A stretch of DNA of 64,000 nt from an uncultured Acidobacteriota bacterium. GTDB taxonomy: Bacteria; Acidobacteriota; Thermoanaerobaculia; Multivoradales; DATKCC01. The stretch is taken from positions 595,978-659,977 of the forward strand of contig CAVUJU010000002.1 of NCBI GenBank assembly GCA_963741925.1, given 5' to 3'. The notes under the pieces are model-generated. The model searched no databases, was not told the origin of the DNA, and saw only the letters and a program-made list of their open reading frames with translations. Shown here in pieces: positions 1-64,000 of this stretch. Both the position numbers and the translations under genes were made by a program. Position 1 is the first letter of the stretch; each line of letters starts with the position of its first letter.

Positions 1-297
1 CGCCCTCGGCGAGAATGTCCTGCATTCTTTCCACGCGAACACGATGGGGCTCAACCCGCTGGCGGGCCACTGCGACCATCTCCGATGCCGAGTCGATCCC
101 GTGGGCGTCGATGCCGGCCGCGATCGCCTTCTCCAGGAGCACACCCGTGCCGCAGCCGACGTCCAGCAGCCGACAGGAGTCCGGTGCGACGTCGAGCGCC
201 GCTTCGGTGACGAAGGCCTGATCGTCTCGGTAGTGGTCCGGCGGCGTGTGCAGGTCGTAGCGGTGCGCAAACTCGCCAAACAGCCTATAGGCCTCAC
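1..297 (-). CDS. class I SAM-dependent methyltransferase (5' part only; gene continues past window start)
   Basis: Reverse-strand translation VSEAYRLFGEFAHRYDLHTPPDHY...LLDVGCGTGVLLEKA (GxGxG motif I). The GTG start at 297 overlaps the upstream TGA (GTGA). Confidence 0.6.
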   Translation of the reverse strand, partial: MRPIGCLASLRTATTCTRRRTTTETIRPSSPKRRSTSHRTPVGCWTSAAARVCSWRRRSRPASTPTGSTRHRRWSQWPASGLSPIVFAWKECRTFSPRA

Positions 298-3200
298 TCA
301 CTGGCAGAGCCCTCCGCTCTTGCCGCGGGCATCGTGGTGAACGCCTTCACCGCCGCCTCGGTCACCTCCAGAGGTCGAGACCGGTTCGAAGAGGCAAGCG
401 GAGCGAGGCAGTCGAGAAGCCGCTCCAACGTGCGTTTCTGGCGCGGCGTCGCCGGCTTCAGCTTGCAGAGGCCGCCCAACTTCCGTTTCTCGTCCCGGAG
501 ACTGGCCCACTCCGCGAGGTTCGAGTCGGCAAGAGCCAGGAGCCGCGCGTAGCGTCGAAACCCGGTTGCCTCGCAGCGCGGGCAGGGCGTCTCCTTCGAG
601 CTCTCCTGGAGGCTGCGCGCCCACTCGTCGTCAGGGCTCCTCTGCGATTCATCCAGGAGGCGGCGAAAGAGGCCGTCCCAGCGCAGCCAGGAGGACACCT
701 GGGCCGGGTTCGAGCCGCGCTTCTTGAGAAACGAGCCTGGGCCCGGACGCGACCAGAAACCGTAGAGGATCAGTTCGCGGCCTCTGCCGTCGAGGCGTTC
801 GAAGGGGGTGCGGGCCGTCCAGAGACCCTCCCGGGCCATCCGGCTGAGGAACGGCTTGAGCTCGTTGCGGCGGACGCCCTTCATCACGGCATTGGCCTGC
901 GGCGTCAAGAACCCTTCCTCCTCCGGCGCCAACCGTCGATTCGCAACGACCAGCGCCTCGTCTAGCGTTCTGACCGTCCGGCGACCGCCGCACATGAGGC
1001 AGCGACCGGCGGGTTCGAGCCGCGAGAACTGAACCGGCACCGGCGCCATCGGCCCCACCAGGCCTCTCTCGAGGTCGAGTAGACGTTCCGAGCTGGCGGC
1101 GACCAGACGGCCGTGGGCGTCCCGAAGCTCCACGTAGCGGGAGCCGACGGCGAAGGCGTCTCGAAGCACCTCGGCCCTCTCCCTCCGCCCGCCGGTCTTC
1201 GGCACGAGGCGGTCCCCCGTCGCCCGAAGCCTCCGGACATCCAAGCTCGCTTTTCGAGACGCCCACGGCTCGCCCTTCTCGGTCACCAGCCGGAGGCCTT
1301 CCTTCGACAGATGATCCTCGGTGGTCTTGACCACCGATTGGGGGAGGTCCACTCCCCAGACCTGGAGATCCGTCAGGAAGGGATGGATTGCCAGCCATCC
1401 CCCGGGGACGATCTCCCATTCCGCGAGAAGGTCGTCGAACGCTTCGCCAGGCGGCTTGCGCAGGTCGAGCAGGAGCTTGGGGAGCTCAAGGTCCAGTCCG
1501 GCTACCTCCCAGGCCTCGGCGCCCGCCTCGGCTAGCTCGTAGAGGACCACCACGGGTTCAGCGAGGCCGTCTTCGGCCAAGGCCTGGGGAACTCCGTCTC
1601 CTTGGATGAGCGTTCGCAGGAGGGAGCGGGTCCTGGAAACCTGCTCCGGCACGGACAGCTTCTTCCCGCCGACTCGAGGTCGGGAACCGGCCGGCTTCTC
1701 GGGCTTCGGCAACTTGCCGGCGAGAGCGCGCCCTGTCGGCGTCGGAGCCTTCTCGAGCCGGCCAGGGGGACCGGAGAACACGATCTGCCCTCCATTTGGG
1801 CCACTGCCCGGCCCGAACTCGAGGACCCAGTCCGCGGCTCGAATCAAGCTGAGATCGTGCTCGACCATGACGATCGTGTTCGCCCCGTCCTCGAGGAGTC
1901 GCTCGAGCGCGCTGGCGAGGCGCCGAACATCCTCGCGATGAAGCCCGACCGCCGGCTCGTCGAGGAGGTAGATCGTGTGCTTCCCTACCGACCCACTCAG
2001 GTGCATCGCCAGGCGCAGGCGCTGGACTTCACCTCCGCTCAAGCTGTCCAGACGCCGGCCGAGCGCAACGTAGCCGATACCGAGGTCGCACATGCCGCTG
2101 ATCAAGGGCTCGGAGATGCCGAACGTGTCGACCAGGCGGCCGAGCCGATCGACTGGCATCTCGAGGAGCTCTTGCACGTTGGTGCCTGCCACGCGGACCG
2201 ACAGCACCTCATGCGTGTAGCGCGAGCCGCCACAGCGTGGGCAGACGGAGAACCGGCTACCGTCTTCCACCTCCCCCAGGCCGGCGCAGACCGGACACCG
2301 GCCGTTGCCGGCGTTGACACCGAAATCGCTCGGCGACAGTCGTTCCCGACGGGCGGCCGGCGAGGATCCGAAGGTCTTGCGAATGGCGTCGAAGTCGCTT
2401 GAAAAGGTGGCAACGAGACTTCTGCGGTTGGCTGGCGGTGTCGCCTGGTCAAGTGCGACGATCTCCTGAAGGGAGCTTAGCCCGGAGATCGACTTCCAGC
2501 GACCGCGGCGAAGCGAGAATTCCTCAGCGTCGTCCCCCACCTCCTGAAGCAAGGCCGGGGCGAGCACCCCCCTGAGGAAGCTCGACTTGCCTGAGCCGGA
2601 GACGCCACAGATGCAAGTGAGCCGGCCGAGGGGAATCTCACAGTCGACATCCTCCAGGTTGTAGATCGAAGCGCCGCAGACTTCGATCTTCGGATGGTCG
2701 CGGGCGATCTTCGAGGGCTGCCGCAGCCGATCCTCTCCTGAGGGCCGTGGCCAGTTGCGCCGTGGGCCGGCGTAGACGACCTCGCCGCCCTTCGAGGCCG
2801 CGCCAGGCCCTAGCTCGACGAGCCAATCCGCTGCCTCCCAAAGAGTCTCGCGATGCTCGTTGAGAATGACCGTATGGTCGTCGCGCAGCCGGTCGAAGGC
2901 GGCGGCTAGCGGAGCCAGGTCGGACTCGTGGAGCCCCCGGGCCGGTTCGTCGAGAAGCAGGCACAGGCCGCGTTCCCCGGCGTCGAGAACACGCGCGAGT
3001 CGGACTCTACGGCTTTCCCCCTTGCTCACCTCGATCATGCTTCGGTCTCCGGTGAGATAGCCGAGGCCGACCGAGATGAGAGACGAGGCATGCCTGCGGA
3101 GGTGTCGGACAAAAGGGACTCCTTCACGGGGGACAGCCTGTACGAGATCTCCCTGGTCCGCCGTCAGGTCGAGAACCTGGCGGAAGGTCATGGCGAGAAT

Positions 3201-4568
3201 CTCGGCGATGCCGTACCTACCGACACGTAGCGCTCTCGCCTGGAAGGACCAGCGCGTCCCGCCGCAGTAGCTGCACGGCCCGACCTCGACGAAGGCACCC
3301 AGGCGCTCGCCGGCCTTGGTCTTTCCCGCCACCTTCTCGAACACGATCTCTTCGAACCCGGCGAAGGGCCGTGGCCTGCCGATCTTGCGACCGGAGGCGT
3401 CGCGATCGAAGACGGGCTCGTCGCCGCTCCCGCCCAGTACGAGAGCTCGGGCGTCGTCGGAGAGCTTCGACCAGGGGATGTCCGGAGAGAAGCGGTGCAT
3501 GCCCCGCAGGCCTTCGATTGTCTCATGCTGAACATTCACATACTTGTAGTTCTTCTCCGTCCAGATCGCGAATGCGCCGTCTCGCATGGAACGTTCCGGG
3601 CGCGAAACGAGGCTCTCCTCGTCGAGTCGGTAGTCCACGCCTGTCCCATGACAGTTGGTGCAGGCCCCGCTCAGCTCATGATCCGGGGCGTTGAACGAGA
3701 GTAGATGCGGAGATGGCGGCGCGAACACTCCCGGAGTCTCTGGGTGGACCCAATGTTTCGTCGAATCGAGGCGAGCTCCGAAGGGCCCCATGAGGTCCGG
3801 GTTGGACGACTCGGGCAGCATGACGACCACCGAGCCCTTGGAGGCCGCGAAGGCGAGCTCCAACATCTTGCGCAACGCCTTCCTCTGGCCAGGGCCATTG
3901 ACTTCGATCTCCCCGATCGATGCCTCGATGGTGTGCCGCACGTTTGGGTTAAGTGGCTTGAACTCGGTCGTGGGGATCGAGCGGCCAGCCTCACGGATCG
4001 ACGCGGGGTCGGTCTCGCTGCGGACCACAAGCTGCTCGATACCCTTAGATGCCAGCCGCCGAACCGCGATGCGGCCGTCCGTTCGCTCGTTCCGGATGGG
4101 AGTGGCCCAGACCTCGGCGGTGCCCCGGTAGTGTTTGGCAATCCAGCGGGAGTATGTCTCCGCCGAGGGCGGTGGCACCTCGGCTCGGGCGCGCTCGGAG
4201 TACGGCTTGGAGGCGAGGACGAATAGCCGGCGAAGCACCGACAGGAAACCCGTGGCCGTGCCGACGGTTGTCCTGACGCTCGGCTGGAAGCCGCGCTGCC
4301 CTACCAGGACTGTCGGCGGCATCCTGCCGACAAAGGCCCGCACGTCGTCGCGTTCGAGGTCATCCTGCGTGGCTCCCAGGAACAGGCGGGTCCGGCGTGC
4401 TCCCTCGGCCGCCAGCGTGTCCGCAAGAAGGGAGCTCTTCCCTGATCCGGAGACTCCCGTAACGACAGAGATTCTTCCCAACGGGAAGGCGACATCGACG
4501 TTCTTCAGGTTGTTGGCGTCGCCACCGACGACTTCGATCGCTTCCGAGCTGCGAGGACGTGCCGTCAC
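294..4568 (-). CDS. UvrA-like double ABC ATPase (~975 aa core) fused to a ~450-aa C-terminal extension of unknown function
   Basis: N-terminus IEVVGGDANNLKNVDVAFPLGRISVVTGVSGSGKSSLL and second module IEVCGASIYNLEDVDCEIPLGRLTCICGVSGSGKSS match both UvrA ABC modules. It also has two LSGGE signatures, Walker B LLDEP, and zinc-finger Cys pairs (CTNCHGTG, CPVCAGLG..CPRCGGSRY). The track ORF 294..4649 is one continuous frame. The likely true start is GTG at 4568, overlapping the upstream stop (GTGA). Confidence 0.75.
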   Translation of the reverse strand: MTARPRSSEAIEVVGGDANNLKNVDVAFPLGRISVVTGVSGSGKSSLLADTLAAEGARRTRLFLGATQDDLERDDVRAFVGRMPPTVLVGQRGFQPSVRTTVGTATGFLSVLRRLFVLASKPYSERARAEVPPPSAETYSRWIAKHYRGTAEVWATPIRNERTDGRIAVRRLASKGIEQLVVRSETDPASIREAGRSIPTTEFKPLNPNVRHTIEASIGEIEVNGPGQRKALRKMLELAFAASKGSVVVMLPESSNPDLMGPFGARLDSTKHWVHPETPGVFAPPSPHLLSFNAPDHELSGACTNCHGTGVDYRLDEESLVSRPERSMRDGAFAIWTEKNYKYVNVQHETIEGLRGMHRFSPDIPWSKLSDDARALVLGGSGDEPVFDRDASGRKIGRPRPFAGFEEIVFEKVAGKTKAGERLGAFVEVGPCSYCGGTRWSFQARALRVGRYGIAEILAMTFRQVLDLTADQGDLVQAVPREGVPFVRHLRRHASSLISVGLGYLTGDRSMIEVSKGESRRVRLARVLDAGERGLCLLLDEPARGLHESDLAPLAAAFDRLRDDHTVILNEHRETLWEAADWLVELGPGAASKGGEVVYAGPRRNWPRPSGEDRLRQPSKIARDHPKIEVCGASIYNLEDVDCEIPLGRLTCICGVSGSGKSSFLRGVLAPALLQEVGDDAEEFSLRRGRWKSISGLSSLQEIVALDQATPPANRRSLVATFSSDFDAIRKTFGSSPAARRERLSPSDFGVNAGNGRCPVCAGLGEVEDGSRFSVCPRCGGSRYTHEVLSVRVAGTNVQELLEMPVDRLGRLVDTFGISEPLISGMCDLGIGYVALGRRLDSLSGGEVQRLRLAMHLSGSVGKHTIYLLDEPAVGLHREDVRRLASALERLLEDGANTIVMVEHDLSLIRAADWVLEFGPGSGPNGGQIVFSGPPGRLEKAPTPTGRALAGKLPKPEKPAGSRPRVGGKKLSVPEQVSRTRSLLRTLIQGDGVPQALAEDGLAEPVVVLYELAEAGAEAWEVAGLDLELPKLLLDLRKPPGEAFDDLLAEWEIVPGGWLAIHPFLTDLQVWGVDLPQSVVKTTEDHLSKEGLRLVTEKGEPWASRKASLDVRRLRATGDRLVPKTGGRRERAEVLRDAFAVGSRYVELRDAHGRLVAASSERLLDLERGLVGPMAPVPVQFSRLEPAGRCLMCGGRRTVRTLDEALVVANRRLAPEEEGFLTPQANAVMKGVRRNELKPFLSRMAREGLWTARTPFERLDGRGRELILYGFWSRPGPGSFLKKRGSNPAQVSSWLRWDGLFRRLLDESQRSPDDEWARSLQESSKETPCPRCEATGFRRYARLLALADSNLAEWASLRDEKRKLGGLCKLKPATPRQKRTLERLLDCLAPLASSNRSRPLEVTEAAVKAFTTMPAARAEGSASE

Positions 4569-5443
4569 GCCACAGGTTCCCCGAGGTGAAGGACGAGGAC
4601 GGACCGGGAGTCGAACTCGGTGGGAAATCGCGTGAACCGCACCGAGCAAGCGCCTCGGTAATGGAGTGCGGTGCGGTTCGACATGAGCACCGTATCGCCT
4701 GGGCGGGTGTGGAAAGGGACCGAGACATCCAGCGCAGCCCGGTGGATCGTGTCGATCATCGTCTCGAGGCCAGGTAGCGGAGCGTTAAGACGCTTGCAGG
4801 CGACGCGGAGGCTCGCTGGGTGATAGCGGATCGTCCGCTCGTTCACGAGCCGCCCTTGCCAGATCGCGGACGAGTGCTCTTGGGCCAAAGTGATCTCGGA
4901 TTCGGTCAGGAACGTCAGCGTGGCAACGTCTGCGGGGGCATCTCTCCTCAGCCGCGCGAGCAAGTCGGGCAGGAAGGCGACCCTCTGCTCCGCATACTCG
5001 GGGCCCCCCGGGTCTTCGATTTCGCATTGGAGCGCCGTGCAGCAGGGCGGCCTCGCAGAGACATTCGCATCAGTGTGGAACTCGCCAGCTTGCGTAGTAT
5101 GTGAAAGCTCCTTCGTCCATGGCGACATTCGGAAGCGCTTGACGATCCGGCCCGGGGGATAGGTCTCGAAAGAAGCGCCGAGCGCGCAGCTCGCAAGGAG
5201 CAGGGATCGCCCCCCATCCACCTGGAGGCTCCGGACCACGGCGTAGCCGCAATCGGCGATCGTTGTGCGTACGTGCTCGGAGAAGCCCTTCCAAGACTCC
5301 AAACGCTGGATGCGTGCCGCTAGGTGGCCTCCAAGTGCCTCTCGCTCTGCCTCCTCTAGGCAGTCGAAGCGCCCTGCCAGGTGGCAAATCTCGCACCTCA
5401 GATCCGCGCTGACCTGAATCTCAGGAAGTAGCCGCGCGGACAT
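4565..5443 (-). CDS. TauD/TfdA-family Fe(II)/2-oxoglutarate dioxygenase
   Basis: 292 aa with an HxD...H facial triad context (GEFHTDAN ... TALHYRG) typical of the TauD family. GC is lower and codons atypical (CTA, TTG, GCA). Confidence 0.55.
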   Translation of the reverse strand: MSARLLPEIQVSADLRCEICHLAGRFDCLEEAEREALGGHLAARIQRLESWKGFSEHVRTTIADCGYAVVRSLQVDGGRSLLLASCALGASFETYPPGRIVKRFRMSPWTKELSHTTQAGEFHTDANVSARPPCCTALQCEIEDPGGPEYAEQRVAFLPDLLARLRRDAPADVATLTFLTESEITLAQEHSSAIWQGRLVNERTIRYHPASLRVACKRLNAPLPGLETMIDTIHRAALDVSVPFHTRPGDTVLMSNRTALHYRGACSVRFTRFPTEFDSRSVLVLHLGEPVA

Positions 5444-6146
5444 CGGCCACCTGGAGACGGAAGATCAGTTTCTGCCGGTAGTGGTGCTCGAGCATGGTTC
5501 GCACGTCCGGGTAAGTGAACTCGGCGTTGAGCGGATCGTAGGTCACCCACCCCGATCGGCGCAGAGGTTGCACCGAAGGCAGAAGTCCCGCCTCAGACGC
5601 AGCCCTCATCACATCCAGCGGAGCGTGATCGTAGACCTGGTGGCCGGCGGCGACCAAGGTCTTTCTCCACTCCTGCCACAGTGGGTTCTCGGCGTGGGCA
5701 CCCAGCACGACATAGGCGACACCGCTTGGAGCCAAGACCCTGCGAATCCGCCCCATCGCCTCTCGAAGATCGTGCTCGAGGTACAGCTCCTCGTGGCTCG
5801 TAACTAGATCCACGACACCGTCGGGAATCTGGCCCCAGTCGCAGGAGTCGAGAAGCCTGACTCGCGCCGAGAGAGACGCGAGGCGTCGGCTGGCGCGACT
5901 GCGGGCGTCGCCCAGCGGCTCGACTCCGAAGATCTGGACCGGGCGAAAGCGGCGGGCCAGAGCCTCGAGAAGGCCTCCAGTATGGCAGCCGATGTCCAGG
6001 ATCACTCGCGGTTCAGCTTGGGAGTCCGTTTCGACATGCCTGATCACAGACGCCCAGAATGCCTCGTTGGCCCGAGGCAAGCCTTCATCGAGCGCAGGGT
6101 CGCCGAAGAAGGTCCGAGGTTCCGAGCCGGCGGCCTTCAAGGGCAT
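5421..6146 (-). CDS. class I SAM-dependent methyltransferase
   Basis: Motif I VILDIGCHTGGLLEALA. Internal start MPLKAAG at 6146 overlaps the upstream gene's stop (ATGCCCTTGA). Its stop overlaps the dioxygenase start. Confidence 0.6.
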   Translation of the reverse strand: MPLKAAGSEPRTFFGDPALDEGLPRANEAFWASVIRHVETDSQAEPRVILDIGCHTGGLLEALARRFRPVQIFGVEPLGDARSRASRRLASLSARVRLLDSCDWGQIPDGVVDLVTSHEELYLEHDLREAMGRIRRVLAPSGVAYVVLGAHAENPLWQEWRKTLVAAGHQVYDHAPLDVMRAASEAGLLPSVQPLRRSGWVTYDPLNAEFTYPDVRTMLEHHYRQKLIFRLQVADVRAATS

Positions 6147-6622
6147 CGCTGGGAGGAACAGCCTCGCGCCCTGGTGTCGCCGGCAGTGGGATCGATTCCG
6201 AAGTGGAGGATGAACTTCTCGACGGAGGCGCGAAAAGTGCGCTCCAATGCGGCTTCGTCCTCTGGGCCCCGCATCCCGAAATACGGGAAGTGATGAAGGA
6301 ACTCGCCGAAGACCTCGTCGCAATCGCGCGCATAGGCACGTGTATCGAGAATATGAGCGTGCCAGAAGGTGTCGATCGGCCCGGTGGGGCAGACCTTCTC
6401 GTCGCGATATCGGGCTGCTAGAGCGAGGAACTTTCTGTAGAGATCCTCGACCTCGTCGCAGAACTCGGGCGCCCAGCCTTTCTCCTCGTTCAATTTCCTC
6501 TTGAGCAGGCCGAAATCGAGCTTATCGACGCGATCGAGCGCCTGCTGGAGGGCCTCGTCGATGCCGACCATCGCCTGCGCGGCCTCGTAGGAGATCGGGC
6601 CATCTTGGTTGAACTCAGGCAT
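6137..6622 (-). CDS. DUF1399-like (glycine-rich-domain-protein-like) protein, possible metal-binding HxH/HH motifs
   Basis: 161 aa from ATG 6622, preceded by GGAGGAGG about 12 nt upstream. The motif CPTGPIDTFWHAHILDTRAYARDC resembles the DUF1399 signature. Confidence 0.4.
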   Translation of the reverse strand: MPEFNQDGPISYEAAQAMVGIDEALQQALDRVDKLDFGLLKRKLNEEKGWAPEFCDEVEDLYRKFLALAARYRDEKVCPTGPIDTFWHAHILDTRAYARDCDEVFGEFLHHFPYFGMRGPEDEAALERTFRASVEKFILHFGIDPTAGDTRARGCSSQRCP

Positions 6623-6856
6623 GTCGTGGGCTTCCCTCCTCCGGTGAATCGGTCGAGCGGGCTCACCAGCGTGCATCGCACGGAGCCGGCTTCTGACTCT
6701 GATGGGATGGCGTGGGTCTTCGTTCCAAAGCGAGTATAAGACAGGCCGCGGCCCGCACCAAACCGGCAGGCACCCAATCTACCGCACGGCGACCACCGAC
6801 CCTGCTGGCTTGACGGACGAGCCCGACGACGAGCTCCCGGGTGCTAGCATCCCACC

Positions 6857-7201
6857 ATGGTCGAGATCGAGGCCGTCTCTGCGCCGCTGGTGCTGTCCGT
6901 CGTGGGCGAGCTCGCCCGGGCGCTTCGGGAGCGGTTCGGCGGCTCGGTGGTCGACGTGCGGCTCTTCGGGTCGTTCGCGCGGGCCGAGGCCGACGAGGAG
7001 TCGGACGTGGATGTCGCGGTCGTGCTGGATCGGGTCGACTGGAAGACCCGCTGCCAGGTGATCGACCTCGCCACGGATACCGGCCTCCCCCACGACCTCC
7101 GGATCTCGCCGACGATCTTCGAGCGCGAGACCTTCGAGCGCTGGCGGGCGCAGGAGCGGCCCCTGGTCATGGACATCCTGCGCGACGGGGTGCCCCTGTG
7201 A
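6857..7201 (+). CDS. minimal nucleotidyltransferase (MNT) antitoxin-like protein
   Basis: Contains LFGSFARAEADEESDVDVAVVL (the GS..D.D nucleotidyltransferase fold motif), 114 aa. Confidence 0.7.
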   Translation: MVEIEAVSAPLVLSVVGELARALRERFGGSVVDVRLFGSFARAEADEESDVDVAVVLDRVDWKTRCQVIDLATDTGLPHDLRISPTIFERETFERWRAQERPLVMDILRDGVPL

Positions 7202-7588
7202 CCGGCGAGGGCCGGAGTCAATCGGCCGCCGCGGAGCTCGGTCTCGCGGACGAGGAGCTCCGCGCCGCCGGAGAAGCTCCTGGCCGCCGGCTTTCCCCGG
7301 ATCGCCCTCGCCCGCGCCTACTTCGCGCTCTTCCACGCCGTCCGGGCCCGACTCTACGCCGAGGGCCTCGAGCCCCGGACTCACGCCGGCGTGCAGCACC
7401 TGTGGAACGTCCACCTGGTGAGAACCGGGGTGTACGGCCCGGCGACCTCGCGCCTCCTGGCCCGGCTCCAGAAGTTCCGCGAGGAGGCCGACTACGCCCA
7501 GGCCTTCGTCGTCGACGAGGCGGGGGCGCGCGAGGAGATCGAGGCGGCCCGCGGGCTCGTGGAGAGAATCCGCGGCGACCTGGTCTGA
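7198..7588 (+). pseudogene. HEPN-domain toxin partner of the MNT, interrupted by a +1 frameshift near 7268
   Basis: The GTG at 7198 overlaps the MNT TGA (GTGA). Frame 1 gives VTGEGRSQSAAAELGLADEELRAAG. Frame 2 then gives EKLLAAGFPRIALARAYFALFHAVRARLYAEGLEPRTHAGVQHLWN...EEADYAQAF...VERIRGDLV, which is HEPN-like. Deleting one G in gccgccGgagaag restores a continuous HEPN ORF. Confidence 0.6.
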
Positions 7589-7598
7589 CCTCCCTCCC

Positions 7599-10022
<2,424 letters not shown>

Positions 10023-10097
10023 CGACGCGTCTCCTCCTCCCCTCTAACGCACGAGGCCGCGCGAGGTTGCGAAACGGGGGCGAACGCCGGGCGGCCA

Positions 10098-10260
10098 AGT
10101 GACCCGTCAACCGTCAAGTGACGTGTCCTGGCGGTCCCTCCCGCCGCTGGCGGCGTTGCTCCTCCTCGACGTAGGCACCGCTACGCCTGCGTCGGAGCGC
10201 CTGGCCAGCGACGAGAAATCCTCGCCAGATACCCTGTCACTTGACGGTTGACGGGTCACT
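10098..10260. repeat. perfect 25-bp inverted repeat pair (AGTGACCCGTCAACCGTCAAGTGAC) separated by 113 bp
   Basis: Positions 10098-10122 and 10236-10260 are exact reverse complements. Each arm contains a tandem GTCAAC/GTCAAG half-site. Confidence 0.85.
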
Positions 10261-10540
10261 AGCCGGCCGGCCCGTCGTTCTCGGGCTCGCCCGCGCCCGT
10301 CACCTCGGCGAGCAGGGCGCGGGCCTCCTCCTCGTCCTCCCGCGGCACCCGGAGGACCGCCCCGAGCCCCCGCTTGCCGAAGAAGCCGGGCGTCGTCAGG
10401 GGAAAGAGGCCGAGCGAGGACTCCCCCTCGACGACGAAGGGGATGTCGGCCGAGGCGAGCACCGACTTCGCGAGGCCGAGCTCGGCCATGTCGTGGGTCT
10501 GGAGCAGCTCGACCCAGGCTTCGCTCCCACCGCCGGCCAT
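10259..10540 (-). CDS. DUF2007-like small protein
   Basis: 93 aa (MAGGGSEAWVELLQTHDMAELGLAKSVLASADIPFVVEGE...). Its ATG lies 2 nt after the gdhA stop. Confidence 0.45.
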   Translation of the reverse strand: MAGGGSEAWVELLQTHDMAELGLAKSVLASADIPFVVEGESSLGLFPLTTPGFFGKRGLGAVLRVPREDEEEARALLAEVTGAGEPENDGPAG

Positions 10541-10542
10541 GG

Positions 10543-11880
10543 TCACATCACCCCGTAGGCGAGCATGGCGTCGGCCACCTTGACGAAGCCGGCGACGTTC
10601 GCCCCCTTGACGTAGTTGACCCGGCCGTTGTCGCGGCCGTACTCGACGCACTGCTCGTGGATGCGCCGCATGATCCGCTGCAGCCGCTCGTCGACCTGCT
10701 CGCGGGTCCAGTTGAGGCGGATCGAGTTCTGGGTCATCTCGAGCCCGGAGATCGCCACGCCGCCGGCGTTGGCCGCCTTGCCGGGGCCGTAGAGGATCCC
10801 CGCCTCCTCGAAGCGGTGGGCCGCCTGCCAGTTGGCGGGCATGTTGGCGCCCTCGGAGACCAGGCCGCAGCCGTTGGCCAGCAGCCGCCCGGCGGCCTCC
10901 TCGTCGATCTCGTTCTGGGTGGCGCACGGGAAGGCCATGTCGCACGGCACCTTCCAGGGGTGCTCGCCGGCGTGGAACTCGCAGCCGTACTCGTCGGCGA
11001 AGCTCTCGAGGCTCGAGCGGCGGGCGGTCTTGAGCTCGATGACGAAGTCGAGCATCTCGGGGGTCAGGCCGTCCGGGACGTAGATGAACCCGGAGCGGTC
11101 CGAGAGGGTCACCACCCGGCCGCCCAGCTCCATGAGCTTCTGGGCGGTGTACTGCGAGACGTTGCCCGAGCCCGAGATCACGCAGCGCTTGCCCTCGACG
11201 TCCTCGCCGTGCTGGCGCAGCATGCTCTGGGCGAAGTAGACGCAGCCGAAGCCGGTCGCCTCGGTGCGCACGAAGCTGCCGCCGTAGGAGACGCCCTTGC
11301 CGGTCATGGCGCCGGTCCACTCGTTCTGGAGGCGCCGGTACTGGCCGAACAGGTAGCCAATCTCCCGGCTGCCCACGTTGATGTCGCCCGCCGGCACGTC
11401 GACGTCCTTGCCGATGTGGCGGAAGAGCTCGCTCATGAAGGACTGGCAGAAGCGCATCACCTCCATGTCCGAGCGGCCGTGGGGATCGAAGTCCGAGCCC
11501 CCCTTGGCGCCCCCCAGCGGCAGGGTGGTGAGGCTGTTCTTGAAGGTCTGCTCGAAGGCGAGGAACTTGAGCACCGAGAGGTTGACCGAGCTGTCGAACC
11601 GAAGGCCCCCCTTGTAGGGACCGATGGCGCCGTTGAACTGCACCCGGTAGCCCCGGTTGACCTGCACCTCCCCCTGGTCGTCCTGCCAGCAGACCCGGAA
11701 GGAGAGGATCCGGTCGGCCTCGGTCATGCGCTCGAAGATCTTCTCCGCCTCGTAGCGCGGGTTCTGGTTGATGAAGGGGATCACCTTCTCGGCGACTTCG
11801 CGGACGGCCTGGTGGAACTCGGTCTCACCCGGGTTGCGCCGCATGAGGGACGCCATGAACGCATCGAGGTCCATCGCCAT
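10543..11880 (-). CDS. gdhA: NADP-specific glutamate dehydrogenase
   Basis: 445 aa with canonical GDH motifs (KGGLRF, GGAKGG, GSGNVSQY) and full-length similarity to GdhA. Confidence 0.95.
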   Translation of the reverse strand: MAMDLDAFMASLMRRNPGETEFHQAVREVAEKVIPFINQNPRYEAEKIFERMTEADRILSFRVCWQDDQGEVQVNRGYRVQFNGAIGPYKGGLRFDSSVNLSVLKFLAFEQTFKNSLTTLPLGGAKGGSDFDPHGRSDMEVMRFCQSFMSELFRHIGKDVDVPAGDINVGSREIGYLFGQYRRLQNEWTGAMTGKGVSYGGSFVRTEATGFGCVYFAQSMLRQHGEDVEGKRCVISGSGNVSQYTAQKLMELGGRVVTLSDRSGFIYVPDGLTPEMLDFVIELKTARRSSLESFADEYGCEFHAGEHPWKVPCDMAFPCATQNEIDEEAAGRLLANGCGLVSEGANMPANWQAAHRFEEAGILYGPGKAANAGGVAISGLEMTQNSIRLNWTREQVDERLQRIMRRIHEQCVEYGRDNGRVNYVKGANVAGFVKVADAMLAYGVM

Positions 11881-12059
11881 GGGATCGGGGTCCTCCGTCT
11901 GGGGTGTGAATCGGGATGACGCAGTGGCGATCGGAGGAGCCGACCGCCCATCGGCTGGGTGTCTCGGGGGTTTTTCCTAGTCTGCCACAGATCGATCCAC
12001 GGGGCGAGCCGCCCGCGCCGCCACCGCCGCCACCGCCGCCGCGACGAGGGCGAAGCCGT

Positions 12060-12938
12060 TCACTCCGGGGCCGTCGCCGGGTCGAGGATCCAGCCCTCGG
12101 CCGGGTCGGCCCCGGGGGGGATGCCGAAGCCGTCGTCGCGGCGGGCCCAGGCCCAGGCGGCCTGGACGGCTCCGAGGACCGCGTCGAGCAGGTCGCCACG
12201 GGGGTCGTCGATCGCCCCGGCGGCCAGGAAGTGGCCGATCTCGACCGTCACGCCGTAGCCCGCGGCGAGGCGCGGCGAGCGCAGGCCTTCGAGGAGCTTG
12301 CGGCGGGCGTCGCGGCGGGCCTGCGCCTGGCTCGGCTTGGCGTCCTTGTAGGGCCGCTTGCCGATCAGGTGGCGGGCGACCAGCGCCGGGTAGATCTCGA
12401 GGACGGTCCGCGGGTCGCCGGTCGGGCGGCAGGGGCGGACGTCGAGGGGAGCCTGGAGCAGCCGGGGCGCCCCTTCGTAGAACATCCGGGCGAGGGGTGG
12501 GCGGACCCACTTCATGGGGCTCTTGGCCCGGGCGAGCCGGTCCGTCGGCCGCAGGTGCTCCTTGTCCCCCGCGGGCCGAGAGGCCCGGTACATCTCGAGC
12601 AGCTCGCCCCACTCGACCTTGGTCATGGCGGCCACGCGCTGAACGCAGCCCTCCCAGCTCGCGGGCCACTCCAGGTCGCGCAGCAGGCGCCGCGGCTGGC
12701 CGAACGGGAAGTCCATGCCGGCCACCCAGGGGCCGGGCCGCTCGAGGCCGCGATCGAGCTGGGCGAAGCTCGTCAGGCGCAGCAGGTCGCGCACCCGGAG
12801 CCGGTCGCCCTCGAGCTCGCACTCGGCCACCGCGATCGGCTTCGAGCGGCTCGGCGCGGAGGTGAAGTCGACGCCGTAGACGCGCACGGGCGGCAGTGTA
12901 CCGGAGCCACCGCCGCGAGCCTGTAGACTCTCGCCCAT
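12060..12938 (-). CDS. DUF429-like (RNase H-fold) protein
   Basis: 292 aa, N-terminus VRVYGVDFTSAPSRSKPIAVAECE. Its start codon shares the CATG with the divergent znuC-like start at 12937. Confidence 0.4.
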   Translation of the reverse strand: MGESLQARGGGSGTLPPVRVYGVDFTSAPSRSKPIAVAECELEGDRLRVRDLLRLTSFAQLDRGLERPGPWVAGMDFPFGQPRRLLRDLEWPASWEGCVQRVAAMTKVEWGELLEMYRASRPAGDKEHLRPTDRLARAKSPMKWVRPPLARMFYEGAPRLLQAPLDVRPCRPTGDPRTVLEIYPALVARHLIGKRPYKDAKPSQAQARRDARRKLLEGLRSPRLAAGYGVTVEIGHFLAAGAIDDPRGDLLDAVLGAVQAAWAWARRDDGFGIPPGADPAEGWILDPATAPE

Positions 12939-13689
12939 GCCCGCCGCGCACGAGCCCCTGATCGTAGCCGAAGGGGTGACCTTCGGCTACGGCGACGAGG
13001 CCGTGCTCCGCGACGTCGACCTGACCGTCCACCGCGACGACTTCCTGGCCATCCTGGGGCCCAACGGGGGCGGCAAGACCACCCTGGTCAAGGTGCTCCT
13101 GGGGCTCCTCGAGCCGTGGGACGGCACCGTGCACCGTCACACCTCGGGCCGCCGTGGCGCGCTGGGCTACGTGCCGCAGCTCGCCGAGTTCGACCGGCGC
13201 TTCCCGCTCCGGGTCCTCGACCTGGTGCTCATGGGCCGCCTCGGCCTGCGCGGCGCCTTTCGGCGCTACACCGCGGAGGACCGGGCGGCGGCCGAGCGCG
13301 CGATCGAGACGTTCGGCCTCGGCCCGCTCGCCCGGCTCCCCATCGACCGGCTCTCGGGCGGCCAGCTCCAGCGCGCGCTCATCGCCCGGGCGCTCGCCGC
13401 CGAGCCGGAGCTCCTGATCCTCGACGAGCCCATGGCGTCGATCGACGCCGAGAGCCGCAAGGTGCTGCTCGAGACCCTCGAACGGCTCGGCCGCGAGATC
13501 CCGATCGTGGTGGTGACCCACGACCTGACACCGCTGGCCGGCGTGGTGCGCCAGATCGCCTGCGTCAACCGGCGCCTCTTCTACCACCCGGGGGGCGAGC
13601 TCGACCGGGAGATGCTCGAGGAGGTCTACGGCTGCCCGGTGGAGCTGATCGCCCACGGTGTGCCGCACCGGGTGCTGGTGGACCACTGA
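12937..13689 (+). CDS. metal (Zn/Mn-type) ABC transporter ATP-binding protein
   Basis: Walker A GPNGGGKTT, signature LSGGQLQR, Walker B LLILDEP, H-loop VVVTHD. Confidence 0.85.
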   Translation: MPAAHEPLIVAEGVTFGYGDEAVLRDVDLTVHRDDFLAILGPNGGGKTTLVKVLLGLLEPWDGTVHRHTSGRRGALGYVPQLAEFDRRFPLRVLDLVLMGRLGLRGAFRRYTAEDRAAAERAIETFGLGPLARLPIDRLSGGQLQRALIARALAAEPELLILDEPMASIDAESRKVLLETLERLGREIPIVVVTHDLTPLAGVVRQIACVNRRLFYHPGGELDREMLEEVYGCPVELIAHGVPHRVLVDH

Positions 13690-13750
13690 TGCCCAATCGG
13701 GAACGCTGCGCGGCGAACGATTCCCGCCTTGCGGCGGAGCGAGGCCGGGC

Positions 13751-13882
13751 GGCGGCGTCCCTCTCCCCCCGCGAGGGTGGGAGAGGGATCGAGGGTGAGG
13801 GGGGCGGTCCGATGGCGGCGGCGTCCCTCTCCCCCCGCGAGGGTGGGAGAGGGATCGAGGGTGAGGGGGGCGGTCCGGTCTG
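13751..13882. repeat. 2 x 66-bp tandem repeat with internal palindrome, member of the dispersed C/G-rich repeat family
   Basis: ggcggcgtccctctccccccgcgagggtgggagagggatcgagggtgaggggggcggtccg appears twice with period 66. It fills the znuC-znuB intercistronic gap and abuts the znuB-like ATG. Confidence 0.85.
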
Positions 13883-14713
13883 ATGCTCCACCTGCTCTCC
13901 TATGACTTCCTGCGCCATGCGGTCGTGGCCGGCCTGCTGGCCGCCGTGCTCTGCGGCGTCGTCGGCACCTTCGTGGTGGTCAAGCGCCTCGTCTTCCTGG
14001 CGGGCGGCGTCGCCCACGCCGCGTTCGGCGGCCTCGGGGTGTGCTACTTCCTCGGCGTCGACCCCCGCCTCGGGGCGGCGGCGGTGGCGGTGGTCTCGGC
14101 CCTGGCACTGGCCGGGCCGGGGCGCGAGCGCGGGCGCTCCCACGACGCGGTGATCGGCATCCTCTGGGCCGTGGGCATGGCCGTGGGCGTGGTCTTCCTC
14201 TACAAGACTCCGGGCTACGCCCCGAACCTGATGGCCTACCTGTTCGGCAACATCCTGACCGTCGGCGCCAGCGACGTCGCCCTGACGCTGGGCCTGGTGG
14301 TCGTGGTGGTGGCGCTCTTCGCCCTCTTCTTCAAGGAGAGCGTCGCGGTCGCCTTCGACGAGGAGTTCGCGGCGGTGCAGGGCGTGCCGGTGCGCTGGGC
14401 GATGGTCGTCCTGATGCTGCTCGCCGCCCTGTCGGTCGTCTTCCTGATCCAGCTCGTCGGGATCCTCCTGGTGATCGCCCTGCTCACCATCCCGCCGGTG
14501 ATCGGCCTGCGGATCGCCCGGAGCTTCCCGGCCGTGGTCGGCCTGTCGATCGGGATCGGGGTGCTCATGACCCAGACGGGCCTCGCCCTGTCGTACCTCT
14601 ACGACCTCCCCTCCGGCCCGGCCATCGTCCTCGTGGGCGCGGCCCTCCTGGTCGTGGTCGACGTGGCCCGGCGCGCCGGCGCCCGCGGCCGCCGCGTCAG
14701 CGACGTGGGCTGA
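13883..14713 (+). CDS. metal ABC transporter permease (ZnuB-like)
   Basis: 276 aa, eight hydrophobic segments, ABC-3 family architecture. Confidence 0.8.
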   Translation: MLHLLSYDFLRHAVVAGLLAAVLCGVVGTFVVVKRLVFLAGGVAHAAFGGLGVCYFLGVDPRLGAAAVAVVSALALAGPGRERGRSHDAVIGILWAVGMAVGVVFLYKTPGYAPNLMAYLFGNILTVGASDVALTLGLVVVVVALFALFFKESVAVAFDEEFAAVQGVPVRWAMVVLMLLAALSVVFLIQLVGILLVIALLTIPPVIGLRIARSFPAVVGLSIGIGVLMTQTGLALSYLYDLPSGPAIVLVGAALLVVVDVARRAGARGRRVSDVG

Positions 14714-14825
14714 AGAGCCCTCCCGCGGCCTCGGCGGCCCGCCGCGCGGCGCCGCGCCCTCGTCCGGCGCCCCGTGCAACACTTTTCCGGCGGCACCTGT
14801 ATACCCCGGTAGAGAGGAGAGCCGG

Positions 14826-15419
14826 GTGATCCCAGGGGACTGGACCGCAACCGCCGTCGAACGGGCGGCGAAGGAAGAGGAGGCCGGCGGCTTCGACGAG
14901 ATCGTCCGGCGCCACGAGCGGCAGGTGCTCGGCCTCGCGCGCTGGCTCCTCTCGCGGCCGGAGGACGCCGAGGACGCGGCGCAGGAGGCCTTCTTCCGCC
15001 TCTACCGGGCTCTGTCCCGGAGAGGGAGCCGGCTCGACCCGGAGCGGCCCCTCGCCCCGTACCTCTACCGCGTGACGGTCAACGTCTGCCGCGACCTCGG
15101 CCGCCGCCGCGGACGCTCCCGGGCGCTCTCGCTGGAAGACGTCCGCGAGGCCGACGCTCCGGCGGATCCGGGGCCGGACCCGGAGAGCGCCGCCGCCCTC
15201 GCCGAGGACCACCGGATCGCCGGCGTCGCCCTGGCCGAGCTGCCGGTCCGCCAGCGGGCGGCGCTGGTGCTCCGCGACGTCCACGGCCTGTCCACCCGCG
15301 AGGTGGCCGAGGCCCTGGGCATCCGGGAGGTCACGGTGCGCACCCAGATCTCCCGGGCGCGGCTCAAGGTCCGGGCGATCCGGGACCGCCTGCTGCGCCG
15401 GGAGGAGGACATGCCATGA
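14826..15419 (+). CDS. ECF (sigma-70 family) RNA polymerase sigma factor
   Basis: Region 2 (EDAAQEAFFRLYRAL) and region 4 HTH (STREVAEALGIREVTVRTQISRARLKVR). GTG start with GAGAGGAGAG SD. Confidence 0.8.
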   Translation: MIPGDWTATAVERAAKEEEAGGFDEIVRRHERQVLGLARWLLSRPEDAEDAAQEAFFRLYRALSRRGSRLDPERPLAPYLYRVTVNVCRDLGRRRGRSRALSLEDVREADAPADPGPDPESAAALAEDHRIAGVALAELPVRQRAALVLRDVHGLSTREVAEALGIREVTVRTQISRARLKVRAIRDRLLRREEDMP

Positions 15420-16132
15420 GAGGTCACCGCTCGCTTCACCCCCGGCGCGGGATCGCGCTCTACGTCGCGGGCGACTTGCCGGAGCGGCGGGCGGCCCGCC
15501 TCGCGCGCCACCTCGCCGGCTGCCCCGACTGCCGCGAGCTCGCCCGGCGCCTCGCGGAAGACCGCCTGGCGCTCGGGCGCCTGGCCGGACAGCCCGTCGA
15601 GGAGCGATCGCTCCGCCGCGTGCGAGCCGGGGTGGCCGCGCGCATCGGCGGGCTCGAGACGGCCCGCGAACGCCGGTCTCCAGGCGCCGCCCGGCGCCTC
15701 GCGGCGCTGGCCGCCGTCCTGCTCCTGGCGGCGCTCGGCCTGATGATCTGGTCCCCGCCCCGGACCCCTTCCCGGCCCGGCGGGCAGGCGGCCGGACCGC
15801 CCCTCGACCGAATCGCCTCCACGGCCCCGAGCCCGCCGGTTCCCGAGACGGCCGGCCCGGTTGCCGCGCAGCCTCCGCCATCCGCGGGCCACCCTGCGCC
15901 CGAGGCGAGACGGCCGGCCCCGGCGCCGGCGCCCGCCCCGCGCCCGGGCACCGCCGTGACGCCTGCGCCCTCCGGAGCCCACCGCCGCCCCCGCCGCCGC
16001 GCCGCCGCCGCGCCGCCCGCGTCTCGACCTTCGGAGCCCCTGGTGATCCAGGTGGTCTCCGATCATCCCGACATCGTCTACTACTGGCTCGCCGAGCCCG
16101 AGGAGACTCACCGTGAGAGCACGTCCAGGTAG
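15416..16132 (+). CDS. anti-sigma factor (ZAS-type HxxxCxxC, single TM)
   Basis: ATGA overlap with the sigma gene. HLAGCPDCRE motif, then a TM helix LAALAAVLLLAALGLMIW, then a Pro/Ala-rich region. Confidence 0.65.
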   Translation: MRGHRSLHPRRGIALYVAGDLPERRAARLARHLAGCPDCRELARRLAEDRLALGRLAGQPVEERSLRRVRAGVAARIGGLETARERRSPGAARRLAALAAVLLLAALGLMIWSPPRTPSRPGGQAAGPPLDRIASTAPSPPVPETAGPVAAQPPPSAGHPAPEARRPAPAPAPAPRPGTAVTPAPSGAHRRPRRRAAAAPPASRPSEPLVIQVVSDHPDIVYYWLAEPEETHRESTSR

Positions 16133-16985
16133 GACCGTCATCGTCGCCGTCGCCGCCATCGCCGCCGCAGCCTTCGCCCTCGCGCCGGGCACGCGGGCGG
16201 CCGCAGCGCAGGAGAACCCGAAGCCCGACGCCCGGAGCGCCGCCCCCGAGGCCGGTCAGGAGGCCGGTCAGGAGCCCGGTCAGAAGGCGGGAGAGCCCGT
16301 CGGCCAGGAGATCGTCCGGATCGAGCACGCCAACGTCGAGGAGCTGCCGCCGGTGCTGCGGATCTTCCACGTCCACGCCCAGGCGCACCCGAGCCTGGGC
16401 ATCCTCACCCTCGACGGGCCGGCGGACCAGGTCGCGGCCGCCGCGGCCGCCGCCCGCGAGCTCGACGTCGCCCCGGCCCCGACCCCCAGCCTGGAGGTCA
16501 CGGTCTTCGTCCTCGGGGCGTCGAAGACCCGGCCGCTCTCCGGCCAGGTCCCACCGGCGCTCGAGGAGGTCGCCCACCAGCTCAAGGACGTCTTCGGCTT
16601 TCGCGGCGTCGACCTGATCGACAGCATGTCGGTGCGGGTCCTCGACAGGGGAAGGGGGGGCATCCAGGGCATCCTCTCCGCCGCCGACGGCGTGCCGGCG
16701 CTGCCCTACCGGTTCGGTTTCAACCGCGCGACGCTGGTCGAGCGCGAGGGAACGGAGCCTTCGGTCCGTCTGGCCGGCTTCCAGTTCGAGGCCGCGACTC
16801 CGCACCTGCTCGCCAGTCTGCCGTCGAACCTCGCGCACTCGGAGACCCCGGCGGCCGACTTCCAGACCGAGCTCGCGACCGACCTCGAGCTCCGCGCCGG
16901 CCAGACCGCGGTCGTCGGACGGGCGGCCACCGCCGGCGGCCGCGACGGCCTGATCCTGGTGGTCCGGGCGCAGGTCGTGGAGTGA
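16113..16985 (+). CDS. secreted hypothetical protein in the sigma/anti-sigma operon
   Basis: Signal peptide MRARPGRTVIVAVAAIAAAAFALAPGTRAAAAQ. Confidence 0.4.
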   Translation: MRARPGRTVIVAVAAIAAAAFALAPGTRAAAAQENPKPDARSAAPEAGQEAGQEPGQKAGEPVGQEIVRIEHANVEELPPVLRIFHVHAQAHPSLGILTLDGPADQVAAAAAAARELDVAPAPTPSLEVTVFVLGASKTRPLSGQVPPALEEVAHQLKDVFGFRGVDLIDSMSVRVLDRGRGGIQGILSAADGVPALPYRFGFNRATLVEREGTEPSVRLAGFQFEAATPHLLASLPSNLAHSETPAADFQTELATDLELRAGQTAVVGRAATAGGRDGLILVVRAQVVE

Positions 16986-16988
16986 GCG

Positions 16989-18053
16989 TCAGACGAGGCC
17001 GAGGAGATCGGAGAGGACCCCGTAGGCGGTGGTCGTGAGGTCGGGGTCCTCCTCGACCAGGGTGATCGTGCCCAGGAGGTCGGCGGTGATCGTGAGGGCC
17101 GAGCTCGTGCCGTCGAGCCGGGCGAAGGGGTGTCGCGCGGGGAGCTCCCGGGCGGCCACCCCGGCCCGCACCGCGCCGCCCTCCCTGGCCGCCTCGCAGA
17201 CCATCTTGAGCCGCCGGCCGGAGGCGCGCACGCTCCGCGCCCGCTCGCCCAGGGCGGCGTCGACCACCTCCCGCGCCACCGCCTCCGGCCGGAGCTCCGG
17301 CTCGCCGTCCTCGACCAGCAGAACGTTGGCCAGGGCGGCGAGCTTGACCGCCCCGTCCCAGCCCTCGAGGTCCGCGGACGGGTCCGCCTCGGCGATCCCC
17401 AGCGCCCGCGCCCGCTCGAGCGCCGCCTCGAGGCCGAGGCCCTCCTCCATCGCGCCCAGCACCACGTTGGTCGTCGAGTTGAGGACCCCGGCGAGGCGCT
17501 CGACGGCCGCTCCCCGGAGGCCCGACCGCGCGAGGTCGAAGACCGGGGCGCCGTCCATCACGGTCGCCTCGAAACGGAAGAGGACGCCACGCTCGCGGGC
17601 GAGGTCGCGGAGGCTCCGGTAAGCCCACGCCACCGGCCCCTTGTTCGCCGAGACCACGTGCCGGCCGCGCTCGAGGGCCGAGCGCACCCGGCCGATCGCC
17701 GCCGCGCCGCGGCCGGCGACGTCGAGCGGGGTCATCTCCACCAGGACGTCGTAGTCGCCCTCGGCGACCGCGCGCTCGCCGTCGAGCTCCGAGAACGCCG
17801 GATGCGCCGGCGTGAAGCCGCCGGCCTCGTAGGCGGCGAGGGCCGCCGCCAGGTCGAGCCCCGCCGGGTCGGCCAGGGCGCCGTGGGCGCCGGTCGCGAT
17901 CCCCACCACCCACAAGTCGAGGCCCGCGAGGGCCGGATGCTCGCCCCGGTGGACGAGGAGACGGGCCACCTCCCGGCCGACGTGGCCGAAGCCCAGGAAG
18001 AGCGCGCGGAGCGGGCGGGCGGGAGCGGCGCTCGAACCCGGAGGCGGGCTCAC
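16989..18053 (-). CDS. hom: homoserine dehydrogenase
   Basis: NAD-binding LRALFLGFGHVGREVARLL, plus SANKGPVA and GVLNSTTNVVLG motifs. GTG start overlaps the upstream stop. The track ORF extends further but its N-terminus is low-complexity. Confidence 0.8.
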   Translation of the reverse strand: MSPPPGSSAAPARPLRALFLGFGHVGREVARLLVHRGEHPALAGLDLWVVGIATGAHGALADPAGLDLAAALAAYEAGGFTPAHPAFSELDGERAVAEGDYDVLVEMTPLDVAGRGAAAIGRVRSALERGRHVVSANKGPVAWAYRSLRDLARERGVLFRFEATVMDGAPVFDLARSGLRGAAVERLAGVLNSTTNVVLGAMEEGLGLEAALERARALGIAEADPSADLEGWDGAVKLAALANVLLVEDGEPELRPEAVAREVVDAALGERARSVRASGRRLKMVCEAAREGGAVRAGVAARELPARHPFARLDGTSSALTITADLLGTITLVEEDPDLTTTAYGVLSDLLGLV

Positions 18054-19332
18054 CGGCCGGCCCGCTCCAGCGCGCCGGAGGCGCTCGCCGCCGCGCCCAC
18101 CGTCCCGGCGATCTCGGCCACCCCCGCGACCAGGCGGTCCACCTCCTCGCGGGTCGTGTAGAGGGAGATCCCGGCGCGCAGCACGCCGCCCCGCTCGGCC
18201 AGGCCCAGGGCCTCGATCGGCCGGGGGGCGTAGAAGTCGCCGTCCCAGACCAGGACCCCGCGCTCTCCCAGCCGCCGGGCCGCATCGAGGGGCGTCACGC
18301 CGTCGATCGTGATCGAGACCGTCGGCGCTCTCCTCCCGGCACCGAACCCCGGCCCGTGGACGGTGACGCCCCGGATCCGCCCGACCCGGCCGGCGTAGTC
18401 GCGGGCCAGGCCGTGCTCGTACTCCGAGATGGCCGCTACGCTCGAGACGATCCGGGCGCGGAGCGACTCCCCCTCGCCCCAGGACGCGAGGTACTCCACC
18501 GCCGCGGCCACGCCGCAGAGCGCCGCGTGGTTCAGGGTGCCGGTCTCGATCCGGTACGGGGCCTCGGCGTCGTGGACGCGGAGGCGGTCGCAGGCGAGCT
18601 CCTCGAGGAACCCCGGCCGGGTGTACAGGATGCCGACGTGAGGGCCGTAGAACTTGTAGGCCGAGCACAGGAGGAAGTCCGGGGCGAGCGCCGCCACGTC
18701 GAGGGGGAAGTGGGGCGCGTAGTGGACCGCGTCGACTACGAGCCGGGCGCCCACCGACCGGCAGAGGTCGGCGACGGGGGCGAGGTCGGTGACCGTGCCC
18801 AGGGCGTTCGAGGCGAGGCCGGCCGCCACCAGCCGGGTGCGCGGGCCGACGCTCGCGGCGAAGCCTTCGGGATCGAGCGTGCCGTCGGGCCGGAGCGCCA
18901 CCTCGCGCACCGCGACACCCCGCTCCTCGAGCCCGAGCCACGGGCCCCGGTTGGCCTCGTGGTCGAGCGCGGTGACCACCACCTCGTCGCCCTGCGCCAT
19001 CCGCCGGCCCAGGGCGTGGGCCAGGGAGTACGCGAGGCTGGTCATGTTCTGGCCGAAGGAGATCTCTCGCCAGGAAGGCGCCCCGAGGAAGGCGGCCATG
19101 GCCCGGCGGGCCTCGAGGATCCGCTCGTCGGACTCCCGGGAGGTCGCGAACTGGCCATGGGTGTTGGCGTTCGAGCGCCGGTAGTAGCCCGAGACCGCCT
19201 CGATCACCGCGGTCGGCACCTGCGTGCCGGCGGGGCCGTCGAGGAAGGCCAGGGGGCGTCCGGCGAGGGTGCGGGAGAGCGCCGGGAAGTCCTCCCGGGC
19301 GCGGAGCGCGTCGCGTTCGGTGAAGGCCATGA
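18050..19332 (-). CDS. class V aminotransferase, cysteine desulfurase (SufS/CsdA-like) family
   Basis: Starts MAFTERDALRAREDFPAL and carries the PLP-lysine context SAYKFYGPHVGILY. The real start ATG at 19332 lies downstream of the repeat-encoded N-terminal extension. Confidence 0.75.
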
Positions 19333-19337
19333 CGGGC

Positions 19338-19344
19338 GATTGTA
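19338..19344 (-). promoter_or_regulatory. -10-like GGTACAATCG upstream of the desulfurase-family gene
   Basis: ggTACAATcgcccgtc ATG, with no SD in between. Confidence 0.35.
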
Positions 19345-19430
19345 CCGATCGGATCGCCCCCTCACCCTCGGTCCCTCTCCTCCCCGTGAGGGTGAGGAGA
19401 GGGTCGGGGTGAGGAGGGGTGGTCTGAGGC
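19338..19430. repeat. copy of dispersed C/G-rich palindromic repeat family
   Basis: ggatcgccccctcaccctcggtccctctcctccccgtgagggtgaggagagggtcggggtgaggagg sits immediately upstream of the desulfurase start. Confidence 0.7.
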
Positions 19431-19439
19431 GAAGCCTCG

Positions 19440-20750
19440 CTAGACATCTAGCTTTCGCAGCCAGCGGCCGAAGCCGGCGTCGAGCTCGGCCCAGTCCCGG
19501 CCAAGGCTCGCCCGCAGCGCCGCCGGCCCGCCGTCGCCGCCGGCGGCGATCGCGGCGAGGTAGCTCCGGAAGCCTCGGGCCAGCGCCTCGTCCCCGCCGT
19601 CGAGGAGGTAGCGGACGAAAAAGGCGCTCTCGGCGTAGGCATCCTCCCGCAGGCCGGGATCGACGATCTCTCGCCAAGAGAGGCCGGTGAGCTCCGCGAG
19701 CGGCGGCAGCCGCCCGCGGTTCAGGAGCCTGGTCAGCCGACCGAGGGCGGCGTAGGCCCCCTCCGTGGTCACGGTGATCTCGATCCGGTCCCGTCCCGCG
19801 GCGCTCGAGGCCTTGCGCTCGCTCACCGACTCCTCGCCTCCGAGGCTCCCCGGGAGGAGCCGCCCCGCGGCGTCCACCCGCGAGTCGCCCAGGTCGTCGG
19901 CCAGGCCCTCTTCGAGCCAGGGCGGCGTTCGCGGGCCCAGGGCGCGGCCGTTGATCAGGTGGGTGAGCTCGTGGACGAGGAGGGCGCTCACCTGCCAGTC
20001 CTTCTTGCCCTCGGCGAAGAGCGCCGCCACCCCGAAGCCCGCGTGCCCGCCCTCCTCGAGGCCGGCGTAGGCCAGGTCGCCGGAGGCGAAGGCCCGGTAG
20101 TCGGCCTCGCGGGAGAAGAGGACCACCGCCTGGCCGGCCGCCGAGCCCGAATCGAGCCCGTAGCGGCTCCGGTACGTCGCCTCGAGGCCCGCGGCGACCG
20201 CCTCCAGACGCCCGAGGAGCTTGGAATCCCCGACGTCGGTATAGACGGCGTACGGACCGAGCTCGCGGCGGGTGTCCTCTCCGGGCAGGGCGGCGAGGGC
20301 CCGCGCCAGGATCTCGCGGTCCGCCGCCCGCGCCGGCAGGGCGCCGGCCGGGCCCGCGCCGCCCGCCTCCCGCGCCAGCGGCACCCACCCCTTGAACGCT
20401 CCGTACCGGACCAGCGCCCACCCGCCGCGGCGCTCGACGAGAGGCAGCTCGGACGGGGCGTCGACCACCGCCAGGGCCGCCGCCCGGGCGTCGGGGAGCT
20501 CGTGGAGGGCGGTGCCTTGCGCCACCTCGATCCGGGGCTCCGCGAGGTCGGCGGAGCCGAAGGCCGCGGGGGCGCCCAGAATCTCCGACGGGCTCTCCGG
20601 CGGGCTTGCCGGGGACGGCGCGGCCGACGGGGCGGGCCGCGGCGCCGGGGGCTCGGCCGACGCCGCCGTCTGCGGCGCGAGCGACGCCGACGCGGCGACG
20701 ACGAAGGCCAGTACGGAGCGCCCGGCCCGGCGCCGGCCCCGGCCGGTCAC
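19440..20750 (-). CDS. secreted HExxH zincin-like protein (DUF1570-like putative metallopeptidase)
   Basis: Signal peptide, motif LLVHELTHLINGRAL. The GTG start overlaps the upstream TGA. Confidence 0.5.
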   Translation of the reverse strand: MTGRGRRRAGRSVLAFVVAASASLAPQTAASAEPPAPRPAPSAAPSPASPPESPSEILGAPAAFGSADLAEPRIEVAQGTALHELPDARAAALAVVDAPSELPLVERRGGWALVRYGAFKGWVPLAREAGGAGPAGALPARAADREILARALAALPGEDTRRELGPYAVYTDVGDSKLLGRLEAVAAGLEATYRSRYGLDSGSAAGQAVVLFSREADYRAFASGDLAYAGLEEGGHAGFGVAALFAEGKKDWQVSALLVHELTHLINGRALGPRTPPWLEEGLADDLGDSRVDAAGRLLPGSLGGEESVSERKASSAAGRDRIEITVTTEGAYAALGRLTRLLNRGRLPPLAELTGLSWREIVDPGLREDAYAESAFFVRYLLDGGDEALARGFRSYLAAIAAGGDGGPAALRASLGRDWAELDAGFGRWLRKLDV

Positions 20751-22087
20751 CGCACCATCCGGACGTCGCCGGCCGCCGGCCCGGTCTCGATCGTCTGCGG
20801 CAGGTGCAGGCCCCGGAACCAGACGATGCGCTGGCGCTCGAGGGTCCGCGACAGCTCGTCGACCGCCCGCTTGAACCCGCGGCGCGAGTAGACGCTGTCG
20901 ACCTCGCCCCAGGTGGCCGTGACCGGCGGGCTCACCGACTTCTCCACCGACCAGACGAAGAGGGGCACCCCGAGGTCGGTCAGGTAGCGCCGGACCGCCC
21001 GAGGGGTCATGCGGCTCGCGTCGGCGGGCTGGGCGCTCAGGACCAGGACCACGGCGCGCCGCCGGTCCCGGGCCGCCGCGCTCATGCCGGCCACGGCCAC
21101 GGCGTCGGCCAGGCGCTGGCGGCGGAGATCGAACGGCGGCTGCTGGGCCGCCGAGAGCAGGTAGTAGACGCCACCGTCCGACGGCAGATGCTCCTCGGAG
21201 CGGGCGAACAGGTCGTAGCCGACGCGGCCGTTCTCGCGGTGCAGCGAGAACGGCCAGAGGAACCGCAGGCTCTGATCCCGGTCCAGGCGCATGGCGGAGC
21301 GGAGCAGCTCGCGGGCTCGCGGGCCGGTTCCCACCGACGGGAAGGCCCGGCCGTTGGAAGGCACCCAGCGGGGGGCGAGGGCCCACAGGCCTTTTTGGGC
21401 CGCGCGGTCCATCACCACCACGACCTCGGCCGGCCCTGTCTCCGCCGCCACCGGCTCCAGCGGTTGACCCTGGGCCCGGAACCACCCGGCGAGCTCGGCC
21501 GGCGCCGGCAGCTCCTTGCGACCCTCGAGCTCGACGGCGGCGGCGCTCAGCTCGGTCTCGGTCGCCTGGTGGTAGGCGCCCCCGAACGCCGTCTCGACCA
21601 CCGCGGAGAGGTGGGACGGGAAGTCGAGCTCGGCGTGCAGGAAATGCAGCTGGTCCGGGTCGTGGGGCGGCAGCTCGATCCGGTGCGGATCGGAGACCGC
21701 GAGCGGCCGGCCGTCGAAGCTCACCGTCACCTTGCGGGGCGCGTCGCCCGAGACGCTCTCCCAGGTGAGCCGGGCGACGACGCCCCGGCCGCCCTCGCCG
21801 CCCTCGAAGATCACGTGGCCCTCGGCCTCGGGCCGGGGCAGGTTGATCCACTGGCGCGCCCGGCCCAGCTCCCGGCCGTCGGCGGCGCGGGCGATCGCCT
21901 CGAGCCGGTGGGGCTCGAGGGCGGAGCCGAAGTCGCAGGGCAGGGTCCAGGGAGCGCCCCCCATCTGCCCCACGCTGCGCCCGTCCAGCACCAGCTCGAC
22001 GGAGGCCACCCCCTGCCCCACGGCGAGCTCCACCGGCTGGACACCCAGGACCAGGCCGAGGAACAGGCTGGCGAACGCGACGATCAC
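20747..22087 (-). CDS. hypothetical exported protein
   Basis: 446 aa with N-terminal hydrophobic signal MIVAFASLFLGLVLG. RBS GAAGGAG is 6 nt upstream, and GCTACAAT sits about 37 nt upstream. Confidence 0.45.
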   Translation of the reverse strand: MIVAFASLFLGLVLGVQPVELAVGQGVASVELVLDGRSVGQMGGAPWTLPCDFGSALEPHRLEAIARAADGRELGRARQWINLPRPEAEGHVIFEGGEGGRGVVARLTWESVSGDAPRKVTVSFDGRPLAVSDPHRIELPPHDPDQLHFLHAELDFPSHLSAVVETAFGGAYHQATETELSAAAVELEGRKELPAPAELAGWFRAQGQPLEPVAAETGPAEVVVVMDRAAQKGLWALAPRWVPSNGRAFPSVGTGPRARELLRSAMRLDRDQSLRFLWPFSLHRENGRVGYDLFARSEEHLPSDGGVYYLLSAAQQPPFDLRRQRLADAVAVAGMSAAARDRRRAVVLVLSAQPADASRMTPRAVRRYLTDLGVPLFVWSVEKSVSPPVTATWGEVDSVYSRRGFKRAVDELSRTLERQRIVWFRGLHLPQTIETGPAAGDVRMVR

Positions 22088-22141
22088 GACGAGCTCCTTC
22101 GAACGTCCCCCTGATTGTAGCGCCCGGCCAGCAGGGTGTGC

Positions 22142-23725
22142 TCAGAGGATCAGCCGGTCGATCAGCCGGAGCACGGCGCCGGCGAAGAGGGCCGACGCGC
22201 CGGCGGCGAAGAGCAGGATGGCCCCCATCGCCAGGGTCAGGAGGTAGAGCCCGAGCAACAGGAGCGGCCCCATGACCAGGGTGAAGACGATCATCTCCAC
22301 GACGCCGCGCCGCCCGTCGCGGCGGAGCCGCTCCCGAAACCCCGGCCGCTTCGCCGTCGCTGCCGCGAGCGCCGGGTCCGAGGGGTCTGCGCCCAGGGCG
22401 GCCAGGCGGCGCAGGCGGCGCTCGAGCTTGGGATGGGAGCCGACCGGGACCGGGTGCTCGCCTCTCCCCGCGCTGGGCTCCGGCGCCGCCACGAACAGGT
22501 GCTCGAGCCAGGCGCCGCCAGGGGACGCCACTGCCCCGCCCCCCAGGGCCGCCAGCCCCCGGGCGACCTCGGTGGGGTCGCGGGTGAGCTGGACCGCGGT
22601 GGCGTCGGCGAGGTAGCGGCGGGCGCGGAGCATGCCGCCCACGAGCGGGCCGACGACCACCAGCCGCAGCATCTGGACCTCCAGGCGCACCAGGTGGACG
22701 ACCAGGTAGACGAGGAGGAACGGCAGGAGGAAGAGCTTGAGGACGGGGAACCGCTTGAGGAGGCGCCCGCCGCGGCTCCGGGGCTCGGCCTCGTCGGCGT
22801 CGCTCGCGAGCCCCAGCAGGCCGTCGAAGCGCTCGGGGGCGAGGCGCCCCTCGAGGCTCCCGGCCACCGCCTCCGCGGTCGCCGGCGAGCGCCGCCCCCG
22901 GAGCATCCAGCCGAGGGCCCTGACCATCTCGCGCCAGGCCGCGGGGCTCCAGCCCATGAGGGCGTCGAGGAGGGTGAACACGAAGCCCATGGCCTGGAAG
23001 ACCGCGGTCACGGCGAGGGCGAGGCGAGGATCGCCGTTGGCCGCCGAGGCGACGAGCAGGGCGGCGACGCCCTGGGTCTCGCCCCGGTCGCAGCGCTCGA
23101 GCACCCCGCGGGTCACCACCACCACCGCGCGCTCCGGGGACGGCCCGACCAGGGCGGCGTTCGGCGCCTCCTGATCGATCAGGAGGACCCGCGGCGCCGG
23201 CACGCCCGCGGCGATCGCCATCTCCTGGACCACGTCGACGAGCTGGTGCTCCTCGAGGTCGCCCGCGCGGGGCTCGCGCGCCCCGAGGCGGGCCAGCACG
23301 GCGCCCGGCACGACCTCGCTCGCGAGGCGCCGGAAGCCCGCCCAGACGGCGACCATGGCCGCCACCCCGGGCACCAGGAGGACGGCGAGCGCCGCCGCCA
23401 GGTCGAGGCGGCCGAGCGCACCGGCCGGCGCGCTCCCGGTCCACGCGTCCAGGGCCGCCGGCACCAGCCCCGCCAGGTGGTGCAAGGCCGCCCACACCGC
23501 AACCGGCACCGGCGTGACCAGGCCGACCAGGCGCACGCCCACCGCCACGACACCGAAGACCAGGGGGGTGAGGACCGCCGTGAGGGGCAGCCCCATGACC
23601 AGGATCGCGACCCCGCACAGGGCCGCCCACCAGCGCGCGTGGCGCCGCCGGCTCGCCTGCTCGTCGTAGAAGCTCCGACGGCGGGATGGACCGGCGGCGG
23701 AGTCACCAGGCGCTTCGCGCAGCAC
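22142..23725 (-). CDS. M48 (HtpX-like) peptidase-fold membrane protein lacking the HExxH motif (probable pseudo-protease)
   Basis: The region VDVVQEMAIAAGVPAPRVLLIDQEAPNAALVGPSPERAVVVVTRGVLERCDRGETQGVAALLVASAANGD aligns to HtpX ...VYIIDSPQPNAFATG...GVLAHELSHIRNGD, but has ALLVAS where HELSH is expected. Multiple TM helices. Confidence 0.5.
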   Translation of the reverse strand: MLREAPGDSAAGPSRRRSFYDEQASRRRHARWWAALCGVAILVMGLPLTAVLTPLVFGVVAVGVRLVGLVTPVPVAVWAALHHLAGLVPAALDAWTGSAPAGALGRLDLAAALAVLLVPGVAAMVAVWAGFRRLASEVVPGAVLARLGAREPRAGDLEEHQLVDVVQEMAIAAGVPAPRVLLIDQEAPNAALVGPSPERAVVVVTRGVLERCDRGETQGVAALLVASAANGDPRLALAVTAVFQAMGFVFTLLDALMGWSPAAWREMVRALGWMLRGRRSPATAEAVAGSLEGRLAPERFDGLLGLASDADEAEPRSRGGRLLKRFPVLKLFLLPFLLVYLVVHLVRLEVQMLRLVVVGPLVGGMLRARRYLADATAVQLTRDPTEVARGLAALGGGAVASPGGAWLEHLFVAAPEPSAGRGEHPVPVGSHPKLERRLRRLAALGADPSDPALAAATAKRPGFRERLRRDGRRGVVEMIVFTLVMGPLLLLGLYLLTLAMGAILLFAAGASALFAGAVLRLIDRLIL

Positions 23726-23728
23726 GGC

Positions 23729-25237
23729 TCAGGCCAGGAAGACCCAGTAGCTGCCGGAGGCCGACCGTCTCTCCGACAGGCCGAAGCGCTCGCCGGCCGA
23801 CTTGCCGTCCCGCAGCAGGTAGTACACGTCGGAAAGAACCGATCGATTGTCGCCGTAGTAGAAATGCCCGACGAGGTCCGTGTCCACCGCCGAGGCGTCG
23901 ATCGTTTCCACCTCCGGGACCACCACGATGTTCGCTCCGGCGTCTCCCGCCCGCGGGTAGCCGTGAAACTTCCGGGACGCCTCGAGGGCCCGGTCCTTGT
24001 CGGAGGCGTAAAGGGTCACCCGGCGAGCCGCCCTTCGCAAGGCGGACGCCATCTGGCGGAAGACGTCGGCGTCGATGTCGGGAGCGGTGAGCACGACCTC
24101 GCTGAAGGCCGGCGTGCCGGGCGCGGCCATGGTTGCGGCGATCTCCCCGAGGGCCCGGGTCAGTGCGCGGTTGCCCATGCTGTGGGCGATCAGGTGGATC
24201 GCCCGCGCTCCCGAGCCCGACGCCAGGTCGACCAGGAACGACTTCAGGTGGGGCACCGTCCACTCCACGTTGGTCTCGTCGTGGGCGTACCCGGTGAGGG
24301 AGAGCTTCCCTTTCGACGGCCAGCTATAGAAGACCGGCGCGCCCTCGAGCTTCAGGTCGTAGGCGAGCTGCGCGGTGCGCCTGGCGGCGTCCTCGAAGGA
24401 GACGTTGAAGCCGTGGAGGAAGAGCAGGATCTCACCGCGAACAGAGGCCTCGAGGCATGCCGAGAGCTCGGCGAAGAAGCCGGCCGCTTCGGCTTTCCGG
24501 AGAGACAGGAGGACGACGTGCTCCCGCGGGTCCCTCCGCAGCTCGAGGCGCCGCCAGGAGGGTCCCTCCAGGGCGCCCATCCGGTGGTCCCTTGGAATGC
24601 TCACCTCGCAGACCCCGTACTCCAGGGAGCCGTCGCCCCGGGTCGAGCCGAAATGGCGGGCGGCCGGGCGCGATCCGCCGGGCTTGCGGTCCGTGGCGTA
24701 GAAGACCTCGACCCGGTGGTAGGGGACTCGGGGAGGCGCCTCGTAGGCCTCGTCTGGGGCGCCGCCCCCCGACGTGTCATGCCCGAGCCCCGTATCGGTG
24801 TCGTAGGCTCCTTCCACCTCGACACCCAGGTCTCTCCCGGCGGTTCCCCGGCTCGGAGCCCGCGGGGCGCCGCCCGCTCTCTCCCCGCGCCGCCTCGTCT
24901 CGTCGGGCCGACGCCGGCTGGGCCGCCGCCCGGTTCCAATCCTCTCGGTGCCCTGGCTCGGCCGCGCCGGTCCAAGCAGGTCGTCAGGGGGCCGGAAGCG
25001 CACGGCGAAGCTCTCCCGGATCCGGATCGGCGCTCCCGTCGCGGGACTGCGCCCGGGTCTCGCCGGCCGCCGGTGGACCGAGAACGCACCGAAGCGAGGG
25101 ACGGTGACCCGCTCACCGCGGGCCAGGGCCGCCCGGATCGCCGCGAGCACCGCGTCGAGGATCTCGGCGGCCTGGCCCTTGGTGAGCCCGTCGACGCTCT
25201 CCCAGAGGTCCTCCACCAGGTTCGCCCTGCCCGCCAT
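23729..25237 (-). CDS. fusion of N-terminal HU/IHF-like DNA-binding domain and C-terminal DUF900-type alpha/beta hydrolase
   Basis: The N-terminus LTKGQAAEILDAVLAAIRAALARGERVTVPRFGAFSVHRRPARPGRSPATGAPIRIRESFAVRFRP fits the HU pattern (FG.F.V..R.AR.GRNP.TG..I.I). The C-terminus has a GxSxG nucleophile (IAHSMGNRAL) in a DUF900-like context. Confidence 0.55.
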   Translation of the reverse strand: MAGRANLVEDLWESVDGLTKGQAAEILDAVLAAIRAALARGERVTVPRFGAFSVHRRPARPGRSPATGAPIRIRESFAVRFRPPDDLLGPARPSQGTERIGTGRRPSRRRPDETRRRGERAGGAPRAPSRGTAGRDLGVEVEGAYDTDTGLGHDTSGGGAPDEAYEAPPRVPYHRVEVFYATDRKPGGSRPAARHFGSTRGDGSLEYGVCEVSIPRDHRMGALEGPSWRRLELRRDPREHVVLLSLRKAEAAGFFAELSACLEASVRGEILLFLHGFNVSFEDAARRTAQLAYDLKLEGAPVFYSWPSKGKLSLTGYAHDETNVEWTVPHLKSFLVDLASGSGARAIHLIAHSMGNRALTRALGEIAATMAAPGTPAFSEVVLTAPDIDADVFRQMASALRRAARRVTLYASDKDRALEASRKFHGYPRAGDAGANIVVVPEVETIDASAVDTDLVGHFYYGDNRSVLSDVYYLLRDGKSAGERFGLSERRSASGSYWVFLA

Positions 25238-25327
25238 CGTCCGTCTCCTGGAATCGTCTTGAGGATGCGCAAGGGATCTTATACCTCGCCCCTCCGGCCG
25301 CTCCCCGGGCGCGCAGCCCGGGAGGGC

Positions 25328-25717
25328 TCACCAGCGCACCACCCGGTCCGCTTCGGCGATCATGCGGGTGAACCGGGACCAGCCGCAGATCAGGTCGACC
25401 TTGCCCTGGACGCGGGCCGTGTCGAGGTCGAGCAGGCGCACCGAGGCGCTGCACGCGAAGAGGCGGAGACGACCGCTCGTGCGCGCGCCGGCGATCAGGT
25501 CCGAGAGGGGTGGGAATCCCAGCTGCTCGATTCGCTCGGCGGCCAGCGGCGGCGCCGGGTCGAGGCGGTCCCAGCCGTCCCGGACCCAGGCGTCGAGGGC
25601 GGCGAAGAAGAGGGCGAGGTCCACCCGGTCGCCCTGGCCCGCGGCGCTCGCCGCCAGCGAGCTCACCTGGAAGCGCGTGTCCCAGGTGCCGTCGTGGGCG
25701 AGGACGAGGAGCTTCAC
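25328..25717 (-). CDS. DsrE/DsrF-like family protein
   Basis: 129 aa starting MKLLVLAHDGTWD, with a C-terminal Cys (FACSASVRLL) typical of DsrE-fold proteins. Confidence 0.4.
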   Translation of the reverse strand: MKLLVLAHDGTWDTRFQVSSLAASAAGQGDRVDLALFFAALDAWVRDGWDRLDPAPPLAAERIEQLGFPPLSDLIAGARTSGRLRLFACSASVRLLDLDTARVQGKVDLICGWSRFTRMIAEADRVVRW

Positions 25718-25730
25718 GCCGCGCGGGAGG

Positions 25731-26759
25731 TCACGAGACGGTCCAGGTGTCTCCGCTGTAGAGCAGGTCCTCGAGGCGGGTCTGGCCGGCGCGCTCCACC
25801 TCGTGCTCGACCTGGGCGACGACCTCGGCGTCGTAGGCGGGCTCGTCGACGGCGCGGAAGACCCCGAGCGGCGTCGGGAAGTCCGGGGGCAGGAGCTGGG
25901 CCGCCATGAAGGCGAGGGCCGGGTTCGGCCGCCGCTCGTCCCAGACCAGGCAGTCCTCCTCGGAGACCCCCCCTCCGGATGGATCCAGGGTCACGATCTC
26001 GGGCTCCATGCCGTCGAGGCGCAGGCCGCGCTTCGTCTCGCCGCCCCAGACCACGGGCTTTCCGTGCTCGAGGTAGAGGGTGCGCTCGACCCGGCCCTCC
26101 TTGTCGGTCATGTACTCGAAGGCCTTGTCGTTGAAGATGTTGCAGTTCTGGTAGATCTCGACGAAGGCGGAGCCGCGGTGCTCGGCGGCGCGCTTCAAGA
26201 CCGCCTTCAGGTGGGGCTGGAAGATGTCCACCGTCCGGGCGACGAAGGTGGCGCCGGCGCCCAGGGCCAGGGCCGCCGGGTTGAACGGCCGGTCGATGGA
26301 GCCGAAGGGGGTCGACTTGGTGCGCTTGCCGACCTCGCTGGTGGGCGAGTACTGCCCCTTGGTCAGGCCGTAGATCCGGTTGTTGAACATCAGGATCTTG
26401 ACCCCGACGTTGCGCCGCAGGACGTGGATCAGGTGGTTGCCGCCGATCGACATGGCGTCGCCGTCGCCGGTGGCGATCCAGACCTCGAGGTCCGGCCGGG
26501 TGACCTTGAGCCCCGTGGCGATCGCCGGCGCCCGGCCGTGGATCGAGTGGAAGCCGTAGGTGTTCATGTAGTAGGGGAAGCGGCTCGAGCAGCCGATCCC
26601 CGAGACCACCACCAGCTTCTCCTTCGGGATCCCGAGCTCCGGGAAGACCGACTGGACGGCGGCCAGGATGGCGTAGTCCCCGCAGCCGGGGCACCAGCGC
26701 ACCTCCTGGTCGCTCTGGAAGTCCTTCTTGGTGAGGGTGGGGGCTTCGATCTCCGGCAT
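25731..26759 (-). CDS. korB: 2-oxoglutarate:ferredoxin oxidoreductase beta subunit (TPP-binding)
   Basis: WCPGCGDY and the TPP motif GDGD...GGNH..H, full-length. Confidence 0.9.
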   Translation of the reverse strand: MPEIEAPTLTKKDFQSDQEVRWCPGCGDYAILAAVQSVFPELGIPKEKLVVVSGIGCSSRFPYYMNTYGFHSIHGRAPAIATGLKVTRPDLEVWIATGDGDAMSIGGNHLIHVLRRNVGVKILMFNNRIYGLTKGQYSPTSEVGKRTKSTPFGSIDRPFNPAALALGAGATFVARTVDIFQPHLKAVLKRAAEHRGSAFVEIYQNCNIFNDKAFEYMTDKEGRVERTLYLEHGKPVVWGGETKRGLRLDGMEPEIVTLDPSGGGVSEEDCLVWDERRPNPALAFMAAQLLPPDFPTPLGVFRAVDEPAYDAEVVAQVEHEVERAGQTRLEDLLYSGDTWTVS

Positions 26760-26766
26760 CGCTCGT

Positions 26767-28644
<1,878 letters not shown>

Positions 28645-28917
28645 CGGTCTCGGTCTCGGCTCCGATCGGGTCGGAAGGGTCGGCGGCGCGTCTCGCCCGG
28701 TCTCGGGCTAACCGCCCGAGCGGGTGCCTCCCTCGGTGGGTAGGGTCATCCGAGGGATCATAGCAAGAGGGGTAACCGCCACCCGGCCGGGGCCATTCCT
28801 CCGGCGTCGGGGCCGGCGGCGGCCGCCTCACGCCCGGAGCCGGGCCCGCGCCGGTGCTGGTATAGAGTCGCGGGACACCCCACGCCGACGACCCCCGCGC
28901 CCTCTCCCCCGCCTGCG

Positions 28918-30255
28918 ATGAGAATCCGGTCCTTCGACGAGCTCATGCCCCTGCCGGAGCACCTCGCCGTCGAGCGGCACTTCGACGGCATCAACTGGCT
29001 GCGGGCCCGGTGGCTCTTCGCCGGCTACCTGGTCGCCTGCCTCGTGACGCTGGCGGTCTTCCTCTCCGCGCGAGACGTCCCGCGCGCCTGGGTCTCGATC
29101 GCGGACCTGGCGCTCCTCGCGGCCCTCTTCCTCACCCGCAACGGCGCCTGGGCCGAGGGCGGTTTCCGGCCCCTCCTGATCGCGCTCCTCGTCGTCCAGC
29201 TCGTGGTGACCGGGCTCTGGGCGAGCGAGCTGGCCCTCGTCCTGGTGTTCGCGGCCGGCGTCTTCCCGGCGCTCCTGGTCGTGCTGCGCTTCCGGACCGG
29301 CGACCTGGCGCTCCTCGCCGGTTGCTTCGTCGCGGTGGCGGCGGGGTGGGAGATCCTCCAGGGAGTCTCCTTCGCCACGGTGCTGCGCCACGCGGCGGCC
29401 GTCGCCGTGCCCAACGGCCTGGCCGCCTTCGCCGGCGCTCGCCTGACCCGCGCCGCGCGCTCCGAGTTCCTCGACCGCTGGCGCCGGGCGGTGAGCCGGG
29501 AGCGCGACCGCCAGCGGATGCGCGGCGAGCTCGCCGATGCCCGGAAGATCCAGCTCAGCATGCTGCCGGCCGGCGACCCGGTCCGCGACTGGATCGAGGT
29601 GTCGGGGGCCTGCATCCCGGCGGCGGAGGTGGGCGGCGACTACTACGACTACATCTCCCTGGGCGAGGACGCCTTGGCCATCGTGGTGGCCGACGTCGCG
29701 GGCCACGGGGTGGCGAGCGGCCTGCTGATCGCGGGGCTCCGGAGCTCGCTCTACGTGCTCCAGGACGAGCTCTTCTCCCCCGCCGGGGTGCTCGAGAAGC
29801 TGAACCTCATGGTGCGCGCCTCGGTGCGCGCCCGGACCTTCGTCACCGTGACCATCGCCGTCGTCGAGCGCGCCACGAGCCGCCTGCGGGTGGCGAGCGC
29901 CGGCCATCCGCCGGTCTTCCTGCGGCGCGGAGACGGCTCGGTGGCGGAGCTCGGGGCGCCGGCCCCGCCGCTCGGCACCCGCCTGCCGAGCCGCTACTCC
30001 GAGGAGAGCGCGCTCCTCGAGCCGGGCGACCTGTTCCTGCTCTACACCGACGGGCTGGTCGAGGCCATCGACTTCCGGGAGGACTGCTACGGCTTCGAGC
30101 GCCTGCGCCAGGCCCTCTCCCGCTCCGCCGCCGGCGGCCCGGCCCGCGACGTCCGCAACGACCTGCTGGACGACATCTCCCGCTTCAAGGGCCAGGCCCT
30201 CCAGACCGACGACCTGAGCCTGGTCGTCGGCCGGTGGCGGGCGACGGCGGGGTGA
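28918..30255 (+). CDS. membrane-anchored PP2C/SpoIIE-type serine phosphatase
   Basis: Multiple N-terminal TM helices. The PP2C catalytic motifs are GGDYYDY, VADVAGHG and LYTDGLVEA. Confidence 0.8.
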   Translation: MRIRSFDELMPLPEHLAVERHFDGINWLRARWLFAGYLVACLVTLAVFLSARDVPRAWVSIADLALLAALFLTRNGAWAEGGFRPLLIALLVVQLVVTGLWASELALVLVFAAGVFPALLVVLRFRTGDLALLAGCFVAVAAGWEILQGVSFATVLRHAAAVAVPNGLAAFAGARLTRAARSEFLDRWRRAVSRERDRQRMRGELADARKIQLSMLPAGDPVRDWIEVSGACIPAAEVGGDYYDYISLGEDALAIVVADVAGHGVASGLLIAGLRSSLYVLQDELFSPAGVLEKLNLMVRASVRARTFVTVTIAVVERATSRLRVASAGHPPVFLRRGDGSVAELGAPAPPLGTRLPSRYSEESALLEPGDLFLLYTDGLVEAIDFREDCYGFERLRQALSRSAAGGPARDVRNDLLDDISRFKGQALQTDDLSLVVGRWRATAG

Positions 30256-30330
30256 GGCGCGGGAAGCCGAGCGAAAGCGGCTCGGTCCGTCGGCCTCGTC
30301 CGGCGTAGTAGCCATGATCTCCTCCTGAGA

Positions 30331-31035
30331 TCACGAGCAGTCGGTCAGAAGCCGGCCCGCGCCTTCGAGGACAGCCTGCGGGGTCGTCAGCGACAGTCCT
30401 TCGAAGCACCGTCGCTGGAAGGTGGGGTCGCCGAGGAGGGCCTCGATGGCCTTCTGGAGGTCACGGCGAACCGGCGCGCCGTAGGCGGCCTCGGCCTTGG
30501 ACCAGGCTTCGTCCGGGATCGGGCCGACCTGGGTACGGAGCAGCGCGAGGTCGATCAGGTCGCGGGCCAGGAGCTGGCGGTCGGGCCAGCGATCGGAGTT
30601 GGCGAGGAGCTTCTCGGCGTACGCATCGGCCACGGTGAGGCACACCACAGGGGACCACGCGGGGCGCGACCCGGCGTCGAGCGCGATACGTCCCTCGTGG
30701 ATGATCTCGAACTTGATCGGCAAGCCGTCGAGGACCAGGGGAAACCGGATCCCATACTGATCGGTCCGGACCTCCCGCGGAAGCCCGAAGCCTTCGGGAA
30801 GATGTTTGTCTCGGAAGAGTCCCTCGGCCCCTCGTTGTCGGGCGAGACTTCTCAGCTCGGCGAAGGCGGGCGCGTCGGAGCTCAGGAAGTCGATGTCCTG
30901 GGAGATGCGGTACTCGCCGAGCTCGAGGACGAGCCGGGTGCCGCCTCCGAAAAGCGTGTGGTGCGTCGCCAGGAGGTCGGCGTCGAGCGCCTCGAGAACC
31001 CGCAGGACCGCCCGATGCTCCTCACGCCGGAACAT
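30331..31035 (-). CDS. AbiEii/AbiGii-family (DUF1814) nucleotidyltransferase toxin-like protein
   Basis: Starts MFRREEHRAVLRVLEALDADLLATHHTLFGGGTRLVLELGEYRISQDIDFL (GGT..L...R.S.DIDF). The start overlaps the upstream gene by 11 nt. Confidence 0.6.
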   Translation of the reverse strand: MFRREEHRAVLRVLEALDADLLATHHTLFGGGTRLVLELGEYRISQDIDFLSSDAPAFAELRSLARQRGAEGLFRDKHLPEGFGLPREVRTDQYGIRFPLVLDGLPIKFEIIHEGRIALDAGSRPAWSPVVCLTVADAYAEKLLANSDRWPDRQLLARDLIDLALLRTQVGPIPDEAWSKAEAAYGAPVRRDLQKAIEALLGDPTFQRRCFEGLSLTTPQAVLEGAGRLLTDCS

Positions 31036-31276
31036 CGATCGTGCTGCCGTAGTCTGCGACGAGGCGGCGGATGAAGCGCCACTCCTCGGGGCTCGGTTCG
31101 GCGAGGACGTGGAGGTGGCGCCAGCCGGATTCGTAGCGCCGGAGCATGTCGAGGGGCGAGAGGGACCTGTAGTCGCGGTCGAACCAGGAGATGCTGGCGA
31201 GGAACGGGAGGTCGCCCGGAGGCTTGAGATCCGCCTCGTCTCGAGGGTCACGCCGGGGCTCTGCCGTCCTCTCCAT
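31022..31276 (-). CDS. 84-aa hypothetical protein, translationally coupled to the AbiEii-like gene (candidate antitoxin)
   Basis: MERTAEPRRD...LSPLDMLRRYESGWRHLHVL... with ATG at 31276. GTACAATCG lies 8 nt upstream. Confidence 0.4.
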   Translation of the reverse strand: MERTAEPRRDPRDEADLKPPGDLPFLASISWFDRDYRSLSPLDMLRRYESGWRHLHVLAEPSPEEWRFIRRLVADYGSTIDVPA

Positions 31277-31286
31277 GGTGAGTCCG

Positions 31287-31293
31287 ATTGTAC
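31287..31293 (-). promoter_or_regulatory. -10-like GTACAATCG upstream of the 84-aa gene
   Basis: cgaagTACAATcggactcacc ATG. Confidence 0.35.
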
Positions 31294-31326
31294 TTCGGGC
31301 CCGAGAGTCGGCTCGATCCTTCCCTC

Positions 31327-31743
31327 CTACGGCTCGTTCTCAATGCCGTCCGCCTGCACGACCCGCCGGATCAGGCGTTCCTCGATGGGGCGCCGCATGA
31401 TGAGGACGTCCTCGCGTCGGCCCGGGAGAGTCGCCGTGAAACGGTACCGACGGGAAGGGTCTCGATCCACCACCAGGCATCCGTGCTTGAGGACCTGGAA
31501 GGCGAGGATCGGCGAGGCCTGGTCCAGATCGACAAGGTCCACGGCGCGGCCCAGGAGCGCCTCGGCGTCGGCCCGGAGGTCGGCGAGCTTCGCCGCCGAC
31601 AGCCGCTTGCGCGCCAGCACCGCGACGTCGAGATCCGAGTCGGAGCGGGCACGACCCGCGGCCACGGACCCGTAGACCCACAAGCAGTCCACGCCGAGGC
31701 GCTGGTCGAGGAGGTCGAGCAGCTCGCGGGGAAAGGCGTCCAT
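31327..31743 (-). CDS. MNT-type nucleotidyltransferase domain protein
   Basis: LWVYGSVAAGRARSDSDLDVAVL. Start MDAFPREL at 31743 with GTACAATCG directly upstream. Confidence 0.6.
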   Translation of the reverse strand: MDAFPRELLDLLDQRLGVDCLWVYGSVAAGRARSDSDLDVAVLARKRLSAAKLADLRADAEALLGRAVDLVDLDQASPILAFQVLKHGCLVVDRDPSRRYRFTATLPGRREDVLIMRRPIEERLIRRVVQADGIENEP

Positions 31744-31751
31744 GGCGAGTC

Positions 31752-31758
31752 GATTGTA
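31752..31758 (-). promoter_or_regulatory. -10-like TACAATC (context GTACAATCG) 8-9 nt upstream of ATG; candidate leaderless promoter
   Basis: The same 9-mer context recurs at 31287-31293 and 19338-19344. GCTACAATC at 22112-22118 and GCTACATAT at 61914-61920 sit upstream of other minus-strand gene starts. Confidence 0.35.
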
Positions 31759-31879
31759 CTTCCAGCACCCGCCGGGGTTTTCCCCCGCCCGGGCTCCCCT
31801 GCTTCGGCGCACTCTTCGAGCGCGCCGTCGGTCGGAACGACCAGGAGAGAGGAGGACGACGCGCGGAGCGCGATCGGCC

Positions 31880-32562
31880 TCAGCTCGCCGGCGGGGCCGG
31901 CTGGGCGGCCTTCTGCTTGGCGGCGCCGACCAGGTCGAAGGCCTCGCGGCGCATCTTGGCGCGCTGGACGTCCTCTTCGGGGAAGCTGGGGCGGTAGCCC
32001 AGGCGGTCCTCGTCGAAGGTGAAGGGCTTCATCAGGTCCACCTTGCCGACGATCGACTGCTCGCGCGTGAAGTAGGCCATGTCGTAGTTGTTCGACATGA
32101 TGATCGCCTCCTCCGGACAGGCGTCCACGCAGTAGCCGCAGAAGACGCAGCGCAGCATGTCGATCTCGTAGACCTCGGGGAACTTCTCGATGTTCTCGTC
32201 CGGCTGCTCGCCGGCCTCGATGTGGATGCACTCGGCCGGGCAGTTGGTGGCGCACAGGAAGCAGGCCACGCAGCGCACCGACCCGTCGGGCCGCGTGGTG
32301 AGAATGTGGTGGCCGCGGTAGCGGTGCGAGTACTGGCGCCGCTCCTCCGGGTAGTTGATCGTGTACTCGGGGCCGTGGAACAGATTCCGGAAGAAGTGGC
32401 GCAGGGTCACCATCATGCCGGCCACGAGCGGCAGGTAGAGCCGCTCGCCGAGGCTCGGCCGGTAGGGCTCGACCTCGGTCGGATGGTAAACCGGGGGCGG
32501 CAGCGGACGGCCGGAAGCGCCGCCTTGCGGGTGGGCGTGGAGCGGCGGCGAGGGTTGGCTCA
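31880..32562 (-). CDS. nuoI: NADH-quinone oxidoreductase subunit I (2x[4Fe-4S])
   Basis: CVACFLCATNCP and CVFCGYCVDACP motifs. Start MSQPSPP overlaps the nuoCD stop. Confidence 0.85.
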
Positions 32563-34266
32563 TCGTTCGAGCTCTCCGGCGATGACGTTCAGCCCGCCGA
32601 GGGTCACGATGACGTCGGAGACGCTCGCGCCCTCGATCAGGTCGGAGAAGGTGGAGAAGATCGGGAAGCAGGGCGGCCGGACCTTGATCCGGTAGGGGTG
32701 CGACGAGCCGTCCGAGACGATGTAGAAGCCGAGCTCGCCGTTCGCCCCCTCGACCATGTCGTAGCGCTCGCCGGGCGGCACCTGGATGCCGTCCATGATC
32801 AGCTTGAAGTGGTAGATCATGGACTCCATCTGGTTGTAGCACGCCTCCTTCGGCGGCAGCGCCACGTGCGGATCGGAGACGATGTGCCCGCCCTCCGGGA
32901 TGCCCCGGTCGAGGAGCTGGCGGATGATCGAGAGGCTCTGGCGGATCTCGGCGTTTCGCACCCGGTAGCGGTCGTAGACGTCGCCGCCGTGGTAGACCGG
33001 CACCTCCCACTCGACGGTGTCGTAGAGGTCGTAGGGGGCGGCCTTGCGCACGTCGTAGCCCACGCCCGAGGCCCTGAGGCAGGGGCCCGTCCAGCCCCAG
33101 TTGACCGCGTCCTCGGCCGAGATCGCCGCCGTGCCCACCGCGCGCTTCTGCCAGATGCCGTTCTTGTCGACCAGCTTCTCCACGTCGTCGATGAAGGGCG
33201 GGATGATCTCGAGCAGCTTGCGAGCCCGCGCCATGAAGTCGGGCGGCAGGTCCTGGGCGAGGCCGCCGATCCGGCCGTAGGAGACCGTCAGGCGCGCCCC
33301 GGAGCAGGCCTCGAGCAGGCCGTAGATCTCCTCGCGCGGCTGGAAGTAGTACCAGAAGTTGGTCAGGGCTCCGGCGTCGACCAGGGTCGAGCCGTTGCAC
33401 ACGCAGTGGTCCATGATCCGCGAGAGCTCGGAGAGGATCGTGCGCGCCCAGACCGCCTTGGGCGGCGGCTCGATGCCGAGCATCTTCTCTACCGTCCGGC
33501 AGTAGCCGACGTTGTTGATGAACGAGGAGCAGTAGTTCAGGCGGTCGGTGTACGGGATGACGTGCTGCCAGGTGTGCGTTTCGCACATCTTCTCGAAGCA
33601 GCGGTGGAGGTAGCCGATCTCGACCTCGCTCGCGACGATCGTCTCGCCGTCGAGCTCGGCCACCACCCGGAAGGTGCCGTGCATCGCCGGGTGCGAGGGG
33701 CCGATGTTGATGGTCATCCGCTCGAACATGTCGTCGGCGACGCCCTCGGGCACCTTGAGCTTCGGGCGGTAGATCTTGTCCTCGGTCAAGATCCAGCGCC
33801 GGGTGGCGTCGTAGTCCTTCCTCAGCGGATGCCCCTGGAAGGCGTCGTGGGTGAGGATGCGGCGCAGGTTCGGGTGGCCCTCGAAGCGGAAGCCGAACAT
33901 GTCGTAGGCCTCGCGCTCGAACCAGTCCGCCGCCTTCCAGACCGGGATCAACGAGGGCAGCGTCGGGTCGGCCTCGGTGAGGGGCACCTTGAGGCGGAGG
34001 CGCTCGTTCCTGGGCAGCGAGTAGAGGTGGTAGACCGCCTCGAAGCGTTCCTCGCGGTCCGGGTAGTCGACGCCGCAGACGTCGAGGAGCATGTCGAGCT
34101 GGGTCGAGGGGTCGTCGCGCAGGTCGCGCGCGAGCTCGGCCAGCACGTCCCGGCTCACCACCCAGGTCGGCTGGTCCCTGATCTCATCAGGGCCCTCCTG
34201 GGGCAGGATGCTCCCGGCCGGGTACTTGTCGAGCAGAGACGGCGTCTCGATCGCCGTGGGACTCAT
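32560..34266 (-). CDS. nuoCD: NADH-quinone oxidoreductase fused subunits C/D
   Basis: 568 aa. The NuoC part has PNLRRILT..., and the NuoD part has INIGPSHPAMHGTFRV. There are no NiFe Cys motifs. Confidence 0.9.
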   Translation of the reverse strand: MSPTAIETPSLLDKYPAGSILPQEGPDEIRDQPTWVVSRDVLAELARDLRDDPSTQLDMLLDVCGVDYPDREERFEAVYHLYSLPRNERLRLKVPLTEADPTLPSLIPVWKAADWFEREAYDMFGFRFEGHPNLRRILTHDAFQGHPLRKDYDATRRWILTEDKIYRPKLKVPEGVADDMFERMTINIGPSHPAMHGTFRVVAELDGETIVASEVEIGYLHRCFEKMCETHTWQHVIPYTDRLNYCSSFINNVGYCRTVEKMLGIEPPPKAVWARTILSELSRIMDHCVCNGSTLVDAGALTNFWYYFQPREEIYGLLEACSGARLTVSYGRIGGLAQDLPPDFMARARKLLEIIPPFIDDVEKLVDKNGIWQKRAVGTAAISAEDAVNWGWTGPCLRASGVGYDVRKAAPYDLYDTVEWEVPVYHGGDVYDRYRVRNAEIRQSLSIIRQLLDRGIPEGGHIVSDPHVALPPKEACYNQMESMIYHFKLIMDGIQVPPGERYDMVEGANGELGFYIVSDGSSHPYRIKVRPPCFPIFSTFSDLIEGASVSDVIVTLGGLNVIAGELER

Positions 34267-34279
34267 CGGATCACCCTCC

Positions 34280-34610
34280 TCATCCTCGTTCCCTCTCCCG
34301 CTCGCGTCCTACAAACTTGACTCATCTGTCCAGATCTCGGTGGGCCTGGTGGGCTAACGAGGCTCCGCCTCAGACCACAAAGCGGCAAAAGCATCCGAGG
34401 CTTCGTGACCGGTAGCTCCCCCGCCCACGCCGACTGGTTGAGCCTAGCTTCGCCCAAACGGCTACTCCAGAACGTTGGATCCATCGGATCGCCCCCCTCT
34501 CCCTCGATCCCTCTCCCACCCTCCGGGGGGAGAGGGACGCCCCCTCCCGCTCGCGTCCTACAAACTTGACTCATCTGTCCAGATCTCGGTGGGCCTGGTG
34601 GACGAGCATG
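34280..34610. repeat. composite copy of dispersed repeat family (with internal ~55-bp direct duplication) between nuoB and nuoCD
   Basis: The core ggatcgcccccctctccctcgatccctctcccaccctccggggggagagggacgccccctccc and flanks are ~85% identical to 43395-43578. The 3' module ...cgtcctacaaacttgactcatctgtccagatctcggtgggcctggtgg occurs twice (34296-34350, 34546-34602). Confidence 0.8.
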
Positions 34611-34621
34611 GTCCATTCGGT

Positions 34622-35182
34622 TCAGCCGGCGGCGGCCGCCGGCTCCTCCTGGACGCGGGTCTGGGACTCTCGGGCGTACCGCTTGCGGTCCCGGACCACC
34701 TTCTCCTTGAGCTGCAGGATGCCGTACATCAGCCCTTCCGGGTTCGGCGGGCAGCCGGGGACGTAGACGTCGACCGGGATGATCTCGTCGATGCCCTGCA
34801 TCACGTGGTAGGCGCGATAGAACCCGCCGGAGCACGCGCAGGCGCCCATCGAGACCACCCACTTGGGTTCGGCCATCTGGTCGTAGATCTTCTTGAGCAC
34901 CGGCGCCATCTTGTCGTTGATCGTGCCGGCGACGATCAGCAGGTCGCTCTGACGCGGCGAGAAGCGCACCACCTCGGAGCCGAAGCGAGCCATGTCGTAG
35001 TGGCTCGAGACGGTCGACATGAACTCGATGGCGCAGCAGGCGGTGCCGAACGGGAAGGGCCAGAAGGAGTGGCGCTGGGCCCAGTCCTCCACCTTGTCGA
35101 AGGTGGTGGTCAACCAGCTCTCGCCGGTGTGGGCGACCGGGCCGCCGCGGGTCTCTTCCTGGTCCAGGACTTTGAGGCTCAT
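34622..35182 (-). CDS. nuoB: NADH-quinone oxidoreductase subunit B
   Basis: CCAIEF...GACACSGG...VPGCPP motifs for cluster N2. Confidence 0.9.
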
Positions 35183-35212
35183 GGTTCCTCCACGCCGTGG
35201 AGTCTAGCGAAT

Positions 35213-35229
35213 GTGACCGATGGTCACAA
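35213..35229. promoter_or_regulatory. perfect 7-3-7 palindrome TGTGACC-GAT-GGTCACA, 30 bp upstream of nuoB, next to a TAGACT -10-like hexamer and a GGAGG SD
   Basis: Read directly from the sequence; a candidate operator for a dimeric regulator. Confidence 0.4.
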
Positions 35230-35391
35230 GCTCACGAGAGCTCGGTTCGGCGGGTGTTTCGACCGCCGGGGCGGCGGCACGGGCACGGCCGTGGCGCCCG
35301 GGGTCGTAGTATCGTCAACCTCCGGCCGGGAGCAGGGATTCCGCCCCCGCCACCCCGCGGCCGGCCCCGCGCCGCCGCTCTGGAGCCACCG

Positions 35392-35670
35392 ATGGAGATC
35401 ACCCTCACCCCCGCCGCCCGCGAGGCCGCCCGCCGCGACCTCGGTCCCGGCGAGCACCTGCGGATCGCCTTCGCCGGCGGCTGCGGCGCCATGGGGTTCC
35501 GCCTCGGGGCCACCCGGCTCGTCGCCGAGGGCGACCTGCGCCTGGAGTGGGACGGCGTCACCTTGGCCCTCGACCGGATGGCGGCGCGCGAGCTCGACGG
35601 CGCGATCCTCGACCACGACGAGGAGGATGGGTTCGTCCTCGACCACCCGGCGTGGGGGCGAAGCTGTTGA
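35392..35670 (+). CDS. HesB/IscA-like Fe-S cluster insertion domain protein (atypical Cys complement)
   Basis: MEITLTPAAREAARRDL...LRIAFAGGCGAMGFRLG... resembles IscA/ErpA, but the C-terminal CGCG motif is absent. GGAG SD is 8 nt upstream. Confidence 0.5.
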   Translation: MEITLTPAAREAARRDLGPGEHLRIAFAGGCGAMGFRLGATRLVAEGDLRLEWDGVTLALDRMAARELDGAILDHDEEDGFVLDHPAWGRSC

Positions 35671-35677
35671 GGGGCGG

Positions 35678-36196
35678 TCACCGAGAGGTGCCTTCCGCAC
35701 CGATCGGCCGGGCCAGCACCGAGACCGGCACCGAACGCAACGCGTGAGGCGATCTCCGCCTCAGCCCACCGCCACCGGCTCGGCCATCTCCGCGGGCGCG
35801 GGCACGTCGCCCTCGGACGACTCGAGGGCCCGCCAGAAGCTCCTCCAGCCGCCGCAGGTGGTCCTTCTGGACCTCGATCACGCGCTGGAACAGGCCCACC
35901 ACCTCGTCCGGCCCGGACAGGCCGATGAGCTTCGGGTAGAGCACGTCGTTCTCGTAGCGCTCCTCGGCGATCTCGGCCCGGAGGTCGAGGGCGCGGCCGC
36001 GGACCTTGCCCGCCGCCTCGAGCTGCAGGCGCGCCAGCTCGTCCTTGCCCTCGGCGAGCCGGAGCCAGTGCTCGGCCAGATGGGGCAGGCCGTCCTTGCG
36101 GGCGCGATGGGCGTAGGCCCGGTACTTGGCGGCCGACGCCGCTTCGGAGGTGAAGCCGGTTTTCAGGTGCTCCTGGACGCGGGGGATCCTCGACAC
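35678..36196 (-). CDS. rubrerythrin/ferritin-like domain protein
   Basis: EAASAAKYRAYAHRARKDG...EERYENDVLYPKL. Its ~45-aa basic C-terminal tail is unusual. Confidence 0.55.
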   Translation of the reverse strand: MSRIPRVQEHLKTGFTSEAASAAKYRAYAHRARKDGLPHLAEHWLRLAEGKDELARLQLEAAGKVRGRALDLRAEIAEERYENDVLYPKLIGLSGPDEVVGLFQRVIEVQKDHLRRLEELLAGPRVVRGRRARARGDGRAGGGGLRRRSPHALRSVPVSVLARPIGAEGTSR

Positions 36197-36394
36197 GGTC
36201 TCTCCTCGTTGTGGAAGCTAAGATGATCCCCGGCGTCCTCCTCGGAGAGGGCGCGGGGCGGCCCGATTCTACGCCAGCCCCGCCCGGGGTCAACCGGGCC
36301 GCCGGGGCGGAACATCCGCCCGCCCGCTGCGTAGTGAAGCACCAGACACCTGCAAGGGCGCCCTTCGTGACTCGCGAGTCAACCTCCCCCCCCG

Positions 36395-36470
36395 AACCCG
36401 AGCCTCGGGGAGGGGGCTTCGCCTTTCCCCTCCGGGGGTGGGAAGGGGATCGCCGGGTTGCGGGGGGGAT
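36395..36470. repeat. copy (inverted orientation, degenerate) of dispersed C/G-rich repeat family
   Basis: cggggagggggcttcgcctttcccctccgggggtgggaaggggatcgcc, directly upstream of the HAMP-PP2C gene. Confidence 0.6.
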
Positions 36471-36473
36471 CCG

Positions 36474-38412
36474 ATGAAGCACCGCGCCAGGCGCCTCGTC
36501 TGGCTCGCCGTGATCCTCGCCGCGACCGGCGCCCTCGGCTACCTGGTGGCGATCCCGGTCGCCGGCGCCATCGCCCGCGTCGTCTTCTGGGTGGTCCTCT
36601 GCCTGAGCGCCGCCTTCCTGCTCTTCCGCGCCTACCAGCGACTTCTCTGGCACGTCAGCGGCCGCCTCGCCTTCTCCTACTTCCTGATCGGGGTGGTGCC
36701 GATCCCGCTGGCGGCCGTCCTGTTCGTCCTCGTCTGCTACTTCGTCGCCGGCTTCTTCCTCGGCCACCTCTACCGCGACACCCTCCAGGGGCTCGAACGC
36801 CAGGTCGAAGCGGCGGCGGCCCACGCCGGGAGCGGCGGCGAGGGCGAGTCCGCCACCCCGGAGACCGTCGCCTGGGCCGTCTACCGGGACGGGCGCCGGG
36901 TGGCGGGCGATCGGCGGGCGCCGGAGGCCTGGCCGGCGTGGCTCGACACGCTCCCGGCGGACGCGCCGCCGCCCTTCGTCGCCCTCCCCGACGGCTCGAC
37001 GACGCTCGTCGCGACCGCCGCGCAGCCGGGGGGGCGGCGGGCCCTCGCCTTCGTTCCGGGCGACCTGTCGCAGGTGCTCCGCGAGCGTTCCGGGGTCTGG
37101 GTGAGCCTGCTGAGCAACGCCGGGGGAGCCAAGAGCGCCCAGGTGTCGGTGGGCAGCGCCGGCCTCCACGTCCGCCTGGCCCCGGTGAGCGCCGGCGAGC
37201 GGGCCGAGCTCGAAGCCGCCAAGGCCCGCTTCTTCCAGCAGCACCAGGTCTCCGGCGGCTGGCGCGACCGGCCGGTGCTCAGCTGGGTGGAGCTCGGCGA
37301 GCCGGAGCACGACCTGGCGACCGGCGAGGCCGCGGCCGGCGACACCGCCGTGATCCTCACCGCGACGCCGCGGACCCTCGCCGAGCGCCTGTTCTCTCCG
37401 AGCGCGGAGGTGGGCAAGGCGTTCTGGGTGGCCCTGTTCGTCGTCTCGCTCCTCCTGCTCTCGATCTACGCCGTCGCCGAGCTGCTGGCGGTGACCCTGA
37501 TCGTCGGGCTCTCGCGCGCCGTCTCGCGCCTCTACGACGCCACCTCGCGGGTCGCCGCCGGCGACTTCGCGGTGCGCATCCCGGTGCGCCGGCGCGACCA
37601 GGTGGGCGCGCTGCAGCGCTCGTTCAACTCGATGGCCGAGAACCTCCAGGACCTGGTCGCCACCGCCGCCCAGGCCGAGCTCCTCGAGAAGGAGCTCGAC
37701 GATCGCCCGCCAGGTGCAGCAGAGCCTGATCCCCAAGAACCTCCCCGAGGGCGAGGCGGTCGAGTTCTCCACCCTGTTCGAGCCGAGCGCGGCGATCGGC
37801 GGCGACTACTTCGACGTCCTGCGGCTCTCGGACCACGAGCTGGCCGTGGTGGTCGCCGACGTCTCGGGGCACGGCCTGCCGACGGGGCTGCGGATGGCGA
37901 TGGTCAAGGCCGCCCTGGGCATCCTGGTGGTCGAGACCCAGGAGGCGGACGAGATCCTGCGCCGCCTCGACGGGACGGTCCGCTCCGGCGACCCGGGCGG
38001 CGGGGAGTCGCGCTTCTTCGTCACCGCCACCTTCGCCAAGGTCGACTTCCGCGCCGGCCGGGTGGAGCTGACCAACGCCGGGCACCCCCCCACCTATCAC
38101 CTGCGCGACGGCCGGGCCGAGGAGATCCTGCTCCCCGGCTCGCCCTTGGGCGGCCTGGGAACGTCGTACGGCCACCGGACGATCGAGATCGAGGCCGGGG
38201 ATGCGCTCGTCTGGCTCTCCGACGGGCTGATCGAGGCCGCCGACGGGGACGACGAGCCGTTCGGCTACGACGCGGTCCGCGCCGCCCTGGCCGGGCCGTG
38301 CGAGTCGGCGGTCCAGGTGCGCGACCGGTTGCTCGCGGCGGTCGAGGCCCACACGGGCGGCCGCCCGGCCCTCGACGACCGGACGCTGGTGGTCATGCGG
38401 TACCGCAATTGA
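36474..38412 (+). pseudogene. membrane sensor-HAMP-PP2C (SpoIIE-like) phosphatase gene split by a +1 frameshift near 37700
   Basis: Frame A gives TM helices, a periplasmic region and HAMP (...RDQVGALQRSFNSMAENLQDLVATAAQAELLEKELDD) up to 37700. Frame B from 37714 gives the PP2C domain (QQSLIPKNLP...GGDYFDV...ADVSGHG...WLSDGLIEA). Deleting one nt in gacGatcgcc yields the canonical junction EKELDIARQVQQSLIP. Confidence 0.6.
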
Positions 38413-38419
38413 CAGGTCC

Positions 38420-38510
38420 CCCCGCATCCCCTCGGATCGCCCCTCGATCCCCTCGATCCCCTTCCCTCCCTCGCGGGGAGAGAAGGGGACGCCCGCCGCC
38501 CGATCCTTCC
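38420..38510. repeat. degenerate copy of dispersed C/G-rich repeat family
   Basis: ggatcgcccctcgatcccctcgatccccttccctccctcgcggggagagaaggggacgcc, between convergent genes. Confidence 0.6.
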
Positions 38511-38543
38511 GGGCGGCGGGCGGGACGCGGGGGCGGCGGGGCG

Positions 38544-41500
38544 CTACTTCTGCACCTGCGGGGTGGCGGCGGTCCAGACGGTCACCGGCTGGAGGCCGAC
38601 GTTGACCACCTGGACCAGGTAGAGGCCGGGCACCGTGACCGGCACCTCGAGGCTCGCGAGGCCGTCGGTCGAGGAGTCGACCGCGTCGAGCACCTGGCCC
38701 GAGGGGTCGAGCACCAGCAGGCGGAACGGCACGTCGCCGTCGGCCTCGGCCACCACCGCGACGGAGAGCGCGTCGGTGGGCACGGTGAGCCCCGCGGCGA
38801 GCTGCTGGCCGGCGGAGACCTGCCGGGTGTCCGAGGTCGTCTCGCCCGGACCCGACGTCGCCCGGGCGCTCGCGCTGCCGCCCGAGACGCAGAGCTCGTC
38901 CACGTAGGCCCCGCCGGTCACGTTGCGTAGCTCGAAGGTGTGGCTCCCCGCGCCGGCGACGGCGAAGGTCGCCGTGGCGCCGAGCTGGGGATCGCGCAGG
39001 CTTCCGGAGCCGCCCTGGTAGCTGACCGTGCCGGCGAGCTCGCCGTCCAGGTAGACGTCGGCGCTGCCTCCCTTGGTGCTGGTTGCGAACGCGTAGTCGA
39101 GCTCGCCCTGGTCGCTCGCCGAGTCGAAGGCAAAGCTCATCCCGTGTTGCCCGCCCCGGGCGCTCAGCAGCCGGAAGTGCCCGCCGGAGGCGCCGGCGTC
39201 GTTCACCGTGTGCCAGCCGCCGTCGTAGGCCAGGTGCGGGTCGTCGTCCTCGAAGCAGGTGGGCGGCGACGGCTCGACCGTGATGGTCGCCGTGGCGGCG
39301 TTCTGACTCCGGGCGTCGTGGGAGTCGGTGACCGTCAGGCTGGCCCGGAAGGTCCCTTCCTCCTGGTAGGTGTGGGAGACCGTGGGCGTCGCCTGGGTCA
39401 CCGGGGCGCTCTCGTCGCCGAAGTCGAAGGTGTAGCTCGCGACCGAGTCGCCCGGGTCCGGATCGCTCGAGCCGGAGGCGTCGAAGTCGACCGTCAGCGG
39501 GACGGAACCGGCCGTCGGCGAGGCGGCGAGCGCCGCCAGCGGCGGGGTGTTCGGGGCGCAGCTCGCGTTGTCCTGGACCGTCAGGGAGCCCTGGTACACG
39601 AGCCCGTCGGGCATCTCGTCGACCGTCGCCGCAGCGCCGCCCACCGGCGTGTTCGCCGCTTGCACCGCGGCCGCGTTGAAGCCGGTGATCGTGTCGCCGG
39701 GCGCCAGCCCGAGGTCGGCGATCGGCACCACGATGACGACGGCGCCGTGGGCCGCGTCGTAGAAGCTCGCCGGATCGGCCGGCTTCTCGCTGCCGCTCGC
39801 GACGAAGCGGCCGTCGACGCCGCCCGAGGTGTTCGGCGAGGCGACGTAGGACTGGAAGGCCGGGGCGAGCGGCGACGTCGCCTCGAACACCATGCGCACG
39901 CCGTGGACCTGGCCGTCGGGCTCCTTGAACGAGACGTACCAGTACGAATCCGGCGGCTGCGGGACCTGGCCCGGATCGGTGTCGAGCTGGAAGCGCAAGG
40001 CGATCCGGCCGTCGGCGGCGAAGGGCTGGGCCACCTGGAGCGACTTGAGGTCGGTTCCCGGCGTGGCGGTGAGGCTGTCGCCGCCGGCGTCGGTGAGGAG
40101 GGTCGGGCCCGGCGGGTCGCAGACGCTCACCGTCTGGCCGCCGGCGACCTCGAGGACCGCCTCGTTGCTGGCGGCTCCCTCGCCCTGGGCGTTGACCGCG
40201 ACCACCTGGTAGTAATAAGCCGGCTCCGACGGGTCGACGGCGGCGTCCTGGTAGCCGGTCTTGTCGCCGCCGACGGTGGCGAGCAGGCTTTCGGCGCCCG
40301 AGGCGGTGCCGCGGTAGACCTCGTAGGCTGCGATGTCTGCGCCGCCGTCGTCCGGAGCGTTCCAGGCGAGGTCGGCCTTGGCGGCCGTGCGCGTGCCGGC
40401 GAGGTACGGAGCGCCGGGCACCGCCGGTTCGACCGGGTCGAAGCGGGCGAAGAGCGGCTTGCCGCCGGTCTGGCGCGCCACGCGCTGGTACGCGACGAAG
40501 TCGTTCGCCGCGCCGCCGCTCTCGATGCAGGTGTCGCTCACGCAGCCGTCGTCGTAGCCGAAGAGCACGCGGCCGTGGTCGTCGATCGTCACCTCGTTGA
40601 AGTCGAGGAGGTTGCGGTTCGGGTTGCCGCCGCCGCTGTTCCAGATGCCGCCCGCGCCCTGCACCGGATCGCCCGGCGTGGCGTTGACCGTGGTCCAGGT
40701 GCGGCCGCCGTCGTAGGTGGTGGCGATGAACAGGTACCAGCTCCCGGGGAAGTCCAGCGACTCGTGGTTACCCGCCGCGTCGGTACCCAGGAAGCCGCAC
40801 GCGGCGCGGCCCGCGTCGCCGGCCACCGCCTCGGGGAAGACGGCGTTGATCACGCCCACCGCGGCGCCGAGGTCGGTGTCGTCGCTCCACGTGGCGCCGT
40901 GGTCGTGGCTCACCGCCACGTGCACGTGGTGCTCCGGCCCCTGGCCGTCGACGTAGCACTCGTAGACGGTGTCGTCGGCGTCGATGGCGATCGACGGGTC
41001 GGTCGAGCCGCCGGCGAAGGACTGGCTCTCCGGGATCAGGAACTGGCTCCAGGTGAGCCCGGCGTCGAGGCTGACCACGCCGCCCTGATGATCGCCGCAC
41101 TGGGGCACCGGGACGTAGACCGCGCCGTCGGGGCCGACCTTGACGTGGCCGTGGAGGCCGCCGCAGTCGGTGACGGCGATGCCGTCGTAGATCGGCACGC
41201 CCGGCTCGAAGCTGGCGCCGCCGTCGTCGCTCCGCTGGCAGAAGGCGGGGCCGACGGCGTCCTGCGAGCAGTAGTACAGGGCGTTCGGGTAGGCCGGGTT
41301 GGGCACCGGGACGAGGGCCGGGTACGGCCCGGTCCCGAGGGTCTGGTGATCCGCGCCGCCGTTGGGCGGCGCCGCCGAGGCCTGGATCCAGCTCGCGCCG
41401 TCGTCGTCGCTGTAGGCGAAGAGCGCCTCGGCGCCGGTGGTCTGCATGGACTCGAAGGTGCGGCCGGTCACCTGGTCGGTGTGGAGGATCGGATCGAGGG

Positions 41501-42353
41501 TGGTGGTGCCGACGATCGACGGCGAGACGTTGGTCCACTCGGCCGGCCCGGCCGCGGGCAGCGGCGGCGTGCGCAGCTCGGGCGGCGTCACGCGGAAGGT
41601 GTCGAGCGACGAGAGCGTCAGGACGTTGCCGGTCGCGGGGTTGAACCCGATGCTGAGCTCGCCGGAGCCGCCGTTCGCCGCCGAGCCCTCCGGCGGGAAG
41701 AAGTTCTGGTAGCGCGGCACGCCCGGCGCGGTGGGCGTCGCCTGGCCGAACGAGCTGTCGCCGGCGACGGCCACGCCGGCGACCAGCTCGGCGGTGACGC
41801 TCACCGTCTCGCCGCTGGGCGTGTACGGCACGACCTTGACGGTGAACGTCCGGGTGCCGCCCGACGTCCGGAGACTCGTCTTCTCCGGGTTCGCGGTGCT
41901 GGCGCTCTGGCTCCGCGCGGCCTGCGAGCCGTCGGTGCCGGTCACCGTCCCGTCGTAGACGTAGAGGTCGTAGTCCGAAGCGCCGGTGCCGGTGTCGCCC
42001 CAGCTCAGCGTGATCTGGACGAGCTCGCCCGGATGGGTGTCCGCGAAGTCGCTCGGCAGGGCGACGGTCAAGGCGAAATCGTCGCACGGCTGGACCGGGT
42101 TCGAGCACTCGGGCCCGCTGTCGAGGAGGGGGACCGGGGTCGGGTTGGCGAGCGGGAACGGCCCGGCGGTGTACGTCACGGGGCCGGAGGTGTCGGTCAG
42201 GGTGCCGCTCGCGGGGGTGGCCGCGCGGGCCGCCGGCGCGAGCAGGAGGCAGGCGAGCACCGGGGTGGCGAGCCACCCGGGGATCGCGGATCGGTGAAGG
42301 CGACGAGCCGGTCGAGACGGCGGTCGTTGGCAGGTGTGCGTCATGTGCGTCAT
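38544..42353 (-). CDS. large secreted multidomain protein: BNR/Asp-box repeats plus FN3 and PKD domains
   Basis: Signal peptide. Asp-box SxDxGxTW motifs (SDDDGASW, SDDGGASF, SLDAGLTW, SHDHGATW, YDGGRTW). An FN3-like segment (AWNAPDDGGADIAAYEVYRG...YYYQVVAVN) and a PKD-like segment (VDFDASGSSDPDPGDSVASYTFDFGD). Confidence 0.6.
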   Translation of the reverse strand: MTHMTHTCQRPPSRPARRLHRSAIPGWLATPVLACLLLAPAARAATPASGTLTDTSGPVTYTAGPFPLANPTPVPLLDSGPECSNPVQPCDDFALTVALPSDFADTHPGELVQITLSWGDTGTGASDYDLYVYDGTVTGTDGSQAARSQSASTANPEKTSLRTSGGTRTFTVKVVPYTPSGETVSVTAELVAGVAVAGDSSFGQATPTAPGVPRYQNFFPPEGSAANGGSGELSIGFNPATGNVLTLSSLDTFRVTPPELRTPPLPAAGPAEWTNVSPSIVGTTTLDPILHTDQVTGRTFESMQTTGAEALFAYSDDDGASWIQASAAPPNGGADHQTLGTGPYPALVPVPNPAYPNALYYCSQDAVGPAFCQRSDDGGASFEPGVPIYDGIAVTDCGGLHGHVKVGPDGAVYVPVPQCGDHQGGVVSLDAGLTWSQFLIPESQSFAGGSTDPSIAIDADDTVYECYVDGQGPEHHVHVAVSHDHGATWSDDTDLGAAVGVINAVFPEAVAGDAGRAACGFLGTDAAGNHESLDFPGSWYLFIATTYDGGRTWTTVNATPGDPVQGAGGIWNSGGGNPNRNLLDFNEVTIDDHGRVLFGYDDGCVSDTCIESGGAANDFVAYQRVARQTGGKPLFARFDPVEPAVPGAPYLAGTRTAAKADLAWNAPDDGGADIAAYEVYRGTASGAESLLATVGGDKTGYQDAAVDPSEPAYYYQVVAVNAQGEGAASNEAVLEVAGGQTVSVCDPPGPTLLTDAGGDSLTATPGTDLKSLQVAQPFAADGRIALRFQLDTDPGQVPQPPDSYWYVSFKEPDGQVHGVRMVFEATSPLAPAFQSYVASPNTSGGVDGRFVASGSEKPADPASFYDAAHGAVVIVVPIADLGLAPGDTITGFNAAAVQAANTPVGGAAATVDEMPDGLVYQGSLTVQDNASCAPNTPPLAALAASPTAGSVPLTVDFDASGSSDPDPGDSVASYTFDFGDESAPVTQATPTVSHTYQEEGTFRASLTVTDSHDARSQNAATATITVEPSPPTCFEDDDPHLAYDGGWHTVNDAGASGGHFRLLSARGGQHGMSFAFDSASDQGELDYAFATSTKGGSADVYLDGELAGTVSYQGGSGSLRDPQLGATATFAVAGAGSHTFELRNVTGGAYVDELCVSGGSASARATSGPGETTSDTRQVSAGQQLAAGLTVPTDALSVAVVAEADGDVPFRLLVLDPSGQVLDAVDSSTDGLASLEVPVTVPGLYLVQVVNVGLQPVTVWTAATPQVQK

Positions 42354-42566
42354 GGCGGAGTCTCCTGGTCGGTGCTGGAGTCTTCTTGCGTCCCGGCGAG
42401 CGGGGGGCACCGGCTCACACGGCCGAAGCCCCGCCGCCGCGGCGGGCGGATCTCACACCACGAGCTTCGAGCCTTCCGTCGCTCCGGACCATCCGGAGCT
42501 TCTCCTCAGAGAGGATGGGGAGATTCCCCCAGGGGCCGCCCCGTCGGCCTGCCGGACGGCGGCGTC

Positions 42567-43295
42567 CTACAGGGTCGTGGCGATGCGGGTGGGCTGGGCG
42601 ATGCCCAGGGTCGTGAAGATGTGGCGGATGTAGGTGCGGGTCTCGCGGAAGGGAGGGACGCCCCGGTAGCGCTCCACCGTGCCCTCGCCGGCGTTGTAGG
42701 CGGCGAGGGCCAGGGAGAGGTCGCCGTCGAAGCGGTCGAGCAGCCACCCCAGGTAGCTCGCCCCGGCGTCGACGTTGGCCGCCGCATCGAAGACGTCGGC
42801 CGCGCCCAGGCCGAAGCGCCGGGCGGTGGCGGGCATGAGCTGCATCAGGCCGCGGGCGCCCTTGGCCGAGAGCGCCCGCACGTCGAACGCGGACTCGGCC
42901 CGCACCACGGCGGCCACCAGCTCGGGGTCGAGGCCGTGCCGGCGCGCCGCCTGGTAGATCTCACGGCCGTAGGGGACCTGGGGCACGGGCAGCCCGTCGG
43001 AGAAGCGCCAGCTCCGGTCCGGCGCGGCGGCGGACGGCTCCGGCGGATCGGGCGGCACCCACTCGTCGTCGACGACGTTGGCGACCCGGTCGAGGGGCAG
43101 GGTGATCCGGCCGCCCGCGCGCAAGGTGAGGCGGGCCGAGTCCCCGCGCGTCTCGTAGGAGGTGACCTTGTAGAAGCGGCCGTCGTCGAGCACCACGAGC
43201 TCGGCCCGGAGCGCCGGGGCGAACAGACACAGGGCGAGGCCCGCGCTCAGCACGCGGGTCACCCACCGTCCCCTTCGCCTCGTCGCTTCGCTCAT
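42567..43295 (-). CDS. lytic transglycosylase (SLT domain) with signal peptide
   Basis: ESAFDVRALSAKGARGLMQLMPATA...AYNAG matches the Slt catalytic motif ES...S..GA.GLMQ. Confidence 0.75.
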   Translation of the reverse strand: MSEATRRRGRWVTRVLSAGLALCLFAPALRAELVVLDDGRFYKVTSYETRGDSARLTLRAGGRITLPLDRVANVVDDEWVPPDPPEPSAAAPDRSWRFSDGLPVPQVPYGREIYQAARRHGLDPELVAAVVRAESAFDVRALSAKGARGLMQLMPATARRFGLGAADVFDAAANVDAGASYLGWLLDRFDGDLSLALAAYNAGEGTVERYRGVPPFRETRTYIRHIFTTLGIAQPTRIATTL

Positions 43296-43382
43296 CGCTC
43301 GCTGCTTGTAACTCGGTTCGGCCTCGCTCTTATTCTACCTAGGAAGCTTCGCCTCGAGCCGACGCGGCGTCTGCAACACCTC

Positions 43383-43590
43383 CGGCTTTGTCGATCGCTG
43401 CTCCCCCGCCCACGTCCAGCGATCGAGCTTGCACGCAACCCAACGGCTACTCCAGACCGCTGGATTCATCGGATCGCCCCCCTCACCCTCGGTCCCTCTC
43501 CCACCCTCCGGGGGGCGAGGGACGCCCCCTCCCGGGTCTCAACTCCGCTCGAAAACTTGACTCGCCTGTCACGAAGTGCGGCTTTGTCGA
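43383..43590. repeat. ~184-bp copy of the composite dispersed repeat flanked by a 12-bp direct repeat (C/G)GGCTTTGTCGA (MITE-like)
   Basis: Direct repeats at 43383-43394 and 43579-43590. The interior is ~85% identical to 34412-34600. Confidence 0.6.
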
Positions 43591-43609
43591 CGTCCACGCA
43601 GGTCGCGGC

Positions 43610-45241
43610 TCAGCGGTTCCTGACGAGGAGCACGTCGCGCCCGGCGAGGTGGGTCTCGTCGATCACCCGGGCCCGCGCGCGCGCCGGCGCCGGCATGTCG
43701 TCGAAGCCGGCGCGGCTCGCGACCGCCCAGACCTCGGCGGGCTGGGCGAGGTGCTCGGCGAGGCGCTCGGGATCCTCGGTCTCGACCGTGTAGACGCCGT
43801 CGCCGTAGAAGGCGAAGGCCTCGGGCAGGTTGCTGAGATCGAGGGCCAGCACCCGGTGGCCGGCGGCCCGGGAGTCGGCGGTGGCGGCGGCCATCCGCTC
43901 GGCGAAAGGGCGCGCCGACTTGATCGGCTCGAGAGCCGGATAGAGGAAGGTCACGGCGAAGAGCAGGCCCGCCGCCAGGCCCGCCGCCGGGGCGAGGGCC
44001 GCCCGGAGCGCGAGCCCGCGGCCGCTGGCCCAGAGGGCGGCCGCGCCGGCTGCGAAGAGGACGCCCGCGATCACCAGCGCCATCCAGTAGGGCGCCTCCT
44101 CCCGCCCCCGGGCGACGAAAGGCAGGGCGAGGCCGACGAGGACGAACAGCGAGCCCACGGCGATCTGGCCGGCGAAGAGCCAGCGCCGGTCGATGGGCGC
44201 GTCGGCATGGCGCCCGCCGCGACGCAGCGAGACGACGGCGTCGACCAGCCCCGCCACCAGCAGGGCGAAGGCGGGCACCGCGGGCAGGGCATAGAGCTCG
44301 CGCTTCTCGGGCGAGATCGAGAAGAAGACCACCACGAAGAGGGCGGCCACGAGCAGGAACCGGTCGCTCGGCCGGCGCCGGCGCCAGGCGAGGACCAGGG
44401 CGCCGGGCACCAGGCCGGACCAGGGCAGGAGCTGCACCGGCAGGACCTCGAGGAAGTACCAGGGCGGCTGCTTGTGGTGCATGCCGTGGAGCGCCCTCCC
44501 GATGAAGTGCTTCTGGAGTGCGCCCCAGACCGAGTACTCGCCGTGGCCGCCGACGGTGGCCGCCACCATCCAGGCCGCCACCACGGCGAGGAACAGGAGC
44601 GGCCCGACGACCGGCGCGAAGCGCTTCCACTCCTTGAGGCGGCGGTCGAAGGCGAGGGTGACCAGGGCGATGCCCAGGGGCAGGAGGAACCCCACCGGCC
44701 CCTTGGCCAGGACGGCGAGGGCCGCGGCGAGCCAGAAGAGCAGCCCCGCCCGGCGGCCCCGGACGTCGCCGGCACGCCACGCCTCGAAGGCCGAAAGGGA
44801 GATCCAGATCAGGAAGCACAGGAGCGAGTCGATCTGGCTCCAGCGCGCCTTGTCCCAAAACATCAGGGTGGTGGCGAGGACGAGGCCCGAGAGCCAGGCG
44901 AGGCGCTCGCCTCGCTCGCCTCCGAAGCGCCGCGCCAGGCGCATCGCCAGCAGGAGCGTCCCGAGGGCGGCGAGGACCGACGGCAGGCGCGCGGTCCAGG
45001 GGGTCACCCGGCCCACCGCGAGCGAGCCCAGGGCGATCAGCCAGAAGAAGAGCGGCGGCTTGTCGGTGGTCACGACGCCGTTGACGTGGGGCACCCACCA
45101 CTGGCCGTCGACCACCATCTCCCGGGCACCCTCGGCGAAGTAGGGCTCGTCCGGGGCCCAGAGGTCGTGCCCTCCCAGGTGCCAGAGGAAGAGAAGCGCC
45201 GCCCCGGCCAGGACCAGGCGGCTGGCGTTCCGCCCGGTCAT
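43610..45241 (-). CDS. ArnT/PMT-like (GT39/GT83 family) membrane glycosyltransferase
   Basis: 543 aa, about 12 TM helices. N-terminal HDLWAPDEPYFAEGAREM and the VTTDKPPLFFW motif are typical of ArnT-like transferases. ATGA overlap with the asnB stop. Confidence 0.65.
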   Translation of the reverse strand: MTGRNASRLVLAGAALLFLWHLGGHDLWAPDEPYFAEGAREMVVDGQWWVPHVNGVVTTDKPPLFFWLIALGSLAVGRVTPWTARLPSVLAALGTLLLAMRLARRFGGERGERLAWLSGLVLATTLMFWDKARWSQIDSLLCFLIWISLSAFEAWRAGDVRGRRAGLLFWLAAALAVLAKGPVGFLLPLGIALVTLAFDRRLKEWKRFAPVVGPLLFLAVVAAWMVAATVGGHGEYSVWGALQKHFIGRALHGMHHKQPPWYFLEVLPVQLLPWSGLVPGALVLAWRRRRPSDRFLLVAALFVVVFFSISPEKRELYALPAVPAFALLVAGLVDAVVSLRRGGRHADAPIDRRWLFAGQIAVGSLFVLVGLALPFVARGREEAPYWMALVIAGVLFAAGAAALWASGRGLALRAALAPAAGLAAGLLFAVTFLYPALEPIKSARPFAERMAAATADSRAAGHRVLALDLSNLPEAFAFYGDGVYTVETEDPERLAEHLAQPAEVWAVASRAGFDDMPAPARARARVIDETHLAGRDVLLVRNR

Positions 45242-47215
45242 GAGGCCGCGGCGCGGACGGCCCGGTCGGTGAGAGCGGGCTCGCGCCCCGCCTCCTCGTA
45301 CGGCACGGCGGCGCCCTCGCCGAACGTCCGGTCGCACCAGAGGTCGAGGGCGAGGAGCGTGAAGAGGGGCTTCCGGTGATCCGCCACCCGCGCCTGGTGC
45401 TCGCCGATCAGGCGGTCGACCGCCTCGAAGGTGAAGAGCCCCCGCGCTGCCACCCGCTCGCGCGAGAAGCGCTGCCGCAGCGTCTCGCCGAGGCCGTGGA
45501 GCACCCAGCGGGAGAACGGGATGTTGAAGCCGCGCTTCCGCCGCTCGAGGACCGCTGCCGGCAGCCGCCCGCGCACCGTGCGGCGGAGGATCGCCTTGGT
45601 GGTCAGGCGCCGCACCTTCCAGCGCGACGGCATGCCCGCCACGAGCTGGGCGAGCTCGTGATCGAGGAAGGGCGCCCGGGCCTCGAGCGAAGCGAGCATG
45701 CTGGCGCGATCGACCTTGGTCAGGAGGTCGTCCTGGAGGTAGAGGGTGAAGTCGGTGTAGAGGAGCTCGGCCAGCGGGTCGGCGAGGGGGTGCGGCGCCC
45801 CGCCCACCGCGAACGGCAGCGCCAGCTCCGCCTCCCCCACCGTCTCGGCGAGCCCGGGCGCGAGGAGGGTGCGCAGGCGGTCCGGGTGGATGCTCCCGAA
45901 CCAGGCCTGGTGGCGCTCGAGGCGCGGGCGGTCGAGGCCGCCGGCGAAGCACTGGACCAGGTAGTCCATGGCCACGTTGCCCATGGAGACCGGCGTGAGG
46001 CGGCGCAGGCCGCGGACGGCGCCGTTCCGGAGGCCGGCGGGGACCCGCGCCAGGACGTCGGCGAGGCGGTGGCCGAGGTAGGTCGGGTAGCCGCCGAAAA
46101 GCTCGTCGGCCCCCTCGCCCGAGAGCACCACCTTGACCCGCTCGCGGGCGAAGCGCGAGAGCAGGTAGGTGGGGATCGTCGAGGCGTCGCCCAAGGGCTC
46201 GTCCATCTCGGCCCCGATGTGGCGGAGCCCCTCCTCGAGGTCGCTCTCGCCGAGCACCAGCTCGTGGAAGTCGGCCCCGAAGGCGCGGGCGGTCTCGCGG
46301 GCGAAGCCGGACTCGTCGAAAGCCGTGTCGGCGTGGCCGATCGAGAAGGCCGGCACCCCCGAGCCGTGGATCTCGGCGAGGTAGGCGAGGACGGTCGAAG
46401 AGTCGAGGCCGCCCGAGAGGAAGACGCCGTAGGGCACGTCGCTCCGCGAGCGGCGGCGGACCGCCCGGACCAGGTGGTCGTCGAGCTGGGCGACGAGCTC
46501 TCCGGCCGAGCGCCGATCCCGGGCGCCCGGGGCGGCGTACCAGTCGGCCAGGTCCCAGTAGCGGGAGACCTCGACCTTCCCCTCTCGGGAGAGCAGGACG
46601 TGGCCGGCGGGTAGCTTGTGGACGCCCTGGAGCGGCGAGCGCGGCGCCGGGATGTAGCCGTGGGCGAGGTAGCGCACCAGGGCCACCGGGTCGAGGCGCG
46701 CCGGAACCCGCGGGTGGGCGAGGAGCGCGCGGACCTCCGAGGCGAAGAGCAGGTGGCTGCCGTCGCTCCAGTAGAAGAGCGGCTTCTCGCCGGCGCGGTC
46801 GCGGCCGAGCATCAGGGTCCGGCTCCCCGAGTCCCAGACCGCGAAGGCGAACATCCCGTTGAGCCGGTCGACCAGCGCCGGGCCGTGCTCCTCCCAGAGG
46901 TGGAGCACGACCTCGGTGTCGACCGCGGTCCGGAAGCGGTGGCCTTGGGCCTCGAGCTTCTCGGCGCAGCTCGTCGCTGTTGTAGATCTGGCCGTTACAC
47001 ACGCACAGGACCGTGCCGGTTTCGTTCCGGAACGGGCCGGAGGCGGCCGGCAGGTCGACGATCGCCAGGCGGGCGAGGCCGATGACGCAGTCGCCCTCGG
47101 CGGCGAGCCCGGAGCCGTCCGGGCCGCGGTGCGCCAGCGTCTCGAGCATTCGCTGGGCGGGCTCGGTGCCGCGCTCGCGGACCTCCGGTCCGAGGATGCC
47201 GATGATGCCGCACAT
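45238..47215 (-). pseudogene. asnB: asparagine synthase (glutamine-hydrolysing) with a +1 frameshift near 46957
   Basis: The N-terminal glutaminase domain MCGIIGILG...HRGPDGSG...[18 protein letters not shown] lies in one frame. The remainder ([26 protein letters not shown]...SGGLDSS...) lies in the adjacent frame. Removing one C in ctcgagCttctcgg joins them. Confidence 0.65.
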
Positions 47216-47293
47216 GGTGAGGTCGTCGAGGTCGGGGGCGCGGGCCGGGTTCGGGCGTGAGTGCCCGGCTACTATACGCGATCGGAGCGGCCG

Positions 47294-48205
<912 letters not shown>

Positions 48206-48235
48206 CGGCCGGGATGCTACCGCGCCGGCGGCGGC

Positions 48236-48475
48236 CTACGAGCTCTCTTCTCGCGCCTGGTCGATCAGCCGGACGAGGGCTTCCGCCGCATCCTTCTGGG
48301 AGGACGGCAGAGTTTCCCACAAGCTCCAGAAGGCCTCCTCCATGAGCTCGTAGGCCGGGTCCCCCTTGATCTGCGCCAACGCCATCAGGCGGCGCTTGGC
48401 GTCGGGTGTCAGTCGGGCCGTGAACGGCTCGAGGTCCCGGACCCGTCCGGCGCTTCCTGCTTTCTTCGCCGCCAT
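48236..48475 (-). CDS. 79-aa hypothetical protein (first ~37 codons duplicated at 61984-62092)
   Basis: MAAKKAGSAGRVRDLEPFTARLTPDAKRRLMALAQIKGD... Confidence 0.4.
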   Translation of the reverse strand: MAAKKAGSAGRVRDLEPFTARLTPDAKRRLMALAQIKGDPAYELMEEAFWSLWETLPSSQKDAAEALVRLIDQAREESS

Positions 48476-48599
48476 GGGCTAGAGCTTGGAAGAGAAGAGA
48501 CCTCGTTGTCAAGACAGTCGCCTGGTTGGATTCTTGGCGCTTTGATTCCTGTCCTGCGGCTCGGCCGGTTGACCCTTCCTGCTCGAGACCGCGAGATCC

Positions 48600-49280
48600 G
48601 GTTTCGCCGCCTTCGCTCCGAGAGGAGGAAGCCCCGGGAGTCGTAGTTGAAGAGCCGGGTCTGGGTGAACGAGGTCCCGGCGGCGTTCTTCGCCGTCTGG
48701 CTGACCCGCGCGAGGCGCGAACCCACGTCATAGGAATAGGTCGTCGTCGAGTCGCTGCCGTTCGGGTTCGCCGGCTCGAAGACCTGGTAGAGCCGCCCCT
48801 GGCGGTCGTAGATCTCGGTCGTGGTCGCCGAGGACTCGGTGACCGCCGTGCCGTTCCAGGCGGTGCCGACCTTCACCGTGCGATCGACCTGCCGGACGCC
48901 GTGGTAGGTCAGGGTCACGTCGTGGGCCGAGCCGTCGGGCGGCTGGATCAGCGTCGGGCGGCCGAAGGGGTCGAAGTTTCGATAGATCGTCGCGGAATTC
49001 GTCGCCCACCCGGTCTTCGACCTCACCCAGCCCGCCGCGTTGTAGTTGGTCGCCCGGCTCGAGATCGTGCCGTCGGCCATCGTCCGGCGCTCGAGGGAGA
49101 CCCGGCCCAGGCCGTCGAAGTCGAGCTCCCGGGTCGAGAGGGGCGAGCCGCCGCCGTGGGGCTTGCGGTAGATCCAGACCTTGGGCGGGTCGGTCGGGGC
49201 GCTGTAGAGGAACTGGGTCCGCCCTTCCTGGGCCGGCAGGACCAGGGTCGGCCGCCCGAGGACGTGTCCGGTTGGCAATC
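48600..49280 (-). pseudogene. truncated RHS/YD-repeat gene fragment (no start, no toxin tip)
   Basis: Encodes ...VLGRPTLVLPAQEGRTQFLYSAPTDPPKVWIYRKPHGGGSPL...FNYDSRGFLLSER, near-identical to the internal parts of 56199-61102 and 52259-55135, then diverges into non-coding read-through. Confidence 0.7.
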
Positions 49281-51315
49281 GGGATAGGCCCGGGCGAGCA
49301 AGCCCGCCCGGGTCCCCCCACAGATCCGGACGTGCGGATTTCCCGCATCCGGCTCCTCGTGACACGGGTTCGCTGCACGACGTCAAGCGGCGTGGACGAT
49401 CTTCGGCCGCGGCAAGGGGTAGGCGCCGAGGAGGCGGACGAACCGCTCCCAAGGCATCGACCTCTTGCCCGACCGCCGGTCGAGCCACTTGCGCCACTCG
49501 CGCGTGACCTGGCGGTAGAAGTTGTCGAGTGCGTGGAAGTTGCCGGTAATGCCGTAGTAACCGTAGTGGCCCTGCAGCGCTCGCGACAGCCGTCGCTGCT
49601 GCGTCGCCACGGGGTCGTGACGGCCCTGCCGACACCGTTCCCGCATCCGACTCATCGACCGAGCAAACCGACTCGCGGCCGTCGTGCGCTTGACCACCCA
49701 CGACCCTCGCTGGCGCCCACCCTTGCCCCAGAAGTGCGTGAACCCGAGGAAGACGAAGGTGCCCGGACCCTCGGGCCCGGACCCGTCGCTCCCCCACCGT
49801 GGCCGGCGGAAGCGCACCCGTCGCGTCTTCTCCGGGTGCAGGCGCAGACCGAAGCGGGCGAGCCGCTTCGGCAGCACCTCTTCCACCCGACGGGCGTCGT
49901 GCTCGTCGGCGAAGACGATCACCAGATCGTCCGCATACCGCACCAGCACAGCGCGCCCACGAAGCCGCGGTTGGACCTCTTCCTCCCACCACCGGTCCAC
50001 CACCTCGTGAAGGTAGACGTTGGCCAGCAAGGGCGAGATGACGCCTCCCTGCGGAGTCCCCGCCTCGGGGTGACGTACACGCCCCTCTTCCATCACACCC
50101 GCCTGCAGCCACTTGCCAATTGCCCTCCGGATCACGCCGTCGCGCACCCGGCGGTCGAGAAAAGACCTCAAGTGGTCCCGATCCAGCTCGTCGAAGAAGC
50201 TCTGGATGTCGACCTCCAGTACCCACCCACCCCCGAGCTCGGAGAGCTCCTTGCGCAGAACGCGCAGCGCATCGTGCGCCGAGCGACCGGGCCGAAAGCC
50301 GTACGAGCAGTCCAAGAAGTCCTCCTCGTAGATGGCCTCCAGCACCATCGTCACCGCACGCTGCAGCACCTTGTCTTCGAAGGTGGGGATCCCGATCGCA
50401 CGGGTCTCCGACCCGGTGCCTTTCGGAATGTGAGCCCGCTGGACCGGCGGCGCTCGGTAGAGGCCTGACTTGAAGCGGTCGAGAAGCGACCGGAGGTTGC
50501 CCCCGAGGTTCTCCTCGTACTGCTTCGCCGTCCGGCCGTCGATGCCTGGCGCTCCGTCCTTGCGGGTCCGGGAGTAGGCCTCCCAGAGCCAGTGCTCGTC
50601 GATGTAGTGAGCCAGACTGAGAAACGACCGCTCGTGGTCCTCCCTCGCCAGCCTCGCTATCCGACGAAGTCGCGTTGAGATGCTCCCGAGATTCGGCGAT
50701 CCCGACATCGTTCCCCTCGTTCGGTTCCGTGTCCCGGAGCCCCCCTTCCCTCCACCGGGTCCCTTGGGTCGGTTCCCCGGCTTCCACGGTACTACGGGGG
50801 CTCTCTGACTCCCCACCACCCTTCCCGCCGGGCTCGGTTTCCTTCGCCGGGCGGTACCGCCTGTGCGACCGCTCCTTCGCTCCCGGGGTGCGCGGTCGGC
50901 CTCGACCACGGGCCTGGATCTTGGGTCAGCCGGGACCCTCACCGGCACGTTCTTCGGCGGAGATGGAAGGGCCTCCCAGGTTCCTGGAGGGACCCTTGGA
51001 CGTATGCCGTGCTCTCTGACCCCGGCCGAGCCCTTGCGCCAGGCCATTGCGGCGCTCGGGTGCTGTCGCCCGTTCCACTACAAGGACGACCTCAGCGAGA
51101 CGTGCATTTCGAGGCTCCATCACACGGCCTCCGCCCTCGCTGTCTACGCTTCGCAGGTGCCCTTGCGGTGCCGCCCACGCAAGACTCGCTTCTGGCTGGT
51201 GGCCAACCTTTGCCAGGCGGGGCTCACACCCGCCGGGTCCCATCTGGAAAGTTTCCGGCTCTGTTGACCCGCGTCTACATCACCTTCCTCCTTCCCCAGG
51301 CTTTGCCTGGCGCAC
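49280..51315 (-). mobile_element. group II intron (~2.0 kb) with intron-encoded RT/maturase
   Basis: The reverse-strand 5' end is GTGCGCCAGGCAAAGCC (51315 downward). The domain V hairpin GAGCCGGATGCGGGAAATCCGCACGTCCGGATCT lies at 49302-49338, followed by a domain VI-like helix. The IEP ORF lies in the domain IV position. Confidence 0.75.
49383..50708 (-). CDS. group II intron-encoded reverse transcriptase/maturase (no En domain evident)
   Basis: RT motifs RAIGIPTFEDKVLQ, PQGGVISPLLANVYL, RYADDLVIVF and the maturase/X region WLQAG...FLGFTHFW. SD GAGGGGAA precedes the ATG at 50708. Confidence 0.85.
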   Translation of the reverse strand: MSGSPNLGSISTRLRRIARLAREDHERSFLSLAHYIDEHWLWEAYSRTRKDGAPGIDGRTAKQYEENLGGNLRSLLDRFKSGLYRAPPVQRAHIPKGTGSETRAIGIPTFEDKVLQRAVTMVLEAIYEEDFLDCSYGFRPGRSAHDALRVLRKELSELGGGWVLEVDIQSFFDELDRDHLRSFLDRRVRDGVIRRAIGKWLQAGVMEEGRVRHPEAGTPQGGVISPLLANVYLHEVVDRWWEEEVQPRLRGRAVLVRYADDLVIVFADEHDARRVEEVLPKRLARFGLRLHPEKTRRVRFRRPRWGSDGSGPEGPGTFVFLGFTHFWGKGGRQRGSWVVKRTTAASRFARSMSRMRERCRQGRHDPVATQQRRLSRALQGHYGYYGITGNFHALDNFYRQVTREWRKWLDRRSGKRSMPWERFVRLLGAYPLPRPKIVHAA

Positions 51316-51401
51316 AGTGGCTGGCACCTCTCCGCCGGCACCAGGGTCGGCCGCCCGCGAGGACGTCACCGGTTGAAAGGCGGCTGGCACCTCTCTACAG
51401 C

Positions 51402-52262
51402 TTACCACCCCTCTTTAGCAGCGGTCACTCGTATGAGCAACGGGAGCTGGAGCTCGATCCGCGCGTTCGCGCTAGAACCGGTAGGTCTCTGTTCCAAGTG
51501 ATAGACGAAGGTGGTCGTCAAGGTCTTGCTCGTTTCGGGGCGAAACTGCCATGTTTCGATGTTGGCGGCGGCCTCGGCGCCGAGAAGGCGTTCTCCCGAG
51601 AGCAGCTTCGTGGAAATCACCTTTCCTGCCTGCACTACGACTTTCAAGACCACTTCGCCCGAAATTCCGGCTCGCCGAGCCATCTCAGGATACTTAGGTA
51701 CTTCCGCCGCAACGACTAGAGGCGGCTTTTCCTCCGTTCGAAATCGGATTACCCTGGCAGCGATCTCGCGCGGCGCGGGATGCGCTTCGAGAACCTCGTT
51801 CACGACAAGCTTGGTGCGGAAGCCGTCAAGATGCCCATATCGCCTTCCAGAAACCCGATTCGCATACGCCACAATGGGATTCACTGACAAGTCCTCGGGA
51901 CCCAAAGGCTTCGGGCCGTAGAGTTCGCCGCGAATTGTGACCGAGGCAGAGTGGGACGCCTCGAGAATTCGATCTAAAACGTTACGCCCTGGAGCCTGCG
52001 AACTGACTTCGACCCACGTCGAGGGCTGGACGTCCCATGGGCACAGTGGGTAGTCCGGATCAAAAAAGACCTGTTGCTCCATGCCACTCAGGATTACTCC
52101 AGAGAGGCGAACAGGGATCCGTTGTCCCGCGTTCGCCCTTACCAATGCGGAGCAGAGGTAGAGAACTTCTTCCTGGTTCCTCGCAGTTTGAGCCGGCTGG
52201 CCGCCCAGCACGGTCAGAAGAATTGCTGCTCCTACGCTCAGAGTGATGCTCTTCATAGTCAT
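51402..52262 (-). CDS. exported protein with C-terminal TonB_C-like domain; candidate immunity protein of the orphan RHS toxin
   Basis: Signal peptide MTMKSITLSVGAAILLTVLG and a C-terminal PKYPEMARRAGISGEVVLKVVV. GC is ~50%. It lies immediately downstream of the RHS C-terminal tip. Confidence 0.45.
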   Translation of the reverse strand: MTMKSITLSVGAAILLTVLGGQPAQTARNQEEVLYLCSALVRANAGQRIPVRLSGVILSGMEQQVFFDPDYPLCPWDVQPSTWVEVSSQAPGRNVLDRILEASHSASVTIRGELYGPKPLGPEDLSVNPIVAYANRVSGRRYGHLDGFRTKLVVNEVLEAHPAPREIAARVIRFRTEEKPPLVVAAEVPKYPEMARRAGISGEVVLKVVVQAGKVISTKLLSGERLLGAEAAANIETWQFRPETSKTLTTTFVYHLEQRPTGSSANARIELQLPLLIRVTAAKEGW

Positions 52263-55135
52263 TGCCAGTCTGGAAGCTGGCGTGGCCCTTGGTCCTCGGG
52301 ATTTACGTGGTAATCGCCACTAGGGTTTGCCAAAATTCTCTTGATGGCCATGTTCACTTCTGCGTCCGTCTTCAATCCACCACCGAGAACGCACCCGCTG
52401 CAGCCGGTCGAGTATCGTTCGCCGGCCTGTCTGTACACGGAGTTAGTCAAGTGGAAGGCATTGGTCTCGGTCTGATAGACAGTCAGGTTCTTAGATATGT
52501 CATATGTAACCCACGGCGCGGACGGCAAATTCTGGAAAGTGCTGACAAACGCGCCAGCATCAAGGAGATGTTGTCCTTCGTGAGCGACAGCCGCTCTCAG
52601 CTCGGTCCCATTGAGACCTGGTTTTAGAGTGACGATTCCGCCCAATAGCCAGCTGCCATCGGCGTTGTTCTGCGCGTATGCCTTGGTCGTGCCGCTAGCT
52701 TCTTTGGTATCGCCGAAAGCCACCGTGATGCCGTTGCTCTCGCCAGGCTCGCCGTAAGAGAGAGCTGCATTTCGGACTGCTTCGTCCTTGCTCTTGAGGT
52801 CCTCTTGACGTGCGTTCTCGAAGGAGGCGGAATCTTTCTTGCACTGCCCTTCGTCGTCGATGGAGCAATTCACAACATAGTTGCCGGTCGGATCTGTGTA
52901 TTTGAGAGGATTGTCCTCGGTGTACGCATAGCGATTCCACGACTGCGGCTGGCGAGCGTTTCCGAGAACTGGGTCCACCCGTAGGAACCGCCCGAGCTGG
53001 GGGTTGCAGAACCTCGCATGCATGTAGTCCAAGTCGTCGGCCGCCGAGCTCGTATTGGCGAGATCTCTCTCGTGGCCGGCGAATTTCATGCGCTCGGTGT
53101 CCTGGGTGGGGTTCGTCGCCTCTTCGCCGAAGGGGAAGTAGGCGTGGTAGGCGAGGCCCTGGCCCGAAGCGTTGGTGATGAACCGGACCGAGCCCAGGTG
53201 GTCGAGGTGGAAGTGCTGGACCCCCGAGGGGGTGACCGCCGCCAGGAGCTGGCCGCCCCGGTAGACGTAGTCCCGGTCGACCGACCAGCCGCCGCCCAGG
53301 TTCTTGTAGTCGCGCAGGACCTTGCCGTCCAGGTCCCGGACTGTCCAGTGTGAGGTGTTCGCCGCCAGGTCGTAGGACCAGATCCGCTCGCCGTCGGCCG
53401 TGTAGAGGTAGAGCCAGTCCTTCGAGCCGGGGTTGAAGTCCCACATCTGATCGAGGGCATCGTACTGGTAGGCGTTGCCGTTCCAGGACGTGAGGTTGCC
53501 CGCGGCGTCGTAGGAGACCGCGCCGGTCAGCCGGTTCGTGGTCGAAGAGGTGGGCGTCGAGCGGCCGGTCTTCGTGGTCATGGCCTGGAGGTTTCCGAAG
53601 CCGTCGTACGTGTGGCTGAAGGCGTAGCCCCCCGCGGCCGTGCCGCCGCCCTGGCCGACGTACTGGACGCCCGAGAGCACTCGGTTCACCTTGTCGTAGA
53701 GATAGTACGAGCTCCCCATCTTGGTCACGTCGCCGGCGCCGTCGAAGGTGTAGAGCCCGGTCTGGTAGAGGAGCGTCGTGCCGCGCCTGGCCTCGATCTT
53801 CTGCGGCCGGGGGAGGTTGTAGGGGTCCTTCGCGTAGGTGTCGGTCACCCAGGTCGCGGCGTTGCCCGGCGTGTTGACGTGGGTCACCTGGTTCACCTGG
53901 CCGTTCGGGTGGTAGGTGATCGAGCTCGAGTAGCCCGGCACCGCGGTCAGGAAGCCGTTGGTGTAGGTGGGGCTCACAGTCCGAACCGTCCCGGCAGAGC
54001 AGCCCGCCTGCGTGCACCGCGGGTAGGTCACCGACGCCGGATCCCCCAGGTCGTTCCAGACCCAGCTCTGGGTGAAGCTCTCGGCAGCCGAGCCGTTGAC
54101 CACGTTGACCGTGTTGCGATTCGAGACCCGTCCCTCCTTGCCCCCGTAGGCGTAGGTCTCATCGATCTCGACGGTGTAATTCGTCGCTCCGATCACCGGG
54201 TAATTGTACCCCCGGGCCACCTGGAGCTTGCCCAGGCGGTAATCGCCCGCGCCGTTGGCCGTGGCGAAGGTGAAGCTCTTCAAGGGGCGGTAGAGGCCGA
54301 AGCCCTGCGACTCCTCGACCTTGGTCAGTCGCTCGGCCCCGTCGTAGGTGAAGCGGAGGGTATTCGGCCCGTCCGTCATCTGCCCCGCGTGGCCCCGGGC
54401 GTCGTAGCTCCCGTAGGTGACGTAGCCGTTGCCAGAGGACCCCGTCTCCGGATGGCGCTCCGAGAGGAGGAAGCCCCGGGAGTCGTAGTTGAAGAGCCGG
54501 GTCTGGGTGAACGAGGTCCCGGCGGCGTTCTTCGCCGTCTGGCTGACCCGCGCGAGACGCGAACCCACGTCATAGGAATAGGTCGTCGTCGAGTCGCTGC
54601 CGTTCGGGTTCGCCGGCTCGAAGACCTGGTAGAGCCGCCCCTGGCGGTCGTAGATCTCGGTCGTGGTCGCCGCGGACTCGGTGACCGCCGTGCCGTTCCA
54701 GGCGGTGCCGACCTTCACCGTGCGATCGACCTGCCGGACGCCGTGGTAGGTCAGGGTCACGTCGTGGGCCGAGCCGTCGGGCGGCTGGATCAGCGTCGGG
54801 CGGCCGAAGGGGTCGAAGTTTCGATAGATCGTCGCGGAATTCGTCGCCCACCCGGTCTTCGACCTCACCCAGCCCGCCGCGTTGTAGTTGGTCGCCCGGC
54901 TCGAGATCGTGCCGTCGGCCATCGTCCGGCGCTCGAGGGAGACCCGGCCCAGGCCGTCGAAGTCGAGCTCCCGGGTCGAGAGGGGCGAGCCGCCGCCGTG
55001 GGGCTTGCGGTAGATCCAGACCTTGGGCTCTCGTCGCTTCCTCGGATTGACGTGATCAAATTTAAAGTTCGCTCTCCGGCCGAAGAAGCCACTTGGCGTT
55101 GCTATGTAAGACGCTCGGCGTGGTCTCTTGCGCAA
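52259..55135 (-). CDS. orphan (5'-truncated) RHS repeat cassette with alternative C-terminal toxin domain
   Basis: From KVWIYRKPHGGGSPL through ...CNPQLGRFL it is ~95% identical to the main RHS gene. After the YTDPTGNY boundary it continues into a unique ~250-aa C-terminus. A unique 37-aa N-terminus provides the start. Confidence 0.7.
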   Translation of the reverse strand: MRKRPRRASYIATPSGFFGRRANFKFDHVNPRKRREPKVWIYRKPHGGGSPLSTRELDFDGLGRVSLERRTMADGTISSRATNYNAAGWVRSKTGWATNSATIYRNFDPFGRPTLIQPPDGSAHDVTLTYHGVRQVDRTVKVGTAWNGTAVTESAATTTEIYDRQGRLYQVFEPANPNGSDSTTTYSYDVGSRLARVSQTAKNAAGTSFTQTRLFNYDSRGFLLSERHPETGSSGNGYVTYGSYDARGHAGQMTDGPNTLRFTYDGAERLTKVEESQGFGLYRPLKSFTFATANGAGDYRLGKLQVARGYNYPVIGATNYTVEIDETYAYGGKEGRVSNRNTVNVVNGSAAESFTQSWVWNDLGDPASVTYPRCTQAGCSAGTVRTVSPTYTNGFLTAVPGYSSSITYHPNGQVNQVTHVNTPGNAATWVTDTYAKDPYNLPRPQKIEARRGTTLLYQTGLYTFDGAGDVTKMGSSYYLYDKVNRVLSGVQYVGQGGGTAAGGYAFSHTYDGFGNLQAMTTKTGRSTPTSSTTNRLTGAVSYDAAGNLTSWNGNAYQYDALDQMWDFNPGSKDWLYLYTADGERIWSYDLAANTSHWTVRDLDGKVLRDYKNLGGGWSVDRDYVYRGGQLLAAVTPSGVQHFHLDHLGSVRFITNASGQGLAYHAYFPFGEEATNPTQDTERMKFAGHERDLANTSSAADDLDYMHARFCNPQLGRFLRVDPVLGNARQPQSWNRYAYTEDNPLKYTDPTGNYVVNCSIDDEGQCKKDSASFENARQEDLKSKDEAVRNAALSYGEPGESNGITVAFGDTKEASGTTKAYAQNNADGSWLLGGIVTLKPGLNGTELRAAVAHEGQHLLDAGAFVSTFQNLPSAPWVTYDISKNLTVYQTETNAFHLTNSVYRQAGERYSTGCSGCVLGGGLKTDAEVNMAIKRILANPSGDYHVNPEDQGPRQLPDWQ

Positions 55136-55156
55136 GCCAACAGCAATAGGCCCAAC

Positions 55157-56179
55157 TTACTGCGCGTGATGCAGTGATTGTCTCCAAACTGTCTCAGACT
55201 GGGGTCTGGGTCCAGTGGTCGTGACAAAGACAAGCTCCCTCTCCTCTGCGTTGGAGGCGTCGACGAGCAGCCGATCCGCTCCCGCTCGACGCACAGTCGT
55301 TGGTGACAAGCTTTCGGAGCGCCAGACTTCCCACTTGCTCAGCTCTTCGTCGATCGTCTCGATGTGGCAGTTCTTGGGGTGCGTGGGGCTGACCACCTCG
55401 CAGCTTGCGACGTAGGCTTGCTCTCCTTGTCCGTAAATCCACAAGACGTTCTTTATCTTGAGCTGATCGAGACTAAAATCCTTCCAGATGTACACTCGAT
55501 CGCCTTTCCTAAGCAGTAAGCTTGCTCCGACACGGACAACATCATCTGGCAACCAAGACCAAGGGAAAGTATGATCGACGAACCGCCCGAGCGGGTCGAC
55601 CTCGCGGAGAGCTACGCCTCCGTCAAGCCGCCGGAAGCAGGTCGCTCTTCCGTCTTCTCCGAACCGGGGGAAAAGGCAATCGAGCGGCAAGAGAAGCGAC
55701 CTCCGTAAAGGCCCTCGTGCTGACATAGGTGGGATTTCGATGTCGCACATATCAATATCTATTGTTGCGTTACAAAGAATGACGTCGCCAGCTGCGTCCT
55801 CGGCAGACACGGCTGAGAGACCAAGAGCCATGTCGAGGTATCTCGAGGTCATAGGGGAACCTCCCTCGTCGAGTACGAGAACCCTGCCTTCTTCCTGGTG
55901 TCCCCGGAGAAGCACCACGGTTGACCCCGATGAGGTCTGCCAGAAGGAGCTGATTAACCGAGCATTCTGGCCCTTCAGAAGCGGCTCCCATCCGCGCTCA
56001 ATACTCCACGAACATATGCCATCATCTTGTGGGCATAAAAGAGCAAAGCCCACAGGACTCTTCGACGTCGGTGAACTCTCAGCGCTTAGTGAGAAGCCAA
56101 GTCTCATGGCCAGTGCTCCGAGGACTATCAAGGAGCGTGAGACGTGAGAAAGCTTAGCGGTCAGGCGGTATCTTCTCAT
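55157..56179 (-). CDS. low-GC hypothetical protein; candidate immunity protein for the main RHS toxin
   Basis: Possible start MRRYRLTAKLSHVSRSLIVLGALAM (signal-like); the track ORF alternatively starts at 56218. GC is ~52%. It sits directly downstream of the RHS toxin tip. Confidence 0.4.
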   Translation of the reverse strand: MRRYRLTAKLSHVSRSLIVLGALAMRLGFSLSAESSPTSKSPVGFALLCPQDDGICSWSIERGWEPLLKGQNARLISSFWQTSSGSTVVLLRGHQEEGRVLVLDEGGSPMTSRYLDMALGLSAVSAEDAAGDVILCNATIDIDMCDIEIPPMSARGPLRRSLLLPLDCLFPRFGEDGRATCFRRLDGGVALREVDPLGRFVDHTFPWSWLPDDVVRVGASLLLRKGDRVYIWKDFSLDQLKIKNVLWIYGQGEQAYVASCEVVSPTHPKNCHIETIDEELSKWEVWRSESLSPTTVRRAGADRLLVDASNAEERELVFVTTTGPRPQSETVWRQSLHHAQ

Positions 56180-56198
56180 GGACGGTTTCTCTGTATCT

Positions 56199-59100
56199 TC
56201 AATAGTCTTGGTGCACAAGCCTGTCGAGCAGATCCCGGCCAGCTCTCAAAGAACCTAGACCTGAAATTGCGTTTAGCTGTTGCTGTCTCTCCCTTCTGTT
56301 CCTTGGTTTCTTTGCTTCTTTCAAATCTTTGGCGATTTGCTTCTGAGCCTTGAGCGCCGCGTCCGACTCGTAGCCGGTGTATGATAGCCGAACTCCCGTT
56401 TCATTTTTTTTGAAACGCGCCTTAAGTGTCATTCCTGTTTCGCGCAGCTCCAAAACGTGGAACAACTCGTGACCGACGCGGGCAGCTCCGTAGTCGCCGA
56501 CTCGTAAGTGGATGACTACGCTCACTGCCCCGTCCTTGTAGAGAGTTTGGTCTTGGACGGCGTCGCTGCCCGGCGGCGACGTTGCCTGGGGAGCTCCAAA
56601 GTCCACGAGTACTTCGCTGGCTGGAAGGTTGTCTAGGGCTGTAAAGATTCTTTCGAACTCAGCGCTGTGAGAACGTCCGCTTGTGACGCTTTCCTGTAGC
56701 CAGTCGGGAACACGTACTTCTTGACCGTCGGGATCAGTCAAAGTTAGTGGGTTGGCTCTTGAATAGAGATAACGGTTCCAGCTCTGTGGCTCGGCTGGCA
56801 CAGCTGCCTCGGTAACATCAGTCGAGAGAAACCGCCCAAGCTGCGGATTGCAGAACCTGGCATGCATGTAGTCGAGGTCATCCGCAGCCGAGCTCGTATT
56901 GGCGAGGTCGCGCTCGTGCCCGGCGAATTTCATGCGCTCGGTGTCCTTGGTGGGGTTCGTCGCCTCTTCGCCGAAGGGGAAGTAGGCGTGGTAGGCGAGG
57001 CCCTGGCCCGAAGCGTTGGTGATGAAGCGGACCGAGCCCAGGTGGTCGAGGTGGAAGTGCTGGACCCCTGTGGGCGTGACGGCCGCCAGGAGCTGGCTGC
57101 CGCGGTAGACGTAGTCGCGATCGACCGACCAGCCACCGGGGCCGTTCTTGTAGTCGCGCAGGACCTTCCCGTCCAGGTCCCGGACCGTCCAGTGGGAGGT
57201 GTTCGCCGCCAGGTCGTAGGACCAGATCCGCTCGCCGTCGGCCGTGTAGAGGTAGAGCCAGTCTTTCGAGCCGGGGTTGAAGTCCCACATCTGGTCGAGG
57301 GCATCGTACTGGTAGGCGTTGCCGTTCCAGGCCGTGAGGTTGCCCGCGGCGTCGTAGGAGACCGCGCCGGTCAGCCGGTTCGTGGTCGAAGAGGTGGGCG
57401 TCGAGCGGCCGGTCTTCGTGGTCATGGCCTGGAGGTTTCCGAAGCCGTCGTACGTGTGGCTGAAGGCGTAGCCCCCCGCGGCCGTGCCGCCGCCCTGGCC
57501 GACGTACTGGACGCCCGAGAGCACTCGGTTCACCTTGTCGTAGAGATAGTACGAGCTCCCCATCTTGGTCACGTCGCCGGCGCCGTCGAAGGTGTAGAGC
57601 CCGGTCTGGTAGAGGAGCGTCGTGCCGCGCCTGGCCTCGATCTTCTGCGGCCGGGGGAGGCCGTTCGGGTCCTCGAAGTAGGTGTCGGTCACGCCGTTCG
57701 TCCGGACGACCTGGTCGACCTGGCCGTTCGGATGGTAGGTGATCGAGTTGCTGTAGCCCGGCACCGCGGTCAGGAACCCGTTGGTGTAGGTGGGCGTCAC
57801 GGTGCGGATCGTCCCGGCCGCACAGCCCGCCTGGGTGCACCGCGGGTAGGTCACCGACGCCGGATCCCCCAGGTCGTTCCAGACCCAGCTCTGGGTGAAG
57901 CTCTCGGCAGCCGAGCCGTTGATCACGTTGACCGTGGCGCGATTCGAGACCCGTCCCTCCTTGCCCCCGTAGGCGTAGGTCTCATCGATCTCGACGGTGT
58001 AGTTCGTCGCTCCGATCACCGGGTAATTGTACCCCCGGGCCACCTGGAGCTTGCCCAGGCGGTAATCGCCCGCGCCGTTGGCCGTGGCGAAGGTGAAGCT
58101 CTTCAAGGGGCGGTAGAGGCCGAAGCCCTGCGACTCCTCGACCTTGGTCAGTCGCTCGGCCCCGTCGTAGGTGAAGCGGAGGGTATTCGGCCCGTCCGTC
58201 ATCGTCCCCGCGTGGCCACGGGCGTCGTAGCTCCCGTAGGTGACGTAGCCGTTGCCAGAGGACCCCGTCTCCGGATGGCGCTCCGAGAGGAGGAAGCCCC
58301 GGGAGTCGTAGTTGAAGAGCCGGGTCTGGGTGAACGAGGTCCCGGCGGCGTTCTTCGCCGTCTGGCTGACCCGCGCGAGACGCGAACCCACGTCATAGGA
58401 ATAGGTCGTCGTCGAGTCGCTGCCGTTCGGGTTCGCCGGCTCGAAGACCTGGTAGAGCCGCCCCTGGCGGTCGTAGATCTCGGTCGTGGTCGCCGAGGAC
58501 TCGGTGACCGCCGTGCCGTTCCAGGCGGTGCCGACCTTCACCGTGCGATCGACCTGCCGGACGCCGTGGTAGGTCAGGGTCAAGTCGTGGGCCGAGCCGT
58601 CGGGCGGCTGGATCAGCGTCGGGCGGCCGAAGGGGTCGAAGTTTCGATAGATCGTCGCGGAATTCGTCGCCCACCCGGTCTTCGACTTCACCCAGCCCGC
58701 CGCGTTGTAGTTGGTCGCCCGGCTCGAGATCGTGCCGTCGGCCATCGTCCGGCGCTCGAGGGAGACCCGGCCCAGGCCGTCGAAGTCGAGCTCCCGGGTC
58801 GAAAGGGGCGAGCCGCCGCCGTGGGGCTTGCGGTAGATCCAGACCTTGGGCGGGTCGGTCGGGGCGCTGTAGACGAACTGGGTCCGCCCTTCCTGGGCCG
58901 GCAGGACCAGGGTCGGCCGGCCGAGGACGTCGTACTGGTAGGTGGTGGCGAGCCCCGAGACGTCGCGGCTCGTCTTGACCAGGCCGCTCCCGAGGTCGAT
59001 CACCCGATCCAGGGACTTGAACGGCTGGCCCGAGTACTGCGAGCTCGCCAGCACGCCGGCCTGGTAGCTGTGGTCGATCTGGTACCTCGCGGCCGGCAGG

Positions 59101-61102
59101 GCGAGCCCGCAGAGGCCCCCGGTCCCGAGGCCCTGCGTGTCGCCGCCGAAGAACTTCTCGCTCGTGACGTTGCCCACGCCGTCGCGGACGTAGACCGTGA
59201 CGAGGTCGGTCGAGCTCCGGGTCGTCCCGCTCCGAAGCGTCCGGGTACTCGTGAGAGCGCCCGTCGTGCCGTCGAAACAGGCCTCGGTTTTGGCCGTCAC
59301 GCCCCCCTCGGTGACCGTTTGGTAGGTGTAGGTGCCGAGCAACCAGGCCGCGCCTGTCGCCGGCGTGCAGGTGGCGCAGGAGCCCGGGTTGTAGTTGGTG
59401 AAGGTGGTGCGCACGTTGCCGGCGGCGAAGTTGCCGCCCGTCGCGACCTGGCGGTAGTGGCCCAGGCCGTCGAAGCTCGAAGAGTTTGTGTCGGCAAAGG
59501 TCCCGCCGTCGTCCACGTAGACCGTCCGCTCCGAGGCGACCCGCGGGTTGAAGTCCTGGCCGCTCGACTCGTAGCGCACGTAGATCCGCCGCTTGACCGC
59601 GCTCGCCCCCTGGCGGATCTCGCTCGAGAGGAACCGAGTGCCGCTCGCGTCCTTGGCGTTGCGGGTGAAGGGCAGGCCGTAGTCGTGGTACGACCAGCCG
59701 CCCGGGTCCGGGTCCTGGGTGGAGCAACCGCTGATCCCAGGCTGGCAGGCGTAGACGCTGAAGTAGTGGGTCGTCTGGTTGCCGAGGGGGTCGGTCACGG
59801 TCGTCGTCGACGCGCGCCCGATGCCGGAAGAATCGGAGGTGAACCCCTCCTGGTAGGTCCACGTCCCCTCGACCGTGCCGTCGGCCTGGACCGTCTGGCG
59901 CTGGACGACCCCCACCGAGCGGCTGAAGGGCCGCAGGCCGAAGCCACCGCTGGGCCCCTGCTTCAACACCCCGCCCAGAGTCTCGGACCTCTTGGGGAAG
60001 AGGTAGTAGTTCCAGCTCCACCGGAGCGTGCCGTGGGTCGGGAGCGTCATCGAGAGCAGGTGGGCCGACCGGCTGTCGGTCTGGGCGAGGTCGCAGGCGC
60101 CGTGGTACGGGCCGGGGTCGTAGGTGAAGTCATAGGCCGGCACCTGGCTCTGCGGCGTCCGCGGGTCGCTCCGCGTGATGCTCGTCAGCAGCGGGACGAC
60201 CACCGTGGTCGAGGCGTAGGCGCACGAGAGGGCCGGATCGGTCATCCCTCGCGTCACCTCGGTCCCCGAGTAGTGGAAGGTGTAGGTGAGCGTCTGGCCG
60301 CCGAAGGCGGTCACGACCACCCGGTCCACGACGCCCTCCTTGTACACCTTCGCGAGCGCCGGCGCCGGCTTGAAGTAGATCATCTGGACCCGGTGGAGTG
60401 AGTCGGTGAGCCTCCAGTTCTCGAGGCCCGGGTAGGTTGCCGAGGCGAGGTACTCGATGTTCAGGAAGTTGCCGAACCGGTCTTCGATCCGGGTGGGCCG
60501 TTCATTCCCCGTCTTCGAATCCTTCACCAGATCACGCCGGGTGCCGTCGGGGAACTCGAGAACGTGGGGCGCGACGCTGGTGTTGTAGCGCAGGTAGGTG
60601 CTGTCCTTCGTGTACTTGAAGCCGGTGGCGGTCGACCCTCCGAGGTGGAGGCTGACGGCGAGGGGGTGTTCGGCTCCGTCGGGGCTCCGGTAGCCGCCCG
60701 GGTTGGTGTTGGTGGTCGGCTCGACGGTCCCGAAGGAGAGGTGCCAGCCGAGCCCCGAATTGTCTGAGGCCCGAGGCACGGCCATCAGGTAGTAGCCGCC
60801 GGTGGCGAGGTTCTCGTCGAGCTCGTAGTCCCAGACATTGCCTGTATACGTCAAGACGAGGGGTACAGAGAAGCCGCCGTTGACCGGGTACGAGGCGAGC
60901 GGAATCTGTACCGTGAGGTTTCCGTTGAACTCGTTGATGCTGTCGAGGTCCCCGAGCTGGTAGAGGTGCTCGGGCTGGAAGCCCTGGGCGTGATTCGGGT
61001 GCTGGAGGCCCGCGGCCGGCAGGGCGGCCAGGGCGAGGAGTAGGGCGAGCCCGGCGGCCGGGCGAAGGGTGGAAGGGCGGGGCGAGGCGGAAGGGCTCAT
61101 GG
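56199..61102 (-). CDS. full-length RHS/YD-repeat protein with signal peptide and C-terminal HExxH toxin-like domain
   Basis: Start ATG 61102 with GGAGAG SD, then signal MSPSASPRPSTLRPAAGLALLLALAALPAAG. Many YD repeats, an RHS core ending ...TDPDGQ, and a C-terminal ~215 aa containing GHELFHVLE. Confidence 0.8.
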
Positions 61103-61126
61103 TCGTCTCTCCGGGGCGGGGTCGGT

Positions 61127-61900
61127 TCAGGGCTCTTGGCCCGGCGGCACCAGCCGGGCGGCGAAGTAGTCGAGGGTGTCCAGGTTGACCGCCATCACCA
61201 CGTCGCCGACGGCGAGCTCGGCCGGCGGTGCCGGGGCGGCCTCGATCGGAAGGGCCGAGGCGAGGTCGACCTCGGCGCCGGCAGCCGTCGGGCTGCCTTG
61301 CGCCCCGCGCGACGCCGCCCCGCGCCAGGCCCCCACCCCGGGCCGGACGAAGAGGACCTCCGCCCGCTCCCAGGAGGTGTGGAGCCGCCTCACCACGCCC
61401 CCCGGCGCCTGGGCGAGACCGTCGGCCGGGAAGGCGACCTCGTGGGCGATCGACCCCTCCGGGCTCGCGAGGCCGAGCTCGCCGGTGCCCGTGTCGATCG
61501 CCGCCCAGACCGAGAACGGGGCGACGCCGTCCGGCACTTCGTAGCGGAGGGTGCCCGTCGCGTCCGCCGTCAGGACCTCGTCGGTCGGTACCAGCGCCCA
61601 GTAGTAGACATCGTGGTAGCGGCTCACCCCGTGGAGGATCACCTCCGCCGCCGGCCCGAGGCCGCTCACCACCACCGCGTCCGGCTCGAATGCGATCTCC
61701 GGCGGCGAGCTCGCCGCCGGCTTCAAGGGGATCGGTGCCATCGCCCCCGCGGCGACCGACCCCGCGAGGAACGAGGTGAGGACCAGGAAGCCGACCCGCC
61801 AGGAGGCACGAAGCGGCCTCGCGACCCGGCAACCAGGAGACCAACGTCCGTAACCCCGCGAAGGATCTGTCGCGGTCGAGTCCTTCGGTCTTCTTGTCAT
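61127..61900 (-). CDS. hypothetical membrane-anchored/exported protein upstream of RHS
   Basis: MTRRPKDST...RVGFLVLTSFLAGSVAAGAMA, about 255 aa. The track ORF 61127..62110 extends 5' into the duplicated small-gene fragment. Confidence 0.4.
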   Translation of the reverse strand: MTRRPKDSTATDPSRGYGRWSPGCRVARPLRASWRVGFLVLTSFLAGSVAAGAMAPIPLKPAASSPPEIAFEPDAVVVSGLGPAAEVILHGVSRYHDVYYWALVPTDEVLTADATGTLRYEVPDGVAPFSVWAAIDTGTGELGLASPEGSIAHEVAFPADGLAQAPGGVVRRLHTSWERAEVLFVRPGVGAWRGAASRGAQGSPTAAGAEVDLASALPIEAAPAPPAELAVGDVVMAVNLDTLDYFAARLVPPGQEP

Positions 61901-61983
61901 GAGCATTCTCCCAATATGTAGCGAAGCGTCGGGCCCTGTCCGAGCGGCCACCGCGCCGGGCTGCGGGACCACCTGGCCGCCCT

Positions 61984-62092
61984 CGATCTGCACCAGTGCC
62001 CTCAGACGACGCCCGGCGTCGTGCATCAGGCGAGCCGTGAAGGGCTCGAGATCCCGGACCCGCCCATCTGCTTTGGCTTTCTTGCTGACCAT
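61984..62092 (-). pseudogene. 5' fragment (about 37 codons) duplicating the small gene at 48236-48475
   Basis: MVSKKAKADGRVRDLEPFTARLMHDAGRRLRALVQIEG versus MAAKKAGSAGRVRDLEPFTARLTPDAKRRLMALAQIKG. The nucleotide similarity extends a few bp upstream of both ATGs. Confidence 0.6.
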
Positions 62093-62294
62093 GGGCTTGA
62101 GCTTATACACGGAGATGTACGCATGTCAAGAACTTTCTGCATTGAGATTCCTGGCGCCCAGATTCACGCCGGCGGGCTGGCGGAGAGCTTCCGGGGCCTT
62201 CCGGGTGGCCGGCCTCGGGTGACACAGGGTTCAGGTAGAGCGAGGATGACCTGGCGGGCCACCGACCGGCGAGCGGGCGATTGTCGGACCTGGC

Positions 62295-63581
62295 CTATCG
62301 CCAGGTCGCGGCCCGCCGGCGCAGGGCCTCGGCCTCGGCCACCTTGGTCGGCAACTCGAGCCGGCGGAAGACGGGGAGGGCTTCCTCCGTCAGGCGTTCG
62401 ACCTCGTGGCGTTCATGCTGGTCGGCTTGGAGCTCGGCCAGATCGAGTGCCACATGCGCCGCGTCGTAGAAGAGACCGACCGCAGCGAACTCGCTGCGGA
62501 CTCCGGTGAGCCCCGCGAGAGCGTCTTCCCGGTCGCCGCCTCGCCGGGAAATCTTCGCCATGACCCATCTCTGTCGAAGTCGGCTGATGGCATCGCTCTG
62601 GCGCTCGAAGAGCTCCTCGCTTTCGCGGGCCACTCGGATCGCCTGCTCCAGATTGCCGGCGTCGCATTGGTAGTTCACGAAATGCTCGCGCGCGAAGCGC
62701 AGCAGGCGCGCGTCCGGTGCCGCCTGCAGCACCCTTTCAACTTCGCCAACAGTTGCCAGGGCAGGTTCAAACTGACCCTGCCTGCTCTGTGCCCGACCCA
62801 GGTTGAGGAGCGTCGAAGCGGCCAATCGTGGCCTGCTCTCCAGGCGGTACACCATCAATGCGCGCAGTAGGCGCGAGATTGCCAGGTGAGGGCGCCACTG
62901 GTCAGTCCGGAGACTCCCTTCGAGACCATCCAGCTCCGCCCGGAGAAGGCGGTCGCCGCAGCCGAGGGTGCGGAAGAAGTACCGGGCGTCGCCCAGGATT
63001 TGATCGGCCCGCGGCAGGTCGCCGATGACCCGGATCGCGTTGGCCAGGTAGGCGAGGGCGCGGACGTAGAGCTCGCAGGCGTAGGCGGAGAGTGGAGTGT
63101 GGTGGAGGACGAGGCGGGCGAGGCGGGCGTGGGTGGCCGCTTCCTTCGGACGCTCCGGGGCCTTCTTCCGGCTGTCCTCGATGAGCATCTCGGCCAGGAG
63201 GAGGCCCGCGAAGCGCTCCGGCTCGCGGCGGACCCGCTCCGCCTGTTCGGCGGGCGAGAGGCGAAGGAGCTCCTCGGCCCCGGAGCGGGCCTCACGCTCT
63301 TCGGCCGCGGCCCTGGCTTCCTGGGCGCCCGGCACGTCGTTCGAGTTGGCGGGCTTGGGCGCCACCCTGGCCCGGAACCGATCGAGGACCGCCTCGTAAT
63401 CCTCGGGGCCGGTCGCGGGGACGCCCTCGCCCAGCTCCCGGCGCCAGGACTGAAACTCCCTACGGCACCGCGGGCAGAGCTCGAAGAGGTGAGCCAGGGC
63501 GATGGCGGCCAGGTCGCCGGGGTTGCGCCAGCCGCCGGAGATCGCCCGGAAGAGGTCGCGGGTGACGTGCTCGTCGGTCAC
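62295..63581 (-). CDS. hypothetical alpha-helical/TPR-like protein
   Basis: 428 aa with no catalytic motifs. A partial paralog lies downstream of 63837. Confidence 0.4.
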   Translation of the reverse strand: MTDEHVTRDLFRAISGGWRNPGDLAAIALAHLFELCPRCRREFQSWRRELGEGVPATGPEDYEAVLDRFRARVAPKPANSNDVPGAQEARAAAEEREARSGAEELLRLSPAEQAERVRREPERFAGLLLAEMLIEDSRKKAPERPKEAATHARLARLVLHHTPLSAYACELYVRALAYLANAIRVIGDLPRADQILGDARYFFRTLGCGDRLLRAELDGLEGSLRTDQWRPHLAISRLLRALMVYRLESRPRLAASTLLNLGRAQSRQGQFEPALATVGEVERVLQAAPDARLLRFAREHFVNYQCDAGNLEQAIRVARESEELFERQSDAISRLRQRWVMAKISRRGGDREDALAGLTGVRSEFAAVGLFYDAAHVALDLAELQADQHERHEVERLTEEALPVFRRLELPTKVAEAEALRRRAATWR

Positions 63582-63836
63582 CTGCGCAGAGTAGCACTCC
63601 TCGGCGCGCCGATCGAGCTACGGCAACCCGTTTCGAGTCACCTGGAATTGGGCCGACGAGAGGTGTTCTCGCCCCACTTGCGGGCGGGCCCGGGACTCGC
63701 CCGCGATCTTCCGGGGCTCGGCCTCGACCTGGAGACCGATCGGCTCGGACAGTCGCGGCTGGACGTCGAAGGCCGCGGCCCGTCGCTATTCACGACGTCG
63801 ACCAGATTCAAGGTTGCTGTGCTGCGGTCGGCGTGC

Positions 63837-64000
63837 TCGATCTTACGCGCTGGCGGCTCGCCGAACCAAGCTCTCGGCCTCGACCACCTTCGTGGGAAGC
63901 TCCAGCCGTCGGAAGACAGGGATCGAGTCCGCCATCAAGCGCTCCACCTCGTGGCGATCTCCCTGGTCAGCGTAAAGGCGAGCGAGGTTTAGTGAAGCCA
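63837..64000 (-). CDS. 3' end of a paralog of the 62295-63581 gene (continues past window end)
   Basis: Nucleotides 63850-64000 are ~75% identical to 62295-62450, with the same C-terminal coding end. Confidence 0.4.

Follow-up and report, generated by a model that had tools for sequence, protein, structure and literature searches.

This locus raises a simple question: why does a group II intron sit directly beside an uninterrupted near-copy of its own insertion site? Two answers had been offered from the window (the whole 64-kb stretch of DNA that was analysed). Either the region was duplicated in tandem and a single copy was invaded, or the intron was captured while RHS cassettes were being rearranged. 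We believe, with a probability of roughly two in three, that a mobile intron lacking an endonuclease (En) domain invaded the best-matching unit of a small, pre-existing array of hairpin motifs 3' of a gene. All features below are on the minus strand and are given in window positions.

The intron is complete. It is 2038 nt long (49278-51315), begins with GUGCG at 51315-51311 and ends in CCUAUCCCGAU, the last letters reading CCCGAU with the final nucleotide at 49278. Rfam model RF02005, whose gathering score is 49, matches over its full length with 128 bits, and RF00029 (47 bits) covers all 77 of its model positions and terminates at the AU at 49278. At least 12 related introns from other contexts show, by sequence comparison, homology that ends exactly at both intron boundaries. 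The boundary scan that had been suggested as a check, together with the homology end points of more than 15 related introns, therefore sets the ends at 51315 and 49278, and the exons joined without the intron, through the junction GCCAGCCACT|TGCCAACC, give exactly the string of the original prediction. The distal part of domain I (51010-51226), of the Rfam group-II-D1D4-6 type, is matched full-length over model positions 1-225 (E = 4e-36) and holds both EBS2 and EBS1. Domains V and VI occupy 49278-49357; D5 starts with GAGCCGG, which carries the AGC triad, and the bulged A of D6 lies 8 nt from the 3' end. Minus its ORF the ribozyme is about 710 nt. The termini, domains V and VI, the domain I model, the domains of the intron-encoded protein (IEP), the EBS/IBS pairings and the presence of multiple copies are all those of a mobile, ORF-containing bacterial group II intron. 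As far as activity can be read from sequence, this would be an intact, IIB-like intron (Rfam D1D4-6 type) that was recently mobile.

The IEP is encoded in domain IV (49383-50708) and is 441 aa long, with reverse transcriptase and maturase regions, a YADD motif and no D/En domain; its sequence is identical to P0128. Pfam RVT_1 spans residues 94-324 (E = 9e-33), and NCBIfam TIGR04416 spans residues 40-412 at 340 bits against a cutoff of 300. The absence of an endonuclease had been predicted and it stands: a Pfam search up to E = 10 finds RVT_1 only, with no En domain, and the C terminus falls 29 aa past the end of the maturase model. We reject an assignment to the En-containing types (HNH; chloroplast-like, mitochondrial-like, class B) since the C-terminal DNA-binding and HNH domains are lacking. 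The best annotated plasmid relatives, ltrA of Halomonas, Bradyrhizobium, Methylocystis and Rhizobium, are only 54-55% identical.

How the intron chooses its target can be worked out from its pairings. EBS1, AGUGG (intron 237-241, window 51075-51079), lies in a hairpin loop and pairs at all five positions with IBS1, CCACU, at -5 to -1. EBS2, UGCAC (intron 210-214, window 51102-51106), is the 5 nt right after a conserved CGAAA and pairs at four of five positions with IBS2, GUGCC, at -12 to -8. Both pairings covary with the exons of related introns. For EBS2-IBS2, 24 unique intron/exon pairs average 3.96 paired positions out of 5, compared with 2.62 for permuted exons; none of 5000 permutations reached the observed mean, and the covariation is specific to this register. 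For EBS1-IBS1 the contiguous pairing run from -1 averages 5.7 nt, against 3.1 in 2000 permutations with a maximum of 4.3. The predicted IBS2-IBS1 of about GGTGCCAGCCACT is thus confirmed, and base pairing would allow the intron to recognise a DNA target of about 25 nt. Two other candidates for EBS2 were discarded. CUGGCA (intron 100-105) is a stem strand with a compensatory U-A versus C-G change across all relatives, and CUGGCGC (intron 274-280), which lies 3' of EBS1, forms the 3' side of a covarying stem and is not significant family-wide. EBS3 was not located from the single informative +1 variant. As a separate observation, CUGGCGC (intron 274-280) pairs 7/7 with -12 to -6.

The occupied target is split by the intron into a 5' half, GAGAGGTGCCAGCCACT (51316-51332, with IBS1 at 51320-51316 and IBS2 at 51327-51323), and positions +1 to +12 of the 3' exon, TGCCAACCGGAC (49266-49277), which are not RHS sequence. 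The uninterrupted unit, E, occupies 51333-51395 and carries the hairpin motif GAGAGGUG-CCAGC-CGCCUUUC at 51395-51375 and an RHS-like tail at 51367-51334. Its would-be insertion point lies between 51379 and 51378, directly after GCCAGCCGCC. The near-copy that had been placed immediately 5' at 51333-51397 is real, but its extent is 51395-51333, or 63 nt. The two units are identical over their first 14 nt, match at 16 of 20 positions ungapped across the junction and agree overall at about 85% with two small indels. It had also been claimed that the empty copy gives a direct read-out of the homing site. This holds for IBS2, which is the same in both, but not for the whole site, since the units differ at -3, -1, +2 and +3. 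The IBS1 of the empty unit is CCGCC, so that EBS1 would form G·U at -3 and be mismatched (C·A) at -1.

The GC content is high (70%), which inflates short matches, and nothing else speaks for chance similarity or an assembly artefact. We regard that explanation as refuted. The unit-to-unit local alignment scores 72, whereas 2000 shuffles average 14.9 and never exceed 29, and BLAST finds the 3' part of the near-copy at E = 2e-6. Two independent short-read assemblies (SRR27973224 and ERR11718636) agree with the window, without a difference, in the gene end, the empty unit and the 5' exon. Each of them stops 12 nt inside the intron, as is expected of a multi-copy element. The duplication reaches well past the motif, over 63 nt that include RHS-like sequence, so it is a true local duplication and not a pair of independent motif copies. 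The prediction of a local tandem duplication with a single copy invaded is in this respect well founded. The resulting two-unit array has a period of 63 nt, starts 6 nt past the stop codon of a gene with a TonB_C domain and abuts a decayed RHS orphan fragment. The empty unit is most likely a near-cognate member, with C·A at -1, of a small target array that was already there.

The RHS neighbourhood suggests a different history, in which recombination of RHS cassettes left behind both the duplication and the intron as side effects, with RHS sequence as the homing site and the intron caught up in the rearrangement of an orphan cassette. One RHS core segment is indeed present in three copies within 11 kb. 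Its source is the full-length RHS gene A (56199-61100, 1633 aa); the orphan RHS ORF B (52259-55135, 958 aa) is 95% identical to the full gene across about 2 kb, and its stop is overlapped by the start of the TonB_C-domain gene (51402-52262, 286 aa). The third copy, remnant C (48614-49265), is 652 nt long, is cut at both ends and is 99% identical to 58279-58930 of gene A. Both target units hold RHS-like sequence, and the empty unit carries the GGGCGG variant specific to C, so the duplication is later than the junction with the RHS fragment. We nevertheless consider this history unlikely. RHS homology is absent from IBS2, IBS1 and +1 to +12, and the 99% RHS copy begins only at +13 (49265). Carrying the RHS alignment over the insertion point (GCCAGCCACTTGCC against GCCACCACCTACCA) takes three gaps, and we judged the result non-significant. 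The full RHS gene lacks a competent site at the corresponding position, and near-identical and 84%-identical introns use the motif, also in tandem, away from RHS. The capture scenario is therefore not needed, given that the motif flanks 97%- and 84%-identical introns outside RHS and also forms arrays without introns.

An RHS orphan cassette as host gene of the intron was likewise rejected. Fragment C covers only 48614-49265, and the spliced frame, which offers no start codon beyond the upstream stop, runs out into unrelated sequence. The empty unit is intergenic, and its RHS-like sequence is down to about 37 nt with two indels. Both copies had been read as encoding an RHS segment. What survives of this is the RHS homology from +13 and the RHS-like tail of the empty unit, whereas the IBS region is not RHS and the remnant lacks a start. 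For annotation this means that the RHS fragment is a remnant and not an intron-interrupted gene.

The motif itself, GAGAGGTG-CCAGC-CRCYTTTC in the window and GAGARGGTG-CCAGC-CRCYTTTC in the version found with relatives, forms a hairpin with a 7-8 bp stem (in unit E, -10.4 kcal/mol, z = -2.1). It begins 6 nt after the gene's stop codon, and the intron is inserted within its 3' arm. Throughout the 64-kb window it is present solely in the occupied and empty units, so at this window alone a dispersed motif family in the source genome is unsupported; across 513 kb of related-intron loci it was seen only at the insertion sites of this subfamily. Rfam matched the motif arrays to no known family, and a terminator and promoter scan of the locus found none. 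GC skew at the locus is uninformative on orientation relative to replication.

A search for other copies of the intron and their flanks, suggested as a further check, was productive. The 90% cluster of the IEP consists of two full-length ORFs, a fragment pair (maybe one broken copy) and one truncated ORF, and its members sit on two large NCBI contigs. One locus, L082, holds a copy of the intron at 99.7% identity, and 97%-identical introns that share the EBS1 AGUGGC occur in four other flank contexts. They are inserted after GCCGCC in L086, after GCCGCT in L085 and for the first intron of L093, after GCCACT for the second intron of L093, and after CCCACT in L083. Such near-identical copies in different flanks indicate that the intron is multi-copy and probably mobile. 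In L086 a second target copy lies 31 nt upstream of the intron, and in L093 two introns lie 31 nt apart. In L175, where the intron is 84% identical, a gene stop is followed by a tandem of four units, the last of which holds the intron. In these three non-RHS contexts the motif, often in tandem, flanks the intron.

The motif recurs in tandem without related introns as well. Intron-free arrays were found in metagenome contigs L127, L128 (8 copies) and L135. In L144 the array begins 11 nt past an ORF stop, in L164 three 24-nt units lie about 35 nt past one, and L152 has an inverted pair. Clusters 3' of ORFs are thus seen in the window, L144, L164 and L175. The spacing of units is irregular (24-99 nt) and their orientation mostly direct. 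The metagenome scan used the pattern GAGARGG from the relatives' version, which has one extra base and could not match the window's own GAGAGGTG, and with that pattern it returned zero occupied sites. Viral contigs scanned for occupied junctions and for motif pairs gave 0 matches each.

Could the intron instead have made the duplication? It might do so by a staggered resolution of retrohoming like that of a target site duplication, with bottom-strand cDNA primed at about +46, extended across the intron and 17 nt of the 5' exon and joined to the old strand end, or by tandem introns like those of L093 followed by precise loss of the upstream one. The architecture of the locus, T5' plus T3' (1-46) followed by T5', intron and T3', is exactly what the staggered model predicts, and L093 supplies tandem introns 31 nt apart. 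The extra target copies are in every case 5' of the intron (the window, L086, L175 and partly L011), and Ge.ur.I1-1 is also reported to have repeated IBS motifs upstream (PMC3753933). We still find this origin very improbable. The two units differ by about 15%, against 99.7% identity between intron copies of the same genome, and motif arrays occur without any intron. Group II retrohoming is precise at both junctions, and to our knowledge no duplication by-product of this kind has been described. A survey of upstream copies gave 28 regex matches, of which one arose by chance at another place in the window; at the remaining 27 insertion sites of related introns there was no good upstream target copy outside the GGTGCCAG subfamily. 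The window alone scored, with 2 mismatches. Upstream extra copies thus appear confined to this subfamily and L175. Their restriction to the 5' side, if real, is not explained by random invasion of a pre-existing array.

We return to invasion of an existing array. Two observations count against it: the local duplication reaches beyond the motif, and the window holds no motif units other than these two. The motif tends to form small tandem arrays immediately 3' of genes, and the intron would reverse-splice into the unit whose IBS1 pairs perfectly with EBS1. Because the IEP has no endonuclease, copying of the inserted intron presumably started from a nascent DNA strand at the fork of replication. 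The other unit, with G·U at -3 and C·A at -1, stayed empty. That the array is older than the invasion, that retrohoming was primed at the fork and that the empty unit is a weaker yet usable homing site are steps we infer. The mechanism is canonical, and an intron in one of two tandem targets is ordinary intron biology. The habit of close relatives of using tandem motif arrays just after genes is the new part, a modestly novel lead.

We tentatively extend this to a lineage, although we think the extension may well be wrong. An IIB-like, En-less lineage (D1D4-6 type, Acidobacteriota-like MAGs) would be specialised on a REP-like hairpin, GGTGCCAG[C/G]CAC, in tandem downstream of genes, with EBS2 constant on the 5' arm and EBS1 tracking variants of the 3' arm (AGUGG for CCACU, GUGCC for GGCAC). 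The arrays might offer safe landing pads with several slots and provide alternative 5' splice sites. This would be a counterpart, working by base pairing, of the terminator strategy of group IIC. In a bolder version the intron itself would multiply target units on its own 5' side. If the link between intron and hairpin-motif arrays is true genome-wide, it would be a second, independent route to harmless, transcribed, repeated landing sites beside the terminator/attC route of group IIC, and it would explain high intron copy number without gene damage. In any case the locus is a natural side-by-side pair of occupied and near-cognate empty targets, differing at -3, -1, +2 and +3, that could be used directly in retrohoming assays for the specificity rules of an uncharacterised En-less intron.

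Group IIC introns have no EBS2, are far smaller and go in behind the stem-loop of a terminator or attC, which they recognise as a structure. They resemble the window intron in being intergenic, directly 3' of genes and at a hairpin-forming motif, so that in both cases gene disruption is avoided and read-through transcription is possible. The window intron differs in having EBS2, a D5 with an AGC triad and an insertion point inside the 3' arm of the hairpin that is read by base pairing. We reject its assignment to IIC since EBS2 covaries, the insertion is inside the 3' arm and the scan found no terminator-like site. En-less IIB-like introns (RmInt1 of class D, and the class E/F lineages) share with it the IEP without D/En, recognition by EBS1 and EBS2, the multi-copy habit, insertion outside essential coding sequence and the small ribozyme. 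RmInt1 homes into an insertion sequence, whereas our intron uses an array of short hairpin motifs.

As a target, the motif is REP/BIME-like: a short, imperfect, intergenic palindrome in tandem or inverted clusters that is a landing site for a mobile element. In a REP survey, 2 of the 9 P. putida copies of a group II intron were associated with REPs (Tobes and Pareja 2006, PMC1525189). The likeness is one of shape and clustering, and the motif family differs in its irregular spacing and mostly direct orientation. The RHS genes follow the known pattern of a main gene and orphan cassettes, with full gene A, then an orphan that is truncated at its 5' end, has a C-terminal region of its own and is followed by a small gene, then a core fragment. 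That last fragment, beside the intron, is a 652-nt internal remnant with no toxin tip and is not the recognition sequence. Tandems of the IIB1 intron in E. coli groEL are head-to-tail and spacer-free, and arise because the 5' G of the first intron recreates IBS3 (Gomes et al. 2025, PMC12584367). They too show that more than one intron copy can gather at one locus, as the two copies in L093 do, but the window subfamily uses separate target units. A precedent for the empty unit is Ge.ur.I1-1, a class F intron of Geobacter uraniireducens, in which extra copies of IBS1 or IBS2-IBS1 upstream act as alternative 5' splice sites in vitro (Nagy et al. 2013, PMC3753933). Those copies are very short and lie 9 and 19 nt upstream, whereas ours is a 63-nt unit, 63 nt upstream. 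Both introns have extra IBS copies in the 5' exon just upstream, and read-through transcripts of our locus could likewise be spliced at the empty unit as an alternative 5' site.

On the minus strand the stop codon of the upstream gene (taa, 51404-51402) is followed by gctgta, GAGAGGTGCCAGCCGCCTTTCAACCGGTGACGTCCTCGCGGGCGGCCGACCCTGGTGCCGGCG, GAGAGGTGCCAGCCACT, an intron that opens with GTGCG and closes with CCCGAT, and then TGCCAACCGGACACGTCCTCGGGCGGCCGACCCTGGTCCTGCCGGCC. Rfam finds a full-length group-II-D1D4-6 domain I at 51226-51010 (128 bits) and a full-length D5/D6, ending in AU, at 49357-49278, both on the minus strand. In more than a dozen related introns from other contexts, the match to the window stops precisely ahead of GTGCG on one side and right behind CCCGAT on the other, so these limits and the Rfam matches, which agree, define an intron of 2038 nt at 51315-49278. 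Upstream lies unit E, an uninterrupted 63-nt near-copy of the joined exons (51395-51333, minus strand); the alignment of the two scores 72 and the maximum from 2000 shuffles is 29. Two independent short-read assemblies have an identical gene end, unit E and 5' exon, and each ends 12 nt inside the intron, so the arrangement is genuine and that genome carries more than one copy of the intron. The original prediction that a group II intron sits next to a near-copy of its own insertion site is correct on all of these grounds.

It was also right that IBS2-IBS1 is about GGTGCCAGCCACT, since both exon-binding sites can be located and both covary with the exons. EBS1 is AGUGG (intron 237-241, window 51079-51075, minus strand), in a loop left unpaired by the Rfam model, and it is complementary to exon CCACU at -5 to -1. 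In relatives this loop covaries with the last 5-7 exon bases (UCACAG/CUGUGA, UUCGC/GCGAA, AUCGU/ACGAU, AUGCUC/GGGCAU, UUCCUC/GAGGAA and more alike), and contiguous pairing from -1 averages 5.7 nt versus 3.1 with exons permuted. EBS2 is UGCAC (intron 210-214, minus strand), the 5 nt directly 3' of a conserved CGAAA, and it pairs with GUGCC at -12 to -8 at four of five positions. This pairing is register-specific and covarying (GGCUC/GAGCC, GUGAG/CUCAU, GUGUG/CACAC, UGUCU/AGACG). It averages 3.96 of 5 positions versus 2.62 when permuted, with 0 of 5000 permutations as high, counts that are not strict probabilities because the sequences are related. The variety of pair types is nevertheless convincing.

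Two other candidates for EBS2 were rejected: CUGGCA (intron 100-105) belongs to a stem, and CUGGCGC (274-280) is a stem strand and not significant family-wide. It is nevertheless odd that the latter matches -12 to -6 at 7/7 in five introns. The domain I hairpin that carries it on its 3' strand (window 51058-51031, intron 258-285) covaries, and the strand varies in step with the exon in four loci (L004, L005, L011, L040). In the genome represented by L009-L011 two exons are fitted by EBS2 and the third by the strand at the CUGGCGC position.

The original prediction took both copies to encode an RHS segment. The 5' exon is intergenic, beginning 6 nt past the point where a 286-aa TonB_C-domain gene terminates. 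In the 3' exon, positions +13 (49265) to 48614 reproduce an internal stretch of the RHS core at 99% identity; the full-length RHS gene contains this stretch at 58279-58930, and the downstream orphan RHS ORF contains part of it (54456-55028). The copy in the exon, the third, lacks both ends, and once spliced its frame offers no start codon beyond the stop that precedes it. It is a remnant and not a gene split by the intron. No convincing homology to RHS is seen in IBS2, IBS1 or +1 to +12. Two points weaken the idea that the duplication or the intron has an RHS-specific origin: the sequence recognised is not RHS, and this architecture is also seen without RHS. The empty copy as a read-out of the homing site was an essentially correct idea; the RHS framing is largely incidental. 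Unit E does contain an RHS-like stretch of about 37 nt that carries two indels, and it shares a GGGCGG variant with the remnant, so the 63-nt duplication postdates the joining of the motif to the RHS fragment and is a true local tandem duplication.

Several features of the locus can be recorded here. A 792-aa ORF (48409-50787, minus strand) in the RHS frame starts within the intron and, past the 3' splice site, continues into the remnant. It is an artefact of high GC, though one that a gene caller could mis-annotate. The RHS region (48000-64000) has a G+C of 64-67% versus 71-76% elsewhere in the window, consistent with an acquired island. It holds the full RHS gene (56199-61100; HELFH motif in the C-terminal tip), a 353-aa gene matching no family, the orphan RHS ORF (52259-55135) and the TonB_C-domain gene, which may be an immunity gene since its start overlaps the orphan's stop. 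A 135-nt direct repeat, 78% identical, flanks the whole RHS locus (48355-48487 and 61972-62104); the copy on the downstream side falls within a 79-aa ORF (48475-48236), which is closely followed by the gene of a XerD-like recombinase (48205-47294).

The target motif itself is palindromic, though imperfectly. In unit E it folds into an 8-bp hairpin, GAGAGGUG/CGCCUUUC, around the loop CCAGC (-10.4 kcal/mol, z = -2.1), and the intron inserts within the 3' arm. The closest introns (97% identical, EBS1 AGUGGC) are on other metagenome contigs with unrelated flanks and the same target motif, inserted after GAGAAGGTGCCAGCCGCC, GCCGCT, GCCACT or CCCACT. L086 has a second motif copy 31 nt upstream, and L093 has two introns 31 nt apart with the motif before each. 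In L175 an 84%-identical intron, its EBS1 changed to GUGCC, occupies the fourth of four tandem units G(G)TGCCAGGCACC-TTCCGCTGCC in an array that starts about 20 nt past a gene's stop codon. Scanning metagenomes for the site in the form that the relatives have, one base longer than the window's own, gave 78 matches, 0 of them occupied. Further core copies lie within 200 nt in six contexts: L164 (three units of 24 nt, some 35 nt past an ORF stop), L144 (an array beginning 11 nt past an ORF stop), L128 (eight copies), L152 (an inverted pair), L127 and L135. The motif occurs in the 64-kb window only as the two units; across 513 kb surrounding related introns whose EBS1 differs, it appears only at this subfamily's insertion sites. 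Rfam assigns the arrays to no family, and scans of viral contigs for occupied junctions and motif pairs gave no match.

Within the full RHS gene, the 5' half of the target (GAGAGGTGCCAGCCG) recurs exactly, over 15 nt and in inverted orientation, at 60736-60750 (plus strand), where the minus strand encodes GWHLS; it is probably not a target, since the following bases mismatch EBS1. Introns of another subfamily (EBS2 GUGAG, EBS1 ACGG; L174 1-58, L003 ~3940-4007) lie in two different genomes about 20 nt 3' of a long hairpin that is GC-rich and conserved, GCGGAC...CCCGGGCGTTCGCCCGGG...GCCGC, a second palindromic repeat-like target in the clade. L172 and L173 share an 85%-identical intron and its 3' flank with different 5' flanks, one being the GGTGCCAGCC motif; they may represent two true sites, or a repeated element that was assembled into a chimera. 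L011 (~2350-2388) has a 13-nt tandem duplication (AGGAATAGGTGTC, two copies) including IBS2 directly before IBS1, the upstream-copy pattern in miniature.

Could the intron have made the duplication? A staggered resolution resembling a target-site duplication predicts exactly this layout, and every extra copy seen is 5' of the intron. We consider this improbable, because the two units differ by about 15% versus 99.7% identity between intron copies in the same genome, and because arrays without an intron exist. Six of the roughly eight substitutions fall in -3 to +12. This cluster may be survivor bias, with only poor targets remaining empty, or may reflect hairpin constraint lost after insertion or co-converted flanks.

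Most likely this is a two-unit array of the target motif just 3' of a gene, in which the unit perfectly matching EBS1 became occupied. The other unit, E, is empty; against EBS1 it forms a G·U pair at -3 and mismatches (C·A) at -1. A near-identical intron has invaded a GCCGCC site in L086, so unit E would be a poorer target but still one open to invasion. The presumed retrohoming pathway is the canonical one, with reverse splicing directed by EBS1 and EBS2. The 441-aa intron ORF (50708-49383, minus strand) matches RVT_1 (Pfam) and the group II RT/maturase model TIGR04416 (NCBIfam; 340 bits, residues 40-412). No further domain matches even with the cutoff relaxed to E = 10, and the protein ends 29 residues past the maturase model; the predicted lack of an endonuclease domain is thereby borne out. 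Since the protein lacks this domain, the cDNA would be primed from the nascent strand at the replication fork. Such priming is an established route for endonuclease-less introns, for example RmInt1. The promoter and terminator scan found no promoter-like or terminator-like site, so transcription would be by read-through from the upstream operon. The protein's cluster at 90% identity comprises two full-length ORFs, two fragments that may be one broken copy, and one truncated ORF, spread over two large NCBI contigs. These copies, and the contig with the 99.7% identical intron, which shares its sample with one of the two assemblies, point to recent mobility.

The element belongs to a well-known kind and its mechanism is canonical. 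Ge.ur.I1-1 uses IBS repeats upstream of the intron for alternative 5' splicing in vitro (PMC3753933), and unit E, likewise an upstream repeat, might be usable in the same way. What we believe is worth pursuing is the repeated link of this intron lineage with tandem hairpin-motif arrays directly 3' of genes. It would be the base-pairing counterpart to the terminator strategy of group IIC introns.
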